A program made the position numbers and the translations under genes. A stretch of 33,865 nt of DNA from Candidatus Moraniibacteriota bacterium (GTDB taxonomy: Bacteria > Patescibacteriota > Minisyncoccia > Moranbacterales > UBA9337). The notes below the pieces were generated by a model. It ran no database searches. It was given only the letters and a program-made list of their open reading frames with translations, and was not told the origin of the DNA. The stretch spans positions 1 through 33,865 of the forward strand of contig DOKP01000084.1 of the NCBI GenBank assembly GCA_003510795.1. Direction: 5' to 3'. Position 1 is the stretch's first letter. Each line of letters starts with the position of its first letter. This document shows, in pieces, positions 1 to 33,865 of this stretch.

Positions 1-24
1 AAAAACCCGCCATTTTCTGGCGGC
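1..24 (-). terminator. Intrinsic terminator downstream of the peptidase fragment
   Basis: On the minus strand, CCGCCA-gaaaa-TGGCGG (18-23 pairs with 7-12) is followed by G and then TTTTT (reverse complement of 1-5). It sits about 20 nt after the stop at 44-46. Confidence 0.6.
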
Positions 25-43
25 TTTTAATAAATAAAAAGAA

Positions 44-619
44 TTAGTTGTTTAGCTGGTAGCCAAGCAATAAGTCGTTATAAAATTTATCATTCAAAAC
101 TGGAGCTTGTATTGTTTTAATAATAGGATAAGCGTAATTGAAAGCTTCTTCTATCGCCACCTTTCCGTCATATTTTAAGGGATTAACACTTCTTTTATTG
201 AGCGGGTTAAATCCATCTCCTAGCCCATCTGTCATCGCCCTTTTCACAAAATAATGAGCAAACAATCCTTCGCTTTCTTTATAGATAGGACTATCTATAG
301 TTCCATTATTATACCCGCCTAAGTAATAAGTCATTGAACTCTGATATTCAGTGCTGGACATCGCCAAGACTCTTCCATCGGATTCAAGATCTTTCATCCC
401 GCCTGCATTACAAGTGTCAAAAGCAAAAATAATTCTTTTAGTTGGGGCGTCGGCAAACCACGCCCGGAGTTGATCATCCCAGATATAGGAAGAATTTCCT
501 GGTACATAATTGATACCGTTTGCATAATCAACTTCGCTATAATCCTGATCATAAATAAACATGGCCTCATCTAAAGGTCTCATCGTTATCAAGTTGCAAT
601 CCTGCTTCGTCATAAGCAA
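44..619 (-). CDS. C-terminal part of a clan CD (caspase/legumain-like) cysteine peptidase, carrying the Cys block. Probably one gene with 567..1229, split by a frameshift.
   Basis: IIFAFDTCNAGGM resembles the catalytic-Cys block of caspase-fold peptidases. The ORF-track start at 619 is a TTG. There is no signal peptide, and the ORF overlaps the upstream ORF by 53 nt in a different frame. Confidence 0.5.
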   Translation of the reverse strand: MLMTKQDCNLITMRPLDEAMFIYDQDYSEVDYANGINYVPGNSSYIWDDQLRAWFADAPTKRIIFAFDTCNAGGMKDLESDGRVLAMSSTEYQSSMTYYLGGYNNGTIDSPIYKESEGLFAHYFVKRAMTDGLGDGFNPLNKRSVNPLKYDGKVAIEEAFNYAYPIIKTIQAPVLNDKFYNDLLLGYQLNN

Positions 620-1229
620 CGCCAGTTGAGCTGTGTCCGCTGAAAAAGAATACTAATTCATCATTGGCAGTCATTTTTGCTGGAGTTGTCTCAGTTCCCA
701 CTAGTTCATCAATTTTAGATTTTATAGCATTAAATCTTGCATTGGCATCGCTAAAAATAAAAATATTTGAATCACTATAGTTATATTCATCAATCAAAGC
801 TTTCTTCATATTCAAAGCATCTTCATCCTTGCAATAATAGGCTAATTCATCTTCTACAGTTGGAAAATTTTTCCCTGTCTTAGCAGCAGTTACACAAAGA
901 TCATTTATTTTTCCAGCATAGTTTGCCATACCCACCAAGATTGCGTATCGTTGGCCACCAGTCGGAATCTGATTTCCCAATATTCCCGTTGCGCCCCCAG
1001 CTGACAAATCTGGAGTGGGAGATGGTTTTGCCGGTTTTCCTTTTAAGACCCTCTCAATCTCATCAAAAGATTTTCTTTCATTTTCAGAGAGAACATTCTT
1101 TTTTGAAATTTTCACATTTTTCGCCTCACTTGGTTTATCGAATTTGTTCTCTTTTTCTCCTTGCGCTACTACCCCTATTGCGCTAAGAAAAAATACAAAA
1201 ACAAAAACTGCCCATGTTATTTTTTTCAT
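567..1229 (-). CDS. N-terminal part of a secreted clan CD (caspase/legumain-like) cysteine peptidase, carrying the His block
   Basis: Signal peptide MKKITWAVFVFVFFLSAIGVVAQG. LVFFFSGHSS resembles the SGH(G) catalytic-His block. The ORF stops 24 codons after that His. Confidence 0.55.
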   Translation of the reverse strand: MKKITWAVFVFVFFLSAIGVVAQGEKENKFDKPSEAKNVKISKKNVLSENERKSFDEIERVLKGKPAKPSPTPDLSAGGATGILGNQIPTGGQRYAILVGMANYAGKINDLCVTAAKTGKNFPTVEDELAYYCKDEDALNMKKALIDEYNYSDSNIFIFSDANARFNAIKSKIDELVGTETTPAKMTANDELVFFFSGHSSTGVAYDEAGLQLDNDETFR

Positions 1230-1278
1230 TTTTTATTTTTATTTAATTATTACTTTTAAACTATACCACAAAGAAAAC

Positions 1279-1323
1279 AAAAAAACACCTCTGCCCGCAT
1301 TGCTACGCGCAAAGCGTTGCAGA
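1279..1323 (-). terminator. Probable intrinsic terminator after the first Fic gene
   Basis: A locally GC-rich segment. On the minus strand UCUGC...GCAGA encloses ACGC-UUUGC-GCGU, followed by GGUG and seven U (plus-strand A-run 1279-1285). Confidence 0.45.
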
Positions 1324-1327
1324 CTGG

Positions 1328-1389
1328 CGATAAGTCATTCAAAGCGGTTCTCAAAGTAAATAAACTATTTACAATGAAACGACCTAGTT
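1328..1389. repeat. Intergenic repeat family A, copy 1
   Basis: cgataagtcattcaaag, cggttctca and aatgaaacgacctagtt are each exactly shared with 6625-6685. The blocks flank a stem-loop, gtaaata-aac-tatttac. Confidence 0.8.
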
Positions 1390-2460
1390 TTATCCAAAAT
1401 AATTTTCCACCGCAAATTCAAATTGTTGCATAAATATTTCCTTTATATAAGAAATATTATTTTGCTCATAAAACAATATCATGGCTTTTTTGTATTCGAT
1501 AGTGTCAACATCTCTGTATGACAGCATGGATTTGCTGTGGGCATGCAAGATAGCATTAGCAATGATGCGCGAAGTACGCTTATTGCCATCCTCAAATGGT
1601 TGAATATAAGCAATCATAATGAGCACGATAAAGGACTTGGCAAAAGGATTTTTTGTTCTCTCAAGAACTTCTACTAATTTTTTCATAACAACTGCAATGT
1701 CTTTTTTCTTGGGTATGGGTCGATAAATCGTTCCAGTGATTCCGACCGGATGATCCCTGAAGTCTTTTTTGATATCTATTTTTTCCGTCAGAAGCTCATG
1801 GATTTTTATAATCTTATCCAAAGTGATGTCCTTGAAATATTCATCATTGGTCAAAATAAAATCAAGTGTTTTTTTGTGATTCAATATCATCTGCGCTTCT
1901 GATTTATTTTTTCCTTTGGCGAAATGCATTTCTCTGATGAGCATTTCTGTTTCAAGCAAGGTATATGTATTTCCTTCAATCTCTGAAGATTTCCAAGATA
2001 GTTCTATTATTAGACGCTCCCATTCTTTTCGGAAAATAGTCGGGCTATCCTTAGCTAATTTATTTCTTGTTTCGATATATTTCTCATTAGCCTTCTCTAA
2101 TATTTCCATTTCTTCTCCTGAAAAAATACTATCATTTAATACAGATAAAATCTCATCATTAAACAATGGCTTTGCTTCTCGCTCTGAAAATGGTCGCGAG
2201 AAATATTCTTCCACGTCAATTTTCTTTGCAATCGGATATTTGGAGGAAAGTTGATATGTGACAGCTCGCCCAGCAGTTCCCCGCCTTTCTACTAAACCCG
2301 CCTGAATCATTTTTTCCAAATCTCTAGAGATAGTCATTCTCGTTATCTTGCCTAGTTCTTTCGCTATATGCTCACTTATTTGACCGCCAGAAACACTCCC
2401 TTTTCCTTCGATAAAAGAGAGAATCATCTCTTGCCTTGGGATTAATTTTTCATTTTTCAT
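1390..2460 (-). CDS. Fic/DOC-family protein with an N-terminal winged-HTH and a degenerate catalytic motif
   Basis: HTH-like GGQISEHIAKELGKITRMTISRDLEKMIQAGLVER. Inhibitory-helix-like SSEIEG. The Fic core reads IQPFEDGNKRTSR where HPFx(D/E)GNGRxxR is expected, so His is replaced by Gln and GNGR by GNKR. Confidence 0.75.
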   Translation of the reverse strand: MKNEKLIPRQEMILSFIEGKGSVSGGQISEHIAKELGKITRMTISRDLEKMIQAGLVERRGTAGRAVTYQLSSKYPIAKKIDVEEYFSRPFSEREAKPLFNDEILSVLNDSIFSGEEMEILEKANEKYIETRNKLAKDSPTIFRKEWERLIIELSWKSSEIEGNTYTLLETEMLIREMHFAKGKNKSEAQMILNHKKTLDFILTNDEYFKDITLDKIIKIHELLTEKIDIKKDFRDHPVGITGTIYRPIPKKKDIAVVMKKLVEVLERTKNPFAKSFIVLIMIAYIQPFEDGNKRTSRIIANAILHAHSKSMLSYRDVDTIEYKKAMILFYEQNNISYIKEIFMQQFEFAVENYFG

Positions 2461-2487
2461 AATAATATAATAGTAACATTTTTATAG

Positions 2488-2519
2488 TCTAAATGTAACA
2501 TAAATGTTACATTTAGTCA
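2488..2519 (-). promoter_or_regulatory. Promoter of the first Fic gene with an overlapping palindromic operator
   Basis: On the minus strand, TTGACT (2514-2519), a 17-nt spacer and TACATT (2491-2496). A perfect 12-4-12 palindrome, ctaaatgtaaca-taaa-tgttacatttag (2488-2515), covers the spacer and the -10. Extra (g)taacat half-sites lie at 2472, 2527, 2571 and 2616. Confidence 0.55.
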
Positions 2520-2589
2520 AGAATAATAACATTTTTTACCAATAAATCCCCACTTTAAGCCATATTCTTTGTAACATCCTAATTTCATA

Positions 2590-2613
2590 TTTTTGTAATT
2601 ATGCAAGTATAAA
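2590..2613. repeat. Intergenic repeat family B, copy 1
   Basis: tttttgtaattatgcaagtataaa matches 6544-6567 at 24 of 24 positions. Confidence 0.85.
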
Positions 2614-2622
2614 GTTAACATA

Positions 2623-3675
2623 TTATAATTTTCTATATCTTGCTCCTCTCGTTACTCCGATTCTTTCAATCAATTTTAAATCAACCAGCCTCGACAGAGC
2701 CTGTTTGATGGTTGGCATCGGGATTGAGCTGTTGAGCATTTTTTCAATCTCTGAAACACTCAATTCATCAGCCTCAAACAATTGATAAATTCTTAGTTGC
2801 TTTTCCGAAAGTAATTTTTCGGGCTGATCTTTATCCATTATTTCTTTAGCTCTTCTTATCTGCTCCAAAAGAACATCTAAGAAAAAATTAAGCCAGAGTG
2901 CAATATCCTCATTTTTTGTCTTGTGCTTAGATTGAGTTTTTCGCAATGCCCAATAATAATCAATCTTTCTTTCCTCAATAATTTCATCTAATGAAACATA
3001 TGGCACATAGGTATAGCCAGCCTTAAGCAAGAGCAGTGTGGTTAGCGCTCTTGAAAGCCTTCCATTTCCATCACGAAATGGATGAATTGCCAGAAATTCA
3101 AAGATGAAGTTTGCAACAAGAATCAGCGAATGTGAGCTCTTTTCTTTTGTTTCCTCCTTTAACCAAAATAACACATCATCCATCTCTTTTTTTGTCAGAT
3201 ATGGTGGAGTTGGATCAAAAACAGTAACTTCCTCTCCATCTTTTTTTATCATGACAACTCTATTATCAGTTGTTTTGTATTTACCCCTATGCAATTCATC
3301 TTTATCTGAAAAACTAAGCAATATTTTATGAAACTGCAAAATATAACTTTCGGTGATTTTAAAAGTTTTCCAATTATCAAAAATTCTTCCAAGTAAATCT
3401 GCATATCCAGCCACCTCTTGAGCGTCTCTTCCTTTGGGTGGAGCTGACTTCAATCCTTGCAGAAGCTTTGCTACTTCGTCATCGGACATTTTCGAGCCTT
3501 CAATACGAGTGGAAGACCCTGTGCTGGTAATAATCACACTTCTTTTGAGCCTGCCCAGAATTTGTGGACTAAGTCTTATGCTCCCCCTCCAGAGACCTTT
3601 AAATTCGTCTATTTTTGAGATTTTTTGTAATATCTCTTGCGTCAAAATGACCCTTTTTTGAAATCTGTTATTCAT
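2623..3675 (-). CDS. Fic-family protein (AMPylase-type motif) with an N-terminal inhibitory motif and a C-terminal winged-HTH
   Basis: Canonical HPFRDGNGRLSR. STRIEG fits (S/T)xxxE(G/N). The C-terminal tail IPMPTIKQALSRLVDLKLIERIG is HTH-like. Confidence 0.8.
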   Translation of the reverse strand: MNNRFQKRVILTQEILQKISKIDEFKGLWRGSIRLSPQILGRLKRSVIITSTGSSTRIEGSKMSDDEVAKLLQGLKSAPPKGRDAQEVAGYADLLGRIFDNWKTFKITESYILQFHKILLSFSDKDELHRGKYKTTDNRVVMIKKDGEEVTVFDPTPPYLTKKEMDDVLFWLKEETKEKSSHSLILVANFIFEFLAIHPFRDGNGRLSRALTTLLLLKAGYTYVPYVSLDEIIEERKIDYYWALRKTQSKHKTKNEDIALWLNFFLDVLLEQIRRAKEIMDKDQPEKLLSEKQLRIYQLFEADELSVSEIEKMLNSSIPMPTIKQALSRLVDLKLIERIGVTRGARYRKL

Positions 3676-3697
3676 ATTGATTTAAATATATTTTAAC

Positions 3698-3733
3698 TAT
3701 ATCTAATTATAGCTAATTATATCTAAAAGTCAA
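3698..3733 (-). promoter_or_regulatory. Promoter of the second Fic gene with direct-repeat operator candidates
   Basis: On the minus strand, TTGACT (3728-3733), a 16-nt spacer and TATAAT (3706-3711). tatatcta occurs twice (3698-3705 and 3718-3725), 20 bp apart. ctaattata occurs twice, 10 bp apart. Confidence 0.55.
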
Positions 3734-3800
3734 GGAAAGTTACCCACTGGTAAAAATGCATAAAAACACTCCCTGGAAACGAAACATTTCTCGACAAAAA
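3733..3800. repeat. Intergenic repeat family C, copy 1
   Basis: aggaaagtt...aaaaatgcataaaa.c.ctccct.gaaacgaa.catttc.c.aca.aaa aligns with 6446-6513. By eye it is roughly four fifths identical, with one indel. Confidence 0.7.
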
Positions 3801-3841
3801 ATATGACATTTTCATTTCCTCTTTACAACTTTGTAGTTTTA

Positions 3842-3870
3842 TTGACTAATAGGCATATAGGTGCTAATTT
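3842..3870 (+). promoter_or_regulatory. Promoter for the 3909 gene, divergent from the Fic promoter
   Basis: TTGACT (3842-3847), a 17-nt spacer and TAATTT (3865-3870), about 40 nt upstream of the ATG. Confidence 0.5.
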
Positions 3871-3908
3871 AAAAACAAGTTAAAATAACTAAATTATACA
3901 CAAATCTA

Positions 3909-4550
3909 ATGAAAAATAAATCAATAATCGTATTAATATCTGTAATTTCGCTTGTATTGATAGCTGGGGTTGGTTTTTTATTTCTGAAAAATAAAGAAGG
4001 AAATAATAAGGAAATTTTACAAGAAAAAATAATTATTCCAAATGACGCTAATCAAAATAAGAAAGAAGCTGATATTGGAGAAATAGACACAAGTAATTGG
4101 CAAGTTTATAAAAATGAAGAGTATGGGTTTGAGGTTAAATATCCAGAAAATTGGAAGACAAAGAAGTTTAAATCTTCTTGTTTGGGCCTTGGAGATTGTG
4201 CCATTGATTGCAATAAAATGCCAGAAGAATGTAATATTGTAGGATTTTCTTTTTATAATGAGAACGATGTAAAGCTAGAGTCAACCGCTATATCAGTGGT
4301 TCCCGAAAATCAAAAAAAATCGAGCGAACTCCATAATATAAAAAGCGAATGGATGCAAGGAATGTTTAGCGGTTGTTATGTTACCGCAAGGATAAACACA
4401 GATAATAATGAATTTCTTCTGGGAAGTTTTCGCTCAGCAACTGATTTAAATGATGCTGAAACTACCCAAAAGGAAAATGATCTATGTGAAAGAAATATGT
4501 TAAATCCACTTTTTAATGAAATGGTGAAAAGTTTTACTGCCATAAATTAA
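3909..4550 (+). CDS. Membrane-anchored hypothetical protein
   Basis: An N-terminal TM or signal anchor, SIIVLISVISLVLIAGVGFLFL, followed by a Cys-containing extracytoplasmic region. I recognise no family motif. Confidence 0.6.
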   Translation: MKNKSIIVLISVISLVLIAGVGFLFLKNKEGNNKEILQEKIIIPNDANQNKKEADIGEIDTSNWQVYKNEEYGFEVKYPENWKTKKFKSSCLGLGDCAIDCNKMPEECNIVGFSFYNENDVKLESTAISVVPENQKKSSELHNIKSEWMQGMFSGCYVTARINTDNNEFLLGSFRSATDLNDAETTQKENDLCERNMLNPLFNEMVKSFTAIN

Positions 4551-4562
4551 AGGTAGAAAATA

Positions 4563-4615
4563 ATGACTGCACAAAAAATATTTTAAAAACATTTAAGTAT
4601 TTTCTGTGCAGTCAT
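4563..4615 (+). terminator. Long hairpin after the 3909 gene (possible terminator)
   Basis: atgactgcaca (4563-4573) pairs with tgtgcagtcat (4605-4615), and the stem extends through an A/T stretch with one mismatch. No clear U-run follows. Confidence 0.3.
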
Positions 4616-4667
4616 AGGGATTGCATATTATGCAGTTGTTTGAAAACTTAAAAAATGGAGGTTTACC

Positions 4668-5411
4668 ATGTTTCATCAATCAGTATGTTTGTTTATTGTC
4701 GTATTCGTGATGTTACTATCCGAAAGCTGTCTGGCAGAGTGTCCGGGAGGAACAATGCCTAATGGATTTTGCTGGCCAACGGAAGGAAGTGCAAAGCTTT
4801 TAGGATGGCATGGAGAAAATGAAAGTTATCCCGGAGGCGTTCATCTTGCTCAAGATATTAGAGCCAATGAAGGTGACGATGTGTACGCAATTGCCGATGG
4901 TACGGTTTTGCATAATAGCATGAGTATCGGTGGATATGGTGGCGTTGGTCGTAATGGAGGCGGACTTATTATTAAACATAAATTATCAAGTGGAGAGGAG
5001 TTTGTAGCGCTATATGCACACTTAAAAAATATTTCTGCGGGAACAACTGTAGAAAAGGGCAATAAAATTGCTGAGATAGGACCTTATCTAGGTGGAACAG
5101 TGCATCTTCATTTTGGAATAAGATTTCCATTTAATGACGATAACAATCGTTGGGCTGGATATGGATACGGAAGTGATAACGGCTTCACTCAGCCAATCGC
5201 TTTCATTCAAAACAACGCTCCTTACGTCGATTTCTCCGACAGTTCTAAAACCGTAGAAGCTACTGTTCGTAAAGTCGGTGATGCAGCTTGGTATCCACCC
5301 AATGTAGATTGCTTGGATGCTCAAGTATGGTTTCGAGTTACTCAAACCACTTGTTATTCTGCAAGCAGAGCAATATGTTTTGAAATCATGGATGCTTGTC
5401 CTGCATTCTAA
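4668..5411 (+). CDS. Secreted M23-family (LytM-type) metallopeptidase
   Basis: GGAGG lies 7 nt upstream of the ATG. A signal peptide is present. The HxxxD motif is HLAQD and the HxH motif is VHLHFGI. Confidence 0.85.
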   Translation: MFHQSVCLFIVVFVMLLSESCLAECPGGTMPNGFCWPTEGSAKLLGWHGENESYPGGVHLAQDIRANEGDDVYAIADGTVLHNSMSIGGYGGVGRNGGGLIIKHKLSSGEEFVALYAHLKNISAGTTVEKGNKIAEIGPYLGGTVHLHFGIRFPFNDDNNRWAGYGYGSDNGFTQPIAFIQNNAPYVDFSDSSKTVEATVRKVGDAAWYPPNVDCLDAQVWFRVTQTTCYSASRAICFEIMDACPAF

Positions 5412-5439
5412 TAGCCTAACTCAAGGGAGGATAAAAATA

Positions 5440-6375
5440 ATGAAGATAAAAATAATCTTGATATTACTTCTATTTTTCACTCCGCTGTACGTTCCAGCCG
5501 CAAGGGCTGAACTTTGTGGAGGCACAATTACCATTCAAATTGGTCCTTCATCATATGGAGGAACTTATAACGATCCCGAACCCACATCTTCCGATTCTGA
5601 CCCTGACCTCCATATCAACAGTTTTGATTTAAAAGAGCTAGGAGGAAGTTGGGTTAAAGAGATATACAAAACTCTCTATTGGGGACAAAGCCTTCAAGTT
5701 GAAGGCAGAATGGAAGTCGAAAACCGCAGTTCGGGGGAAGCCGAAGATGTAGACTCGGATTATCGGATTGAAAATAAGCGTGATTTTGATGAAAACGATA
5801 CCAAGATTGATGAAGACAGTCCTTTTGATATCGACCCGGGAGAACGAGAAGAAAAAGGTATGAGTCCAGTATTAATTGCCGTTTCATCAAACGGTCAAAC
5901 AGTCACTGTGTCTCGCGGTAGCACGAGTAAAAGTTTTCCAGTAATAAATGGTTTTGTTAAAATATACTTCTTTGTTGACGTGGAAGAAGATGATGGCGAT
6001 CACGATATTTCTTCTGAGTCTGACAAAGACGAATATGGCAAAATTGAACTCATAATCAGACCTCCTATAATAGCTAATTTTTCTGCTAGTCTGTTTACCG
6101 GAACTGCTCCTTTAACTGTCAGTTTTACTGACTATTCAACCAATAACCCCACTAGTTGGAGTTGGGATTTCGGAGACGGGTATTCTTCCTCAGAGAAAAA
6201 TCCCACTCACACTTATCTTTCGCCTGGTATTTTTACCGTCAGATTAACCGCCAGCAACAGTTTAGGAACTGATTCTGTAACAAAAGTTGCATATATCACA
6301 GTTGCCGATGTAGTAGTTCCTCCTGAACCAACAATAACTGCACCTGTATTATTCAGAATCGTATTGGTCGAATGA
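5440..6375 (+). CDS. Secreted acidic protein with a C-terminal PKD domain
   Basis: GGAGG is followed by the ATG at 5440, giving the signal peptide MKIKIILILLLFFTPLYVPAARA. The PKD signature is PLTVSFTD...WSWDFGDG...HTY...G.FTVRLTASN. The ORF-track start at 5317 lies inside the M23 gene. Confidence 0.8.
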   Translation: MKIKIILILLLFFTPLYVPAARAELCGGTITIQIGPSSYGGTYNDPEPTSSDSDPDLHINSFDLKELGGSWVKEIYKTLYWGQSLQVEGRMEVENRSSGEAEDVDSDYRIENKRDFDENDTKIDEDSPFDIDPGEREEKGMSPVLIAVSSNGQTVTVSRGSTSKSFPVINGFVKIYFFVDVEEDDGDHDISSESDKDEYGKIELIIRPPIIANFSASLFTGTAPLTVSFTDYSTNNPTSWSWDFGDGYSSSEKNPTHTYLSPGIFTVRLTASNSLGTDSVTKVAYITVADVVVPPEPTITAPVLFRIVLVE

Positions 6376-6401
6376 CTGTACCGATTAAAATATTTATTTA
6401 A

Positions 6402-6436
6402 CCCCATCTTTTCCCTAGGGAAAGATGGGTTTTTTA
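6402..6436 (+). terminator. Intrinsic terminator after the PKD gene
   Basis: cccatcttt pairs with aaagatggg (6403-6411 with 6421-6429), followed by TTTTTT. Confidence 0.7.
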
Positions 6437-6445
6437 TTTATATAG

Positions 6446-6513
6446 AGGAAAGTTGTCACTCCCAAAAATGCATAAAATCGCTCCCTAGAAACGAATCATT
6501 TCCCAACATAAAC
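6446..6513. repeat. Intergenic repeat family C, copy 2
   Basis: Aligns with 3733-3800 (see copy 1). Confidence 0.7.
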
Positions 6514-6514
6514 T

Positions 6515-6539
6515 AAAAAAACACCCATCCATTGAGTGT
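6515..6539 (-). terminator. Intrinsic terminator closing the minus-strand 6766..7263 transcript
   Basis: On the minus strand, ACACUC-aauggau-GGGUGU is followed by seven U (plus-strand A-run 6515-6521). Confidence 0.55.
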
Positions 6540-6543
6540 CCTG

Positions 6544-6567
6544 TTTTTGTAATTATGCAAGTATAAA
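6544..6567. repeat. Intergenic repeat family B, copy 2
   Basis: A 24 of 24 match to 2590-2613. Confidence 0.85.
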
Positions 6568-6624
6568 AGTTTATCACTCCCGCAAATTTTTTACAAAATG
6601 TGGGATTTTATCTTTTGCGGTTCC

Positions 6625-6685
6625 CGATAAGTCATTCAAAGAAAGCGGTTCTCATTCTAATAAATTAGAATGAAACGACCTAGTT
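6625..6685. repeat. Intergenic repeat family A, copy 2
   Basis: It has the same three exact blocks as 1328-1389. The internal stem-loop has a different sequence (tcattcta-ataaat-tagaatga). Confidence 0.8.
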
Positions 6686-6765
6686 AGGTTTGTTCCTAGT
6701 CGGTTTTAAGCGACTAAGTGTACACCAATACTCCCTAGAAAGGAGGTGATTCGTGGGAGGAATTA

Positions 6766-7263
6766 CTATTTACAAGCTAATGCTTGCTGACAATCGTTGA
6801 AAACTTTGGTATATTTTTCCTTATATTTTTCATATTCTTTCTTTCCAAAATCCTCATATCTTTCCATATACTTATCAAACTTTTCCTTTGTATAAAAACT
6901 GTCGGAAACACAATATTGATTTACATCTGCAGAGCAATCCCTAGATTTGACCGCCTCAGCTTGCACATTTGCTATTTGACTCTTCTGAGATTCAATTGAG
7001 CCCTCTGCTTGCGATAACTTCTGAGTCTGCTCGTCAATTGTCGCTTTCTGTTGTTCTATGAGCGTCTGCATTTCCTGCATTTTATTTTCATTGTCTTCCT
7101 TGTTTTGGTCTATTTTATCAGCAAGTTCTAAAACTGATTCTTCTGGAGCAAGTCCCAAAATCAAATTTCTAGTTTCCCCGATAGCCATTCCAATAACTGG
7201 AGATAAAACAGCTCCGACAACAAAGAATATCACCGAATAGATTATTACTTTTTTCATAAGCAA
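6766..7263 (-). CDS. N-terminally membrane-anchored coiled-coil protein (hypothetical)
   Basis: TM segment VIIYSVIFFVVGAVLSPVIGMAIG, followed by a Q/E/K-rich coiled coil. The likely ATG is at 7257, because the codon at 7263 is TTG. Confidence 0.6.
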   Translation of the reverse strand: MLMKKVIIYSVIFFVVGAVLSPVIGMAIGETRNLILGLAPEESVLELADKIDQNKEDNENKMQEMQTLIEQQKATIDEQTQKLSQAEGSIESQKSQIANVQAEAVKSRDCSADVNQYCVSDSFYTKEKFDKYMERYEDFGKKEYEKYKEKYTKVFNDCQQALACK

Positions 7264-7327
7264 GTAACTTAAAATGAAGAATTATTAATGGTTTCAGTAT
7301 AACTCAAACAGCCAAAAAAATCCATCA

Positions 7328-8239
7328 TCATAGCCACGAATCCATATTCATCCCCTTTTCGTGGGCTTGCTTGGCCTCATCATCGCTTAAAATCCCCAGA
7401 TAATGCCTGCTAGTTGTTTGAATATCAGAATGACCCAATAATACTTGAATATGACCTAGACTGACACCTTTTTTCATTAAAATTGTGGAGAAACTATGAC
7501 GTATCGTATGGGCGGTGGTACTTTCAGTTAATCCTGCCAATCTGCGATATCTTCTAAAACTTTTCTGAGCATCATTCCTATCCCAGCGATTTGTCTTTCC
7601 TTCCGCTACAAAAATAAATTCTCCCTCATAGCCTCTCTTTTTGATATATTCACGAATATACTCTAACGACCATTCGGTAAAATATAGTTTTCTCTGTTTA
7701 TTGCCCTTGCCGATAATCAATGCTTCTTTTTTCTCCCAGTCTATATCGTTAATTTTTAAGTTTAAAGCCTCTCCTATTCTGCATCCACTTGAAATTAAAA
7801 CTGAGATAAAAGCCCTGAACCTCAAATCCCTCCCATTTCTTTTGCCAATAGAACTGAAAAAATGCATCAACTCTTCTTCAGTTAGATAATCCACTCTCCG
7901 TTTGGGAATTTTAGGTCTTTTTATCTTATCAAAATCCATAACCCGAAGATGCAATTCATTTTGACAGAATCTCAATAATTCTTTGATTACAGATAAATTA
8001 TGAGCTCTAGTTGTTGGTTTTAATTCTCTTAGCTTATATTCTCTTTTGAGTTTTTCAATACAATCCTCGTTTATTTCTGAAACATTCAAATCGCCAAGAA
8101 TATTCACAGTCCATTTAATAACCTTCCCATATTCATAAACAGAAGCAGATGCCATCTCTTTTTCTAGTTCACAATAGTTTAGAAATAATTTTCCAGCTTC
8201 ACTGAGTTTTATTAAGTTTTGTTTTTTAAAAAATAACAT
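7328..8239 (-). CDS. Tyrosine recombinase / phage-type integrase (Int1)
   Basis: SGCRIGEAL (Arg), HTIRHSF (HxxR) and LLGHSDIQTTSRHY (His, Tyr). It is 303 aa, the same length and architecture as the ORF at 32727..33638. Confidence 0.9.
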   Translation of the reverse strand: MLFFKKQNLIKLSEAGKLFLNYCELEKEMASASVYEYGKVIKWTVNILGDLNVSEINEDCIEKLKREYKLRELKPTTRAHNLSVIKELLRFCQNELHLRVMDFDKIKRPKIPKRRVDYLTEEELMHFFSSIGKRNGRDLRFRAFISVLISSGCRIGEALNLKINDIDWEKKEALIIGKGNKQRKLYFTEWSLEYIREYIKKRGYEGEFIFVAEGKTNRWDRNDAQKSFRRYRRLAGLTESTTAHTIRHSFSTILMKKGVSLGHIQVLLGHSDIQTTSRHYLGILSDDEAKQAHEKGMNMDSWL

Positions 8240-8261
8240 TGGATTTTTTATTGTTTTTCCA

Positions 8262-8289
8262 ATGTTACCTTCGTGACAAATTAAGTCAA
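8262..8289 (-). promoter_or_regulatory. Promoter of Int1
   Basis: On the minus strand, TTGACT (8284-8289), a 16-nt spacer and TAACAT (8262-8267). The surrounding ~40 bp nearly duplicates 9920-9960. Confidence 0.5.
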
Positions 8290-8290
8290 A

Positions 8291-9403
8291 TTAGTTATCC
8301 ACTTTCCCTCTTCTTTTAATTTTCTTATTTTTTAAGTTTCCTTTCGCCAGTCTTTTCAAATCTTCCTCTCCCTCAACTCCCCTTAGTCTTCCAGATAAAA
8401 ACCCTAGCTTGTAAGTAGCACCCTCACTCATAAGTCTCCAGTTAGTATAAGATAAAGTCTTCTTTACTAACATCTGAAAATCCTGAATGCTAACTAGTTT
8501 TTCTCTGCCAATTTTATTATCTTGCAAGCTAAAACTAAGAATAACATCTTTCTGAATCTCTGGTTTTTCGAACTCCAAACTAGTAAAGTCAGCTTTTTCG
8601 AGAGCAGGATTAAGAAGTGATTGTAGCTCAACAATCGTCAGCTTCTTGATTTTTGAAATTTCATCATATAACTTAGTGTTCGATTTTCTCTCCTTTGCAT
8701 CATCAGTCAAATCTTTTATTGCTTTCATATGTCCTACTTCAGCTGAATATCTTACGCCATCTTCAGATGATAGACAATATTTCTTGCGATTAGCTTCGAA
8801 ATTAACATCCACCATATCTTCCTCTTCTTTTCTAGTTAAATCCATTGATTCTGCTTCGCTGTAATCACAATCCAAACAAGTATATATTGTTTCAATAAAA
8901 TTGCCTTTTCTTTGATGCTCCGATTGTAAGTGTGCACTGCACTTCGGACACAAAATAGGTTTTGCTTCCCATTCTTTTCCGTTTTCCCAATAAGCTCTTC
9001 GCTTACTGCATTTTTCGCATTGAAACATAAATACAATTTCATCTTTGTCTTTTGAGTAATTCATTAAGTCTCGAGAGATACATTTCATCTTAGAAGAACT
9101 GCACTTGATACAACGCACTCCCTCTGGCTCAATGGCATTTTCCAACTTTTCATCCAAAGCCAAATCTTTCTCCAACCAACCTTGAATAGTTTTTTCTTTA
9201 TCGCAATACCGCTCACCCTTCATAAAATATATTGCAACTGGAGCAACACATTTATCAAAAAAGTCTTTTTTTATTTTAGCGACAGCCTTATCTTTATGAT
9301 CTAAAGAAGTAAGACCATTGCTTTTTTCCAGCTCCTGACACTTCTCAATAGTGAATCTATCATAAAGCTCACTGTAATAAATTTGGTCTTTGAGATTTTT
9401 CAT
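8291..9403 (-). CDS. Hypothetical protein with two CxxC...CxxC zinc ribbons, translationally coupled to the macro-domain gene
   Basis: CIKC..., CEKC, CPKC and CLDC pairs lie in the middle of the protein. The ATG is 2 nt after the macro-gene stop. I recognise no family. Confidence 0.6.
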   Translation of the reverse strand: MKNLKDQIYYSELYDRFTIEKCQELEKSNGLTSLDHKDKAVAKIKKDFFDKCVAPVAIYFMKGERYCDKEKTIQGWLEKDLALDEKLENAIEPEGVRCIKCSSSKMKCISRDLMNYSKDKDEIVFMFQCEKCSKRRAYWENGKEWEAKPILCPKCSAHLQSEHQRKGNFIETIYTCLDCDYSEAESMDLTRKEEEDMVDVNFEANRKKYCLSSEDGVRYSAEVGHMKAIKDLTDDAKERKSNTKLYDEISKIKKLTIVELQSLLNPALEKADFTSLEFEKPEIQKDVILSFSLQDNKIGREKLVSIQDFQMLVKKTLSYTNWRLMSEGATYKLGFLSGRLRGVEGEEDLKRLAKGNLKNKKIKRRGKVDN

Positions 9404-9405
9404 TG

Positions 9406-9915
9406 CTAACTTAAAAGATTTTTATATATTTTATAGTCATCATCTGAGAAGCAGACAAAATATACTCTCTCAATTTGATGTTCCTCTTCCTCGAGAAAAT
9501 CTTTAACAGCCTGAACTGCGATTAACGAGGCTTCATCAATCGGATAGCCATATACTCCAGTAGAAATATTTGGAAAAGAAATTGTCTTTACTCCATTATC
9601 AACAGCTAAATATAGGCTCATTGTATAGCAACTTCGGAGCATATCCGCTTCTCTCCCATTTTCATTTCCATAAATAGGTCCCACTGTATGAATAACCCAT
9701 TTGGCAGGTAGTTTATATCCCTTGGTTATTTTAGCTTCTCCTTCCATACAACCACCAAGAGTTAGGCATTCCTGATATAATTCTTCTCCTGCCACTCGGT
9801 GAATCACGCCATCAACACCGCCACCGCCAAGTAACCTGCGATTAGCAGAATTAACGATAGCGTCAACTTCTATTTTTGTTATATCACCTTTTATAGATAT
9901 GAGTTCTGTTTTCAT
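9406..9915 (-). CDS. Macro-domain protein (MacroD/YmdB-type ADP-ribose or O-acetyl-ADP-ribose hydrolase)
   Basis: GDITKIEVDAIVNSAN, GGGGVDGVIHRVAG and SFPNISTGVYGYP. Confidence 0.85.
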   Translation of the reverse strand: MKTELISIKGDITKIEVDAIVNSANRRLLGGGGVDGVIHRVAGEELYQECLTLGGCMEGEAKITKGYKLPAKWVIHTVGPIYGNENGREADMLRSCYTMSLYLAVDNGVKTISFPNISTGVYGYPIDEASLIAVQAVKDFLEEEEHQIERVYFVCFSDDDYKIYKNLLS

Positions 9916-9922
9916 TTGCTTA

Positions 9923-9950
9923 ATATTACCTTCGTGTGAAGATAAGTCAA
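9923..9950 (-). promoter_or_regulatory. Promoter of the macro / zinc-ribbon pair, probably giving a leaderless mRNA
   Basis: On the minus strand, TTGACT (9945-9950), a 16-nt spacer and TAATAT (9923-9928). Only 7 nt separate the -10 from the ATG at 9915, and there is no SD. Confidence 0.55.
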
Positions 9951-9956
9951 ATTAAG

Positions 9957-10247
9957 TTATCTATTTATGCATGTGTATATGGGAAGTGCAAATGCTCTGT
10001 GATAATTTTGCAACTCTACAAATTTATAGCAATAAGTATCAATGTCATCCTCATCCAATTTACTTCCAGATTGTTTAATCTTGTTCCTCAACCATTCATC
10101 GTCCTTTAGCTTTCTTGAATAGCGACAAACAGTTTTAACGAACACATAAAATCTATCCATATCCAAGGGATGGAAGGATTCTGGATAGTTATTTATCCAC
10201 ACTGTGAAAGCCTGTTCTATAGGATGTTCATTATGTTTTATAGGCAT
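9957..10247 (-). CDS. Hypothetical small protein
   Basis: ATG at 10247 is preceded by GGAG at a 5-nt spacing. The ORF track extends to a TTG at 10280. No recognisable motif. Confidence 0.5.
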   Translation of the reverse strand: MPIKHNEHPIEQAFTVWINNYPESFHPLDMDRFYVFVKTVCRYSRKLKDDEWLRNKIKQSGSKLDEDDIDTYCYKFVELQNYHRAFALPIYTCINR

Positions 10248-10291
10248 ATTTACTCCAATTTCATTAACTCCAATAATCAATCGTGCCGTTT

Positions 10292-10326
10292 ATATCTAGA
10301 TATTAACGCATACTAGCTTCTATGCG
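10292..10326 (-). promoter_or_regulatory. Palindrome plus hairpin between the AbiJ-like gene and the next gene
   Basis: A perfect 12-bp palindrome, atatctagatat (10292-10303). A hairpin, cgcata-N8-tatgcg (10307-10326). TTGACT (minus strand) lies at 10327-10332, but no well-spaced -10 follows it. Confidence 0.3.
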
Positions 10327-10351
10327 AGTCAATCAAAATTATTTGTTTCTT

Positions 10352-11629
10352 TTATCCTTCATTTTTAATCAACAACAATATATCTTTTCTTTTTACTGAC
10401 TCTGGCTTAATTTTGTACACATCACGAATAAATGATATTACTGACATTTGATTATTGTATTTGTGTTTATCATAAATTCTTGTTATATCTTTTTCATTAA
10501 GAATATCAAATATTATAATCAGGCTCACTAGAAATTTATCTGCATTGCGAAATGAATCCACATCAAATTTTGCTATTAGCTCTTCTTTTAAAATAAACAT
10601 TAGATATGAATCACACTTATCGAGAAACAATTTAATTTCTGCCTTTCTTATAATTTCATCCCTCGATTCCAGATTATAATACTTACCTTTAAAATACTTT
10701 CCTTCGCCGTATCGAATATGCGGCAATGCTAATAATTCTGCATACAATTTATTTTTTCTTTTCTTTTGATAGTCCATGACATCATACAAAAACTCAACAA
10801 CCATTTTTGCCGAATTCACTATAAACTTAGCATGATGCTTTAATGGTTTTTCTTCTCTACTATGTCCGTCACTCATTTTATTCCTAATTGATGCAATACC
10901 GTTAATTATTGATGCAACACCTGAAGTAATTTGCTTGAAAGAATCATCAATATCCTTTCTAGTAGCTAAATTCAACATAGTTCTCATTTCATTATAATCT
11001 TTAACTAAATCACCTTTAGTTTTCAGTTCCTCTCCAGTAATTTGCTTGTAAATATCTTTAGTGATTACATCTTCGACTAAAGAACGTGCATTCGTAATTG
11101 CCCCATCATAATCTTTCTCTCTGATTTTCTTATCACACTTATCCAATTGTTCCACTATAAATTTCCTTCCAATCTTGTCCCTATTTTCTATTTCTATTGC
11201 ACAGTTGCTCTCCTTAACGGCATTGAATATTGGTCTTCCTGAAATATATTTTTCAGCAATAACATTATATCCATCTATTTTTAAATTCTTGTTGAAGATA
11301 TCTAGAATTTCGTTTACTTCTTTTTTATCATCTCTAACCAACGGATGCAACATTTCGCATATAAATTTAATAAATATATCATCACTACTATCCATTATTT
11401 TAAGACTAGAATCATCGAAAACCCAATCCTCTTCCCAGTCATCATTCATAACTCTATGCCTATAAATATCGCCCTCCATATCTGAATGCCGAATATCTGT
11501 ACTAGGAAGTGCTTGCAAATTGTATATTCTTTTCAAAAATTCAACTTCGCTCAGTTTACCATTCCAAGAAATGCCTTTTATTTTAAGAGCATCAATGATA
11601 TTTCTTCTTGTAATTTGAGATATATCCAT
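10352..11629 (-). CDS. AbiJ-like abortive-infection protein (AbiJ-NTD4-like N-terminus plus an Abi_C/HEPN-type region)
   Basis: The N-terminus ITRRNIIDALK...WNGKLSEVEFLKRIYNL..LPSTD.R......DIYRH...NDDWEEDWVFDD and FIKFICEMLHPLVR match my memory of AbiJ-NTD4 proteins. IRNKMSDGH is an Rx6H HEPN/Abi_C-like motif. Confidence 0.6.
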   Translation of the reverse strand: MDISQITRRNIIDALKIKGISWNGKLSEVEFLKRIYNLQALPSTDIRHSDMEGDIYRHRVMNDDWEEDWVFDDSSLKIMDSSDDIFIKFICEMLHPLVRDDKKEVNEILDIFNKNLKIDGYNVIAEKYISGRPIFNAVKESNCAIEIENRDKIGRKFIVEQLDKCDKKIREKDYDGAITNARSLVEDVITKDIYKQITGEELKTKGDLVKDYNEMRTMLNLATRKDIDDSFKQITSGVASIINGIASIRNKMSDGHSREEKPLKHHAKFIVNSAKMVVEFLYDVMDYQKKRKNKLYAELLALPHIRYGEGKYFKGKYYNLESRDEIIRKAEIKLFLDKCDSYLMFILKEELIAKFDVDSFRNADKFLVSLIIIFDILNEKDITRIYDKHKYNNQMSVISFIRDVYKIKPESVKRKDILLLIKNEG

Positions 11630-11643
11630 AATATTTATAATAC

Positions 11644-11892
11644 CTATTCCTCATCTGAATTATTTTCCAACTCTTTTTTTACATCATTAAATTCATTTTC
11701 AACTTCCTTAAGTCTAGCTCGGCTTAACTTGATGAGTTCTACTCCTTCTTTGACTTTTTCCAATCCTTTTTCAACATCAACCTCTTCTTGGTTATCAAAC
11801 CAATCGGAAATTGCTTCCAGTTTTTTTAATGATTCTGATAAATTTGAATTTTCCATATTTTTTAAGTTATTTATTAATAATTTTTTTAACAC
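11644..11892 (-). CDS. xseB: Exodeoxyribonuclease VII small subunit
   Basis: SESLKKLEAISDWFDNQEEVDVEKGLEKVKEGVELIKLSRARLKEVENEF follows the XseB helical-hairpin pattern. It overlaps the end of xseA. An alternative ATG lies at 11856. Confidence 0.65.
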   Translation of the reverse strand: MLKKLLINNLKNMENSNLSESLKKLEAISDWFDNQEEVDVEKGLEKVKEGVELIKLSRARLKEVENEFNDVKKELENNSDEE

Positions 11893-13357
11893 TAGATTCT
11901 ATTTCCCCATCGTTTATCTTGCCAATAATGACATCTCCTTCCTTAATTTGGTTAACTGACCTGACTACTTTTCCATCTACCGTAATAATGCTGTAACCTA
12001 ATTTCAATTGTCTTTCTGGACTATTTTGATTAATATTTTTCTCTATACTGGTCAAATTATTATTAGCTTGAATAAGCTTATCTTTAAATTTATCTATAAT
12101 TAATTCTTCAATTTTTTGAACCTTGTATTTTTCGTGTCTGATAGTATGACCAACATTAAGAATAAAGTCTTTTATAGATTGTTCATATTGCAAAAATTTT
12201 CCAATTATAAAAGAGTAAAAATCTTTTATCTGATTTGTCGCCTTCTCTAATTTATCCTTTTCAATTTGCATCATCTCCCTAAAATGCATATACATATTCT
12301 GCAAATAATAATCAATTTTATATGTAGCTTTTTCCCAAGAATTATTTAAAACTTGAGTAACTGCGGTGGGGGTTGATGCGGTTTTGTCAGCCACAAAAGA
12401 AATTAACGGAATATCTTTGTCGTGTCCAATACCACATAAAACTGGCACTGGAATCTTTAACATTTCCCTAATTAGAGTTTCATTGTTAAATGCTTGCAAG
12501 CTTTCCAAACTACCGCCACCCCTGATAATAACAAGCACATCAACTGGATTTTTTTGGAAGTATTTCAATGCACTTATTAAATCCTTTACTGCCATTATTC
12601 CCTCTACTCTAGAATCTACAAAAGTAATTTTATAACCGAATCTTCCTATATTATTTAAAAAATCATTAATCACTGCTCCATCTCGTGAGGTTATTAAACC
12701 AATGCTTTGAGGATAATCTGGGATTAATTTTTTTCTAGAATCTTCAAATAAGCCCTCATCTTTTAATTTCTTTTTCAACTCATCATATGCCTTTTTTAAT
12801 GCCCCTTCCCCAACTAGTTCAATAGTGCTTGTTCTGAAGGTAAATCTTCCATTCGGCTTATATATTTCTGAAAATCCTTGAATTGTTAGTTCCATTCCTT
12901 CCTCTATTTCAATTCCACACATCTTATAATCGTTCATCCACATAAAACAATCTAGGACACTCCCGTCATTTTTATCCTTCAATGAAAAATACAGTTGACC
13001 TTTTAAGTTGAAACTTGATACTTCCCCCTTTATCCTAGCTCCCGTATCGGATAATCTGGAGTTAACATCATCCAGATAACTACTAACAGAATATATTTTA
13101 TCCTCTTTTGAGCTTACTTCAACAAATGATTCGCTACCCAAACATTCATTAATAATTAATAAAACATCTTTGCCATATTTTTGAAATTTTTTCTCTCTAA
13201 TTCCTTTTATGGCAAGCAACTCATCTTTGGTTTTTGGTAAAAGAGTAGCCATAGCTTCAAGCGTCTTATTTTGGAACACTCTATAGAGTTCGCACATTTC
13301 CAAATCCGCTCTTTTTTGCCTCCAACTCTTCAATTTTGTTAATGCCTCTTGATTCAT
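11867..13357 (-). CDS. xseA: Exodeoxyribonuclease VII large subunit with an N-terminal HRDC-like extension
   Basis: OB-fold region GEVSSFNLKGQLYFSLKD. Catalytic region GLITSRDGAVINDF...IIRGGGSLESLQAFNNE...PVLCGIGHDKD. The first ~75 aa (LKSWRQKRADLEMCELYRVFQNKTLEAMATLLPKTKDELLAIKGIREKKFQKYG) look like HRDC. Confidence 0.8.
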   Translation of the reverse strand: MNQEALTKLKSWRQKRADLEMCELYRVFQNKTLEAMATLLPKTKDELLAIKGIREKKFQKYGKDVLLIINECLGSESFVEVSSKEDKIYSVSSYLDDVNSRLSDTGARIKGEVSSFNLKGQLYFSLKDKNDGSVLDCFMWMNDYKMCGIEIEEGMELTIQGFSEIYKPNGRFTFRTSTIELVGEGALKKAYDELKKKLKDEGLFEDSRKKLIPDYPQSIGLITSRDGAVINDFLNNIGRFGYKITFVDSRVEGIMAVKDLISALKYFQKNPVDVLVIIRGGGSLESLQAFNNETLIREMLKIPVPVLCGIGHDKDIPLISFVADKTASTPTAVTQVLNNSWEKATYKIDYYLQNMYMHFREMMQIEKDKLEKATNQIKDFYSFIIGKFLQYEQSIKDFILNVGHTIRHEKYKVQKIEELIIDKFKDKLIQANNNLTSIEKNINQNSPERQLKLGYSIITVDGKVVRSVNQIKEGDVIIGKINDGEIESSVKKIINK

Positions 13358-13374
13358 TTAATATTTTTATTAAT

Positions 13375-13518
13375 TTATTTCTTATATACAGCCTCCAACA
13401 AATCTACAAACTGGCTCGCTATTTTAATTGCGTACTCGTCAGAAATATCTTCTCCAAATTCTTTTTTATAAAGCTCTTTGAATTCTTTTAGTTGTTCGTC
13501 GGTAAAATTTATACTCAT
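13375..13518 (-). CDS. Unannotated 47-aa acidic helical ORF coupled to the NERD gene
   Basis: Hand translation gives MSINFTDEQLKEFKELYKKEFGEDISDEYAIKIASQFVDLLEAVYKK. The ATG is 1 nt after the NERD stop. The ORF is below the ORF-track size cut-off. Confidence 0.4.
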   Translation of the reverse strand: MSINFTDEQLKEFKELYKKEFGEDISDEYAIKIASQFVDLLEAVYKK

Positions 13519-13519
13519 C

Positions 13520-14287
13520 TTATTTAGCATCTCTATTATATTTCTCAATTTGAACTGATATTAACTTTATTCTATCTGCATCAAGTATATTTTTCTCATT
13601 TTTTAGAAATGATGGTAATGCTTTTTGGTTTAAAACCCAAACATCAGCACCTCTCGGCTGTGGCTCGATAAACCAATCTGGAAAAATAACCACTGGTCTC
13701 ACATCCATTTTTATTCCAGTTGAGTCTGAAATATATTCCTGAAGCCAATATGCCTGTGATTTTGCTTGAAATATAGTGCTTCTATCGATACCCAGCCCAT
13801 CAATTTTCATATTATCACCATCACGTTTAATCTTTTGAATCCCACTGAATTTACTCCTCACTTTTGTCTCAATAGTAAATGCTCCTGCAGGGCCAACAAT
13901 TATATGGTCAATATTAAACATTCCGTCAACAACTATGTCGTGAAACACTTTATACCCCACCTCTCTCATTTGCTCCAAACTTTGACCAACTATTTTTTCT
14001 CCATCTCTTCCTAGTTTGATATTTTTAAATTTTGTCCAAAGCTTTATGATCTTTGCCATAAAATACACCACAGCAACCAGTGCGATAATAGTCCAGATTA
14101 TTGGACTTGGGGGTTTGTTAAAAATTTTATCCGTCCATTCAATCAATGCAACAATAAAAAATACGAATATTATAAAAATATATGATATTAAATCATACAC
14201 AATATCCCTCATTTTTTCATCCAGTGACTGACCTGGGTTACGCAAAGGTCTATTTTTTAGTGGAGAATGCTTTTTATTTTCTAACAT
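13520..14287 (-). CDS. Membrane-anchored NERD (nuclease-related) domain protein
   Basis: Two N-terminal TM segments, then GRDGEKIVGQSLEQMREVGYKVFHDIVVDGMFNIDHIIVGPAGAFTIETK, the typical NERD core. Confidence 0.75.
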   Translation of the reverse strand: MLENKKHSPLKNRPLRNPGQSLDEKMRDIVYDLISYIFIIFVFFIVALIEWTDKIFNKPPSPIIWTIIALVAVVYFMAKIIKLWTKFKNIKLGRDGEKIVGQSLEQMREVGYKVFHDIVVDGMFNIDHIIVGPAGAFTIETKVRSKFSGIQKIKRDGDNMKIDGLGIDRSTIFQAKSQAYWLQEYISDSTGIKMDVRPVVIFPDWFIEPQPRGADVWVLNQKALPSFLKNEKNILDADRIKLISVQIEKYNRDAK

Positions 14288-14299
14288 TTATATTTTTTA

Positions 14300-14662
14300 T
14301 TAATTTAAAAGTATTTGTAAATCATTTTTAAATTTTTTAGGAGACTTCGCTAAAGACAAAGCTATAAAATCACTTATCTTATCCTCTTTTTTTATTTTTT
14401 TAAGTATTCTTAATATAAATTTTTCATGTGAGATTCCACAACCTTTTAAATAAAAAATAACATAACCCATAAAGCATAGAGCATCTAGCCATTTTTTTTC
14501 TTTAGCACAAATGATTGCCATTTGATAATACATCATATACCAGCTATCATTATTCGATTTTTTAAGTTCTAGCAGTGAAAAATTTGCTTCACTCCAAGCT
14601 TTATCATATTCTTTTCTTTTAATAAGCTCTTCGATTTTATCTAGGTATACAATAAAACTCAT
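14300..14662 (-). CDS. Small helical-repeat (TPR-like?) hypothetical protein
   Basis: 120 aa, all-helical in appearance (KEYDKAWSEANFSLLEL...YYQMAIICAKEKKWLDAL). It lies 12 nt upstream of the NERD gene. Confidence 0.45.
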   Translation of the reverse strand: MSFIVYLDKIEELIKRKEYDKAWSEANFSLLELKKSNNDSWYMMYYQMAIICAKEKKWLDALCFMGYVIFYLKGCGISHEKFILRILKKIKKEDKISDFIALSLAKSPKKFKNDLQILLN

Positions 14663-14687
14663 AGTTTTAATATTAATTTATACAATA

Positions 14688-15998
14688 TCATTCTTCTATT
14701 ACTCCCTCTGGCAATGTCAGACTCTTAACTTCTGGCAAAGCAGAGGCACCTATAATTCCCTGCAAATCTCCATACATGCCTGCCGTATTACTCACTACTC
14801 TCTCTATCTCCTGTTCCCTTTTCTTCCAAATCCTTTGAATAGCTCTTTTTTCTGAATCTAAATCACTTTTCATTCCAGTAAAAGCCAACACGATATTTTC
14901 AATTCTATTTTTAAATTGACTACCTGCTAAATACTCATAAAGCATTTCCATCTTTTCATTCTTACCTAAAGAAGATTGTTTTACCTGAAATACATCATAT
15001 AATGCCAATCTAAGAGCTGAAATGAGTGGTAAGGCATGAGTGTATTCGCAAACCCACACACCATCAACATTGGCAAAATAATTAACACCTTCTGGCATAA
15101 TCCTACTGACCAAAATGCACACATCCGCCTTCGCTATTCCCTGGTCTTCTTTTGCTTTTTTTAGCCAATCATTACTCCAATTTTTAGTATTCTTAGATTC
15201 CCACAAAACTTTACCGCACTTTATTCCAAATTGTGAGTTAACTGTTTGTATCAAGTCACCGCCCCTTATTCCAGTTGGGACATCCTCGATGATATCGATG
15301 GGGAAATTATTTTTTATCATTTGCATCAATTCATTTTCTTGGACATCTCCTTGAATTTGCATTGAGCCCTGCTCACTTTTTCTTTTTAAATCTTCAATGG
15401 TTTTTCTCATTTGTTCCATTTGCTTTTCTTTCTCTAATAGCTTCATTCTATGGCTTTCATCTGCCTCCTTTTTAACCTCTTCTGTTATTTTCTCACGCTC
15501 TTCATCCATTTTTCTTTGGAGCTCCAAATCAAGATTCTTCTTTTGAACTTCAACATCTCTCATTTTTTTTCTTAACTCAAGCTCCTTCTGTTCAGCTTTT
15601 TCTAATTTCTCTCCCTGCTCCTTGTTTTGATTTTCTAAATCCTTCAATTTCAAAGCTACATCTTCTTGAATTTTTTGCTCTGCCTTTTTTATTAATTCAC
15701 CTTTCTCCTTTTCAACCTCATGAGCAATTTTATTTTTTAGCCCCTCTCTTTCTTCTTCTAATTTACTTCGCTCTTCATCAGTTCTTTTTTTGACCTCATC
15801 TTCAATAGATTGCTTATCACTCTCTACTTTTTTCTTTTCTTTATTCAAATCTTCCTTTTCTTTTGTTATCTCATCAAGTATTTTTCTATTATCCTCATCT
15901 AGCTGACTTTTCACTTTCTCCTCAATTTGAGCAGAAAGAGTTTCGGTTAATGGAATTTTAGTTTTACATTTAGGGCAAACTATTGCTTGTTCTGTCAT
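14688..15998 (-). CDS. DUF2130-like protein: N-terminal zinc ribbon, long E/K coiled coil, C-terminal PD-(D/E)xK-like domain
   Basis: CPKCKTKIPL at the N-terminus, about 200 aa of coiled coil, then GGDLIQTV...GKVLWESKNTKNWSNDWLKKAKEDQ...ADVCILVS, which gives a D...ExK arrangement. Confidence 0.55.
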   Translation of the reverse strand: MTEQAIVCPKCKTKIPLTETLSAQIEEKVKSQLDEDNRKILDEITKEKEDLNKEKKKVESDKQSIEDEVKKRTDEERSKLEEEREGLKNKIAHEVEKEKGELIKKAEQKIQEDVALKLKDLENQNKEQGEKLEKAEQKELELRKKMRDVEVQKKNLDLELQRKMDEEREKITEEVKKEADESHRMKLLEKEKQMEQMRKTIEDLKRKSEQGSMQIQGDVQENELMQMIKNNFPIDIIEDVPTGIRGGDLIQTVNSQFGIKCGKVLWESKNTKNWSNDWLKKAKEDQGIAKADVCILVSRIMPEGVNYFANVDGVWVCEYTHALPLISALRLALYDVFQVKQSSLGKNEKMEMLYEYLAGSQFKNRIENIVLAFTGMKSDLDSEKRAIQRIWKKREQEIERVVSNTAGMYGDLQGIIGASALPEVKSLTLPEGVIEE

Positions 15999-16013
15999 AT
16001 TTTTTACAAATTA

Positions 16014-16035
16014 AAAATTAACTCATAATCTCAAA
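16014..16035. repeat. 22-nt exact direct repeat, copy 1 (intergenic)
   Basis: aaaaattaactcataatctcaa is identical to 18175-18196. Confidence 0.9.
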
Positions 16036-16048
16036 TAATTTTATTTCT

Positions 16049-16345
16049 TTAAAGATGTTTTTTGGCTACAGCAAATAATGCTCTCTCGATAATTGGAACT
16101 ATAACCAGGTTGCCAGTAATAAAGCCAATCACCAAGAGCATCAGTAACAATTTCCAGTTATAAAAAATAAGAAACAATGCTAGACCGAAAAATGACAACA
16201 CTGCGATATTTAACAAAAATTCAATAATGATATTTTTGTATATGAGAGGAATTTCTCCTATGCCCGCCTTTGCATATCTGCCATGTATCATCATAAGTCC
16301 CAGTAATAACAAAAAAGCGATTGAAATAAATATGTTAGTAATCAT
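16049..16345 (-). CDS. Small polytopic membrane protein (about 3 TM)
   Basis: 98 aa, almost entirely hydrophobic segments. Confidence 0.55.
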   Translation of the reverse strand: MITNIFISIAFLLLLGLMMIHGRYAKAGIGEIPLIYKNIIIEFLLNIAVLSFFGLALFLIFYNWKLLLMLLVIGFITGNLVIVPIIERALFAVAKKHL

Positions 16346-16373
16346 ATGATTATTCTCTAATTATATATACTAT

Positions 16374-17225
16374 CTATTCTCCTTTTTCCAACTCTGCTAA
16401 ACTTTTTCCATTTTCATCTTTCCATTTGTCCCGTCCAGTGTTAGCATAACTTAATATAATATTTGAAGCGGAACTTGGACTGTTGAAAATATAATCCCTT
16501 ATAAATACATAGCTATTTTTGTTTACCGAATCCAGTTCAATAATTTTCTCTTCAATTAAAAAATTCTTCATTTTTTTGCTGCTTGCCAATGTCGGTTCCG
16601 AAATAGAAGCAGTTGAGCCTTGTAACACTTCAAACCCCCCATCCACCTGTCTTCCCTTAGCATATACTCCAGCTCCTTTGCAAAATAATATGTCGCCTGA
16701 AGGTTCATTTTTTTCATTCACTTTTTCTCCATTTAAAATTGGCGAAAGTATCGGATAACCCAGGGCCGACATTAAAATTGAAAGATTGGAAAGATATTCA
16801 TTGGCTTCCGCTTCTTCTGCTTCGTTTAATTTTCTTGGTTTAGCATTGTTTTTATTTTCCAAAACACATCTCTTTTCCTTAACTGCCATTTCCAAACATT
16901 TATTTTCCAGATACTCAATGTTACCGCCAAAAAAAGCGATAACTATTTGCCAAAAATCCTTTTTATAATCGTGGTCAGTCAATCGTTCTTTCAAATTATT
17001 GGCTTTGCCTATATACACACGATGGAGTCCGCTTTCTTCTGGTTCGAGTGACAGAAGAAAATATACTGCTGGACTAAAAAATTCTTCTCGGCTAAAAAAC
17101 TCCCTTAACTTGTTTCTGGGGACTGAAACAGCTTTACCGCTCCAATTACTTATCTCAATGGTTTTCATCCCCATCGGATTTCCTTCAGCTAAAAAAATCT
17201 TTATTGTTTTTGGTGTGCTTAGCAT
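16374..17225 (-). CDS. GIY-YIG-like N-terminal domain plus DUF4357 C-terminal domain protein
   Basis: VYFLL...RVYIGKANNLKERLTDH is GIY-YIG-like. The C-terminus GGFEVLQGS...FIRDYIFNSPSSASNIILSYANTGRDKWKDENGKSLAEL is DUF4357-like. The ATG at 17225 is preferred over the TTG at 17261. Confidence 0.7.
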   Translation of the reverse strand: MLSTPKTIKIFLAEGNPMGMKTIEISNWSGKAVSVPRNKLREFFSREEFFSPAVYFLLSLEPEESGLHRVYIGKANNLKERLTDHDYKKDFWQIVIAFFGGNIEYLENKCLEMAVKEKRCVLENKNNAKPRKLNEAEEAEANEYLSNLSILMSALGYPILSPILNGEKVNEKNEPSGDILFCKGAGVYAKGRQVDGGFEVLQGSTASISEPTLASSKKMKNFLIEEKIIELDSVNKNSYVFIRDYIFNSPSSASNIILSYANTGRDKWKDENGKSLAELEKGE

Positions 17226-17229
17226 AGTT

Positions 17230-17448
17230 TTAATTATTTTTCGTGACCGAATATGGAACAACTATAATCATTTTTTCGCATCTCGGACAAGATAAATCAA
17301 AATTAATTGTTGATTCTTCGTCGTAGTCTTCTCTTAAAGCATCTTTCGGCAACCCACCCCAGGGGCAAACGGGACATTTAATTATTTCGTTCTTATCATA
17401 TTCTTCATATGGGACGACTTTTGCTTGAACATCTTTTTCTTCAAACAT
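17230..17448 (-). CDS. Small zinc-ribbon protein
   Basis: 72 aa with CPVC...CPRC. Its stop is 4 nt before the next ATG. Confidence 0.5.
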   Translation of the reverse strand: MFEEKDVQAKVVPYEEYDKNEIIKCPVCPWGGLPKDALREDYDEESTINFDLSCPRCEKMIIVVPYSVTKNN

Positions 17449-17488
17449 ATGTTTATCATTAAAACTATTTTTAAAATTTAAATCATAA

Positions 17489-18160
17489 TTAATAATTACT
17501 AATTATTTTTACATCTTGACCAATTTCCACTATTTCTGAACTTTCTGGAGCACTGCTTCTATAAATCTTTGCATATTCGTCACTAGTCTCCTTGGCTAAT
17601 TCTACAACCCTTTCCAAGTAATCAACGCTACTATCTCTTTCAATATAAAATATATTTTTGCCATTATTCAAGGCTTCTTTGATTTTTATCTCCACATCTT
17701 CATATGATAAATTTTCAGTTATGGAAGTCTCTGGCTCATACTTCAGATCATTTGCAATGTGCGGAGTTATAACTGCAAATCCTGCTGGGGGGAATTGTTC
17801 CAAAATCAATCTAAAGCGGTCATCCCGAAGTGAATTATCCAAAACATAAAAAATACGAATTCCTCGTTGGCTCATTTCCCAAAATAATCTATGCAAAACA
17901 ATTGATATGTATCCATTTGTATGGACTCCCACCTCATTCCATTTCATAGCAGACCTGTAAAGTTGGTCAGTCATCTCTGCTATAAGTTTTTTATTTTCAA
18001 CAGCATCGTTACTTAAATTTGCGACAACATCTTTAGAAAATTTCTCCAAAGATTCGGCAATCTCCATTGCTTCTTCTGGGCTTGAATTTTTCATGTTACC
18101 AATGAATTCATCCATATTTAAGATTAAATCCATCACATTTTTTGGTTCAATTTTATTCAT
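17489..18160 (-). CDS. Hypothetical protein
   Basis: 223 aa with no motif I recognise. A candidate TTGAGA-N18-TAATAT promoter lies in the res 3' end, with the -10 only 6 nt from the ATG. Confidence 0.5.
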   Translation of the reverse strand: MNKIEPKNVMDLILNMDEFIGNMKNSSPEEAMEIAESLEKFSKDVVANLSNDAVENKKLIAEMTDQLYRSAMKWNEVGVHTNGYISIVLHRLFWEMSQRGIRIFYVLDNSLRDDRFRLILEQFPPAGFAVITPHIANDLKYEPETSITENLSYEDVEIKIKEALNNGKNIFYIERDSSVDYLERVVELAKETSDEYAKIYRSSAPESSEIVEIGQDVKIISNY

Positions 18161-18174
18161 TATGATATATTAAA

Positions 18175-18196
18175 AAAAATTAACTCATAATCTCAA
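18175..18196. repeat. 22-nt exact direct repeat, copy 2 (covers the res stop codon and the last codons)
   Basis: Identical to 16014-16035. Confidence 0.9.
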
Positions 18197-20924
18197 GTAC
18201 CTTTTCAACTCTTTTAAATTTAACGTCATTCAATTGTTTGAAATGTTTCTCTCCACAATAAATCTTCTGCTCCTCACTTTTTCTAAGTTCTCCTTTTGAT
18301 TTTGTTTCCGCTACAAAGTAAATCTTTTTATCATTTTCCAATACTATCGCCCAGTCTGGATTATATGAACCAATTGGTGTTTGAATCTTAAACCAATAAG
18401 GTAATTTAAAATAAAATTTAACTTCTTCAATTGACTCTAAATCCTTAGCAAACTGACCTTCTACACTGGAATGGGAATCTACTATGATATGGTCGTAAAG
18501 TGTTTTTTCTTCATTTTGAACCTTAACTACATTATCTAGATAGCTATGCAATTCATCATTTTCAAATAACTCCATCGCATAAAAACTATTTTCACCTTTC
18601 AATTTCTCGTATTTAATACCATCAATCATTAATTTTTCCAGTCCTTGTTTGATAATATTAGTAGCAAAATCCATAAACTGCTGTGGATTTTTATCTATCT
18701 CGTTACCCTTGCCCGACTCCTGAATAATTTTTAATATCGTATCTTTAGTAAGTTTTGTTTTATTTTGAATATAGCCTAAAATATCTGGAATCATTTTATT
18801 ATTCGTACCATATTCTATTTTCTTCTCACTCACGCTGGAAAGCATAGTCGTAACGCCTTCACTTGTAATGCCGACCTTCGCCTTAAGACTGACAATTTTT
18901 GGAGCGATTATGTCTACTTTAGCAAGCTCTGCTCCAACTAACTTAACCAGCTCTTCAGTTTTGTACTCCACTCGATATTGTGTCTTGTGTTTTATTTTTT
19001 CCCATAGCTCTTTAAAATTTTCATTTAGTTTATATGCTTTTGTAAGCCTTACTTTCACTTCTCTTCTCTTATTTTTAATCCGTCCACCAAACTCAACACT
19101 GCAATCATCCTCAATTTCAGTCTGAAGTTTTTTGGCAAAATCCTCATATCTCTCATTGGCAATAACAGTTAACACATTTATGTTATCATCAAAGATTCTT
19201 TGTCCATCTTGATTAACAGGGAGACGAAGTCCTCTTCCTATTTCTTGACGTTTTTTAATTTCGCTTTGTGTTTCGTTAAGTGTGCAAATTTGAAACACAT
19301 TAGGATTATCCCATCCCTCACGAAGAGCAGAATGTGAAAAGATAAAGCGAAGTGGCTCTTTGGCTGATAATAATCGTTCTTTATCTTTCATAATCAACGA
19401 ATATGTATCATTATCCAAAATACTATCACCTTTCGTATCTTTTAATTGTCCTTTTTTGTCTTGTGAAAAATATCCGCCATGTACTTCTTCAGCTGAATTG
19501 AAAGTTATGCCAGCAAAAATAGGATTAACTTTTACCTCATTAAATATCTCTTCAAACCACTCGGCAATCTTTCCCTTTTTAACTATGCTATCTGCATACT
19601 CTCTGTAATTTGCTACTCTATCGATAAAAAATAATGATAGTACCTTTATGCCCTTATCTTTAAGCCTCTTTTCTTTTTCGAAATGATTAACGATAGTCTG
19701 CCTTATTTGAAGCTTCATTATGTCTTCCTTGAATCCTCCCCAGCTTTCACCCACAAAGATTGTTTTTCCATTGGAAAATGTAATTGACTGAGCTGTTATA
19801 TCTACCGCGTCAACGACATAATCTTTATATATTTCTCGCTCACCTGATAGCTTATGTAAATCACACTCAGTTCTGGTTCTAGATGATTTTTTGATAGTTA
19901 CAGTTTTTCTTTTAATTCCAGTCTTTTCATTCACATCAATTTTAAGCTTCACGCAAATAGCATTTTTCTGAGATGCCACTGATTCCAACTCTATATAAGG
20001 ATCATTTTGATTGTTTTCCTCTAAAACCGAATCCACTTCAATCTTTTTTACCAATCCCAAATCATAAGCTCTTACTGGGTCTAATTTATAAATTAAATTA
20101 TAATGATGTTTGTGTGTAGCTGAATAACGAAGAGTACAAAGAGGATGAAGATTGGCAATTGCTCGCTTTCTGATTTCCGTTTCCATATTTTGCGGTTCAT
20201 CCACAATTACAATAGGCTTTACTGCTTGGATATATTCTATCGGCACGCCCCAATCACTTTTTTGATATATAATATTGCCTTTCTTCTTCTCTTGGCTAAA
20301 TTTAGCAAAAGAATCAATATTAATAACCACTATTTGAATTGAGTTGTTTGTAGCAAAGTTTTTAAGCAATCCCCTCTTTTTAGGGTCATATACATAAAAG
20401 TCCATTTCTGGATTATCATAAAGAACATTAAAATGCTCCTTAGTAATTTCTAAGTTTTTTATAACACCTTCTTTGATGGCAATGCTGGGAACAACGATAA
20501 TAAATTTTTTAAATCCGTATTTTTTATTTAACTCATGAATGGTTCGTAAGTATACATAAGTCTTTCCAGTTCCAGTTTCCATTTCAATCGAAAAATTTAA
20601 ACCATCTTTGAGTTTTTGCGAAGATTCACCATATCTTCTTTCTCCATATTTAAAAGTTCCAAATCTAGTGCTTAAGTTTTCAATGTCGGACTTTTCTAAT
20701 TTATTTTGCTCTTGAATTCTGTGAAGATTTTTAATTATTTCAGCTTCCTTAACTAACAAATTATTCCCTACTACAAATCCGCCATCGATAATCATCTGAC
20801 CGCTATCTCTTTTTATCTCCAATTCAAAATCTCCCTTGCTTAGAGGTTGACCATTAAATAAACCCACAACTGAGTTTATCGCGTCTATTTGGTATTGTTG
20901 ATTTGAATCAAATTGTAGCTTCAT
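18180..20924 (-). CDS. res: Type III restriction enzyme, Res subunit (SF2 helicase plus C-terminal PD-(D/E)xK nuclease)
   Basis: METGTGKTYVY (motif I), IVIVDEPQNM (motif II), QEIGRGLRL (motif VI) and NPDWAIV...FVAETKS (PD...ExK). Confidence 0.85.
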   Translation of the reverse strand: MKLQFDSNQQYQIDAINSVVGLFNGQPLSKGDFELEIKRDSGQMIIDGGFVVGNNLLVKEAEIIKNLHRIQEQNKLEKSDIENLSTRFGTFKYGERRYGESSQKLKDGLNFSIEMETGTGKTYVYLRTIHELNKKYGFKKFIIVVPSIAIKEGVIKNLEITKEHFNVLYDNPEMDFYVYDPKKRGLLKNFATNNSIQIVVINIDSFAKFSQEKKKGNIIYQKSDWGVPIEYIQAVKPIVIVDEPQNMETEIRKRAIANLHPLCTLRYSATHKHHYNLIYKLDPVRAYDLGLVKKIEVDSVLEENNQNDPYIELESVASQKNAICVKLKIDVNEKTGIKRKTVTIKKSSRTRTECDLHKLSGEREIYKDYVVDAVDITAQSITFSNGKTIFVGESWGGFKEDIMKLQIRQTIVNHFEKEKRLKDKGIKVLSLFFIDRVANYREYADSIVKKGKIAEWFEEIFNEVKVNPIFAGITFNSAEEVHGGYFSQDKKGQLKDTKGDSILDNDTYSLIMKDKERLLSAKEPLRFIFSHSALREGWDNPNVFQICTLNETQSEIKKRQEIGRGLRLPVNQDGQRIFDDNINVLTVIANERYEDFAKKLQTEIEDDCSVEFGGRIKNKRREVKVRLTKAYKLNENFKELWEKIKHKTQYRVEYKTEELVKLVGAELAKVDIIAPKIVSLKAKVGITSEGVTTMLSSVSEKKIEYGTNNKMIPDILGYIQNKTKLTKDTILKIIQESGKGNEIDKNPQQFMDFATNIIKQGLEKLMIDGIKYEKLKGENSFYAMELFENDELHSYLDNVVKVQNEEKTLYDHIIVDSHSSVEGQFAKDLESIEEVKFYFKLPYWFKIQTPIGSYNPDWAIVLENDKKIYFVAETKSKGELRKSEEQKIYCGEKHFKQLNDVKFKRVEKVLEIMS

Positions 20925-20930
20925 AGAAGT

Positions 20931-21938
20931 CTATCTCAAAATTGTTATTTTTCTATCTAAATTAAGTTTTGGCTTCTTTGTTTTTTTATCTATTATTAAT
21001 TCTATATTTTCTGATATCCAGCCAGATTCTATTTCCTCCTCAAAACTTGATATTTTAGATAAATTTTCAAATCCTCGTTTGTACTCTATTTTCATACCTA
21101 GTGCTATTCCCAATTCTATAAAAATAAGATAAGATTCTTCCGTTTCATCATAAATATAAAAGTTTTCAATATCTATAAAATCTATATCAAAATCGATGAC
21201 TTCATATTCATCATATTTAGTACCACAATCGCTATCAGTATTCTTATCAAACACATCGTTTGCTATTAATTCGTAAATATGGTTACGGACAGCGTCACTT
21301 TCAATAAAAGTGTCAAGATACTCTCCATCTAAAAATTCAAGCTTTTTTCCATGCATTGATAAAAATTCTTCCAGAGAATTAAAAAACTCTATTGATAATT
21401 CTCTAGATTTTAAGTCAGCCAAAAGCTCCTCTTTGAGAACTGAACTTCCAAAAGCTTTCTTGTCGTTAGAAATAAAACAAATTTTCTCACTCTTCGGAAT
21501 ACTCTTAGCTATTTCCAAAACTGCAAACCATATTAATGAATCCCTAAAGCCTCTACCAGTGGAGTCAAAAGGGGTTTCTTTTTTAATAGCTCTCTTTATT
21601 ATCTCAGGATAAGAAATGTCTAATTTTTCCAAAGCCACTTCATCTATAATATCCTTATATATATTTATATGATTTTCTATATATTTTTCAAACTCTTTAA
21701 TAAAGCTTGAGCTATCAATAAAATTTGGTTTTCTAGCAAAAACTTTTACAGAAGAATTATGAGCTAGAACAAATTTTCCAACTTCTTCTTTATATTTTTG
21801 CAACAACTCATCTTTAACAACGGAAATTAAAAATAACTTAGAGCTAGTTTTTGGCAAGTAATCGAACAAACCAATAAACTTAGGAGAATTAAAAAAGTAA
21901 TTGTTGTAATATATATTTGTATCTAAAATCACATTCAT
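20931..21938 (-). CDS. PIN-like (DUF4935-type) domain protein inserted between mod and res
   Basis: MNVILDTNIYYNNYFFNSPKF...LISVVKDEL resembles the N-terminus of PIN-like DUF4935 proteins. The ORF track extends to a TTG at 21959. The stop is 6 nt before the res ATG. Confidence 0.55.
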   Translation of the reverse strand: MNVILDTNIYYNNYFFNSPKFIGLFDYLPKTSSKLFLISVVKDELLQKYKEEVGKFVLAHNSSVKVFARKPNFIDSSSFIKEFEKYIENHINIYKDIIDEVALEKLDISYPEIIKRAIKKETPFDSTGRGFRDSLIWFAVLEIAKSIPKSEKICFISNDKKAFGSSVLKEELLADLKSRELSIEFFNSLEEFLSMHGKKLEFLDGEYLDTFIESDAVRNHIYELIANDVFDKNTDSDCGTKYDEYEVIDFDIDFIDIENFYIYDETEESYLIFIELGIALGMKIEYKRGFENLSKISSFEEEIESGWISENIELIIDKKTKKPKLNLDRKITILR

Positions 21939-22037
21939 AATAATATTGAGTATATTCAATAAATAATTTAATCAGGCTAAACTAATAGTTTTCGTTCTTC
22001 CCTAAAACAGTTAAAATTCTTACTTGTAAACATGTTT

Positions 22038-23948
22038 TTATATAACTTTAAAATCAATCTTCTCCTGCTCCATCTGGAGGGAAATATTGGTTTTAAGCTG
22101 GTCATTATTTTGAAAACACCCATCTAGACAGATAAACTTTTCTGGTTTTGATTTTTGAATTTCCTCTGCCATCTCTTCAGTTATTTTTTTCCCAAGATAC
22201 ACGATTAGTTTTCCACCGTCCAATAAGTAATATTTATCATCTGCGAATTTTTTTTCTTCAATTGAGATATTCAAGTCTAATCCGCTTTTTAGAATTAACT
22301 CAAATAAGATATTTTCTTCTTTACTTCCACTCTTAATATTATCTACAAAATCCGCCATATTGCCTAATAGACTTTCAGAATTTTCAAATTTACCCTGCCA
22401 AATTTTGAAGTTAGATTTATCTAATTTTAAAGACTTGAATCCCAAATCAATATTGCTTTTATTTTCCTTTCCAATTTTATCTCCAGCTCGTCTAATTCTC
22501 TCTTTTCCAATCTCCGCAATATTTTTATATCCTGCTTTATATGCCTCGCTTCCTTCATCACAAAGTTCTGGAAGCTGAACACAAATCCACTTTCTGTCCC
22601 CCTTGTCTTTTGCGTTCTGCTCCATAACTGCGTGGGCGGTAGTTCCAGAGCCAGCAAAAAAATCCGCTATTAAATCAGAGTTTTTGGAAGCAATACTTAT
22701 TAAATGCCGAATTAAATCTGTTGGCTTTGGATATGAAAATGGCATTTCATTATTAAATAATTTCTTTAATTCTTTTTTTCCATCACCTGTCGATGCTATA
22801 TTTACCAACAGTGATGTTGGTATTCTTCCATATGACAATAAATTGCCGTATTCATCTTTAATTATTTCCTCTTTCTTTTCATTTATATATTGTTTATACA
22901 TAACCCTCCATTCTTTTTCACCATTCTCTGGTTCGAAAAAAACTATTCTATTATTTTCAGTTCTCCAATCAAAACGATTCTTATCGCATCTCCACCTGTG
23001 CTCTCTGCCATTTAAAATTGTTCCATCTGGACAAGTTATGTCGTAATGTAATCCGGGCCTATCGCCAATACTAAAGTCATTTAAATTTCTCAGTCGGAAT
23101 TTTCCTCGCGTTTTAATATATTCATCTTCCAATACATAGCCCTTTAACATATCTTGAGATGGTAGTAAGTTGTAGAAAAAACTATTTTCTAAATTTTTAG
23201 TGTAACACAATATATATTCGTGAGTTATTGCTATGTACTTATTGTCATTTTGGGTTCCTGCACCTTTTTGCCATACTAATTGAGCTACAAAATTTTCTTC
23301 TCCAAATATCTCATCCATTATTGTTCTAAGATTTTTCACTTCATTATCATCAATAGACACAAAAATAACCCCATCTTGCTTAAGAAGATTTCTAGCTAAA
23401 AATAATCTCGGATACATCATGTTGAGCCAATTGGAATGATAGTGCCCACTGTCTTTTGCATTTCTTGAGAGCCCATCCACTCGAAGAGTGTTTCCAATAT
23501 CATCTTTTTCTCCAATTGATTCTAAATATTCATCTCTATTCTCTTGAAATTTGTCGTTATAGATAAAATCATTCCCAGTATTGTAAGGTGGGTCTATATA
23601 AATCATCTTTATTTTTCCATAATAAGAACGCTGAAGAACCTTGAGAACTTCAAGGTTATCGCCCTCTATGAAAAGATTTTGTGTCTGGTCAAAATCAAAC
23701 GATTCATCCTTGGCTGGTTTTAATGTTGCGGTAGTTTGCTCCTGAATTACTTTAAAGCAATTATTTTTACCAGCCCAACTCAATCCATATCTTTCATTAC
23801 TATCATCCACTTCCTCACCTAGCGTTTGTTTAAGCTTTTTACAGTCAATCTTTCCTTCTGAAAAAATCTCTGGCAAATCCGATTTAAGAAAGCTTAATAT
23901 TTCTTCTTGTTTATTTAAAGATGAGCCCTCAATCTTATTTTTATCCAT
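22038..23948 (-). CDS. mod: Type III R-M DNA methyltransferase, Mod subunit (beta-class N6A/N4C)
   Basis: IYIDPPYNTGNDF (motif IV) precedes DFFAGSGTTAHAV (motif I), with a variable region between them. Confidence 0.85.
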   Translation of the reverse strand: MDKNKIEGSSLNKQEEILSFLKSDLPEIFSEGKIDCKKLKQTLGEEVDDSNERYGLSWAGKNNCFKVIQEQTTATLKPAKDESFDFDQTQNLFIEGDNLEVLKVLQRSYYGKIKMIYIDPPYNTGNDFIYNDKFQENRDEYLESIGEKDDIGNTLRVDGLSRNAKDSGHYHSNWLNMMYPRLFLARNLLKQDGVIFVSIDDNEVKNLRTIMDEIFGEENFVAQLVWQKGAGTQNDNKYIAITHEYILCYTKNLENSFFYNLLPSQDMLKGYVLEDEYIKTRGKFRLRNLNDFSIGDRPGLHYDITCPDGTILNGREHRWRCDKNRFDWRTENNRIVFFEPENGEKEWRVMYKQYINEKKEEIIKDEYGNLLSYGRIPTSLLVNIASTGDGKKELKKLFNNEMPFSYPKPTDLIRHLISIASKNSDLIADFFAGSGTTAHAVMEQNAKDKGDRKWICVQLPELCDEGSEAYKAGYKNIAEIGKERIRRAGDKIGKENKSNIDLGFKSLKLDKSNFKIWQGKFENSESLLGNMADFVDNIKSGSKEENILFELILKSGLDLNISIEEKKFADDKYYLLDGGKLIVYLGKKITEEMAEEIQKSKPEKFICLDGCFQNNDQLKTNISLQMEQEKIDFKVI

Positions 23949-24070
23949 ATTTTATAATATATATTGTAAATTTATGTATTTTTATAATACCGCCATACAG
24001 CTATAAAGTAAAGAAATTAAGCCTCCAATACGCCAAATTTTAGCTTTTGTGCGATTCTTTGTCGTAATTA

Positions 24071-24092
24071 GTAAAAGCTATATAGCTTTTAC
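24071..24092. promoter_or_regulatory. Perfect 22-bp palindrome between the upstream operon and mod
   Basis: gtaaaagctat/atagcttttac. This may be a second terminator or an operator, and lies about 125 bp upstream of the mod ATG. Confidence 0.35.
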
Positions 24093-24105
24093 TCTTTTTA
24101 TACAC

Positions 24106-24132
24106 AAACAGCCAGTTTTTAGCTGGCTGTTT
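24106..24132 (-). terminator. Intrinsic (bidirectional-looking) terminator after 24156..25010
   Basis: aaacagccag pairs with ctggctgttt around a small loop, with U/T-rich sequence on both sides. Confidence 0.6.
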
Positions 24133-24155
24133 TCATTTTCAAATTACATTCATTA

Positions 24156-25010
24156 CTATCGGCAACCTTCCATTTCACTTCCCCAAGTCTGTCTTTCCAC
24201 TGTTTTAGATTTTAAATCTCCACTGCCCATCTGAGTTAATACTTTGAAAAAGTTTGTCGGCCCAGAATCCGCCCAAGTCTTATCAGTTGATTCTCTAGCG
24301 TCATCACCTCCCATACTTGTGCTTATATATCTTCTGGCATTAAATCTAACTTTTGCGATATTCTTTTTAGCTACTGCATCAGTAAATAATGCCTTCATTA
24401 CATCGAAATTCATCTGCTTTGCTAGGGCACAGCTTCCTGCATCTGTATTTATGACAACTTCAAATGGGGATACTGCTTTAACATTTGGATTTTTACCGAA
24501 CAATGACACCTCGTAATTAGCTCCTATATTTTTAACAATAGTTTCAATTCTCTCTTTTGGCTCTGTTGGCAAATTCTGAGCTACCTTGCTTTCAACTGGT
24601 TGCACTGCTTGCTGAGTTTTAGCAAGTTTTCCCTCTGCCTCTTCTGTTTGTATCTTGTAAGTCGAAAATGAAATAATCAAACTGACAGCTACACTACCTA
24701 AGATTATAAGCATTATATACAAACCGACTCTGGAAGTTTTTTGAGGAACTTGAGGTGCTATTTGAATTTCTGGATTATTTTGCTGTTCTGCCATTAACTT
24801 TTGCCCCATCGGAGTATCTGTTGGGATCATATTTTCGCTTCCGCATTTTGGACAAACATTTTTCTTGGCACCGCCTCGACTCCAGATTGAGTAGACAATG
24901 CCTGGGATTAAGAAGAAACACCATAGTATAAATTCAACGAGTCCATTTCCCCTTGCTTTTTTGTTCATTTCGCCTGCGTATCCGCAGAGCGTGCAGATTA
25001 GATTCGACAT
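24156..25010 (-). CDS. Membrane protein with an N-terminal split zinc ribbon flanking a TM hairpin
   Basis: CTLCGYAG...(LVEFILWCFFLIPGIVYSIW)...CPKCGS, a second TM (LYIMLIILGSVAVSLIISF), then a soluble C-terminal domain. Confidence 0.6.
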   Translation of the reverse strand: MSNLICTLCGYAGEMNKKARGNGLVEFILWCFFLIPGIVYSIWSRGGAKKNVCPKCGSENMIPTDTPMGQKLMAEQQNNPEIQIAPQVPQKTSRVGLYIMLIILGSVAVSLIISFSTYKIQTEEAEGKLAKTQQAVQPVESKVAQNLPTEPKERIETIVKNIGANYEVSLFGKNPNVKAVSPFEVVINTDAGSCALAKQMNFDVMKALFTDAVAKKNIAKVRFNARRYISTSMGGDDARESTDKTWADSGPTNFFKVLTQMGSGDLKSKTVERQTWGSEMEGCR

Positions 25011-25029
25011 TTTTATTATTGTTAATTAA

Positions 25030-25485
25030 TTAAATGTTTTTAATTTGTTTATTAAATTCATAAATACTTTTAAACTCTTTCGCATTATTTTTGGTTAATT
25101 TCAATCCCCATTCAGGCTTACTTTTTTTATTTTCGTAATCATTATCACAGAAATATTTATGTTCCATAGTATTCCATTCTAGCGATGGCACAAGGCACAA
25201 TGTCGGCAGTGCATCTTCTTCAAAAATAATTAATGCCAAGATCATATTTTCTCTAAGATGGAAAACTTCTTTTCGCATAAATACATAGTTGTAGTTTCTC
25301 ACCGATTTTACTTGAATATCATAATGTTCACTATCATTTTTCCTAATCACAAAATCTATGCCCTTATCATCTACCTCTGAAGTGTAAACATCAAAGCCAG
25401 CTTTGGTAAATTCCATCTTGGCAAAATACTCGCCATATTTTCCCAGTTGCAGATGACTTAATTTTGACCAGTTGTTGTTTTCCAT
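25030..25485 (-). CDS. Small PD-(D/E)xK-like (restriction-endonuclease-fold) protein
   Basis: GKYGEYFAKMEFTKAGFDVY...DDKGIDFVI...YDIQVKS resembles the G..GE...helix, D and (E/Q)xK layout of YraN/Hjc/DUF4365-type nucleases, here with Gln in place of the acidic residue. Confidence 0.45.
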   Translation of the reverse strand: MENNNWSKLSHLQLGKYGEYFAKMEFTKAGFDVYTSEVDDKGIDFVIRKNDSEHYDIQVKSVRNYNYVFMRKEVFHLRENMILALIIFEEDALPTLCLVPSLEWNTMEHKYFCDNDYENKKSKPEWGLKLTKNNAKEFKSIYEFNKQIKNI

Positions 25486-25501
25486 ATTATTTTTTTATAA
25501 C

Positions 25502-25531
25502 AAAAAGGGACAACCCTTAATTGGATTGCCC
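25502..25531 (-). terminator. Intrinsic terminator 16 nt upstream of the 25485 ATG
   Basis: On the minus strand, GGGCAAUCC-aauuaa-GGGUUGUCC (9 bp including 2 G-U pairs), then C and UUUUU. Confidence 0.6.
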
Positions 25532-25641
25532 TAGCCGACAAAGACTGGTAACGCACCTTTCAGAGTTGCCCCTTACTATGCGTTACCTAAAAACTTCGCA
25601 ATGATTAGTTGCTTTATTTTTTGTCGGCTAGGTATTTAATT
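25502..25641 (-). ncRNA. Candidate ~140-nt structured RNA (leader, riboswitch-like element or sRNA) with its own promoter and terminator
   Basis: A locally GC-rich segment. 12-bp P1 CCUAGCCGACAA/UUGUCGGCUAGG (25621-25632 with 25530-25541). 9-bp P3 GGUAACGCA/UGCGUUACC (25579-25587 with 25547-25555). Small hairpin GCAA-N7-UUGC. Terminator at the 3' end. Confidence 0.45.
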
Positions 25642-25647
25642 AACTTC

Positions 25648-25676
25648 ATATTACCTTCTTAAAGAGCTTTGGTCAA
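25648..25676 (-). promoter_or_regulatory. Promoter driving the structured RNA
   Basis: On the minus strand, TTGACC (25671-25676), a 17-nt spacer and TAATAT (25648-25653). It abuts the Int2 stop codon and shares gaaggTAATAT with the 9923 promoter. Confidence 0.55.
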
Positions 25677-26537
25677 TCAGTTTATCTCCGCCAGCCTCAC
25701 CTCCTTTCTCAATTTTGATTTGTCTATATGTAAATATCTTTCAGTTGTTGAAATATTTTTATGCCCTGCTAGAATCTGAATTGTTTTTAAATTTACACCC
25801 TTCTCTAACAGTCTCGAGCAAAAACTATGCCGTATGCTATGCACTGAAATATTTGGCTTTTTTATTCCAGCCAATTTTAAATACTTCTGAATAAGCATAC
25901 CTACTCTTCTTTGAGTAATTCTTTTTTTAAAACTGCTAAAAAACAATGGCTCGTCCATCTCCTTATTTTTATATGCCTGCTTAATTTTTCTTGCCAGCTT
26001 TGCGTTTATCGGAATGCTTTGTTTCTGTCCGCCTTTTCTTTTAATAATAATCGTCTTGGCTTTTGCATCAATATCGCCTGCATCCAAATTAACCAGTTCT
26101 GAAATGCGAATACCAGTCTCAATGAAAATAGTCACTATTAACTCATTTCTTTTTTGATGTTTAGATTTATCTTTTTTAATAATTCCAATTAGTTTTTTTA
26201 ATTCAGCCTCGGTCAAATAACTCGGTTCTTTTTCTTTAACTTTAGGCATCGCAATATTTTTGACTGGATTATTCTTTATCAAATTCTCGCTTTCTAAAAA
26301 TTGAAAGAAATTCTTGAGTGAAGTAAGTTTTCTCCTTCTCGTAATTGGCTGGTTATTTTTCTCCGCTAAAAAGCAAAGGAACTCACGAATGTGAGCCCTT
26401 GCCAATTTGTTAAATGATGACTTTTTAATGAATTTGACGAATTCCGATAAGTCTCGAGTGTAAATCTCAATAGTTCTTTCGCTTAAGACTTTTTCTATGC
26501 GAAGATAATCCAAATATTGTTTTATGTATTTTTGCAT
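25677..26537 (-). CDS. Tyrosine recombinase, XerC/D-like (Int2)
   Basis: ETGIRISEL, HSIRHSF and LAGHKNISTTERYLH. Confidence 0.9.
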   Translation of the reverse strand: MQKYIKQYLDYLRIEKVLSERTIEIYTRDLSEFVKFIKKSSFNKLARAHIREFLCFLAEKNNQPITRRRKLTSLKNFFQFLESENLIKNNPVKNIAMPKVKEKEPSYLTEAELKKLIGIIKKDKSKHQKRNELIVTIFIETGIRISELVNLDAGDIDAKAKTIIIKRKGGQKQSIPINAKLARKIKQAYKNKEMDEPLFFSSFKKRITQRRVGMLIQKYLKLAGIKKPNISVHSIRHSFCSRLLEKGVNLKTIQILAGHKNISTTERYLHIDKSKLRKEVRLAEIN

Positions 26538-26539
26538 AA

Positions 26540-26594
26540 TATGTGTCTCTTTACTCGTTGTGACACATAATAGCTCTTAGCTAGATTAAGTCAA
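26540..26594 (-). promoter_or_regulatory. Promoter of Int2 with an overlapping inverted repeat
   Basis: On the minus strand, TTGACT (26589-26594), a 16-nt spacer and TATTAT (26567-26572). The inverted repeat tatgtgtc-N14-gacacata (26540-26569) overlaps the -10 and ends 3 nt from the ATG. Confidence 0.5.
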
Positions 26595-27060
26595 ATGCCT
26601 CAATTTCGGCTAGAATTCGCCTAGTAATTCCAGCATTGTTTGCTTCCAGTAACCTGTTTCTATCTGAGGAAATTTTTGAGACTAAGCCTTTTTTCATATC
26701 TACCACGATATAAAAATCCATTCCGCTGTCAAAATAAAATTTACTATCAATAAATCTCACTACAGCTTTTTCATTAATTGCTTCCAATAAATCAAATACC
26801 AAAAGCGTTTGCAATTTTCCAAAATCGCAAGGATGGCATTCGATATCCACCAGATTCTCATTGGGATAAAAATTTATTTCGCAAGAAACTATAATCTTGC
26901 CTTCTTCGTTGCTAATGCGAAACGATACAATATCCTTAGCTTCTTGGATAATTTTATGATACAAATGTTTATACTCGGAATTTTTCTTTTTCGCATTTAA
27001 TAAATTATGCACAAATTTATCTTGCGTCACTGAATTTAAAAACTTAATTTTTATGGTCAT
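26581..27060 (-). CDS. Hypothetical protein
   Basis: A 159-aa ORF in the phage-like module. No motif recognised. Confidence 0.5.
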   Translation of the reverse strand: MTIKIKFLNSVTQDKFVHNLLNAKKKNSEYKHLYHKIIQEAKDIVSFRISNEEGKIIVSCEINFYPNENLVDIECHPCDFGKLQTLLVFDLLEAINEKAVVRFIDSKFYFDSGMDFYIVVDMKKGLVSKISSDRNRLLEANNAGITRRILAEIEAFDLI

Positions 27061-27185
27061 ATTTGTTATTTTATTTCAAATTAAAAGGATACATAACATA
27101 CATTATGCGAACATTCTATAAATTAGATAAATCACCAATGTGGATACGCTGTAGCCATAGATGTTTATGAATAACTCGCTCATAG

Positions 27186-28718
27186 TTATTGATATTTTCT
27201 CCACTCTTCTAATTCTCTGAGAGTGGGGAAATTGTTTTTAGGATTAATAATCTCTATTTTCTCTTTACTTTTAACTCTTGCTAAATTAGGCTTTTTTTCT
27301 TCTCTTAACTGTTCTTGAAATTTATCAATGCTGGGTGCATCAGTAATAATGAATCCCGCTTCGATTTTTCTCACTCCTGATATCTGCATCAACGCCACTG
27401 ACAGAGCCATGGCGTGGTCTGAATACTGCGAGCTGGGATGGTCAAAGCGATAACCGTAACTTTTTTGAAAAAGATTCAAAGATAACAGTTCTCTTTCCAG
27501 TTGCTTGTGCGGAAAAAATTTCACCAATCCGTTATGGATAAAATAATATAAGTTACGACTTAACTTCTCCACATTGGAACCAGTAAAAGTAAATTCTTCA
27601 ATCTTGCAATATCGCTTCAATCTTTCAATTGTTCCTTTTAAATTCCACGGGTCAACTATAATATTAAGCTTTGGGAAATTTTTGGAAGCGATAAGCATAT
27701 CTTCTTCAATATCGACAATTTTTACTGGATTATTTCTATCCCCTGACCATGTCCTGATATCATCCACAATCACAACGCCCGACTCTTTATCTTGGTGAAG
27801 TATCACTGAAACTGTGCGGTCTTTGACTAAGCCAAGGTCACATCCATAATAATATTCGTTACTTTCCTCACCTTTGAACTTTGGTTTAAGAAATTCATCT
27901 CGGCATTGCATCACATCCTCTCTGGTAAAAAAACTATTTTCTCCAGCTGTCCATTTATTTTCCCAAAATCTCTGAAACACTGCTGGCGGAAGTTCTCGTC
28001 TTCGCTCTTCTATAAATTCTTTGGTTATCCAACTTACTTGCGGTTTATGCGACCAATGAAAATACATTTTTGGATTTTCCTTATTTAATCCTTTTTCATA
28101 TAGTTCAAAAAGGGGAGTGACGGTATTCGTTCCCGCGTAAGTCACAATGAATCGAAGGGGTTGTTTTCTCGTTGGAGAAAATTGCAGAGCATCCAACAAA
28201 TCTCTATTCTTTTGACTCCAAATTTCATCCCCTATAACTACCTGCGGATTTAAGCCGTGTGCCGAGAAGCTATCTGAACTCAATACCTTATAAATATTGC
28301 CTGTCGAAGGGACAACAATTGAATCACGATAAATTTTTACGCTGTCTAACAATATCGGATTTCTCTCAATGGCTTTTTTGGTTTTACTCCAAATAATAGA
28401 AGCTTGGTCTTTATCTGATGCGATAGAATAAATTTCATTTGGCTCGTCAAAGATAGGGTCGCAAAATAGCATATACAGAGCTACGCCCGAAGCTAAACTG
28501 GATTTGCCCGACTTCTTAATCATTCCAATAAGAGCATCGTTATATATCCTAAGCCCATTTTTATCTTTGGTTTGAAATATATCATTTAGAATTTTTTTCT
28601 GAATCGGCTCCAATACTATCGCCCTACCACTTTCCAAAAAATATTGCTCTTCTAAAAAAACGCATATATCATTTTGATACTCAATAAGTTTCTCCGTCGT
28701 TATCGGTTGCATCTTCAT
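27186..28718 (-). CDS. Phage terminase large subunit
   Basis: P-loop GMIKKSGKSS, Walker B VVIGDEIW, a size of about 510 aa, and a position directly after a small-terminase-like gene. Confidence 0.75.
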   Translation of the reverse strand: MKMQPITTEKLIEYQNDICVFLEEQYFLESGRAIVLEPIQKKILNDIFQTKDKNGLRIYNDALIGMIKKSGKSSLASGVALYMLFCDPIFDEPNEIYSIASDKDQASIIWSKTKKAIERNPILLDSVKIYRDSIVVPSTGNIYKVLSSDSFSAHGLNPQVVIGDEIWSQKNRDLLDALQFSPTRKQPLRFIVTYAGTNTVTPLFELYEKGLNKENPKMYFHWSHKPQVSWITKEFIEERRRELPPAVFQRFWENKWTAGENSFFTREDVMQCRDEFLKPKFKGEESNEYYYGCDLGLVKDRTVSVILHQDKESGVVIVDDIRTWSGDRNNPVKIVDIEEDMLIASKNFPKLNIIVDPWNLKGTIERLKRYCKIEEFTFTGSNVEKLSRNLYYFIHNGLVKFFPHKQLERELLSLNLFQKSYGYRFDHPSSQYSDHAMALSVALMQISGVRKIEAGFIITDAPSIDKFQEQLREEKKPNLARVKSKEKIEIINPKNNFPTLRELEEWRKYQ

Positions 28719-29289
28719 CGTCTTGGATTATGATCTCAGCCATTTTATTTTTTGTTAGACTGGCTCGCTGGAGAGCTTCTGCAAAACAAAATGACTGCAC
28801 ATTGGTTAAATTAAGTCTCGCTCTTGCCTGAGGTCCGATACCTAATGCATCCGCTTGTTTCAACACTATTCGCTCATAGTTGATTTTCATTGCCATTATG
28901 GGCTGAACGTCCAATCCTGATTCTTTGGCTTGGAAAGGGCCGATATTTGCCACCCAGCGTTCAATTATTATAAGGAAGCAGTAATTTTTAACGAATCTGT
29001 CCACTATATATTTATCTATGGGCTTTATATACTCTAGAGCAAATATTTCTTCATAAATCTCATCTTGAAGCTCCAAGATAGCCCGGCAATGCTTCTGGTC
29101 TTTTTTAAATTGCTCGCATTCAGAAGAAAAGATGCATTGATTGCAACTAGGTACTGGTGCAATATTTTTTCTGAAAAATTCAAAAGCTCCGTGTTTTCTT
29201 TGCACCTCAAGATTGTTTTTAACAGCACTTAATCCCTCTTCTGAAAAATTACGAACTGCGGTTTTCGATTTTGATTTATATATTGCCAT
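28681..29289 (-). CDS. Putative terminase small subunit (P27-family-like)
   Basis: It overlaps the TerL start by 38 nt. The C-terminal QADALGIGPQARARLNL resembles the conserved tail of P27-type small terminases. Confidence 0.45.
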   Translation of the reverse strand: MAIYKSKSKTAVRNFSEEGLSAVKNNLEVQRKHGAFEFFRKNIAPVPSCNQCIFSSECEQFKKDQKHCRAILELQDEIYEEIFALEYIKPIDKYIVDRFVKNYCFLIIIERWVANIGPFQAKESGLDVQPIMAMKINYERIVLKQADALGIGPQARARLNLTNVQSFCFAEALQRASLTKNKMAEIIIQDDEDATDNDGETY

Positions 29290-29292
29290 TTT

Positions 29293-29925
29293 CTATTTTT
29301 GCTTTAAATAAAGGTCGCATAATAAGTATAATTTCTCACCCCTGTTTTTTCCTTCGATTTTTTCCAGAACTCCGCTGATGAATTCTCCCTGCTGTTTTGA
29401 TACAGCAAAATTTATTATCACTGGTATTTCTTTTTCTCTTTCCACTGAATCTTTTCTGATTTTTTCCATAAATTCTTCGGTTACCTGTGTAAGCGATAAC
29501 TTATCTTTCAAATCTGCTACTCCAAAACCTAGCTTGCTCGATAATTCCTCCAGCGTGTATTTATTGTTAAGCTCTGTTATAAGTTTTGCTAGCTTTAACG
29601 GATTTATTTCGCCTCGTTTAGAATTAAGGGCTATGGTTACTATTTTCTGGTGGTCTTCATCTTTCGGATTAAAAACAGTAATAGGAATCTTTTTAAAGTT
29701 AAGCAAAGTTGCAGCTCGCCAACGATGATAACCGTCTATAATTTCAAACTTTCCATTTTTATTTTCTGCAACAATGACTGGTTGTCCTATCCAACCATTT
29801 TCCTTAAAATCCTCCATTAAGCTTTTGAATGTTCCATCCCCCATAATGTTTGGGTTATATTTATTGGGCATCACCTCAGTAGTTTTTACCATTATAATTT
29901 CTGAATAAATTTTTTCTTTGCTCAT
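29293..29925 (-). CDS. ParB-like nuclease (ParB N-terminal) domain protein
   Basis: YNPN...GQPVIV...IIDGYHRWRAA. Confidence 0.75.
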   Translation of the reverse strand: MSKEKIYSEIIMVKTTEVMPNKYNPNIMGDGTFKSLMEDFKENGWIGQPVIVAENKNGKFEIIDGYHRWRAATLLNFKKIPITVFNPKDEDHQKIVTIALNSKRGEINPLKLAKLITELNNKYTLEELSSKLGFGVADLKDKLSLTQVTEEFMEKIRKDSVEREKEIPVIINFAVSKQQGEFISGVLEKIEGKNRGEKLYLLCDLYLKQK

Positions 29926-29926
29926 A

Positions 29927-30994
29927 TTATTTTGTTACGATTAAATATTCTACACAGTCTTCTTGTTTTTTGCCTGACTTGGATGCGATATTATTTAACG
30001 CCCAAGTGTGCTCTAAAAAATACAAGTCTGCATCTCTGAACTTTTTAACTATTGCTAATAACTCTTCACCTCTTACGCCTGTTTCAGACACAGGATTGTA
30101 GCCCATACTTATGACCCATTTTGGAATAAATTCTGAAAGAGCAAACAGCTTCTCAAAATTTTCTAACACATCTTTGGTATTAAAGGCTTTGTCATCTATT
30201 TTTACTCCCGTTTTTTCTTCCAATATTTCATCCAACACTTTGTAATGGCTGGAATACATCGTGGAATTATAGTAAGGGCTATCAAAATATGCCGTGTCTA
30301 TTTTCTCTCCTTTCTCTTTCATTAACTTTAGAAATTCGAAACAATCCATTTGATACATCTCATTCTCCTTTCCATTGTTGAAAATCCCAGCATTAATTTG
30401 TTCTTTTAATCTGAGAAGTGAAGGCAATGGATGCGAAAGATTGTATTTTATTTTTTTGCCCCGCGATTCACTAGCCAGTTCCAAAAGTTCGATTTCTCTG
30501 TTTTCCAAAATCATCTCGTTATCCTGCTTTCCCACCTGAAAAGCTCCATATTGCCTCAACGATAAAATATATTTTACAACGAGCAATAATAGCAATTCTT
30601 TTTTGGGACTTTCTCTTTTTCTGGCATTGGCAAAAAAGTTATCCAAGTCTTTTGCTACTTTGGGAATAAATATTTTGGGTACATAATAATTTTTCTCTAT
30701 AAAACCATTATTATTTTCTGCGGGAATAAATAAACTATACACGTCCGCATCAGTCAATTTCACTGTACTATTTGAAATTAATGCATCTCCGATAATTTTG
30801 CTTCTATAGGCAATGTCATTGGAAATTACTCTCATACCTTTTTGTTTTCCCTTCAATGACACGCTTCCACCGCCGAAAAATACATCGCAAAGTGCTTCGC
30901 CTTGAAAATGAGAGCTTATAATTCCAGACATTTTTCTCTTGCCCCCTAAGAAGGGTAGCGTGGCATTATCAATCCTTAGATTATTACTTGCCAT
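29927..30994 (-). CDS. Dam-like (D12-class) N6-adenine DNA methyltransferase
   Basis: PFLGGKRK, FFGGGSV (motif I) and AYFDSPYY (a DPPY variant). The ATG at 30994 is preferred, because the ORF-track start at 31027 is TTG. Confidence 0.65.
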   Translation of the reverse strand: MASNNLRIDNATLPFLGGKRKMSGIISSHFQGEALCDVFFGGGSVSLKGKQKGMRVISNDIAYRSKIIGDALISNSTVKLTDADVYSLFIPAENNNGFIEKNYYVPKIFIPKVAKDLDNFFANARKRESPKKELLLLLVVKYILSLRQYGAFQVGKQDNEMILENREIELLELASESRGKKIKYNLSHPLPSLLRLKEQINAGIFNNGKENEMYQMDCFEFLKLMKEKGEKIDTAYFDSPYYNSTMYSSHYKVLDEILEEKTGVKIDDKAFNTKDVLENFEKLFALSEFIPKWVISMGYNPVSETGVRGEELLAIVKKFRDADLYFLEHTWALNNIASKSGKKQEDCVEYLIVTK

Positions 30995-31241
30995 CTTTTT
31001 TTGCCATTTCTTTCGCTTCTTTTTCAATTTCTGAAAACATAAAGCGACAAAGGATAGCGATTATTTTGCCTCGTCCAGATATTTCATATCTTTCTTTAAA
31101 ATATCTCTCCAGTTCCAAAAATAACTGCCGTTGCTCTTCGAAGAGGGATATAAATTCTTGGGAGAACTTACGATTGGTTACTTTAATATCTGAGTTTCTA
31201 ATTTTTTCTTCCAGTGTTTCCACTTCAATTTGTTTTTTCAT
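30984..31241 (-). CDS. Hypothetical small protein
   Basis: An 85-aa helical ORF with no motif. Confidence 0.4.
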   Translation of the reverse strand: MKKQIEVETLEEKIRNSDIKVTNRKFSQEFISLFEEQRQLFLELERYFKERYEISGRGKIIAILCRFMFSEIEKEAKEMAKKDGK

Positions 31242-31299
31242 ACTTGTTTAAATTATATTATTACTACTCTTTACTCTTTGCTTTGACTAAATTGTCGTG

Positions 31300-31662
31300 T
31301 CATTTGATTTTATTGCACAACTTTTTCAGTTTTGTGCATTTCGACTTTTCCTTTTCATATCTCCTCATCAAATTTGCTCTCTTTTTCTGAGCTACGCTTA
31401 AAGGCACTTTAAATATAATCGATGTTTTAAACAATTTTGAATAACGAATTTCTTTATAATTACCTAATGGAATATTCAAATCTTCATCCATTTTTACCAA
31501 ATATAATTCCCAATCCTGAAGGTATTTCTTGGGATTAGAATATTTTCCCAACCCTACAACATCTTGTTTAACTTTGCCCTCGTGTCTGTAGCTAAAAACT
31601 GCCTGATAAATTTCAGATATTACCCCATTCTTGAGTTTGACTTTTCTTTTTCTAATAAACAT
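31300..31662 (-). CDS. Basic hypothetical protein (possible small DNA-binding protein)
   Basis: A K/R-rich N-terminus, FIRKRKVKLKNG...YRHEGKVKQ, loosely like integrase arm-binding or Xis-type folds. The ATG is at 31662. Confidence 0.35.
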   Translation of the reverse strand: MFIRKRKVKLKNGVISEIYQAVFSYRHEGKVKQDVVGLGKYSNPKKYLQDWELYLVKMDEDLNIPLGNYKEIRYSKLFKTSIIFKVPLSVAQKKRANLMRRYEKEKSKCTKLKKLCNKIK

Positions 31663-31680
31663 ATCCAATAAAAAAATATT

Positions 31681-32643
31681 TTACCATTTATCTTTTCTAA
31701 GTTCTCCTTTAAAACTTTCCTCCCAACTCGTATGTGGGCCTCCTTGCTTATATCTCTTGCCTGTGTGCGGGTCAACTCCCTGCTTCTCGATAAAATCAAG
31801 AATTTTAACTAATTTCTCCTCGAATGTTTCCATATTTCCTACCGCGGGAATATATTTTCTTTTATCTTCAGAAACTTCTTTTTTTAAATCAAAAAACAAC
31901 TTTATAAATTGCTCCACTTTTTCTGTGCCATATTTTTTAATTAACCTTTTGCCTGCTTCTAAATTTTGGTTAACTTCAACTAATCCATCTTTACTTAATA
32001 TTGGAATAATTTTATCTGGCATTTCGTGTCCAAGTATTTTTTCAAAAAATTCACAAAGCTTGCTGGGCTGAAAGCTATTATTTTCAGTAATGCCTTCAAT
32101 ACTCTTATTGATACTTAAAGTGTTTTCTTTATTAGCACTTAAAGTGTTTTCTTTATTAGCACTGTAAGCATTTGTCGGTTGTTTTGGAATTGTTGTATTT
32201 TCTACTTGTTGGATTTCAGCGTTCTTGATTTCTTCTACTATAATTTTTTTAATCTTTTTATCGCATTCTTTTTTGATTAGCATACTTTCAACCTCTTCAG
32301 CTTTCTTTGTTGTCCAAATATAATTTAACTTTATATACCAACGTGCTATTTTGCCGTTCCTTCTTATCATTATTTTTTGGATAAGATTAGTATGTTCTAA
32401 AATTCTTTTAGCTCCAGTGAACTTGTCTCTCCCCCAACCTAATCCTTTTATGCAAAACTGGTCAGTTGCCTTTATTTGATTAGTTTTTTGCCATTTCGCC
32501 GTATAATAATAAAAACAATATAGGGATACAGCATCAGCACCATTCTTTTTAAAACGAAATAAATCGTGCAAAGTTCTTGTTGTTAACAGAACAATTTCAT
32601 CTTCAATCATAATTTTAGATTTTATTTCTTCTTTCTCATTCAT
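31681..32643 (-). CDS. Putative replication or DNA-binding protein of the mobile module
   Basis: An N-terminal wHTH-like region (FRFKKNGADAVSLYCFYYYTAKW...KGLGWGRDKFTGAKRILEHTNLIQ). It sits next to an integrase and contains a 24-bp tandem repeat. Confidence 0.35.
   Translation of the reverse strand: MNEKEEIKSKIMIEDEIVLLTTRTLHDLFRFKKNGADAVSLYCFYYYTAKWQKTNQIKATDQFCIKGLGWGRDKFTGAKRILEHTNLIQKIMIRRNGKIARWYIKLNYIWTTKKAEEVESMLIKKECDKKIKKIIVEEIKNAEIQQVENTTIPKQPTNAYSANKENTLSANKENTLSINKSIEGITENNSFQPSKLCEFFEKILGHEMPDKIIPILSKDGLVEVNQNLEAGKRLIKKYGTEKVEQFIKLFFDLKKEVSEDKRKYIPAVGNMETFEEKLVKILDFIEKQGVDPHTGKRYKQGGPHTSWEESFKGELRKDKW
32113..32160. repeat. 24-bp perfect tandem duplication inside the Rep-like gene
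   Basis: acttaaagtgttttctttattagc occurs twice, with a partial third unit at 32161-32168. It encodes ANKENTLS twice. Confidence 0.9.
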
Positions 32644-32653
32644 CAAGATTATT

Positions 32654-32707
32654 TCTTTTGACTAACTAGCCTGTAATCAACACTAGTTAGACAAAAGAAG
32701 ATTACAG
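32654..32707 (-). terminator. Nested inverted repeats between Int3 and the Rep-like gene
   Basis: tcttttgactaactag (32654-32669) pairs with ctagttagacaaaaga (32683-32698) with one mismatch. The loop segment ctgtaatc (32671-32678) is complementary to gattacag (32700-32707). Confidence 0.35.
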
Positions 32708-32726
32708 ATATTACGACTTTTACTCT

Positions 32727-33638
32727 TTACTTAAAATCAATATTCATAACTTCACTATGTGCTCGTTTTACTTCAGCAAAACTTGAATCTCCTAAATAAT
32801 ATCGCTCAGTGACCTGAGGTGAAGAGTGCCCCAAAAACTGCTGAACCGTAGATAAAGAAACCCCTTGATGAAACATATAGCTACTAGCGGAACGTCTTAG
32901 CGTATGTGGCGTGACTTTGAGTCCCACTTTTCGCCCTTGATTTCTTAGTGCTCTTTGCAAATCATTTATTTGCCACCTTTTTGGAGAACTGGAATTGTGA
33001 GTGCAAAATAGGCATTCATGATTATCTACTCTTTTTTCCAAATATTTCCCCAAATATTCAAGTGCAACTGAATTTAATATTTTTTTCTGAATTTTCCCTC
33101 CCTTAGTCCTAGTTTCAAATACTCCAGTTTGAAAATCAATATCTCTGTGATTAAGGGATAGCAACTCAGACACCCGACATCCGCAGGAAAAGAGACATAG
33201 AATTACAGTCTTTAACCTCAGCCTAGTTATACTACGTCTATCATCAATTGAATCTAATAGTCTTTGTATTTCTTCTTTTTTTAAGAACTCTATCTTTTTT
33301 CTCGGTTCTATAAATTTTTTAATTTTTACCGAGTCATAAACATCAATTCCCTCCTCATTTTTCACAAAAGATAACAAATTTCTCAAGACAACGAGATAAT
33401 GATTTTTTCGTGGAGGACTCAATCCCTTTAGGTTTAACTCTTTTTTTAATTTAGTTATAGAGTCAGCGTCAATCTTTCTGATATCTATATCTTCTAATAT
33501 TTTAATCACCCTAGGGGCAACTTCTATATATTTATTAATTGAACTCCACGCCAATTTCAAATTGGCACTTACATTATCGAAATATCGTTCAAAGCATTTC
33601 GAGAGCTTGTATTTTTCACTACTAAATAAAAACATCAT
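32727..33638 (-). CDS. Tyrosine recombinase / phage-type integrase (Int3), paralogous to Int1
   Basis: CGCRVSEL, HTLRRSA and LGHSSPQVTERYY. It is 303 aa and can be aligned by eye along its whole length with 7328..8239. Confidence 0.9.
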   Translation of the reverse strand: MMFLFSSEKYKLSKCFERYFDNVSANLKLAWSSINKYIEVAPRVIKILEDIDIRKIDADSITKLKKELNLKGLSPPRKNHYLVVLRNLLSFVKNEEGIDVYDSVKIKKFIEPRKKIEFLKKEEIQRLLDSIDDRRSITRLRLKTVILCLFSCGCRVSELLSLNHRDIDFQTGVFETRTKGGKIQKKILNSVALEYLGKYLEKRVDNHECLFCTHNSSSPKRWQINDLQRALRNQGRKVGLKVTPHTLRRSASSYMFHQGVSLSTVQQFLGHSSPQVTERYYLGDSSFAEVKRAHSEVMNIDFK

Positions 33639-33644
33639 TTTGAA

Positions 33645-33670
33645 ACAAAAAACACGGGGTTATCCCGTGT
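33645..33670 (-). terminator. Intrinsic terminator immediately upstream of the Int3 start codon
   Basis: On the minus strand, ACACGGG-auaac-CCCGUGU is followed by UUUUUGUUU. It ends about 8 nt before the ATG at 33638. Confidence 0.55.
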
Positions 33671-33684
33671 CCAAAAACAAAAAA

Positions 33685-33772
33685 CTTCAATATGTTGAGG
33701 CACAAAATAAACCACCTATGGTTGTGCTTCATTGTATTGAAGTCTTCTCTTAAAGAAATTCATTGTATTGAA
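33685..33772. repeat. Cluster of TTCA-N6-TGA(A/G) sites and a 21-nt imperfect inverted repeat
   Basis: ttcattgtattgaa is exact at 33728-33741 and 33759-33772. ttcaatatgttgag lies at 33687-33700. The arms 33685-33705 and 33722-33742 pair with 17 Watson-Crick pairs and 3 G-T pairs. An inverted partial copy, ccaatacaat, lies at the window end. Confidence 0.7.
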
Positions 33773-33810
33773 TTCCAACTTTTTCTGTTGTTAAAGTATT
33801 TAATACTTCT

Positions 33811-33838
33811 ATTTTACAGCATCTAGGATATCTGTCAA
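33811..33838 (-). promoter_or_regulatory. Near-consensus promoter about 170 nt upstream of Int3
   Basis: On the minus strand, TTGACA (33833-33838), a 16-nt spacer and TAAAAT (33811-33816). Confidence 0.5.
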
Positions 33839-33865
33839 TCCTCAGTCTCTTCCAATACAATATGT

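Follow-up and report, generated by a model that had tools for sequence, protein, structure and literature searches.

The locus examined here lies within a 33,865 nt stretch of DNA (the window), and the genes of the array listed next are all encoded on its (−) strand. Genes for both subunits of a predicted type III restriction-modification system are present: mod (22038–23948) specifies a methyltransferase of 636 aa (PADLOC MTase_III, E = 2e-204; Pfam N6_N4_Mtase) and res (18180–20924) a restriction subunit of 914 aa (PADLOC REase_III, E = 2e-285; Pfam ResIII and RE_endonuc). A PIN_12-domain gene (20931–21938) separates the two, in a slot that is variable in relatives. Downstream of res are found, in order, a gene for a 223-aa protein (17489–18160), a gene for a 72-aa protein (17230–17448) whose two Cys pairs (CPVC…CPRC) suggest a zinc ribbon by eye, a gene for a GIY-YIG/DUF4357 protein of 283 aa (16374–17225), and a gene for a 98-aa hydrophobic protein (16049–16345), which is probably membrane-spanning and has no family match. 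These are followed by a DUF2130 gene (14688–15998), whose 436-aa product carries an N-terminal coiled coil and a C-terminal domain that has been assigned to the PD-(D/E)XK superfamily (PMC3424549), and by a 120-aa gene and a NERD-domain gene (together 13520–14662), which anchor the variable stretch on its right-hand side. The window gave no match in Rfam or tRNA scans.

Profile searches confirmed the GIY-YIG/DUF4357 and DUF2130 assignments made in an initial annotation of this DNA. The GIY-YIG/DUF4357 protein matches over its full length the PADLOC model for PDC-S14, a candidate single-gene defence system (PDLC04925, E = 1.3e-80, residues 4–280); in Pfam it is matched by DUF4357 (E = 5.6e-14), with GIY-YIG itself remaining below threshold (17.1 versus 22.6 bits). 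The 223-aa protein has no sequence match in Pfam, PADLOC, PHROG or the PDB. Its AlphaFold model is of good confidence (pLDDT 89), and a Foldseek search with this model gave no PDB fold match at E < 0.001; the best match, to P-loop kinase-/SRP-GTPase-like folds, is not significant (E = 0.025, TM about 0.2–0.3).

Two exact copies of the 22-mer AAAAATTAACTCATAATCTCAA are present on the (+) strand, copy A at 18175–18196 and copy B at 16013–16034; on the (−) strand, which is the coding strand for this region, it reads TTGAGATTATGAGTTAATTTTT. The two copies are 2,162 bp apart and enclose four ORFs, namely those for the 223-aa, 72-aa, GIY-YIG/DUF4357 and 98-aa proteins, as the initial annotation had listed them. 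That annotation had also located the second copy correctly in non-coding DNA upstream of the DUF2130 gene, but with coordinates (16014–16035) that are one base off. The 22-mer has no internal dyad symmetry, and the window holds no third copy even with up to three mismatches allowed. Its edges are sharp. Upstream of the repeat, the flanks of copies A and B are no more similar than shuffled sequences (p about 0.5), and the 14 nt that follow each copy are unrelated to one another. Both copies stop exactly 14 nt short of an ATG, copy A before the 223-aa gene (18160) and copy B before the DUF2130 gene (15998).

The region is AT-rich (about 33% G+C), a composition that lends some plausibility to a chance match or an assembly artefact. 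However, the 22-mer did not arise in 100 dinucleotide-preserving shuffles, the longest exact repeat in each of 30 order-1 Markov simulations measured only 15–18 nt, and the 22-mer ranks third in length among the exact direct repeats of the window. The earlier view that the repeat is not expected by chance is borne out by these numbers. Moreover, assemblies from Logan, JGI and ENA, which cover several samples, contain the region at 100% identity to the window with the same copies present, and the copies are the same in six independent assemblies. Chance or misassembly is already refuted by these results, and we give it practically no weight.

Copy A forms the authentic 3′ terminus of res. It comprises the last two nucleotides of a Leu codon, the codons for Glu-Ile-Met-Ser, the TAA stop codon and TTTTT, and hence encodes the …LEIMS* terminus recognized previously, followed by a T-run. 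Copy B, in non-coding DNA between the stop codon of the 98-aa gene and the start of the DUF2130 gene, is a relic of a res 3′ end, as had been suggested before. It is identical to the terminus of the resident res and to that of a co-occurring strain (L129), differs at three positions from the terminus of a second strain (L130), and has little in common with other res alleles, whose termini are quite different. Since the 22-mer is restricted to one res allele group, copy B derives from a res of that type. A search for a longer res relic upstream of copy B gave nothing significant. Analogous relics are present after the 223-aa gene and upstream of an OLD-family gene in a related genome, and both are considered below.

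The sequence of the 22-mer is narrowly distributed. We found no full match in GTDB genomes and no match to a 20-mer of the repeat in viral contigs. JGI metagenome contigs gave four 20-mer matches, among which only L129 is a related contig. The other three look like chance, because they fall in GC-rich DNA (L126 and L127) or in an unrelated AT-rich genome (L128).

The position of the two copies raises the question of whether selection has maintained the 22-mer as a cis element with a function, either as a promoter −35 region or operator or as a signal for translation reinitiation or processing. Its fixed distance of 14 nt from an ATG would suit such a role, as would the perfect preservation of copy B amid unrelated flanks and the absence of an obvious Shine-Dalgarno sequence upstream of the 223-aa and DUF2130 genes. 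In addition, the TTGAGA-N18-TAATAT promoter proposed in the initial annotation is indeed found at copy A, where it is placed for a near-leaderless start. Matches of this kind nevertheless occur at background level in the window (51 promoter-like matches versus 47.6 expected from shuffles, with terminators also at background), and copy B does not score, having no acceptable −10 element; we agree with the earlier opinion that promoter function does not explain the repeat. The element is also missing from the 223-aa gene of the related genome L010 and from the GIY-YIG gene of the L139 island. Copy A is coding res DNA that varies with the res allele, and the restricted occurrence of the repeat described above is a further point against a conserved signal. 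A function in cis is unlikely in our judgement.

We then considered the same island in relatives, the closest of which come from a handful of groundwater metagenomes. The flanks of the island (window positions 29265–25008 and 9959–8347) are 94–97% identical to those of relatives, including L130 and L133, and its interior differs gene by gene (L009–L011, L129, L130, L138 and L139). The window contributes defence genes for the type III restriction-modification system and for PDC-S14, NERD, AbiJ/Abi_C and PIN_12 proteins, and the islands of relatives carry genes for OLD, HATPase_c_3 and GmrSD proteins. Conserved flanks, differing content and enrichment in defence genes together characterize the locus as a defence island or variable hotspot.

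Several relatives (L129, L153–156 and L130–135) have the 72-aa gene directly after res, across a conserved spacer; L129 and L130 are strains from the same aquifer, and all four contigs of the L129-type strain end within or just after the 72-aa gene. In neither L129 nor L130 does the 223-aa gene lie between the two. In a Moraniibacteriota genome (L009–L011; gene order 210aa|224aa|OLD|72aa|120aa), a 95% identical homologue has a 210-aa gene on one side and an OLD-family gene on the other, and here the homology extends from 11 nt before the ATG to the stop codon. In L012 and L144, too, the gene lies outside the context of the window, and all 19 homologues of the 223-aa protein reside in contexts other than that of the window. 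The 223-aa gene is a stand-alone module. For the 72-aa protein, a single homologue cluster was found.

Directly after the stop codon of the 223-aa gene lies ATTATGATTTAAATTTT (17473–17489, (−) strand), a degenerate third copy of the res end with two mismatches, which we term A′. Taken by itself this match is weak, as 0.45 occurrences per window are expected for the bare 16-mer with up to two mismatches. It becomes convincing only through its position and its contiguity with a conserved sequence: A′ runs straight into the spacer that joins res to the 72-aa gene in L129 and L130. On this reading of the sequence, A′ identifies the 223-aa gene as an insertion of its own, placed between res and the 72-aa gene.

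A second scar is formed by an exact 12-mer, ATTAAAACTATG, on the (−) strand. Its left copy (17223–17234) spans the junction between the stop codon of the 72-aa gene and the start of the GIY-YIG gene, and its right copy (14660–14671) the junction between the DUF2130 gene and the 120-aa gene, so that the pair flanks a block made up of the GIY-YIG gene, the 98-aa gene, copy B and the DUF2130 gene. L010 is without this block, and its 72-aa gene abuts the 120-aa gene with a single ATTAAAACTATG at the junction. Beyond this junction, the 120-aa/NERD block is 92% identical at the nucleotide level with L009/L010, and the shared block continues to 13358, taking in an adjacent 51-aa gene. L010 also carries a pseudo-coding res 3′ relic of about 75 nt (HFE*LDDVKFKRVEEVIQIFKEAV*) upstream of its OLD gene. 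Relic A′ and the 12-mer pair record two or more additional events, each separate, within the interval and across its boundary.

These comparisons bear on the interpretation offered in the initial annotation, which is partly supported by our results. It held that res was once directly followed by the DUF2130 gene, and that a cassette of four genes (223aa–72aa–GIY-YIG–98aa) inserted across the 22-mer as one functional, transferable unit that could still excise. An exact 22 nt direct repeat does enclose exactly four ORFs, copy B is a genuine res-end relic, and 22 nt of homology suffices for rare recombination. The relatives, however, carry these genes in other combinations. Next to res they usually have the 72-aa gene, whose res-side spacer is preserved in the window inside the supposed cassette. 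The 223-aa gene is individually absent from L129 and L130 and occurs elsewhere in L009–L012 and L144. In L139 and L140 the GIY-YIG/DUF4357 gene directly follows res (the order in L139 being res|GIY-YIG|HATPase), and no 98-aa, 72-aa or 223-aa gene is seen beside it in L139. GTDB relatives of the GIY-YIG protein, which are at most 35% identical and uninformative, likewise occur without the other three genes. The GIY-YIG, 98-aa and DUF2130 genes that are missing together from L010 form a block that crosses the cassette boundary.

Direct searches for the cassette or its products point the same way. Recombination across the 22-mer would yield a res|DUF2130 deletion junction (…GGTACTTGAGATTATGAGTTAATTTTTAATTTGTAAAAAATATGACAG…) and the 98aa|223aa junction of a 2,162 bp circle (…AAATTATTTGAGATTATGAGTTAATTTTTTTTAATATATCATAATG…). 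No res|DUF2130 junction was present in any assembly searched, and exact-protein look-ups for the 223-aa protein, DUF2130 and res recovered only the arrangement of the window itself. Among 80 res loci (at most 62% identity) and 32 DUF2130 loci (at most 53%) there was no association of res with DUF2130, and no cassette gene was found near any of them. The interval has no match in phage and plasmid collections, and in all of the data searched, homologues of the 223-aa, 72-aa and GIY-YIG proteins included, the four genes are never found together again, an outcome that the initial annotation had named in advance as counting against its proposal. Insertion as a single cassette is already largely contradicted, and we consider it very unlikely.

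The interval also lacks the machinery of a mobile element. There is no recombinase between the copies of the 22-mer, no transposase domain in the four ORFs and no terminal inverted repeat in the repeat listing, and the flanking direct repeats (12, about 17 and 22 nt) are too variable and too long for a fixed-length target-site duplication. The three tyrosine recombinases of the window score 101.6, 88.1 and 57.8 bits against the integron integrase model TIGR02249, for which the cut-off is 265; their best matches are Xer-like, and those also fall below cut-off. An attC site, which follows each cassette of an integron, is an imperfect palindrome at least about 57 nt long; the spacers of the array measure only 4–50 nt, and no palindromic structure shared by the junctions was found. 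Searches for dif-like sites (28 bp, 11-6-11) yielded only AT-rich, low-complexity palindromes near background, none of which is common to the junctions. On these results the locus does not fit the integrons, dif modules, transposons or attL/attR-bounded integrative elements.

The same data apply to the idea that the res 3′ end is a dedicated capture site of an Xer-like recombinase, at which serial insertions duplicate the site and build an integron- or dif-module-like array. Copies A, A′ and B each lie just upstream of a gene, as does the L010 relic upstream of OLD, all of these junctions fall just past the T-run after the res stop codon, and three tyrosine recombinases are encoded nearby. Set against this are the low scores of those recombinases, spacers that are too short for attC, the absence of a shared 11-6-11 palindrome and the unequal lengths of the duplications. 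Furthermore, the block from GIY-YIG to DUF2130 sits at the 72aa|120aa junction and not at a res end, and most module junctions are without a res relic. A dedicated capture site is highly improbable. There is a slim chance that the TAA and T-run after the res stop act simply as a preferred landing site, with each capture duplicating about 17–22 nt and with A′, B and the L010 relic recording successive insertions. If so, CPR bacteria would have a recombinase-light, integron-like means of stacking defence genes downstream of a restriction operon.

We consider it likely that recombination left the 22-mer as a passive scar in a mosaic, hypervariable defence island, and that separate events built the interval. 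The island follows the type III mod–PIN–res operon in a genome of Candidatus Moranbacteria (CPR) that stems from the Rifle aquifer, and single genes or small blocks are probably exchanged there between co-occurring strains with breakpoints at gene boundaries. The sequences themselves establish the repeat, its match to the end of res, the mosaic make-up of the island and the further scars; the mechanism and the order of events we infer. Copy B would be a short piece of a ‘…LEIMS*’-type res 3′ end that either stayed in place or moved along at the time a block became positioned between res and DUF2130. The interval was probably assembled in at least two or three separate events. In one, the 223-aa gene would have inserted between res and the 72-aa gene, duplicating about 17 nt (A and A′). 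A second would account for the presence or absence of the GIY-YIG–98aa–B–DUF2130 block at the 72-aa|120-aa junction, with the exact 12-mer on either side. Copy B itself would stem from an earlier event, either here or in a donor genome. Because none of the relatives recovered carries a res|DUF2130 junction, it is the scar alone that points to a past adjacency of these two genes. Short-homology or illegitimate recombination is the favoured mechanism, for example through single-crossover integration of circularised fragments, or through homologous exchange between conserved anchors in combination with an illegitimate junction. As a side-effect, the 22 nt direct repeats could occasionally mediate deletion; nothing suggests a programmed reaction.

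[quoted passage not shown] Like these, the island has conserved anchors, formed on the left by a 284-aa gene and the mod side and on the right by NERD, Macro and 370-aa genes and an integrase. It holds strain-specific sets of known and candidate defence genes, it adjoins genes for TerS, TerL, ParB, a Dam-type methylase and the three tyrosine recombinases, and its variants coexist in one population. Unlike those hotspots, it shows variation resolved to the individual gene, the breakpoints falling at start and stop codons, lies directly behind and inside a type III restriction-modification operon of a CPR bacterium, and retains short target-derived direct repeats (12–22 nt) at several junctions.

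Other known systems share some of these features. Lambdoid and other phage genomes display modular mosaicism, with recombination at gene boundaries or at short conserved junctions. The blocks of homology in the window similarly begin and end no more than a few bases from ORF boundaries, modules that differ in ancestry adjoin and short junction sequences recur, although the island is cellular (or satellite-like) and its scars duplicate the 3′ end of an upstream gene. With integron arrays the locus has in common its one-directional, tightly packed and mostly single-gene units, a repeat between some of them and a tyrosine recombinase nearby. It differs from them in having no IntI-type integrase, no structured attC-like sites, spacers of 4–50 nt, and a repeat that is the 3′ end of a neighbouring gene and is missing at some junctions. 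Campbell-type integration and short-repeat deletion also involve an exact direct repeat around a segment with one copy in the 3′ end of a gene, and recombination across the 22-mer would remove the segment precisely and leave res intact. In contrast to that process, the segment here is composite, contains no integrase and has no excised or empty form in the data searched.

On present evidence the four interval genes appear to be parts, each shuffled on its own, of an ordinary and highly variable island of anti-phage genes. An exact repeat around four ORFs does not define a functional system in this instance, and the genes should therefore not be treated as an obligate unit. Their interest lies rather in the individual modules, which are the PDC-S14-like GIY-YIG/DUF4357 predicted nuclease, the 223-aa protein with its confident but unmatched fold and the 72-aa protein as the usual companion of res. 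The locus is an unusually clean natural case of gene-by-gene turnover of defence functions among co-occurring strains of an uncultivated CPR bacterium, and in one case the turnover is seen within one and the same sample. Short scars of this kind keep part of the history of an island, and could help to reconstruct its assembly where mobile-element machinery is not evident. Copy B is perfect while A′ has two mismatches, and like copy A it lies exactly 14 nt from a start codon; both observations run counter to a purely passive scar, and together they may be a sign that the sequence is under selection and not decaying neutrally.

The sequence comes from a groundwater metagenome of the Rifle aquifer, and among named organisms the CPR bacteria Candidatus Moranbacteria/Moraniibacteriota are closest to it. 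Along the minus strand, an integrase gene is followed by genes for a Dam-type methylase, ParB_N, TerS and TerL, an Xer-like recombinase and 151-aa and 284-aa proteins, and then by a type III restriction-modification (R-M) system comprising mod, a PIN_12 gene and res. Behind res lie genes for a 223-aa protein, a 72-aa protein with two Cys pairs, a GIY-YIG/DUF4357 protein (PADLOC PDC-S14, E 1e-80) and a 98-aa hydrophobic protein. These are succeeded by DUF2130, a 120-aa gene, NERD, a 51-aa gene, xseA, xseB and AbiJ/Abi_C, and finally by Macro, a 370-aa gene, a further Xer-like recombinase and two Fic genes. This region has the composition of a defence island adjoining mobile-element genes. TerS, TerL, ParB_N, the Dam-type methylase and three Xer-like tyrosine recombinases are encoded at 25677-31027, 7328-8239 and 32727-33638, where no phage structural genes are recognisable beside them, and the island may reside on a satellite-like or degraded prophage element.

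Two exact copies of the 22-mer AAAAATTAACTCATAATCTCAA are present in the window, at 18175-18196 (copy A) and 16013-16034 (copy B). The initial annotation had recognized this repeat and located copy A correctly, and had placed copy B one base too high (16014-16035). No third copy occurs in the window at up to three mismatches, none of 100 dinucleotide-preserving shuffles contained the 22-mer, and exact direct repeats reached at most 15-18 nt when the window was simulated 30 times with an order-1 Markov model. Because six independent assemblies (Logan, JGI and ENA; several samples) carry both copies and are 100% identical to the window, an assembly artefact is excluded. On the minus strand, which carries all of the surrounding genes, the 22-mer reads TTGAGATTATGAGTTAATTTTT. 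Copy A comprises the last codons of res, a 914-aa gene (…L-E-I-M-S-stop), followed by five T residues, and copy B is intergenic, with the stop codon of the 98-aa ORF on one side and the DUF2130 start on the other. The edges of the repeat are sharp: stretches of 25-80 nt upstream of each copy show no greater similarity than shuffled sequence, and the 14 nt downstream are unrelated.

An ATG begins exactly 14 nt past the end of each copy. This common spacing and the perfect conservation of copy B would suit a regulatory element, a weakly supported reading to which we assign a low probability given that promoter-like matches are at background (51 versus 47.6 expected), copy B lacks a usable -10, and the modules exist elsewhere without the element. 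The first two of these results agree with the earlier view that promoter function alone does not explain the repeat.

The four genes between the copies had been proposed to form one transferable unit. Comparison with relatives contradicts this proposal, as each gene occurs in other combinations and the four turned up together in none of the sequences searched. Four assemblies from three samples (L129 = L155, L153, L154, L156) represent a strain, here the L129 type, that shares a JGI sample with one window-type contig. The L129-type res protein has 83% identity to that of the window, and the gene ends in the identical 22-mer; the 72-aa gene homologue follows directly and the 223-aa gene is absent. 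All four assemblies (L153-L156) break within or just after this 70/72-aa gene, and the single sample ERZ909587 contains window-type, L129-type and L130-type contigs; this fits an assembly graph that branches at the points of divergence between co-occurring strains. In Moranbacteria GW2011_GWE1_35_17 (L130-L135), res is 90% identical to window res and is followed by a 70-aa homologue of the 72-aa gene, a 275-aa gene, a HATPase_c_3 gene and NERD, within flanks (TerL…integrase and Macro/370-aa) that share 94-97% nucleotide identity with the window. Only four blocks of the window recur in L009, a Moraniibacteriota genome, and in the Logan contigs L010 and L011, namely the 223-aa gene (95% nt, with homology from 11 nt before the ATG to the stop), the 72-aa gene (91%), 120-aa/NERD/51-aa (92%) and Macro (92%). 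The gene order in these three is Res'(996 aa)–210aa–224aa–OLD–72aa–120aa–NERD, without GIY-YIG, the 98-aa gene and DUF2130. In L139/L140, res (78% identical) is directly followed by GIY-YIG/DUF4357, HATPase_c_3 and Macro, and in L138 by xseA–xseB–GmrSD. That xseA-xseB pair (L138 9767-11492) lies between res and the GmrSD gene, and in the window xseA, with an N-terminal HRDC domain, and xseB lie inside the island at 11644-13357, making the exonuclease VII genes an odd, recurrent associate of the island.

Further scars mark separate events. The 40 nt from the 223-aa stop to the 72-aa start align with the res-to-72-aa junction of L129 and L130, and the alignment continues into their last res codons. 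In the window, ATTATGATTTAAATTTT (17473-17489) represents a degenerate version of the res terminus, ATTATGAGTTAATTTTT. The 223-aa gene was therefore inserted between res and the 72-aa gene, and approximately 17 nt of the res end were duplicated on both sides of it. An exact 12-mer, ATTAAAACTATG, has only two copies in the window, at the 72aa/GIY-YIG junction (17223-17234) and the DUF2130/120aa junction (14660-14671), and in L010 it directly links the 72-aa and 120-aa genes. GIY-YIG–98aa–copy B–DUF2130 therefore behaves as a present-or-absent block at the 72aa/120aa junction, and this block crosses the boundary of the proposed cassette. Upstream of the OLD gene of L010 lies a pseudo-coding res 3′-end relic, approximately 75 nt long (HFE*LDDVKFKRVEEVIQIFKEAV*), which shows that fragments of res termini are a common residue at the junctions of this island family.

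The 22-mer follows one res allele group, being identical in the window and L129 and having three mismatches in L130; alleles outside this group have quite different final codons. Copy B is therefore, as had been suggested, a res-terminus fragment, and it derives from an allele of this type. The simplest inference is that such a res formerly lay directly next to DUF2130, or to a block whose last gene encodes the 98-aa protein, either in this lineage or in a donor, and that the fragment was then duplicated or carried along as further DNA was inserted. The more specific claim, that res once directly preceded DUF2130, has no example: a cassette-free junction was found neither among exact-protein contexts nor in a JGI metagenome scan with a 20-mer, and 80 res loci and 32 DUF2130 loci of GTDB genomes revealed neither the junction nor any general association of the two genes. 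In L136 (10748-10790), past the stop of a res allele ending …LQMFGSA*, GGAGATTATGAATATTATGAGG is similar to the core of the 22-mer, GAGATTATGAG, and may be what is left of a res terminus that was replaced.

The locus is thus a mosaic with breakpoints at ORF boundaries, in which short, target-derived direct repeats of 12, about 17 and 22 nt flank inserted DNA. The differing repeat lengths do not support construction of the interval by specialized recombination machinery. Moreover, the interval has no recombinase or transposase, the three Xer-like recombinases of the window score below the integron-integrase cut-off, the spacers do not have the length that attC sites require, and the junctions share no dif-like dyad. 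Short-homology or illegitimate recombination between co-occurring strains probably produced both the mosaic and the repeats, either through integration of circularized fragments by single crossover or through homologous exchange at conserved anchors plus one illegitimate join. The 22-mer repeat is a real but ordinary by-product.

To judge from their independent distributions, the 223-aa, 283-aa and DUF2130 proteins do not need each other. Only 19 homologues of the 223-aa protein were found; its gene recurs on its own in neighbourhoods of defence type on CPR and other metagenomic contigs, the more distant homologues in unrelated contexts (L012, L144). The protein has no significant structural or sequence match in PDB, Pfam, PADLOC or PHROGs; a confident AlphaFold model (pLDDT 89, pTM 0.87) predicts an N-terminal helical bundle and then an α/β domain. 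The 283-aa protein matches PDC-S14 over its full length and carries DUF4357 at its C-terminus, the 72-aa protein has one homologue cluster only, and DUF2130 has been placed in the PD-(D/E)XK superfamily (PMC3424549).

The locus conforms to a known pattern, that of defence islands and hotspots whose cargo is strain-specific (PMC10121019, PMC9122126), and also to the R-M-bearing genomic islands reported in Patescibacteria (PMC12455944). Somewhat unusual here are the preserved scars, a turnover that can be resolved to single genes immediately downstream of a type III operon, and a second variable slot within that operon. This mod-res slot (window 20931-21959) is hypervariable in orthologous operons (L130, L153, L136, L138, L139, L141), holding PIN_12 in the window and, in relatives, a 217-aa or 259-aa gene, a 481-aa AAA_15 ATPase, the 493-aa DUF8370/DUF8371 or a group of two to three small ORFs. 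Elsewhere in the window, an exact 24-nt direct repeat, TTTTTGTAATTATGCAAGTATAAA (2590-2613 and 6544-6567), encloses approximately 3.95 kb of mostly plus-strand genes (M23 peptidase, PKD-domain protein, PsbP-like protein) and a Fic gene, with a G+C content of 0.39-0.40 versus about 0.33; this stretch may be another inserted segment. An approximately 60-nt intergenic element, CGATAAGTCATTCAAAG…GCGGTTCTCA…AATGAAACGACCTAGTT, has two copies (1328-1390 and 6625-6686) and no match in Rfam or tRNA scans. A tandem repeat at 32113-32163 (27-nt exact repeat, 24-nt period) lies within a 321-aa ORF (31681-32646).

Follow-up and report, generated by a model that had tools for sequence, protein, structure and literature searches.

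The region described here lies on the minus strand of the window, by which we mean the whole stretch of 33,865 nucleotides that was analysed, and which Pfam and PADLOC annotation identifies as a defence island. Between a recombinase gene and a two-gene unit, a promoter-like site is followed by a structured RNA with a closing helix (P1), a small hairpin (P2), a second hairpin (P3) whose loop supplies one strand of a pseudoknot, and a terminator. The terminators with which the two-gene unit had been predicted to close are represented by hairpins at its end. The features of the locus are as follows.

24,070-24,132, no strand assigned: terminator-like hairpins closing the two-gene unit (terminator prediction)
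24,156-25,010, minus: second downstream gene, 284 aa, with a CxxC...TM...CPKC zinc ribbon and a second TM; a variable neighbour
25,030-25,485, minus: first downstream gene, 151 aa, DUF4365/Mrr_cat-like (sub-threshold Pfam matches)
25,503-25,632, minus: entire leader RNA domain (P1-P2-P3, pseudoknot strand, terminator, U-run), its extent being that of the covariance-model match
25,503-25,518, minus: common 3′ segment, AAGGGUUGUCCC plus U-run, serving alike as terminator 3′ arm and pseudoknot 3′ strand
25,523-25,531, minus: local terminator 5′ arm, GGGCAAUCC (terminator prediction; family equivalent ACAACC)
25,530-25,542, minus: P1 3′ strand, UUUGUCGGCUAGG, whose final two G are common to the terminator 5′ arm
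25,547-25,555, minus: P3 3′ arm, UGCGUUACC (inverted repeat; P3 pairs covary)
25,562-25,574, minus: pseudoknot 5′ strand within the P3 loop, AAGGGGCAACUCU, complementary to 25,506-25,518
25,579-25,587, minus: P3 5′ arm, GGUAACGCA (inverted repeat; P3 pairs covary)
25,598-25,612, minus: P2, small hairpin GCAA-CUAAUCA-UUGC (RNA fold; optional within the family)
25,620-25,632, minus: P1 5′ strand, CCUAGCCGACAAA, an arm of a perfect inverted repeat
25,648-25,676, minus: promoter-like site, with -35 TTGACC at 25,676-25,671, a 17-nt spacer and -10 TAATAT at 25,653-25,648
25,677-26,537, minus: XerC/D-like tyrosine recombinase (Pfam Phage_integrase, 6.9e-38), ending 45 nt before P1

Promoter, P1, P2, P3 and terminator were all found on the minus strand where the original prediction had placed them. 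The closing helix, described there as 12 bp long, is present, and its length has to be corrected to a perfect 13-nt inverted repeat, CCTAGCCGACAAA/TTTGTCGGCTAGG, with arms at 25,620-25,632 and 25,530-25,542. P3 is the predicted 9-bp helix, a perfect inverted repeat (GGTAACGCA/TGCGTTACC) whose arms lie 23 nt apart, and the small hairpin was recovered as GCAA-CTAATCA-TTGC in the DNA. A terminator-like hairpin with a T-run occupies 25,531-25,508, and the terminator ends 16 nt upstream of the ATG at 25,485, again as proposed. Folding of 25,486-25,650(-) gave a minimum free energy (MFE) of -53.3 kcal/mol with z = -5.8, and none of 200 shuffled sequences folded equally well. Neither tandem or direct repeats in the leader region nor a tRNA or tmRNA were found.

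Within the P3 loop, the segment GGGGCAAC (25,564-25,571) resembles the terminator 5′ arm and is complementary to GUUGUCCC with one G.U pair, which bears out the 8-bp pairing between loop and terminator 3′ arm that had been predicted. In the family described below, 12-13 nt of the loop (core GGGCAAC) are complementary to GGUUGUCC, the segment just before the U-run, so that an H-type pseudoknot can be drawn. The same GGUUGUCC can alternatively pair with the local 5′ arm (GACAACC-like) to give an ordinary intrinsic terminator, and the first 2-6 nt of that arm are shared with the 3′ end of P1. The ability of two segments to compete for the terminator 3′ arm, as predicted, is a conserved feature and shows covariation. 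In the window the loop:3′-segment duplex has -21.7 kcal/mol against -13.6 for the local hairpin; the family means are -23.6 and -7.3 kcal/mol, the former being a bimolecular duplex energy without loop penalties, as ViennaRNA cannot score pseudoknots. On this measure the pseudoknot duplex is the more stable pairing in 65 of 65 members.

A matching architecture was found upstream of the orthologous gene in three Candidatus Moranbacteria (CPR) genomes; it also occurs in at least about 60 metagenomic contigs and in four IMG/VR phage contigs, and the family comprises at least about 65 distinct sequences. Among the matches listed, members come only from uncultivated phages and islands, CPR bacteria included. 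A covariance model (R1) built from only 14 metagenomic members, all of them non-CPR and collected with a pattern derived from the window, matches 25,503-25,632(-) end to end (46 bits, E = 6e-7). In this match P1, P3, the loop core and the 3′ segment follow one another as in the other members, which places the window leader in the P1-P3-pseudoknot family. Loci L003-L005, in which the order of recombinase and then leader is repeated, score 43-48 bits with R1, and false pattern matches were not recognised by it. The RNA occurs in a single copy per locus. P1 measures 10-27 bp in 65 of 65 members, while P2 and the junctions are variable or missing: P2 is exchanged for other hairpins of different sequence in L003, L004, L176 and L179, and short members such as L050 and L053 lack it. 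Counting the enclosing MFE pairs did not tell real members apart, and a lone P1 of at least 10 bp also appears in about 10% of the shuffled sequences; members were therefore recognised by the covariance model and by covariation.

The covariation check on homologous loci that had been suggested for the original prediction was carried out, and compensatory changes are seen in P1, in P3 and in the pseudoknot that joins the P3 loop to the terminator 3′ arm. In 59 sequences, 93.5% of cells are paired, compared with 70.7% in shuffles, and the covariation score is 0.571, compared with 0.160 in shuffles; none of 500 shuffles reached this score and slid controls stayed at or below 0.09, these shuffle statistics being inflated by related sequences. 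The model-based alignment contains compensatory changes at all 13 modelled P1 pairs and all 8 P3 pairs, and the P3 pairs also covary in an alignment made with MAFFT only. For the pseudoknot, of which the alignment model contained nothing, the extension pairs alternate between UA, AU, CG and GC, each C that follows GGUUGUCC has a G partner preceding GGGCAAC, and the extension beyond the fixed core averages 3.95 contiguous pairs, against 1.80 with swapped partners. Pairing of the A-run with the U-run showed no covariation (76% paired, 74% when permuted); this pairing is probably outside the pseudoknot, and the A-rich stretch may be needed as a linker across the pseudoknot helix. Wobble pairs are nearly all U(5′).G(3′), with 13-15 U.G and 1 G.U at P1 positions, and this asymmetry fixes the strand of the RNA. 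About 65 other sequences contain these helices with compensatory changes, and the structure is therefore more than a chance fold.

An Rfam scan, likewise suggested for the original prediction, gave no match in the window at the gathering threshold and only noise (E >= 1) in 25,300-25,800 at permissive thresholds, and the element was unmatched in 20 member loci; the fold, which the original prediction could not match to the riboswitch classes it considered, thus has no Rfam family either. Outside the set of 10,006 candidate viral RNAs reported by Fremin et al. (2023), the literature on the motif sequences and on prophage leader, pseudoknot or terminator RNAs yielded no description of it. This structured RNA is genuine and represents a widespread, uncatalogued family absent from Rfam. 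Searching the window leader and two family members with blastn against 50,697 isolated-phage records returned no real match, tblastn with a neighbouring large serine recombinase found nothing, and relatives of a neighbouring gene, sought to obtain drifted leaders, were not found.

Part of the sequence conservation stems from the way in which members were collected: the pattern fixes GGGCAAC and GGTTGTCCYTTT, so the invariance of the core is by construction, and only L003-L005 are free of that bias. The exact P1 pattern had no match in IMG/VR, as expected because P1 covaries. When the core G.U was replaced by A-U or G-C, only chance matches and no member were found in IMG/VR, whereas the G.U version gave four. 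A pattern fixing the local terminator alone retrieved just L050, L053 and two non-members, too few for an unbiased test.

The promoter TTGACC-N17-TAATAT proposed for the window has counterparts throughout the family, in which the best -10/-35-like site upstream of P1 scores 8.2 of 12 compared with 5.3 at random positions, and a score of at least 9 of 12 is reached in 44% of members compared with 3% at random positions. P1 starts at, or a few nucleotides from, the predicted start site. ACAACC, the local terminator 5′ arm, is 88-93% conserved, and the search pattern did not demand it; its overlap with P1 is general (GAC in most members, GACGAC in some). Apart from this arm, no well-occupied unpaired column exceeds 90% conservation in a 58-sequence alignment, and no signal or sensor element was found among the conserved positions. 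The next ORF begins 0-60 nt past the U-run, and because most members have no space for a further promoter, expression of the cargo depends on read-through. A weak local 5′ arm, or none at all as in L074 and L162, was seen in approximately 7-15 members, a count that is probably overstated because some 5′ arms sit in the P1 3′ strand, outside the folded segment, and a few members carry only three U after the helix; the pseudoknot domain may therefore act independently of termination. SD-rich members carry a second copy of the same arm pair that overlaps the RBS, which suggests regulated alternatives.

The downstream genes do not share a function. The 151-aa protein, predicted to have a restriction-endonuclease-like fold, matches DUF4365 (19.7 bits, cut-off 24.3) and Mrr_cat (17.7 bits, cut-off 21) below the Pfam thresholds, and weak DUF4365 matches occur in 15 of 27 homologues. 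In these homologues E19, D32, D44 and Q58-V-K60 are invariant (an E..D..D..QxK pattern), and PADLOC returned weak candidate matches; a search of PDB sequences gave no match. Judged from its sequence, the protein is probably a PD-(D/E)xK nuclease, and the prediction stands to the extent of these sub-threshold matches and invariant residues. Its orthologues occur without the leader RNA in many phyla (the upstream region in L002 has z = +0.64), and sister Moranbacteria have a different leader. The 284-aa protein has no Pfam or PADLOC match, and tblastn found only partial relatives, in L004 and L003. The zinc-ribbon membrane gene is a variable neighbour and no conserved partner of the 151-aa gene, so the proposed effector-like pair did not hold.

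The first ORFs downstream of the leader, 61 in all, encode methylases, members of five nuclease families, membrane and zinc-ribbon proteins, SLH proteins and others, and no protein family occurs in more than four members. Named cargo includes DNA methylases, SNase, GmrSD, DUF2726, NucS, PDDEXK, DUF805 and zinc-ribbon membrane proteins. The neighbours of family loci are integrases and tape-measure, tail, endolysin/lysis and Ltp/Sie genes. An integrase lies within 4 kb in only about one third of members, and the nearby integrases belong to two unrelated families and are often divergent or kilobases off. No co-occurring regulator was found near the leader loci, integrases being the only recurrent neighbours. 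The diversity of the cargo and the phage and island setting therefore indicate a portable leader cassette for prophage and island cargo rather than a leader dedicated to the nuclease.

With moderate confidence, we interpret the intergenic region as the 5′ leader of the downstream mRNA and as a cis-acting attenuator of a new family, which accompanies or precedes the variable accessory genes, 'morons' or defence genes, that temperate phages and genomic islands carry. It has a promoter-like site upstream, a terminator hairpin with a U-run shortly before the ORF, and a terminator-excluding pairing of the loop with the 3′ arm that is evolutionarily maintained and covaries. Transcription would start at the predicted promoter directly upstream, and the RNA would fold into the long P1, the optional P2 and P3. 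Two mutually exclusive states can be envisaged. In one, the full P1 and the pseudoknot would hold both terminator arms, one arm each; in the other, P1 would be frayed and the local terminator hairpin formed. The balance between them would set how many polymerases stop and how many read into the cargo gene, stopped polymerases yielding an RNA of approximately 130 nt with both ends base-paired.

Most likely, the state with P1 and the pseudoknot suppresses termination, because both arms are sequestered and because a stable structure immediately upstream of a terminator has been reported to suppress termination (bioRxiv 10.64898/2026.06.17.733018). The input is probably no small metabolite; a kinetic input (polymerase speed or pausing) or a protein factor is more likely, and this is the weakest step of the proposal. 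The opposite direction is conceivable, in that a loop helix with the segment beside the U-run could itself trigger termination, as oligonucleotides annealed beside a U-run reportedly did in the work of Yarnell and Roberts in 1999. A bolder version of the attenuator, which we put forward as possible and rather doubtful, is a portable, cargo-agnostic and signal-responsive switch, in which a promoter and a pseudoknot 'double-lock' on both terminator arms would be used from CPR to SD-rich (Firmicutes-like) hosts, in response to a signal that might be the state of the polymerase, an RNA-binding protein or an ion. If true, it would be a new class of signal-responsive RNA regulator that has the terminator 3′-arm pseudoknot as its working part and turns accessory and defence genes on or off.

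The leader could instead be a stand-alone small RNA, its terminated product of about 130 nt acting as a decoy, sponge or trans-acting regulator while the cargo lives on leak-through. The promoter-like site of its own, the U-run terminator, the very stable predicted product with both ends within helices and the independence from cargo identity would suit such an RNA, and a second 5′ partner for the terminator 3′ arm could serve as a fail-safe that keeps termination efficient. We consider it unlikely and favour the attenuator over it: the ORF follows at 0-60 nt, mostly without space for a second promoter, so that the cargo needs read-through, in some members just three U follow the helix, the fold exposes no conserved single-stranded seed, and the core 7-mers, counted elsewhere in the loci as a test of trans targets, are not enriched (11-19 occurrences, approximately 25 expected). 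Of about the same low probability is a passive 5′ module, a constitutive insulator or stabiliser without switching, in which the paired 5′ end would guard against 5′-dependent decay, the self-contained fold would keep the RBS context constant for any cargo, and the terminator would merely trim expression. A P1 that begins at or near the predicted start site, the lack of conserved sensor nucleotides, the diverse cargo and the members without a convincing terminator fit this well, but the conserved local arm, its overlap with P1 and the covarying competing pseudoknot exceed the needs of a stabiliser, and the second arm pair over the RBS of SD-rich members suggests regulated alternatives.

A new class of small-molecule or ion riboswitch, in which the pseudoknot would be an aptamer of the preQ1, SAM-II or guanidine-III type and its formation would control the terminator, is improbable. 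The terminator does overlap the structure, the pseudoknot core with its G.U does not vary between CPR and SD-rich phage contigs, in contrast to the fully diverged P1, P2 and P3, and the wobble-replaced versions had no IMG/VR members against four for G.U; the search pattern, however, accounts in large part for the core invariance, and the IMG/VR counts are very small. Evidence against a small-molecule riboswitch comes from the absence of conserved unpaired nucleotides beyond the local terminator 5′ arm, the lack of a metabolic or transport theme among the downstream genes, the dispensable P2 and junctions, the competition for the 3′ rather than the classical 5′ arm and the absence of an Rfam match even at E < 10. 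Of the riboswitch or attenuator logic first proposed, the attenuator part is thus retained, and heterogeneous cargo together with the lack of conserved unpaired nucleotides speaks against the small-molecule part. Very unlikely is a type III-like toxin-antitoxin or abortive-infection RNA antitoxin (ToxIN or AbiF-RCd22 style) neutralising the 151-aa nuclease, an earlier proposal that the order of promoter, structured RNA, terminator and putative nuclease, reminiscent of type III and abiF/RCd22 loci (PMC12373285), and the defence-island setting would favour. It was rejected: tandem repeats are absent, the RNA also stands before methylase genes, membrane-protein genes and those of many further families, the nuclease is encoded in other phyla without this RNA, and the leader of sister Moranbacteria is a different one. 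The least probable reading is a DNA-level element, be it a recombination site of the integrase, as had been suggested for the adjacent recombinase, inverton repeats or a miniature inverted-repeat element. The recombinase gene ending 45 nt upstream, the perfect 13-bp inverted repeats and the integrases near one third of loci agree with it, but nested helices with a covarying pseudoknot, a promoter outside the repeats and a single copy per locus do not, and the strand-asymmetric wobbles, together with integrases that are near only about one third of loci, of two unrelated families and often divergent or distant, led to its rejection.

If confirmed, these leaders add to the known structured RNAs a new and well-supported family from uncultivated phages and islands. 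To our knowledge, almost no regulatory RNA has been described in CPR bacteria. Prophage 'morons' and defence genes would then be able to have a common RNA leader cassette whatever their product, and the leader would offer a handle for finding cargo genes and for understanding the limits on their expression in lysogens. A loop that pairs with the terminator 3′ arm, combined with a P1 that holds part of the 5′ arm, departs from textbook attenuators, and the leader would lend itself well to testing the steric 'tug-of-war' antitermination that was proposed recently.

Several known systems share parts of this arrangement. In the immunity RNAs of phages P4 (CI) and P1 (c4), a short sequence and its complements are repeated in the leader transcript, and pairing decides premature termination in the prophage; once processed, these RNAs regulate in trans the early operon of the phage itself. 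In the present family the complementary copies stay within the leader and 5′ UTR, the cargo is variable, and RF01695 gave no match. With terminator/antiterminator attenuators and riboswitch platforms such as pbuE adenine and ZTP, the family shares a promoter-proximal leader and a terminator directly before the ORF; as in the pbuE and ZTP platforms, the P1 3′ strand overlaps the terminator 5′ arm with mutually exclusive pairings. Classical platforms have a competitor for the terminator 5′ arm, whereas in this family it is the 3′ arm that is chiefly contested, by a hairpin loop that forms a pseudoknot with it; the family also has no conserved ligand pocket, unrelated cargo genes and no Rfam match. 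Type III toxin-antitoxin loci and the abiF motif/RCd22-AbiF (PMC12373285) have the same order of promoter, structured RNA, leaky terminator and defence-type gene and likewise sit in prophages or islands, but the leader has no repeats, is tied to no single protein family and has no abiF or other Rfam match.

The processive antiterminators HK022 put, EAR and Tn916 canT (PMC9378689, PMC11658703) are also cis-acting, orientation-specific RNAs downstream of a promoter, in a phage or mobile-element setting with terminators as insulators. They modify the polymerase to ignore distant terminators and involve no terminator pairing (PMC9378689, PMC11658703), whereas the leader described here is complementary to its own adjacent terminator and has no sequence or model similarity to them. 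Tug-of-war antitermination (Bushhouse, Fu, Lucks; bioRxiv 10.64898/2026.06.17.733018) uses the same zero-spacer structure upstream of an intrinsic terminator; compared with it, the leader, known from sequence alone, adds strand competition for both terminator arms, and ligand dependence is not indicated. In the leader, P1 (10-27 bp) abuts the terminator and ends inside its 5′ arm, with an overlap of 2-6 nt.

On the minus strand, between the stop of a tyrosine recombinase gene and a 151-aa open reading frame, the inverted repeats, the fold, the terminator and the loop complementarity described by the original prediction were all re-found; it was therefore correct in structure, in every detail. 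The element and its flanks are organized as follows:

25677-26537, minus strand: XerC/D-like tyrosine recombinase gene (Pfam Phage_integrase, 6.9e-38), ending at 25677, directly before the element
25676-25648, minus strand: promoter-like site TTGACC-17-TAATAT, from a sequence scan
25620-25632 and 25530-25542, minus strand: arms of P1, a perfect 13-nt inverted repeat
25598-25612, minus strand: P2, a small hairpin
25579-25587 and 25547-25555, minus strand: arms of P3, a perfect 9-nt inverted repeat enclosing 23 nt
25531-25503, minus strand: terminator-like hairpin and T-run
ATG at 25485, minus strand: 151-aa ORF, starting 16 nt past the terminator hairpin

The RNA of 25486-25650 (-) folds with -53.3 kcal/mol (z = -5.8), and 0 of 200 shuffled sequences were as stable. 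The P3 loop carries AAGGGGCAACUCU, which is complementary, with one G.U pair, to the terminator 3' arm and its flanks (AAGGGUUGUCCC) and is also similar to the local terminator 5' arm, GGGCAAUCC.

Relatives of the 151-aa protein were found in 41 genomes, the nearest in Candidatus Moranbacteria (CPR). Three of these loci (L003, L004, and L005; 82-94% amino acid identity) have the same upstream architecture built from different helix sequences: P1 is CCUAGUCCGCUUAAA/UUUAAGCGGACUAGG in L003 and CCAGUCGCAAAACCA/UGGUUUUGCGACUGG in L004, and both sides of P2 and P3 are altered as well, while the loop core and the terminator 3' arm are identical, except for AGGGCAAC with GUUGUCCU in L003. A DNA search pattern made from the two conserved segments, GGGCAAC-N38-68-GGTTGTCCYTTT, matched IMG/VR 18 times, with 4 of the matches clearly representing the same element, and metagenome contigs at least 120 times. 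Inspection left at least 65 distinct sequences whose P1 (10-27 bp) ends at the terminator; because roughly 10% of shuffles also yield a lone P1 of at least 10 bp, it is the ensemble that carries the case. A covariance model (A5/R1) built from 14 non-CPR members matches the window end to end (25503-25632; 46 bits, E = 6e-7), recognizes L003-L005, and retrieves about 60 of the pattern loci among the matches listed, rejecting chance pattern matches. No family in Rfam 15 matched, in line with the failure of the original prediction to assign the fold to a known class, and nothing similar was found in 50,697 records of isolated phages. The window element belongs to a new RNA family.

P1, P3 and the pseudoknot between the P3 loop and the terminator 3' arm covary across homologous loci. 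In a 59-sequence alignment of members related to one another, in which the core is invariant by construction because the search pattern fixes it, these helices contain 93.5% standard pairs, versus 70.7 ± 0.6% in shuffles, and reach a covariation score of 0.571, versus 0.160 in shuffles (0/500 reach it) and at most 0.09 with slid partners. Changes on both sides were seen in 13/13 pairs of P1 and 8/8 pairs of P3, and covariation of P3 also appears in a plain MAFFT alignment. The alignment model included the local terminator and left out the pseudoknot, so the pseudoknot counts are independent of model fit: one extension position alternates UA/AU/CG/GC (16/15/9/3), others UA 21/CG 17 and CG 14/GC 14. 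On the 3' side of the core, contiguous pairing extends over 3.95 bp on average, versus 1.80 with swapped partners, and each C after GGUUGUCC has a matching G before GGGCAAC. Wobble pairs are nearly all U(5').G(3'). This bias shows which strand is transcribed and rules out a purely DNA-level repeat; it also speaks against a recombination site of the adjacent recombinase, Int2, one of the alternatives originally proposed. A -10/-35-like site precedes P1, with a mean best score of 8.2 versus 5.3 at random positions and scores of at least 9/12 in 44% of the family versus 3% at random positions; from the end of the -10 to P1 there are usually 4-7 nt, and about 15 nt in CPR members.

The competition of two segments for the terminator 3' arm, as originally proposed, is kept and covaries across the family. 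The 3' segment, GGUUGUCC(C/U) followed by the U-run, can pair with a local GACAACC-like arm, 88-93% conserved though absent from the search pattern, or with the P3-loop strand, A-R-GGGCAAC plus 4-6 more covarying nucleotides, which extends into the would-be terminator loop. The loop duplex is the stabler in 65/65 members among the matches listed (mean -23.6 vs -7.3 kcal/mol; window -21.7 vs -13.6; pseudoknot loop penalties omitted). P1 ends within the local arm, whose first 2-6 nt belong to both elements. In most members these shared nucleotides are GAC; some have GACGAC, and the window has GG. As a result, the P1 5' end (GUC or CC) mimics the terminator 3' end. P2 is dispensable, and no unpaired nucleotide is conserved outside P1, P3, the pseudoknot and the terminator elements. 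The A-rich stretch 5' of the core did not covary with the U-run and, from H-type pseudoknot geometry, is best seen as a putative linker spanning the pseudoknot helix. Members rich in Shine-Dalgarno sequences carry a second copy of the arm pair over the ribosome-binding site, which hints at coupled translational control; where the Shine-Dalgarno sequence is strong, a single loop strand could in principle address both targets, the terminator arm and this copy. In four members (L137, L084, L095, and L133), a GGRCARCC ... GGUUGUC hairpin covers the ribosome-binding site and start codon 20-60 nt past the U-run.

The distance from the U-run to the next ORF is 0-60 nt in most members, and the RNA is therefore a leader, not a gene of its own beside a neighbour with a separate promoter. 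The first downstream ORFs (61 members among the matches listed) share no function, and no family occurs in more than 4 members: they encode N6/N4 and D12 DNA methylases, SNase, GmrSD, DUF2726, NucS, YhcG-type PDDEXK, DUF4365 and SLH-domain proteins, and DUF805 and zinc-ribbon membrane proteins. Upstream lie integrases, tape-measure and tail proteins, endolysins, and Ltp-type or other superinfection-exclusion proteins. Among the matches listed, only two kinds of neighbour recur, a large serine recombinase in 15 loci and tyrosine integrases in 8, at 0-4 kb and most often divergent. Prophage accessory ('moron') genes classically occupy such positions. The window is a mobile or defence island of Moranbacteria (CPR), with these features:

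1390-3675: two Fic genes
7328-8239, 25677-26537 and 32727-33638: three tyrosine recombinases
9406-9915: Macro
10352-11629: AbiJ
11867-13357: ExoVII-large/HRDC fusion
13520-14287: NERD
14688-15998: DUF2130
16374-17261: PADLOC candidate PDC-S14
18180-23948: type III restriction-modification pair (Mod 22038-23948, Res 18180-20924)
27186-29289: TerS/TerL
29293-31027: ParB-like gene and D12 methylase

A PIN_12-domain gene (20931-21959) is inserted between Mod and Res. The second gene after the leader, for a 284-aa zinc-ribbon membrane protein, does not stay adjacent to the 151-aa gene in other genomes, and the effector pair originally proposed is thus not upheld. In its product (24156-25010), a transmembrane hairpin separates the two halves of the zinc ribbon (CTLC ... 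TM ... CPKC), a second TM is present, and neither Pfam nor PADLOC gave a match; the N- and C-terminal halves of the protein occur separately in L004 and L003, suggesting domain shuffling.

The family combines a predicted promoter, a stable fold, a pseudoknot and a predicted terminator with mutually exclusive pairings and a leader position before variable cargo, and we infer that the element is a transcription attenuator. P1 would sequester one terminator arm and the pseudoknot the other in the first of two states; in the second, P1 would fray and the plain hairpin would form beside the U-run. We favour a direction in which full P1 and pseudoknot would suppress termination, because both arms are then sequestered, because the pseudoknot can nucleate on nucleotides emerging before the terminator 3' arm, and because stable structures directly abutting a terminator (zero spacer) are reported to inhibit termination by competing for the RNAP exit channel (bioRxiv 10.64898/2026.06.17.733018). 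The opposite might hold, with any helix on the segment beside the U-run causing termination: about 7 members have no convincing local arm by hairpin energy, a count that is probably overstated as some arms lie inside the P1 3' strand, and some members have only three U. A fixed, unregulated leak is a serious alternative to the attenuator.

As for the input, a metabolite is less plausible than kinetic control or a protein factor, since the cargo is heterogeneous and no pocket is conserved; the original reading of a regulatory-type RNA with competing pairings stands, and its metabolite riboswitch probably does not. The RNA antitoxin among the original alternatives is rejected: the leader family has the gene order of type III toxin-antitoxin and abiF/RCd22 loci (PMC12373285), but no repeats and no tie to one protein family. 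The 151-aa protein also occurs without the RNA: the region upstream of its orthologue in L002 is unstructured (z = +0.64), and model R1 found no match at archaeal, Acidobacteria and Bacteroidota loci of the protein family. The attenuator proposed here would work much like classical attenuators and riboswitch expression platforms, but with a hairpin loop competing for the terminator 3' arm and with no known aptamer. The predicted geometry matches the tug-of-war architecture. The processive antiterminator RNAs put and canT (PMC9378689, PMC11658703) are likewise promoter-proximal RNAs in mobile elements; unlike the leader family, they do not pair with their own terminator. The window element is an attenuator-type RNA and a putative switch.

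Four sister Moranbacteria loci (L001, L006, L007, and L009) have another structured leader in front of the orthologous DUF4365-like gene (L001:3780-3997, z = -7.2), one that model R1 did not match. The hairpin CCUACGCGAAUAA/UUAUUCGCGUAGG of this leader bears a loop, GGUCUCGUGACCGACA, whose pairing partner (with G.U), UGUCGGCUCGCGGGACC plus UUUU, is located about 70 nt further on; CCUACGCGAA occurs a third time directly before the ATG, and L009 carries compensatory changes. An unrelated leader with a loop complementary to the segment before a U-run suggests that the principle is broader than the family.

Contigs L044, L047, and L085 matched the search pattern by chance only; they contain an AT-rich stretch surrounded by dense TTGGTTGTC / GACAACCAAG iterons of either orientation (e.g. 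L047:3529-3680), arrays that look like an origin or partition site. A LOOT RNA (1320-1432, -; RF03000, 82.8 bits) precedes the family member by about 800 nt on metagenome contig L103, and a phage-like contig with a family member, L180, carries six clustered tRNA genes (6562-7619).
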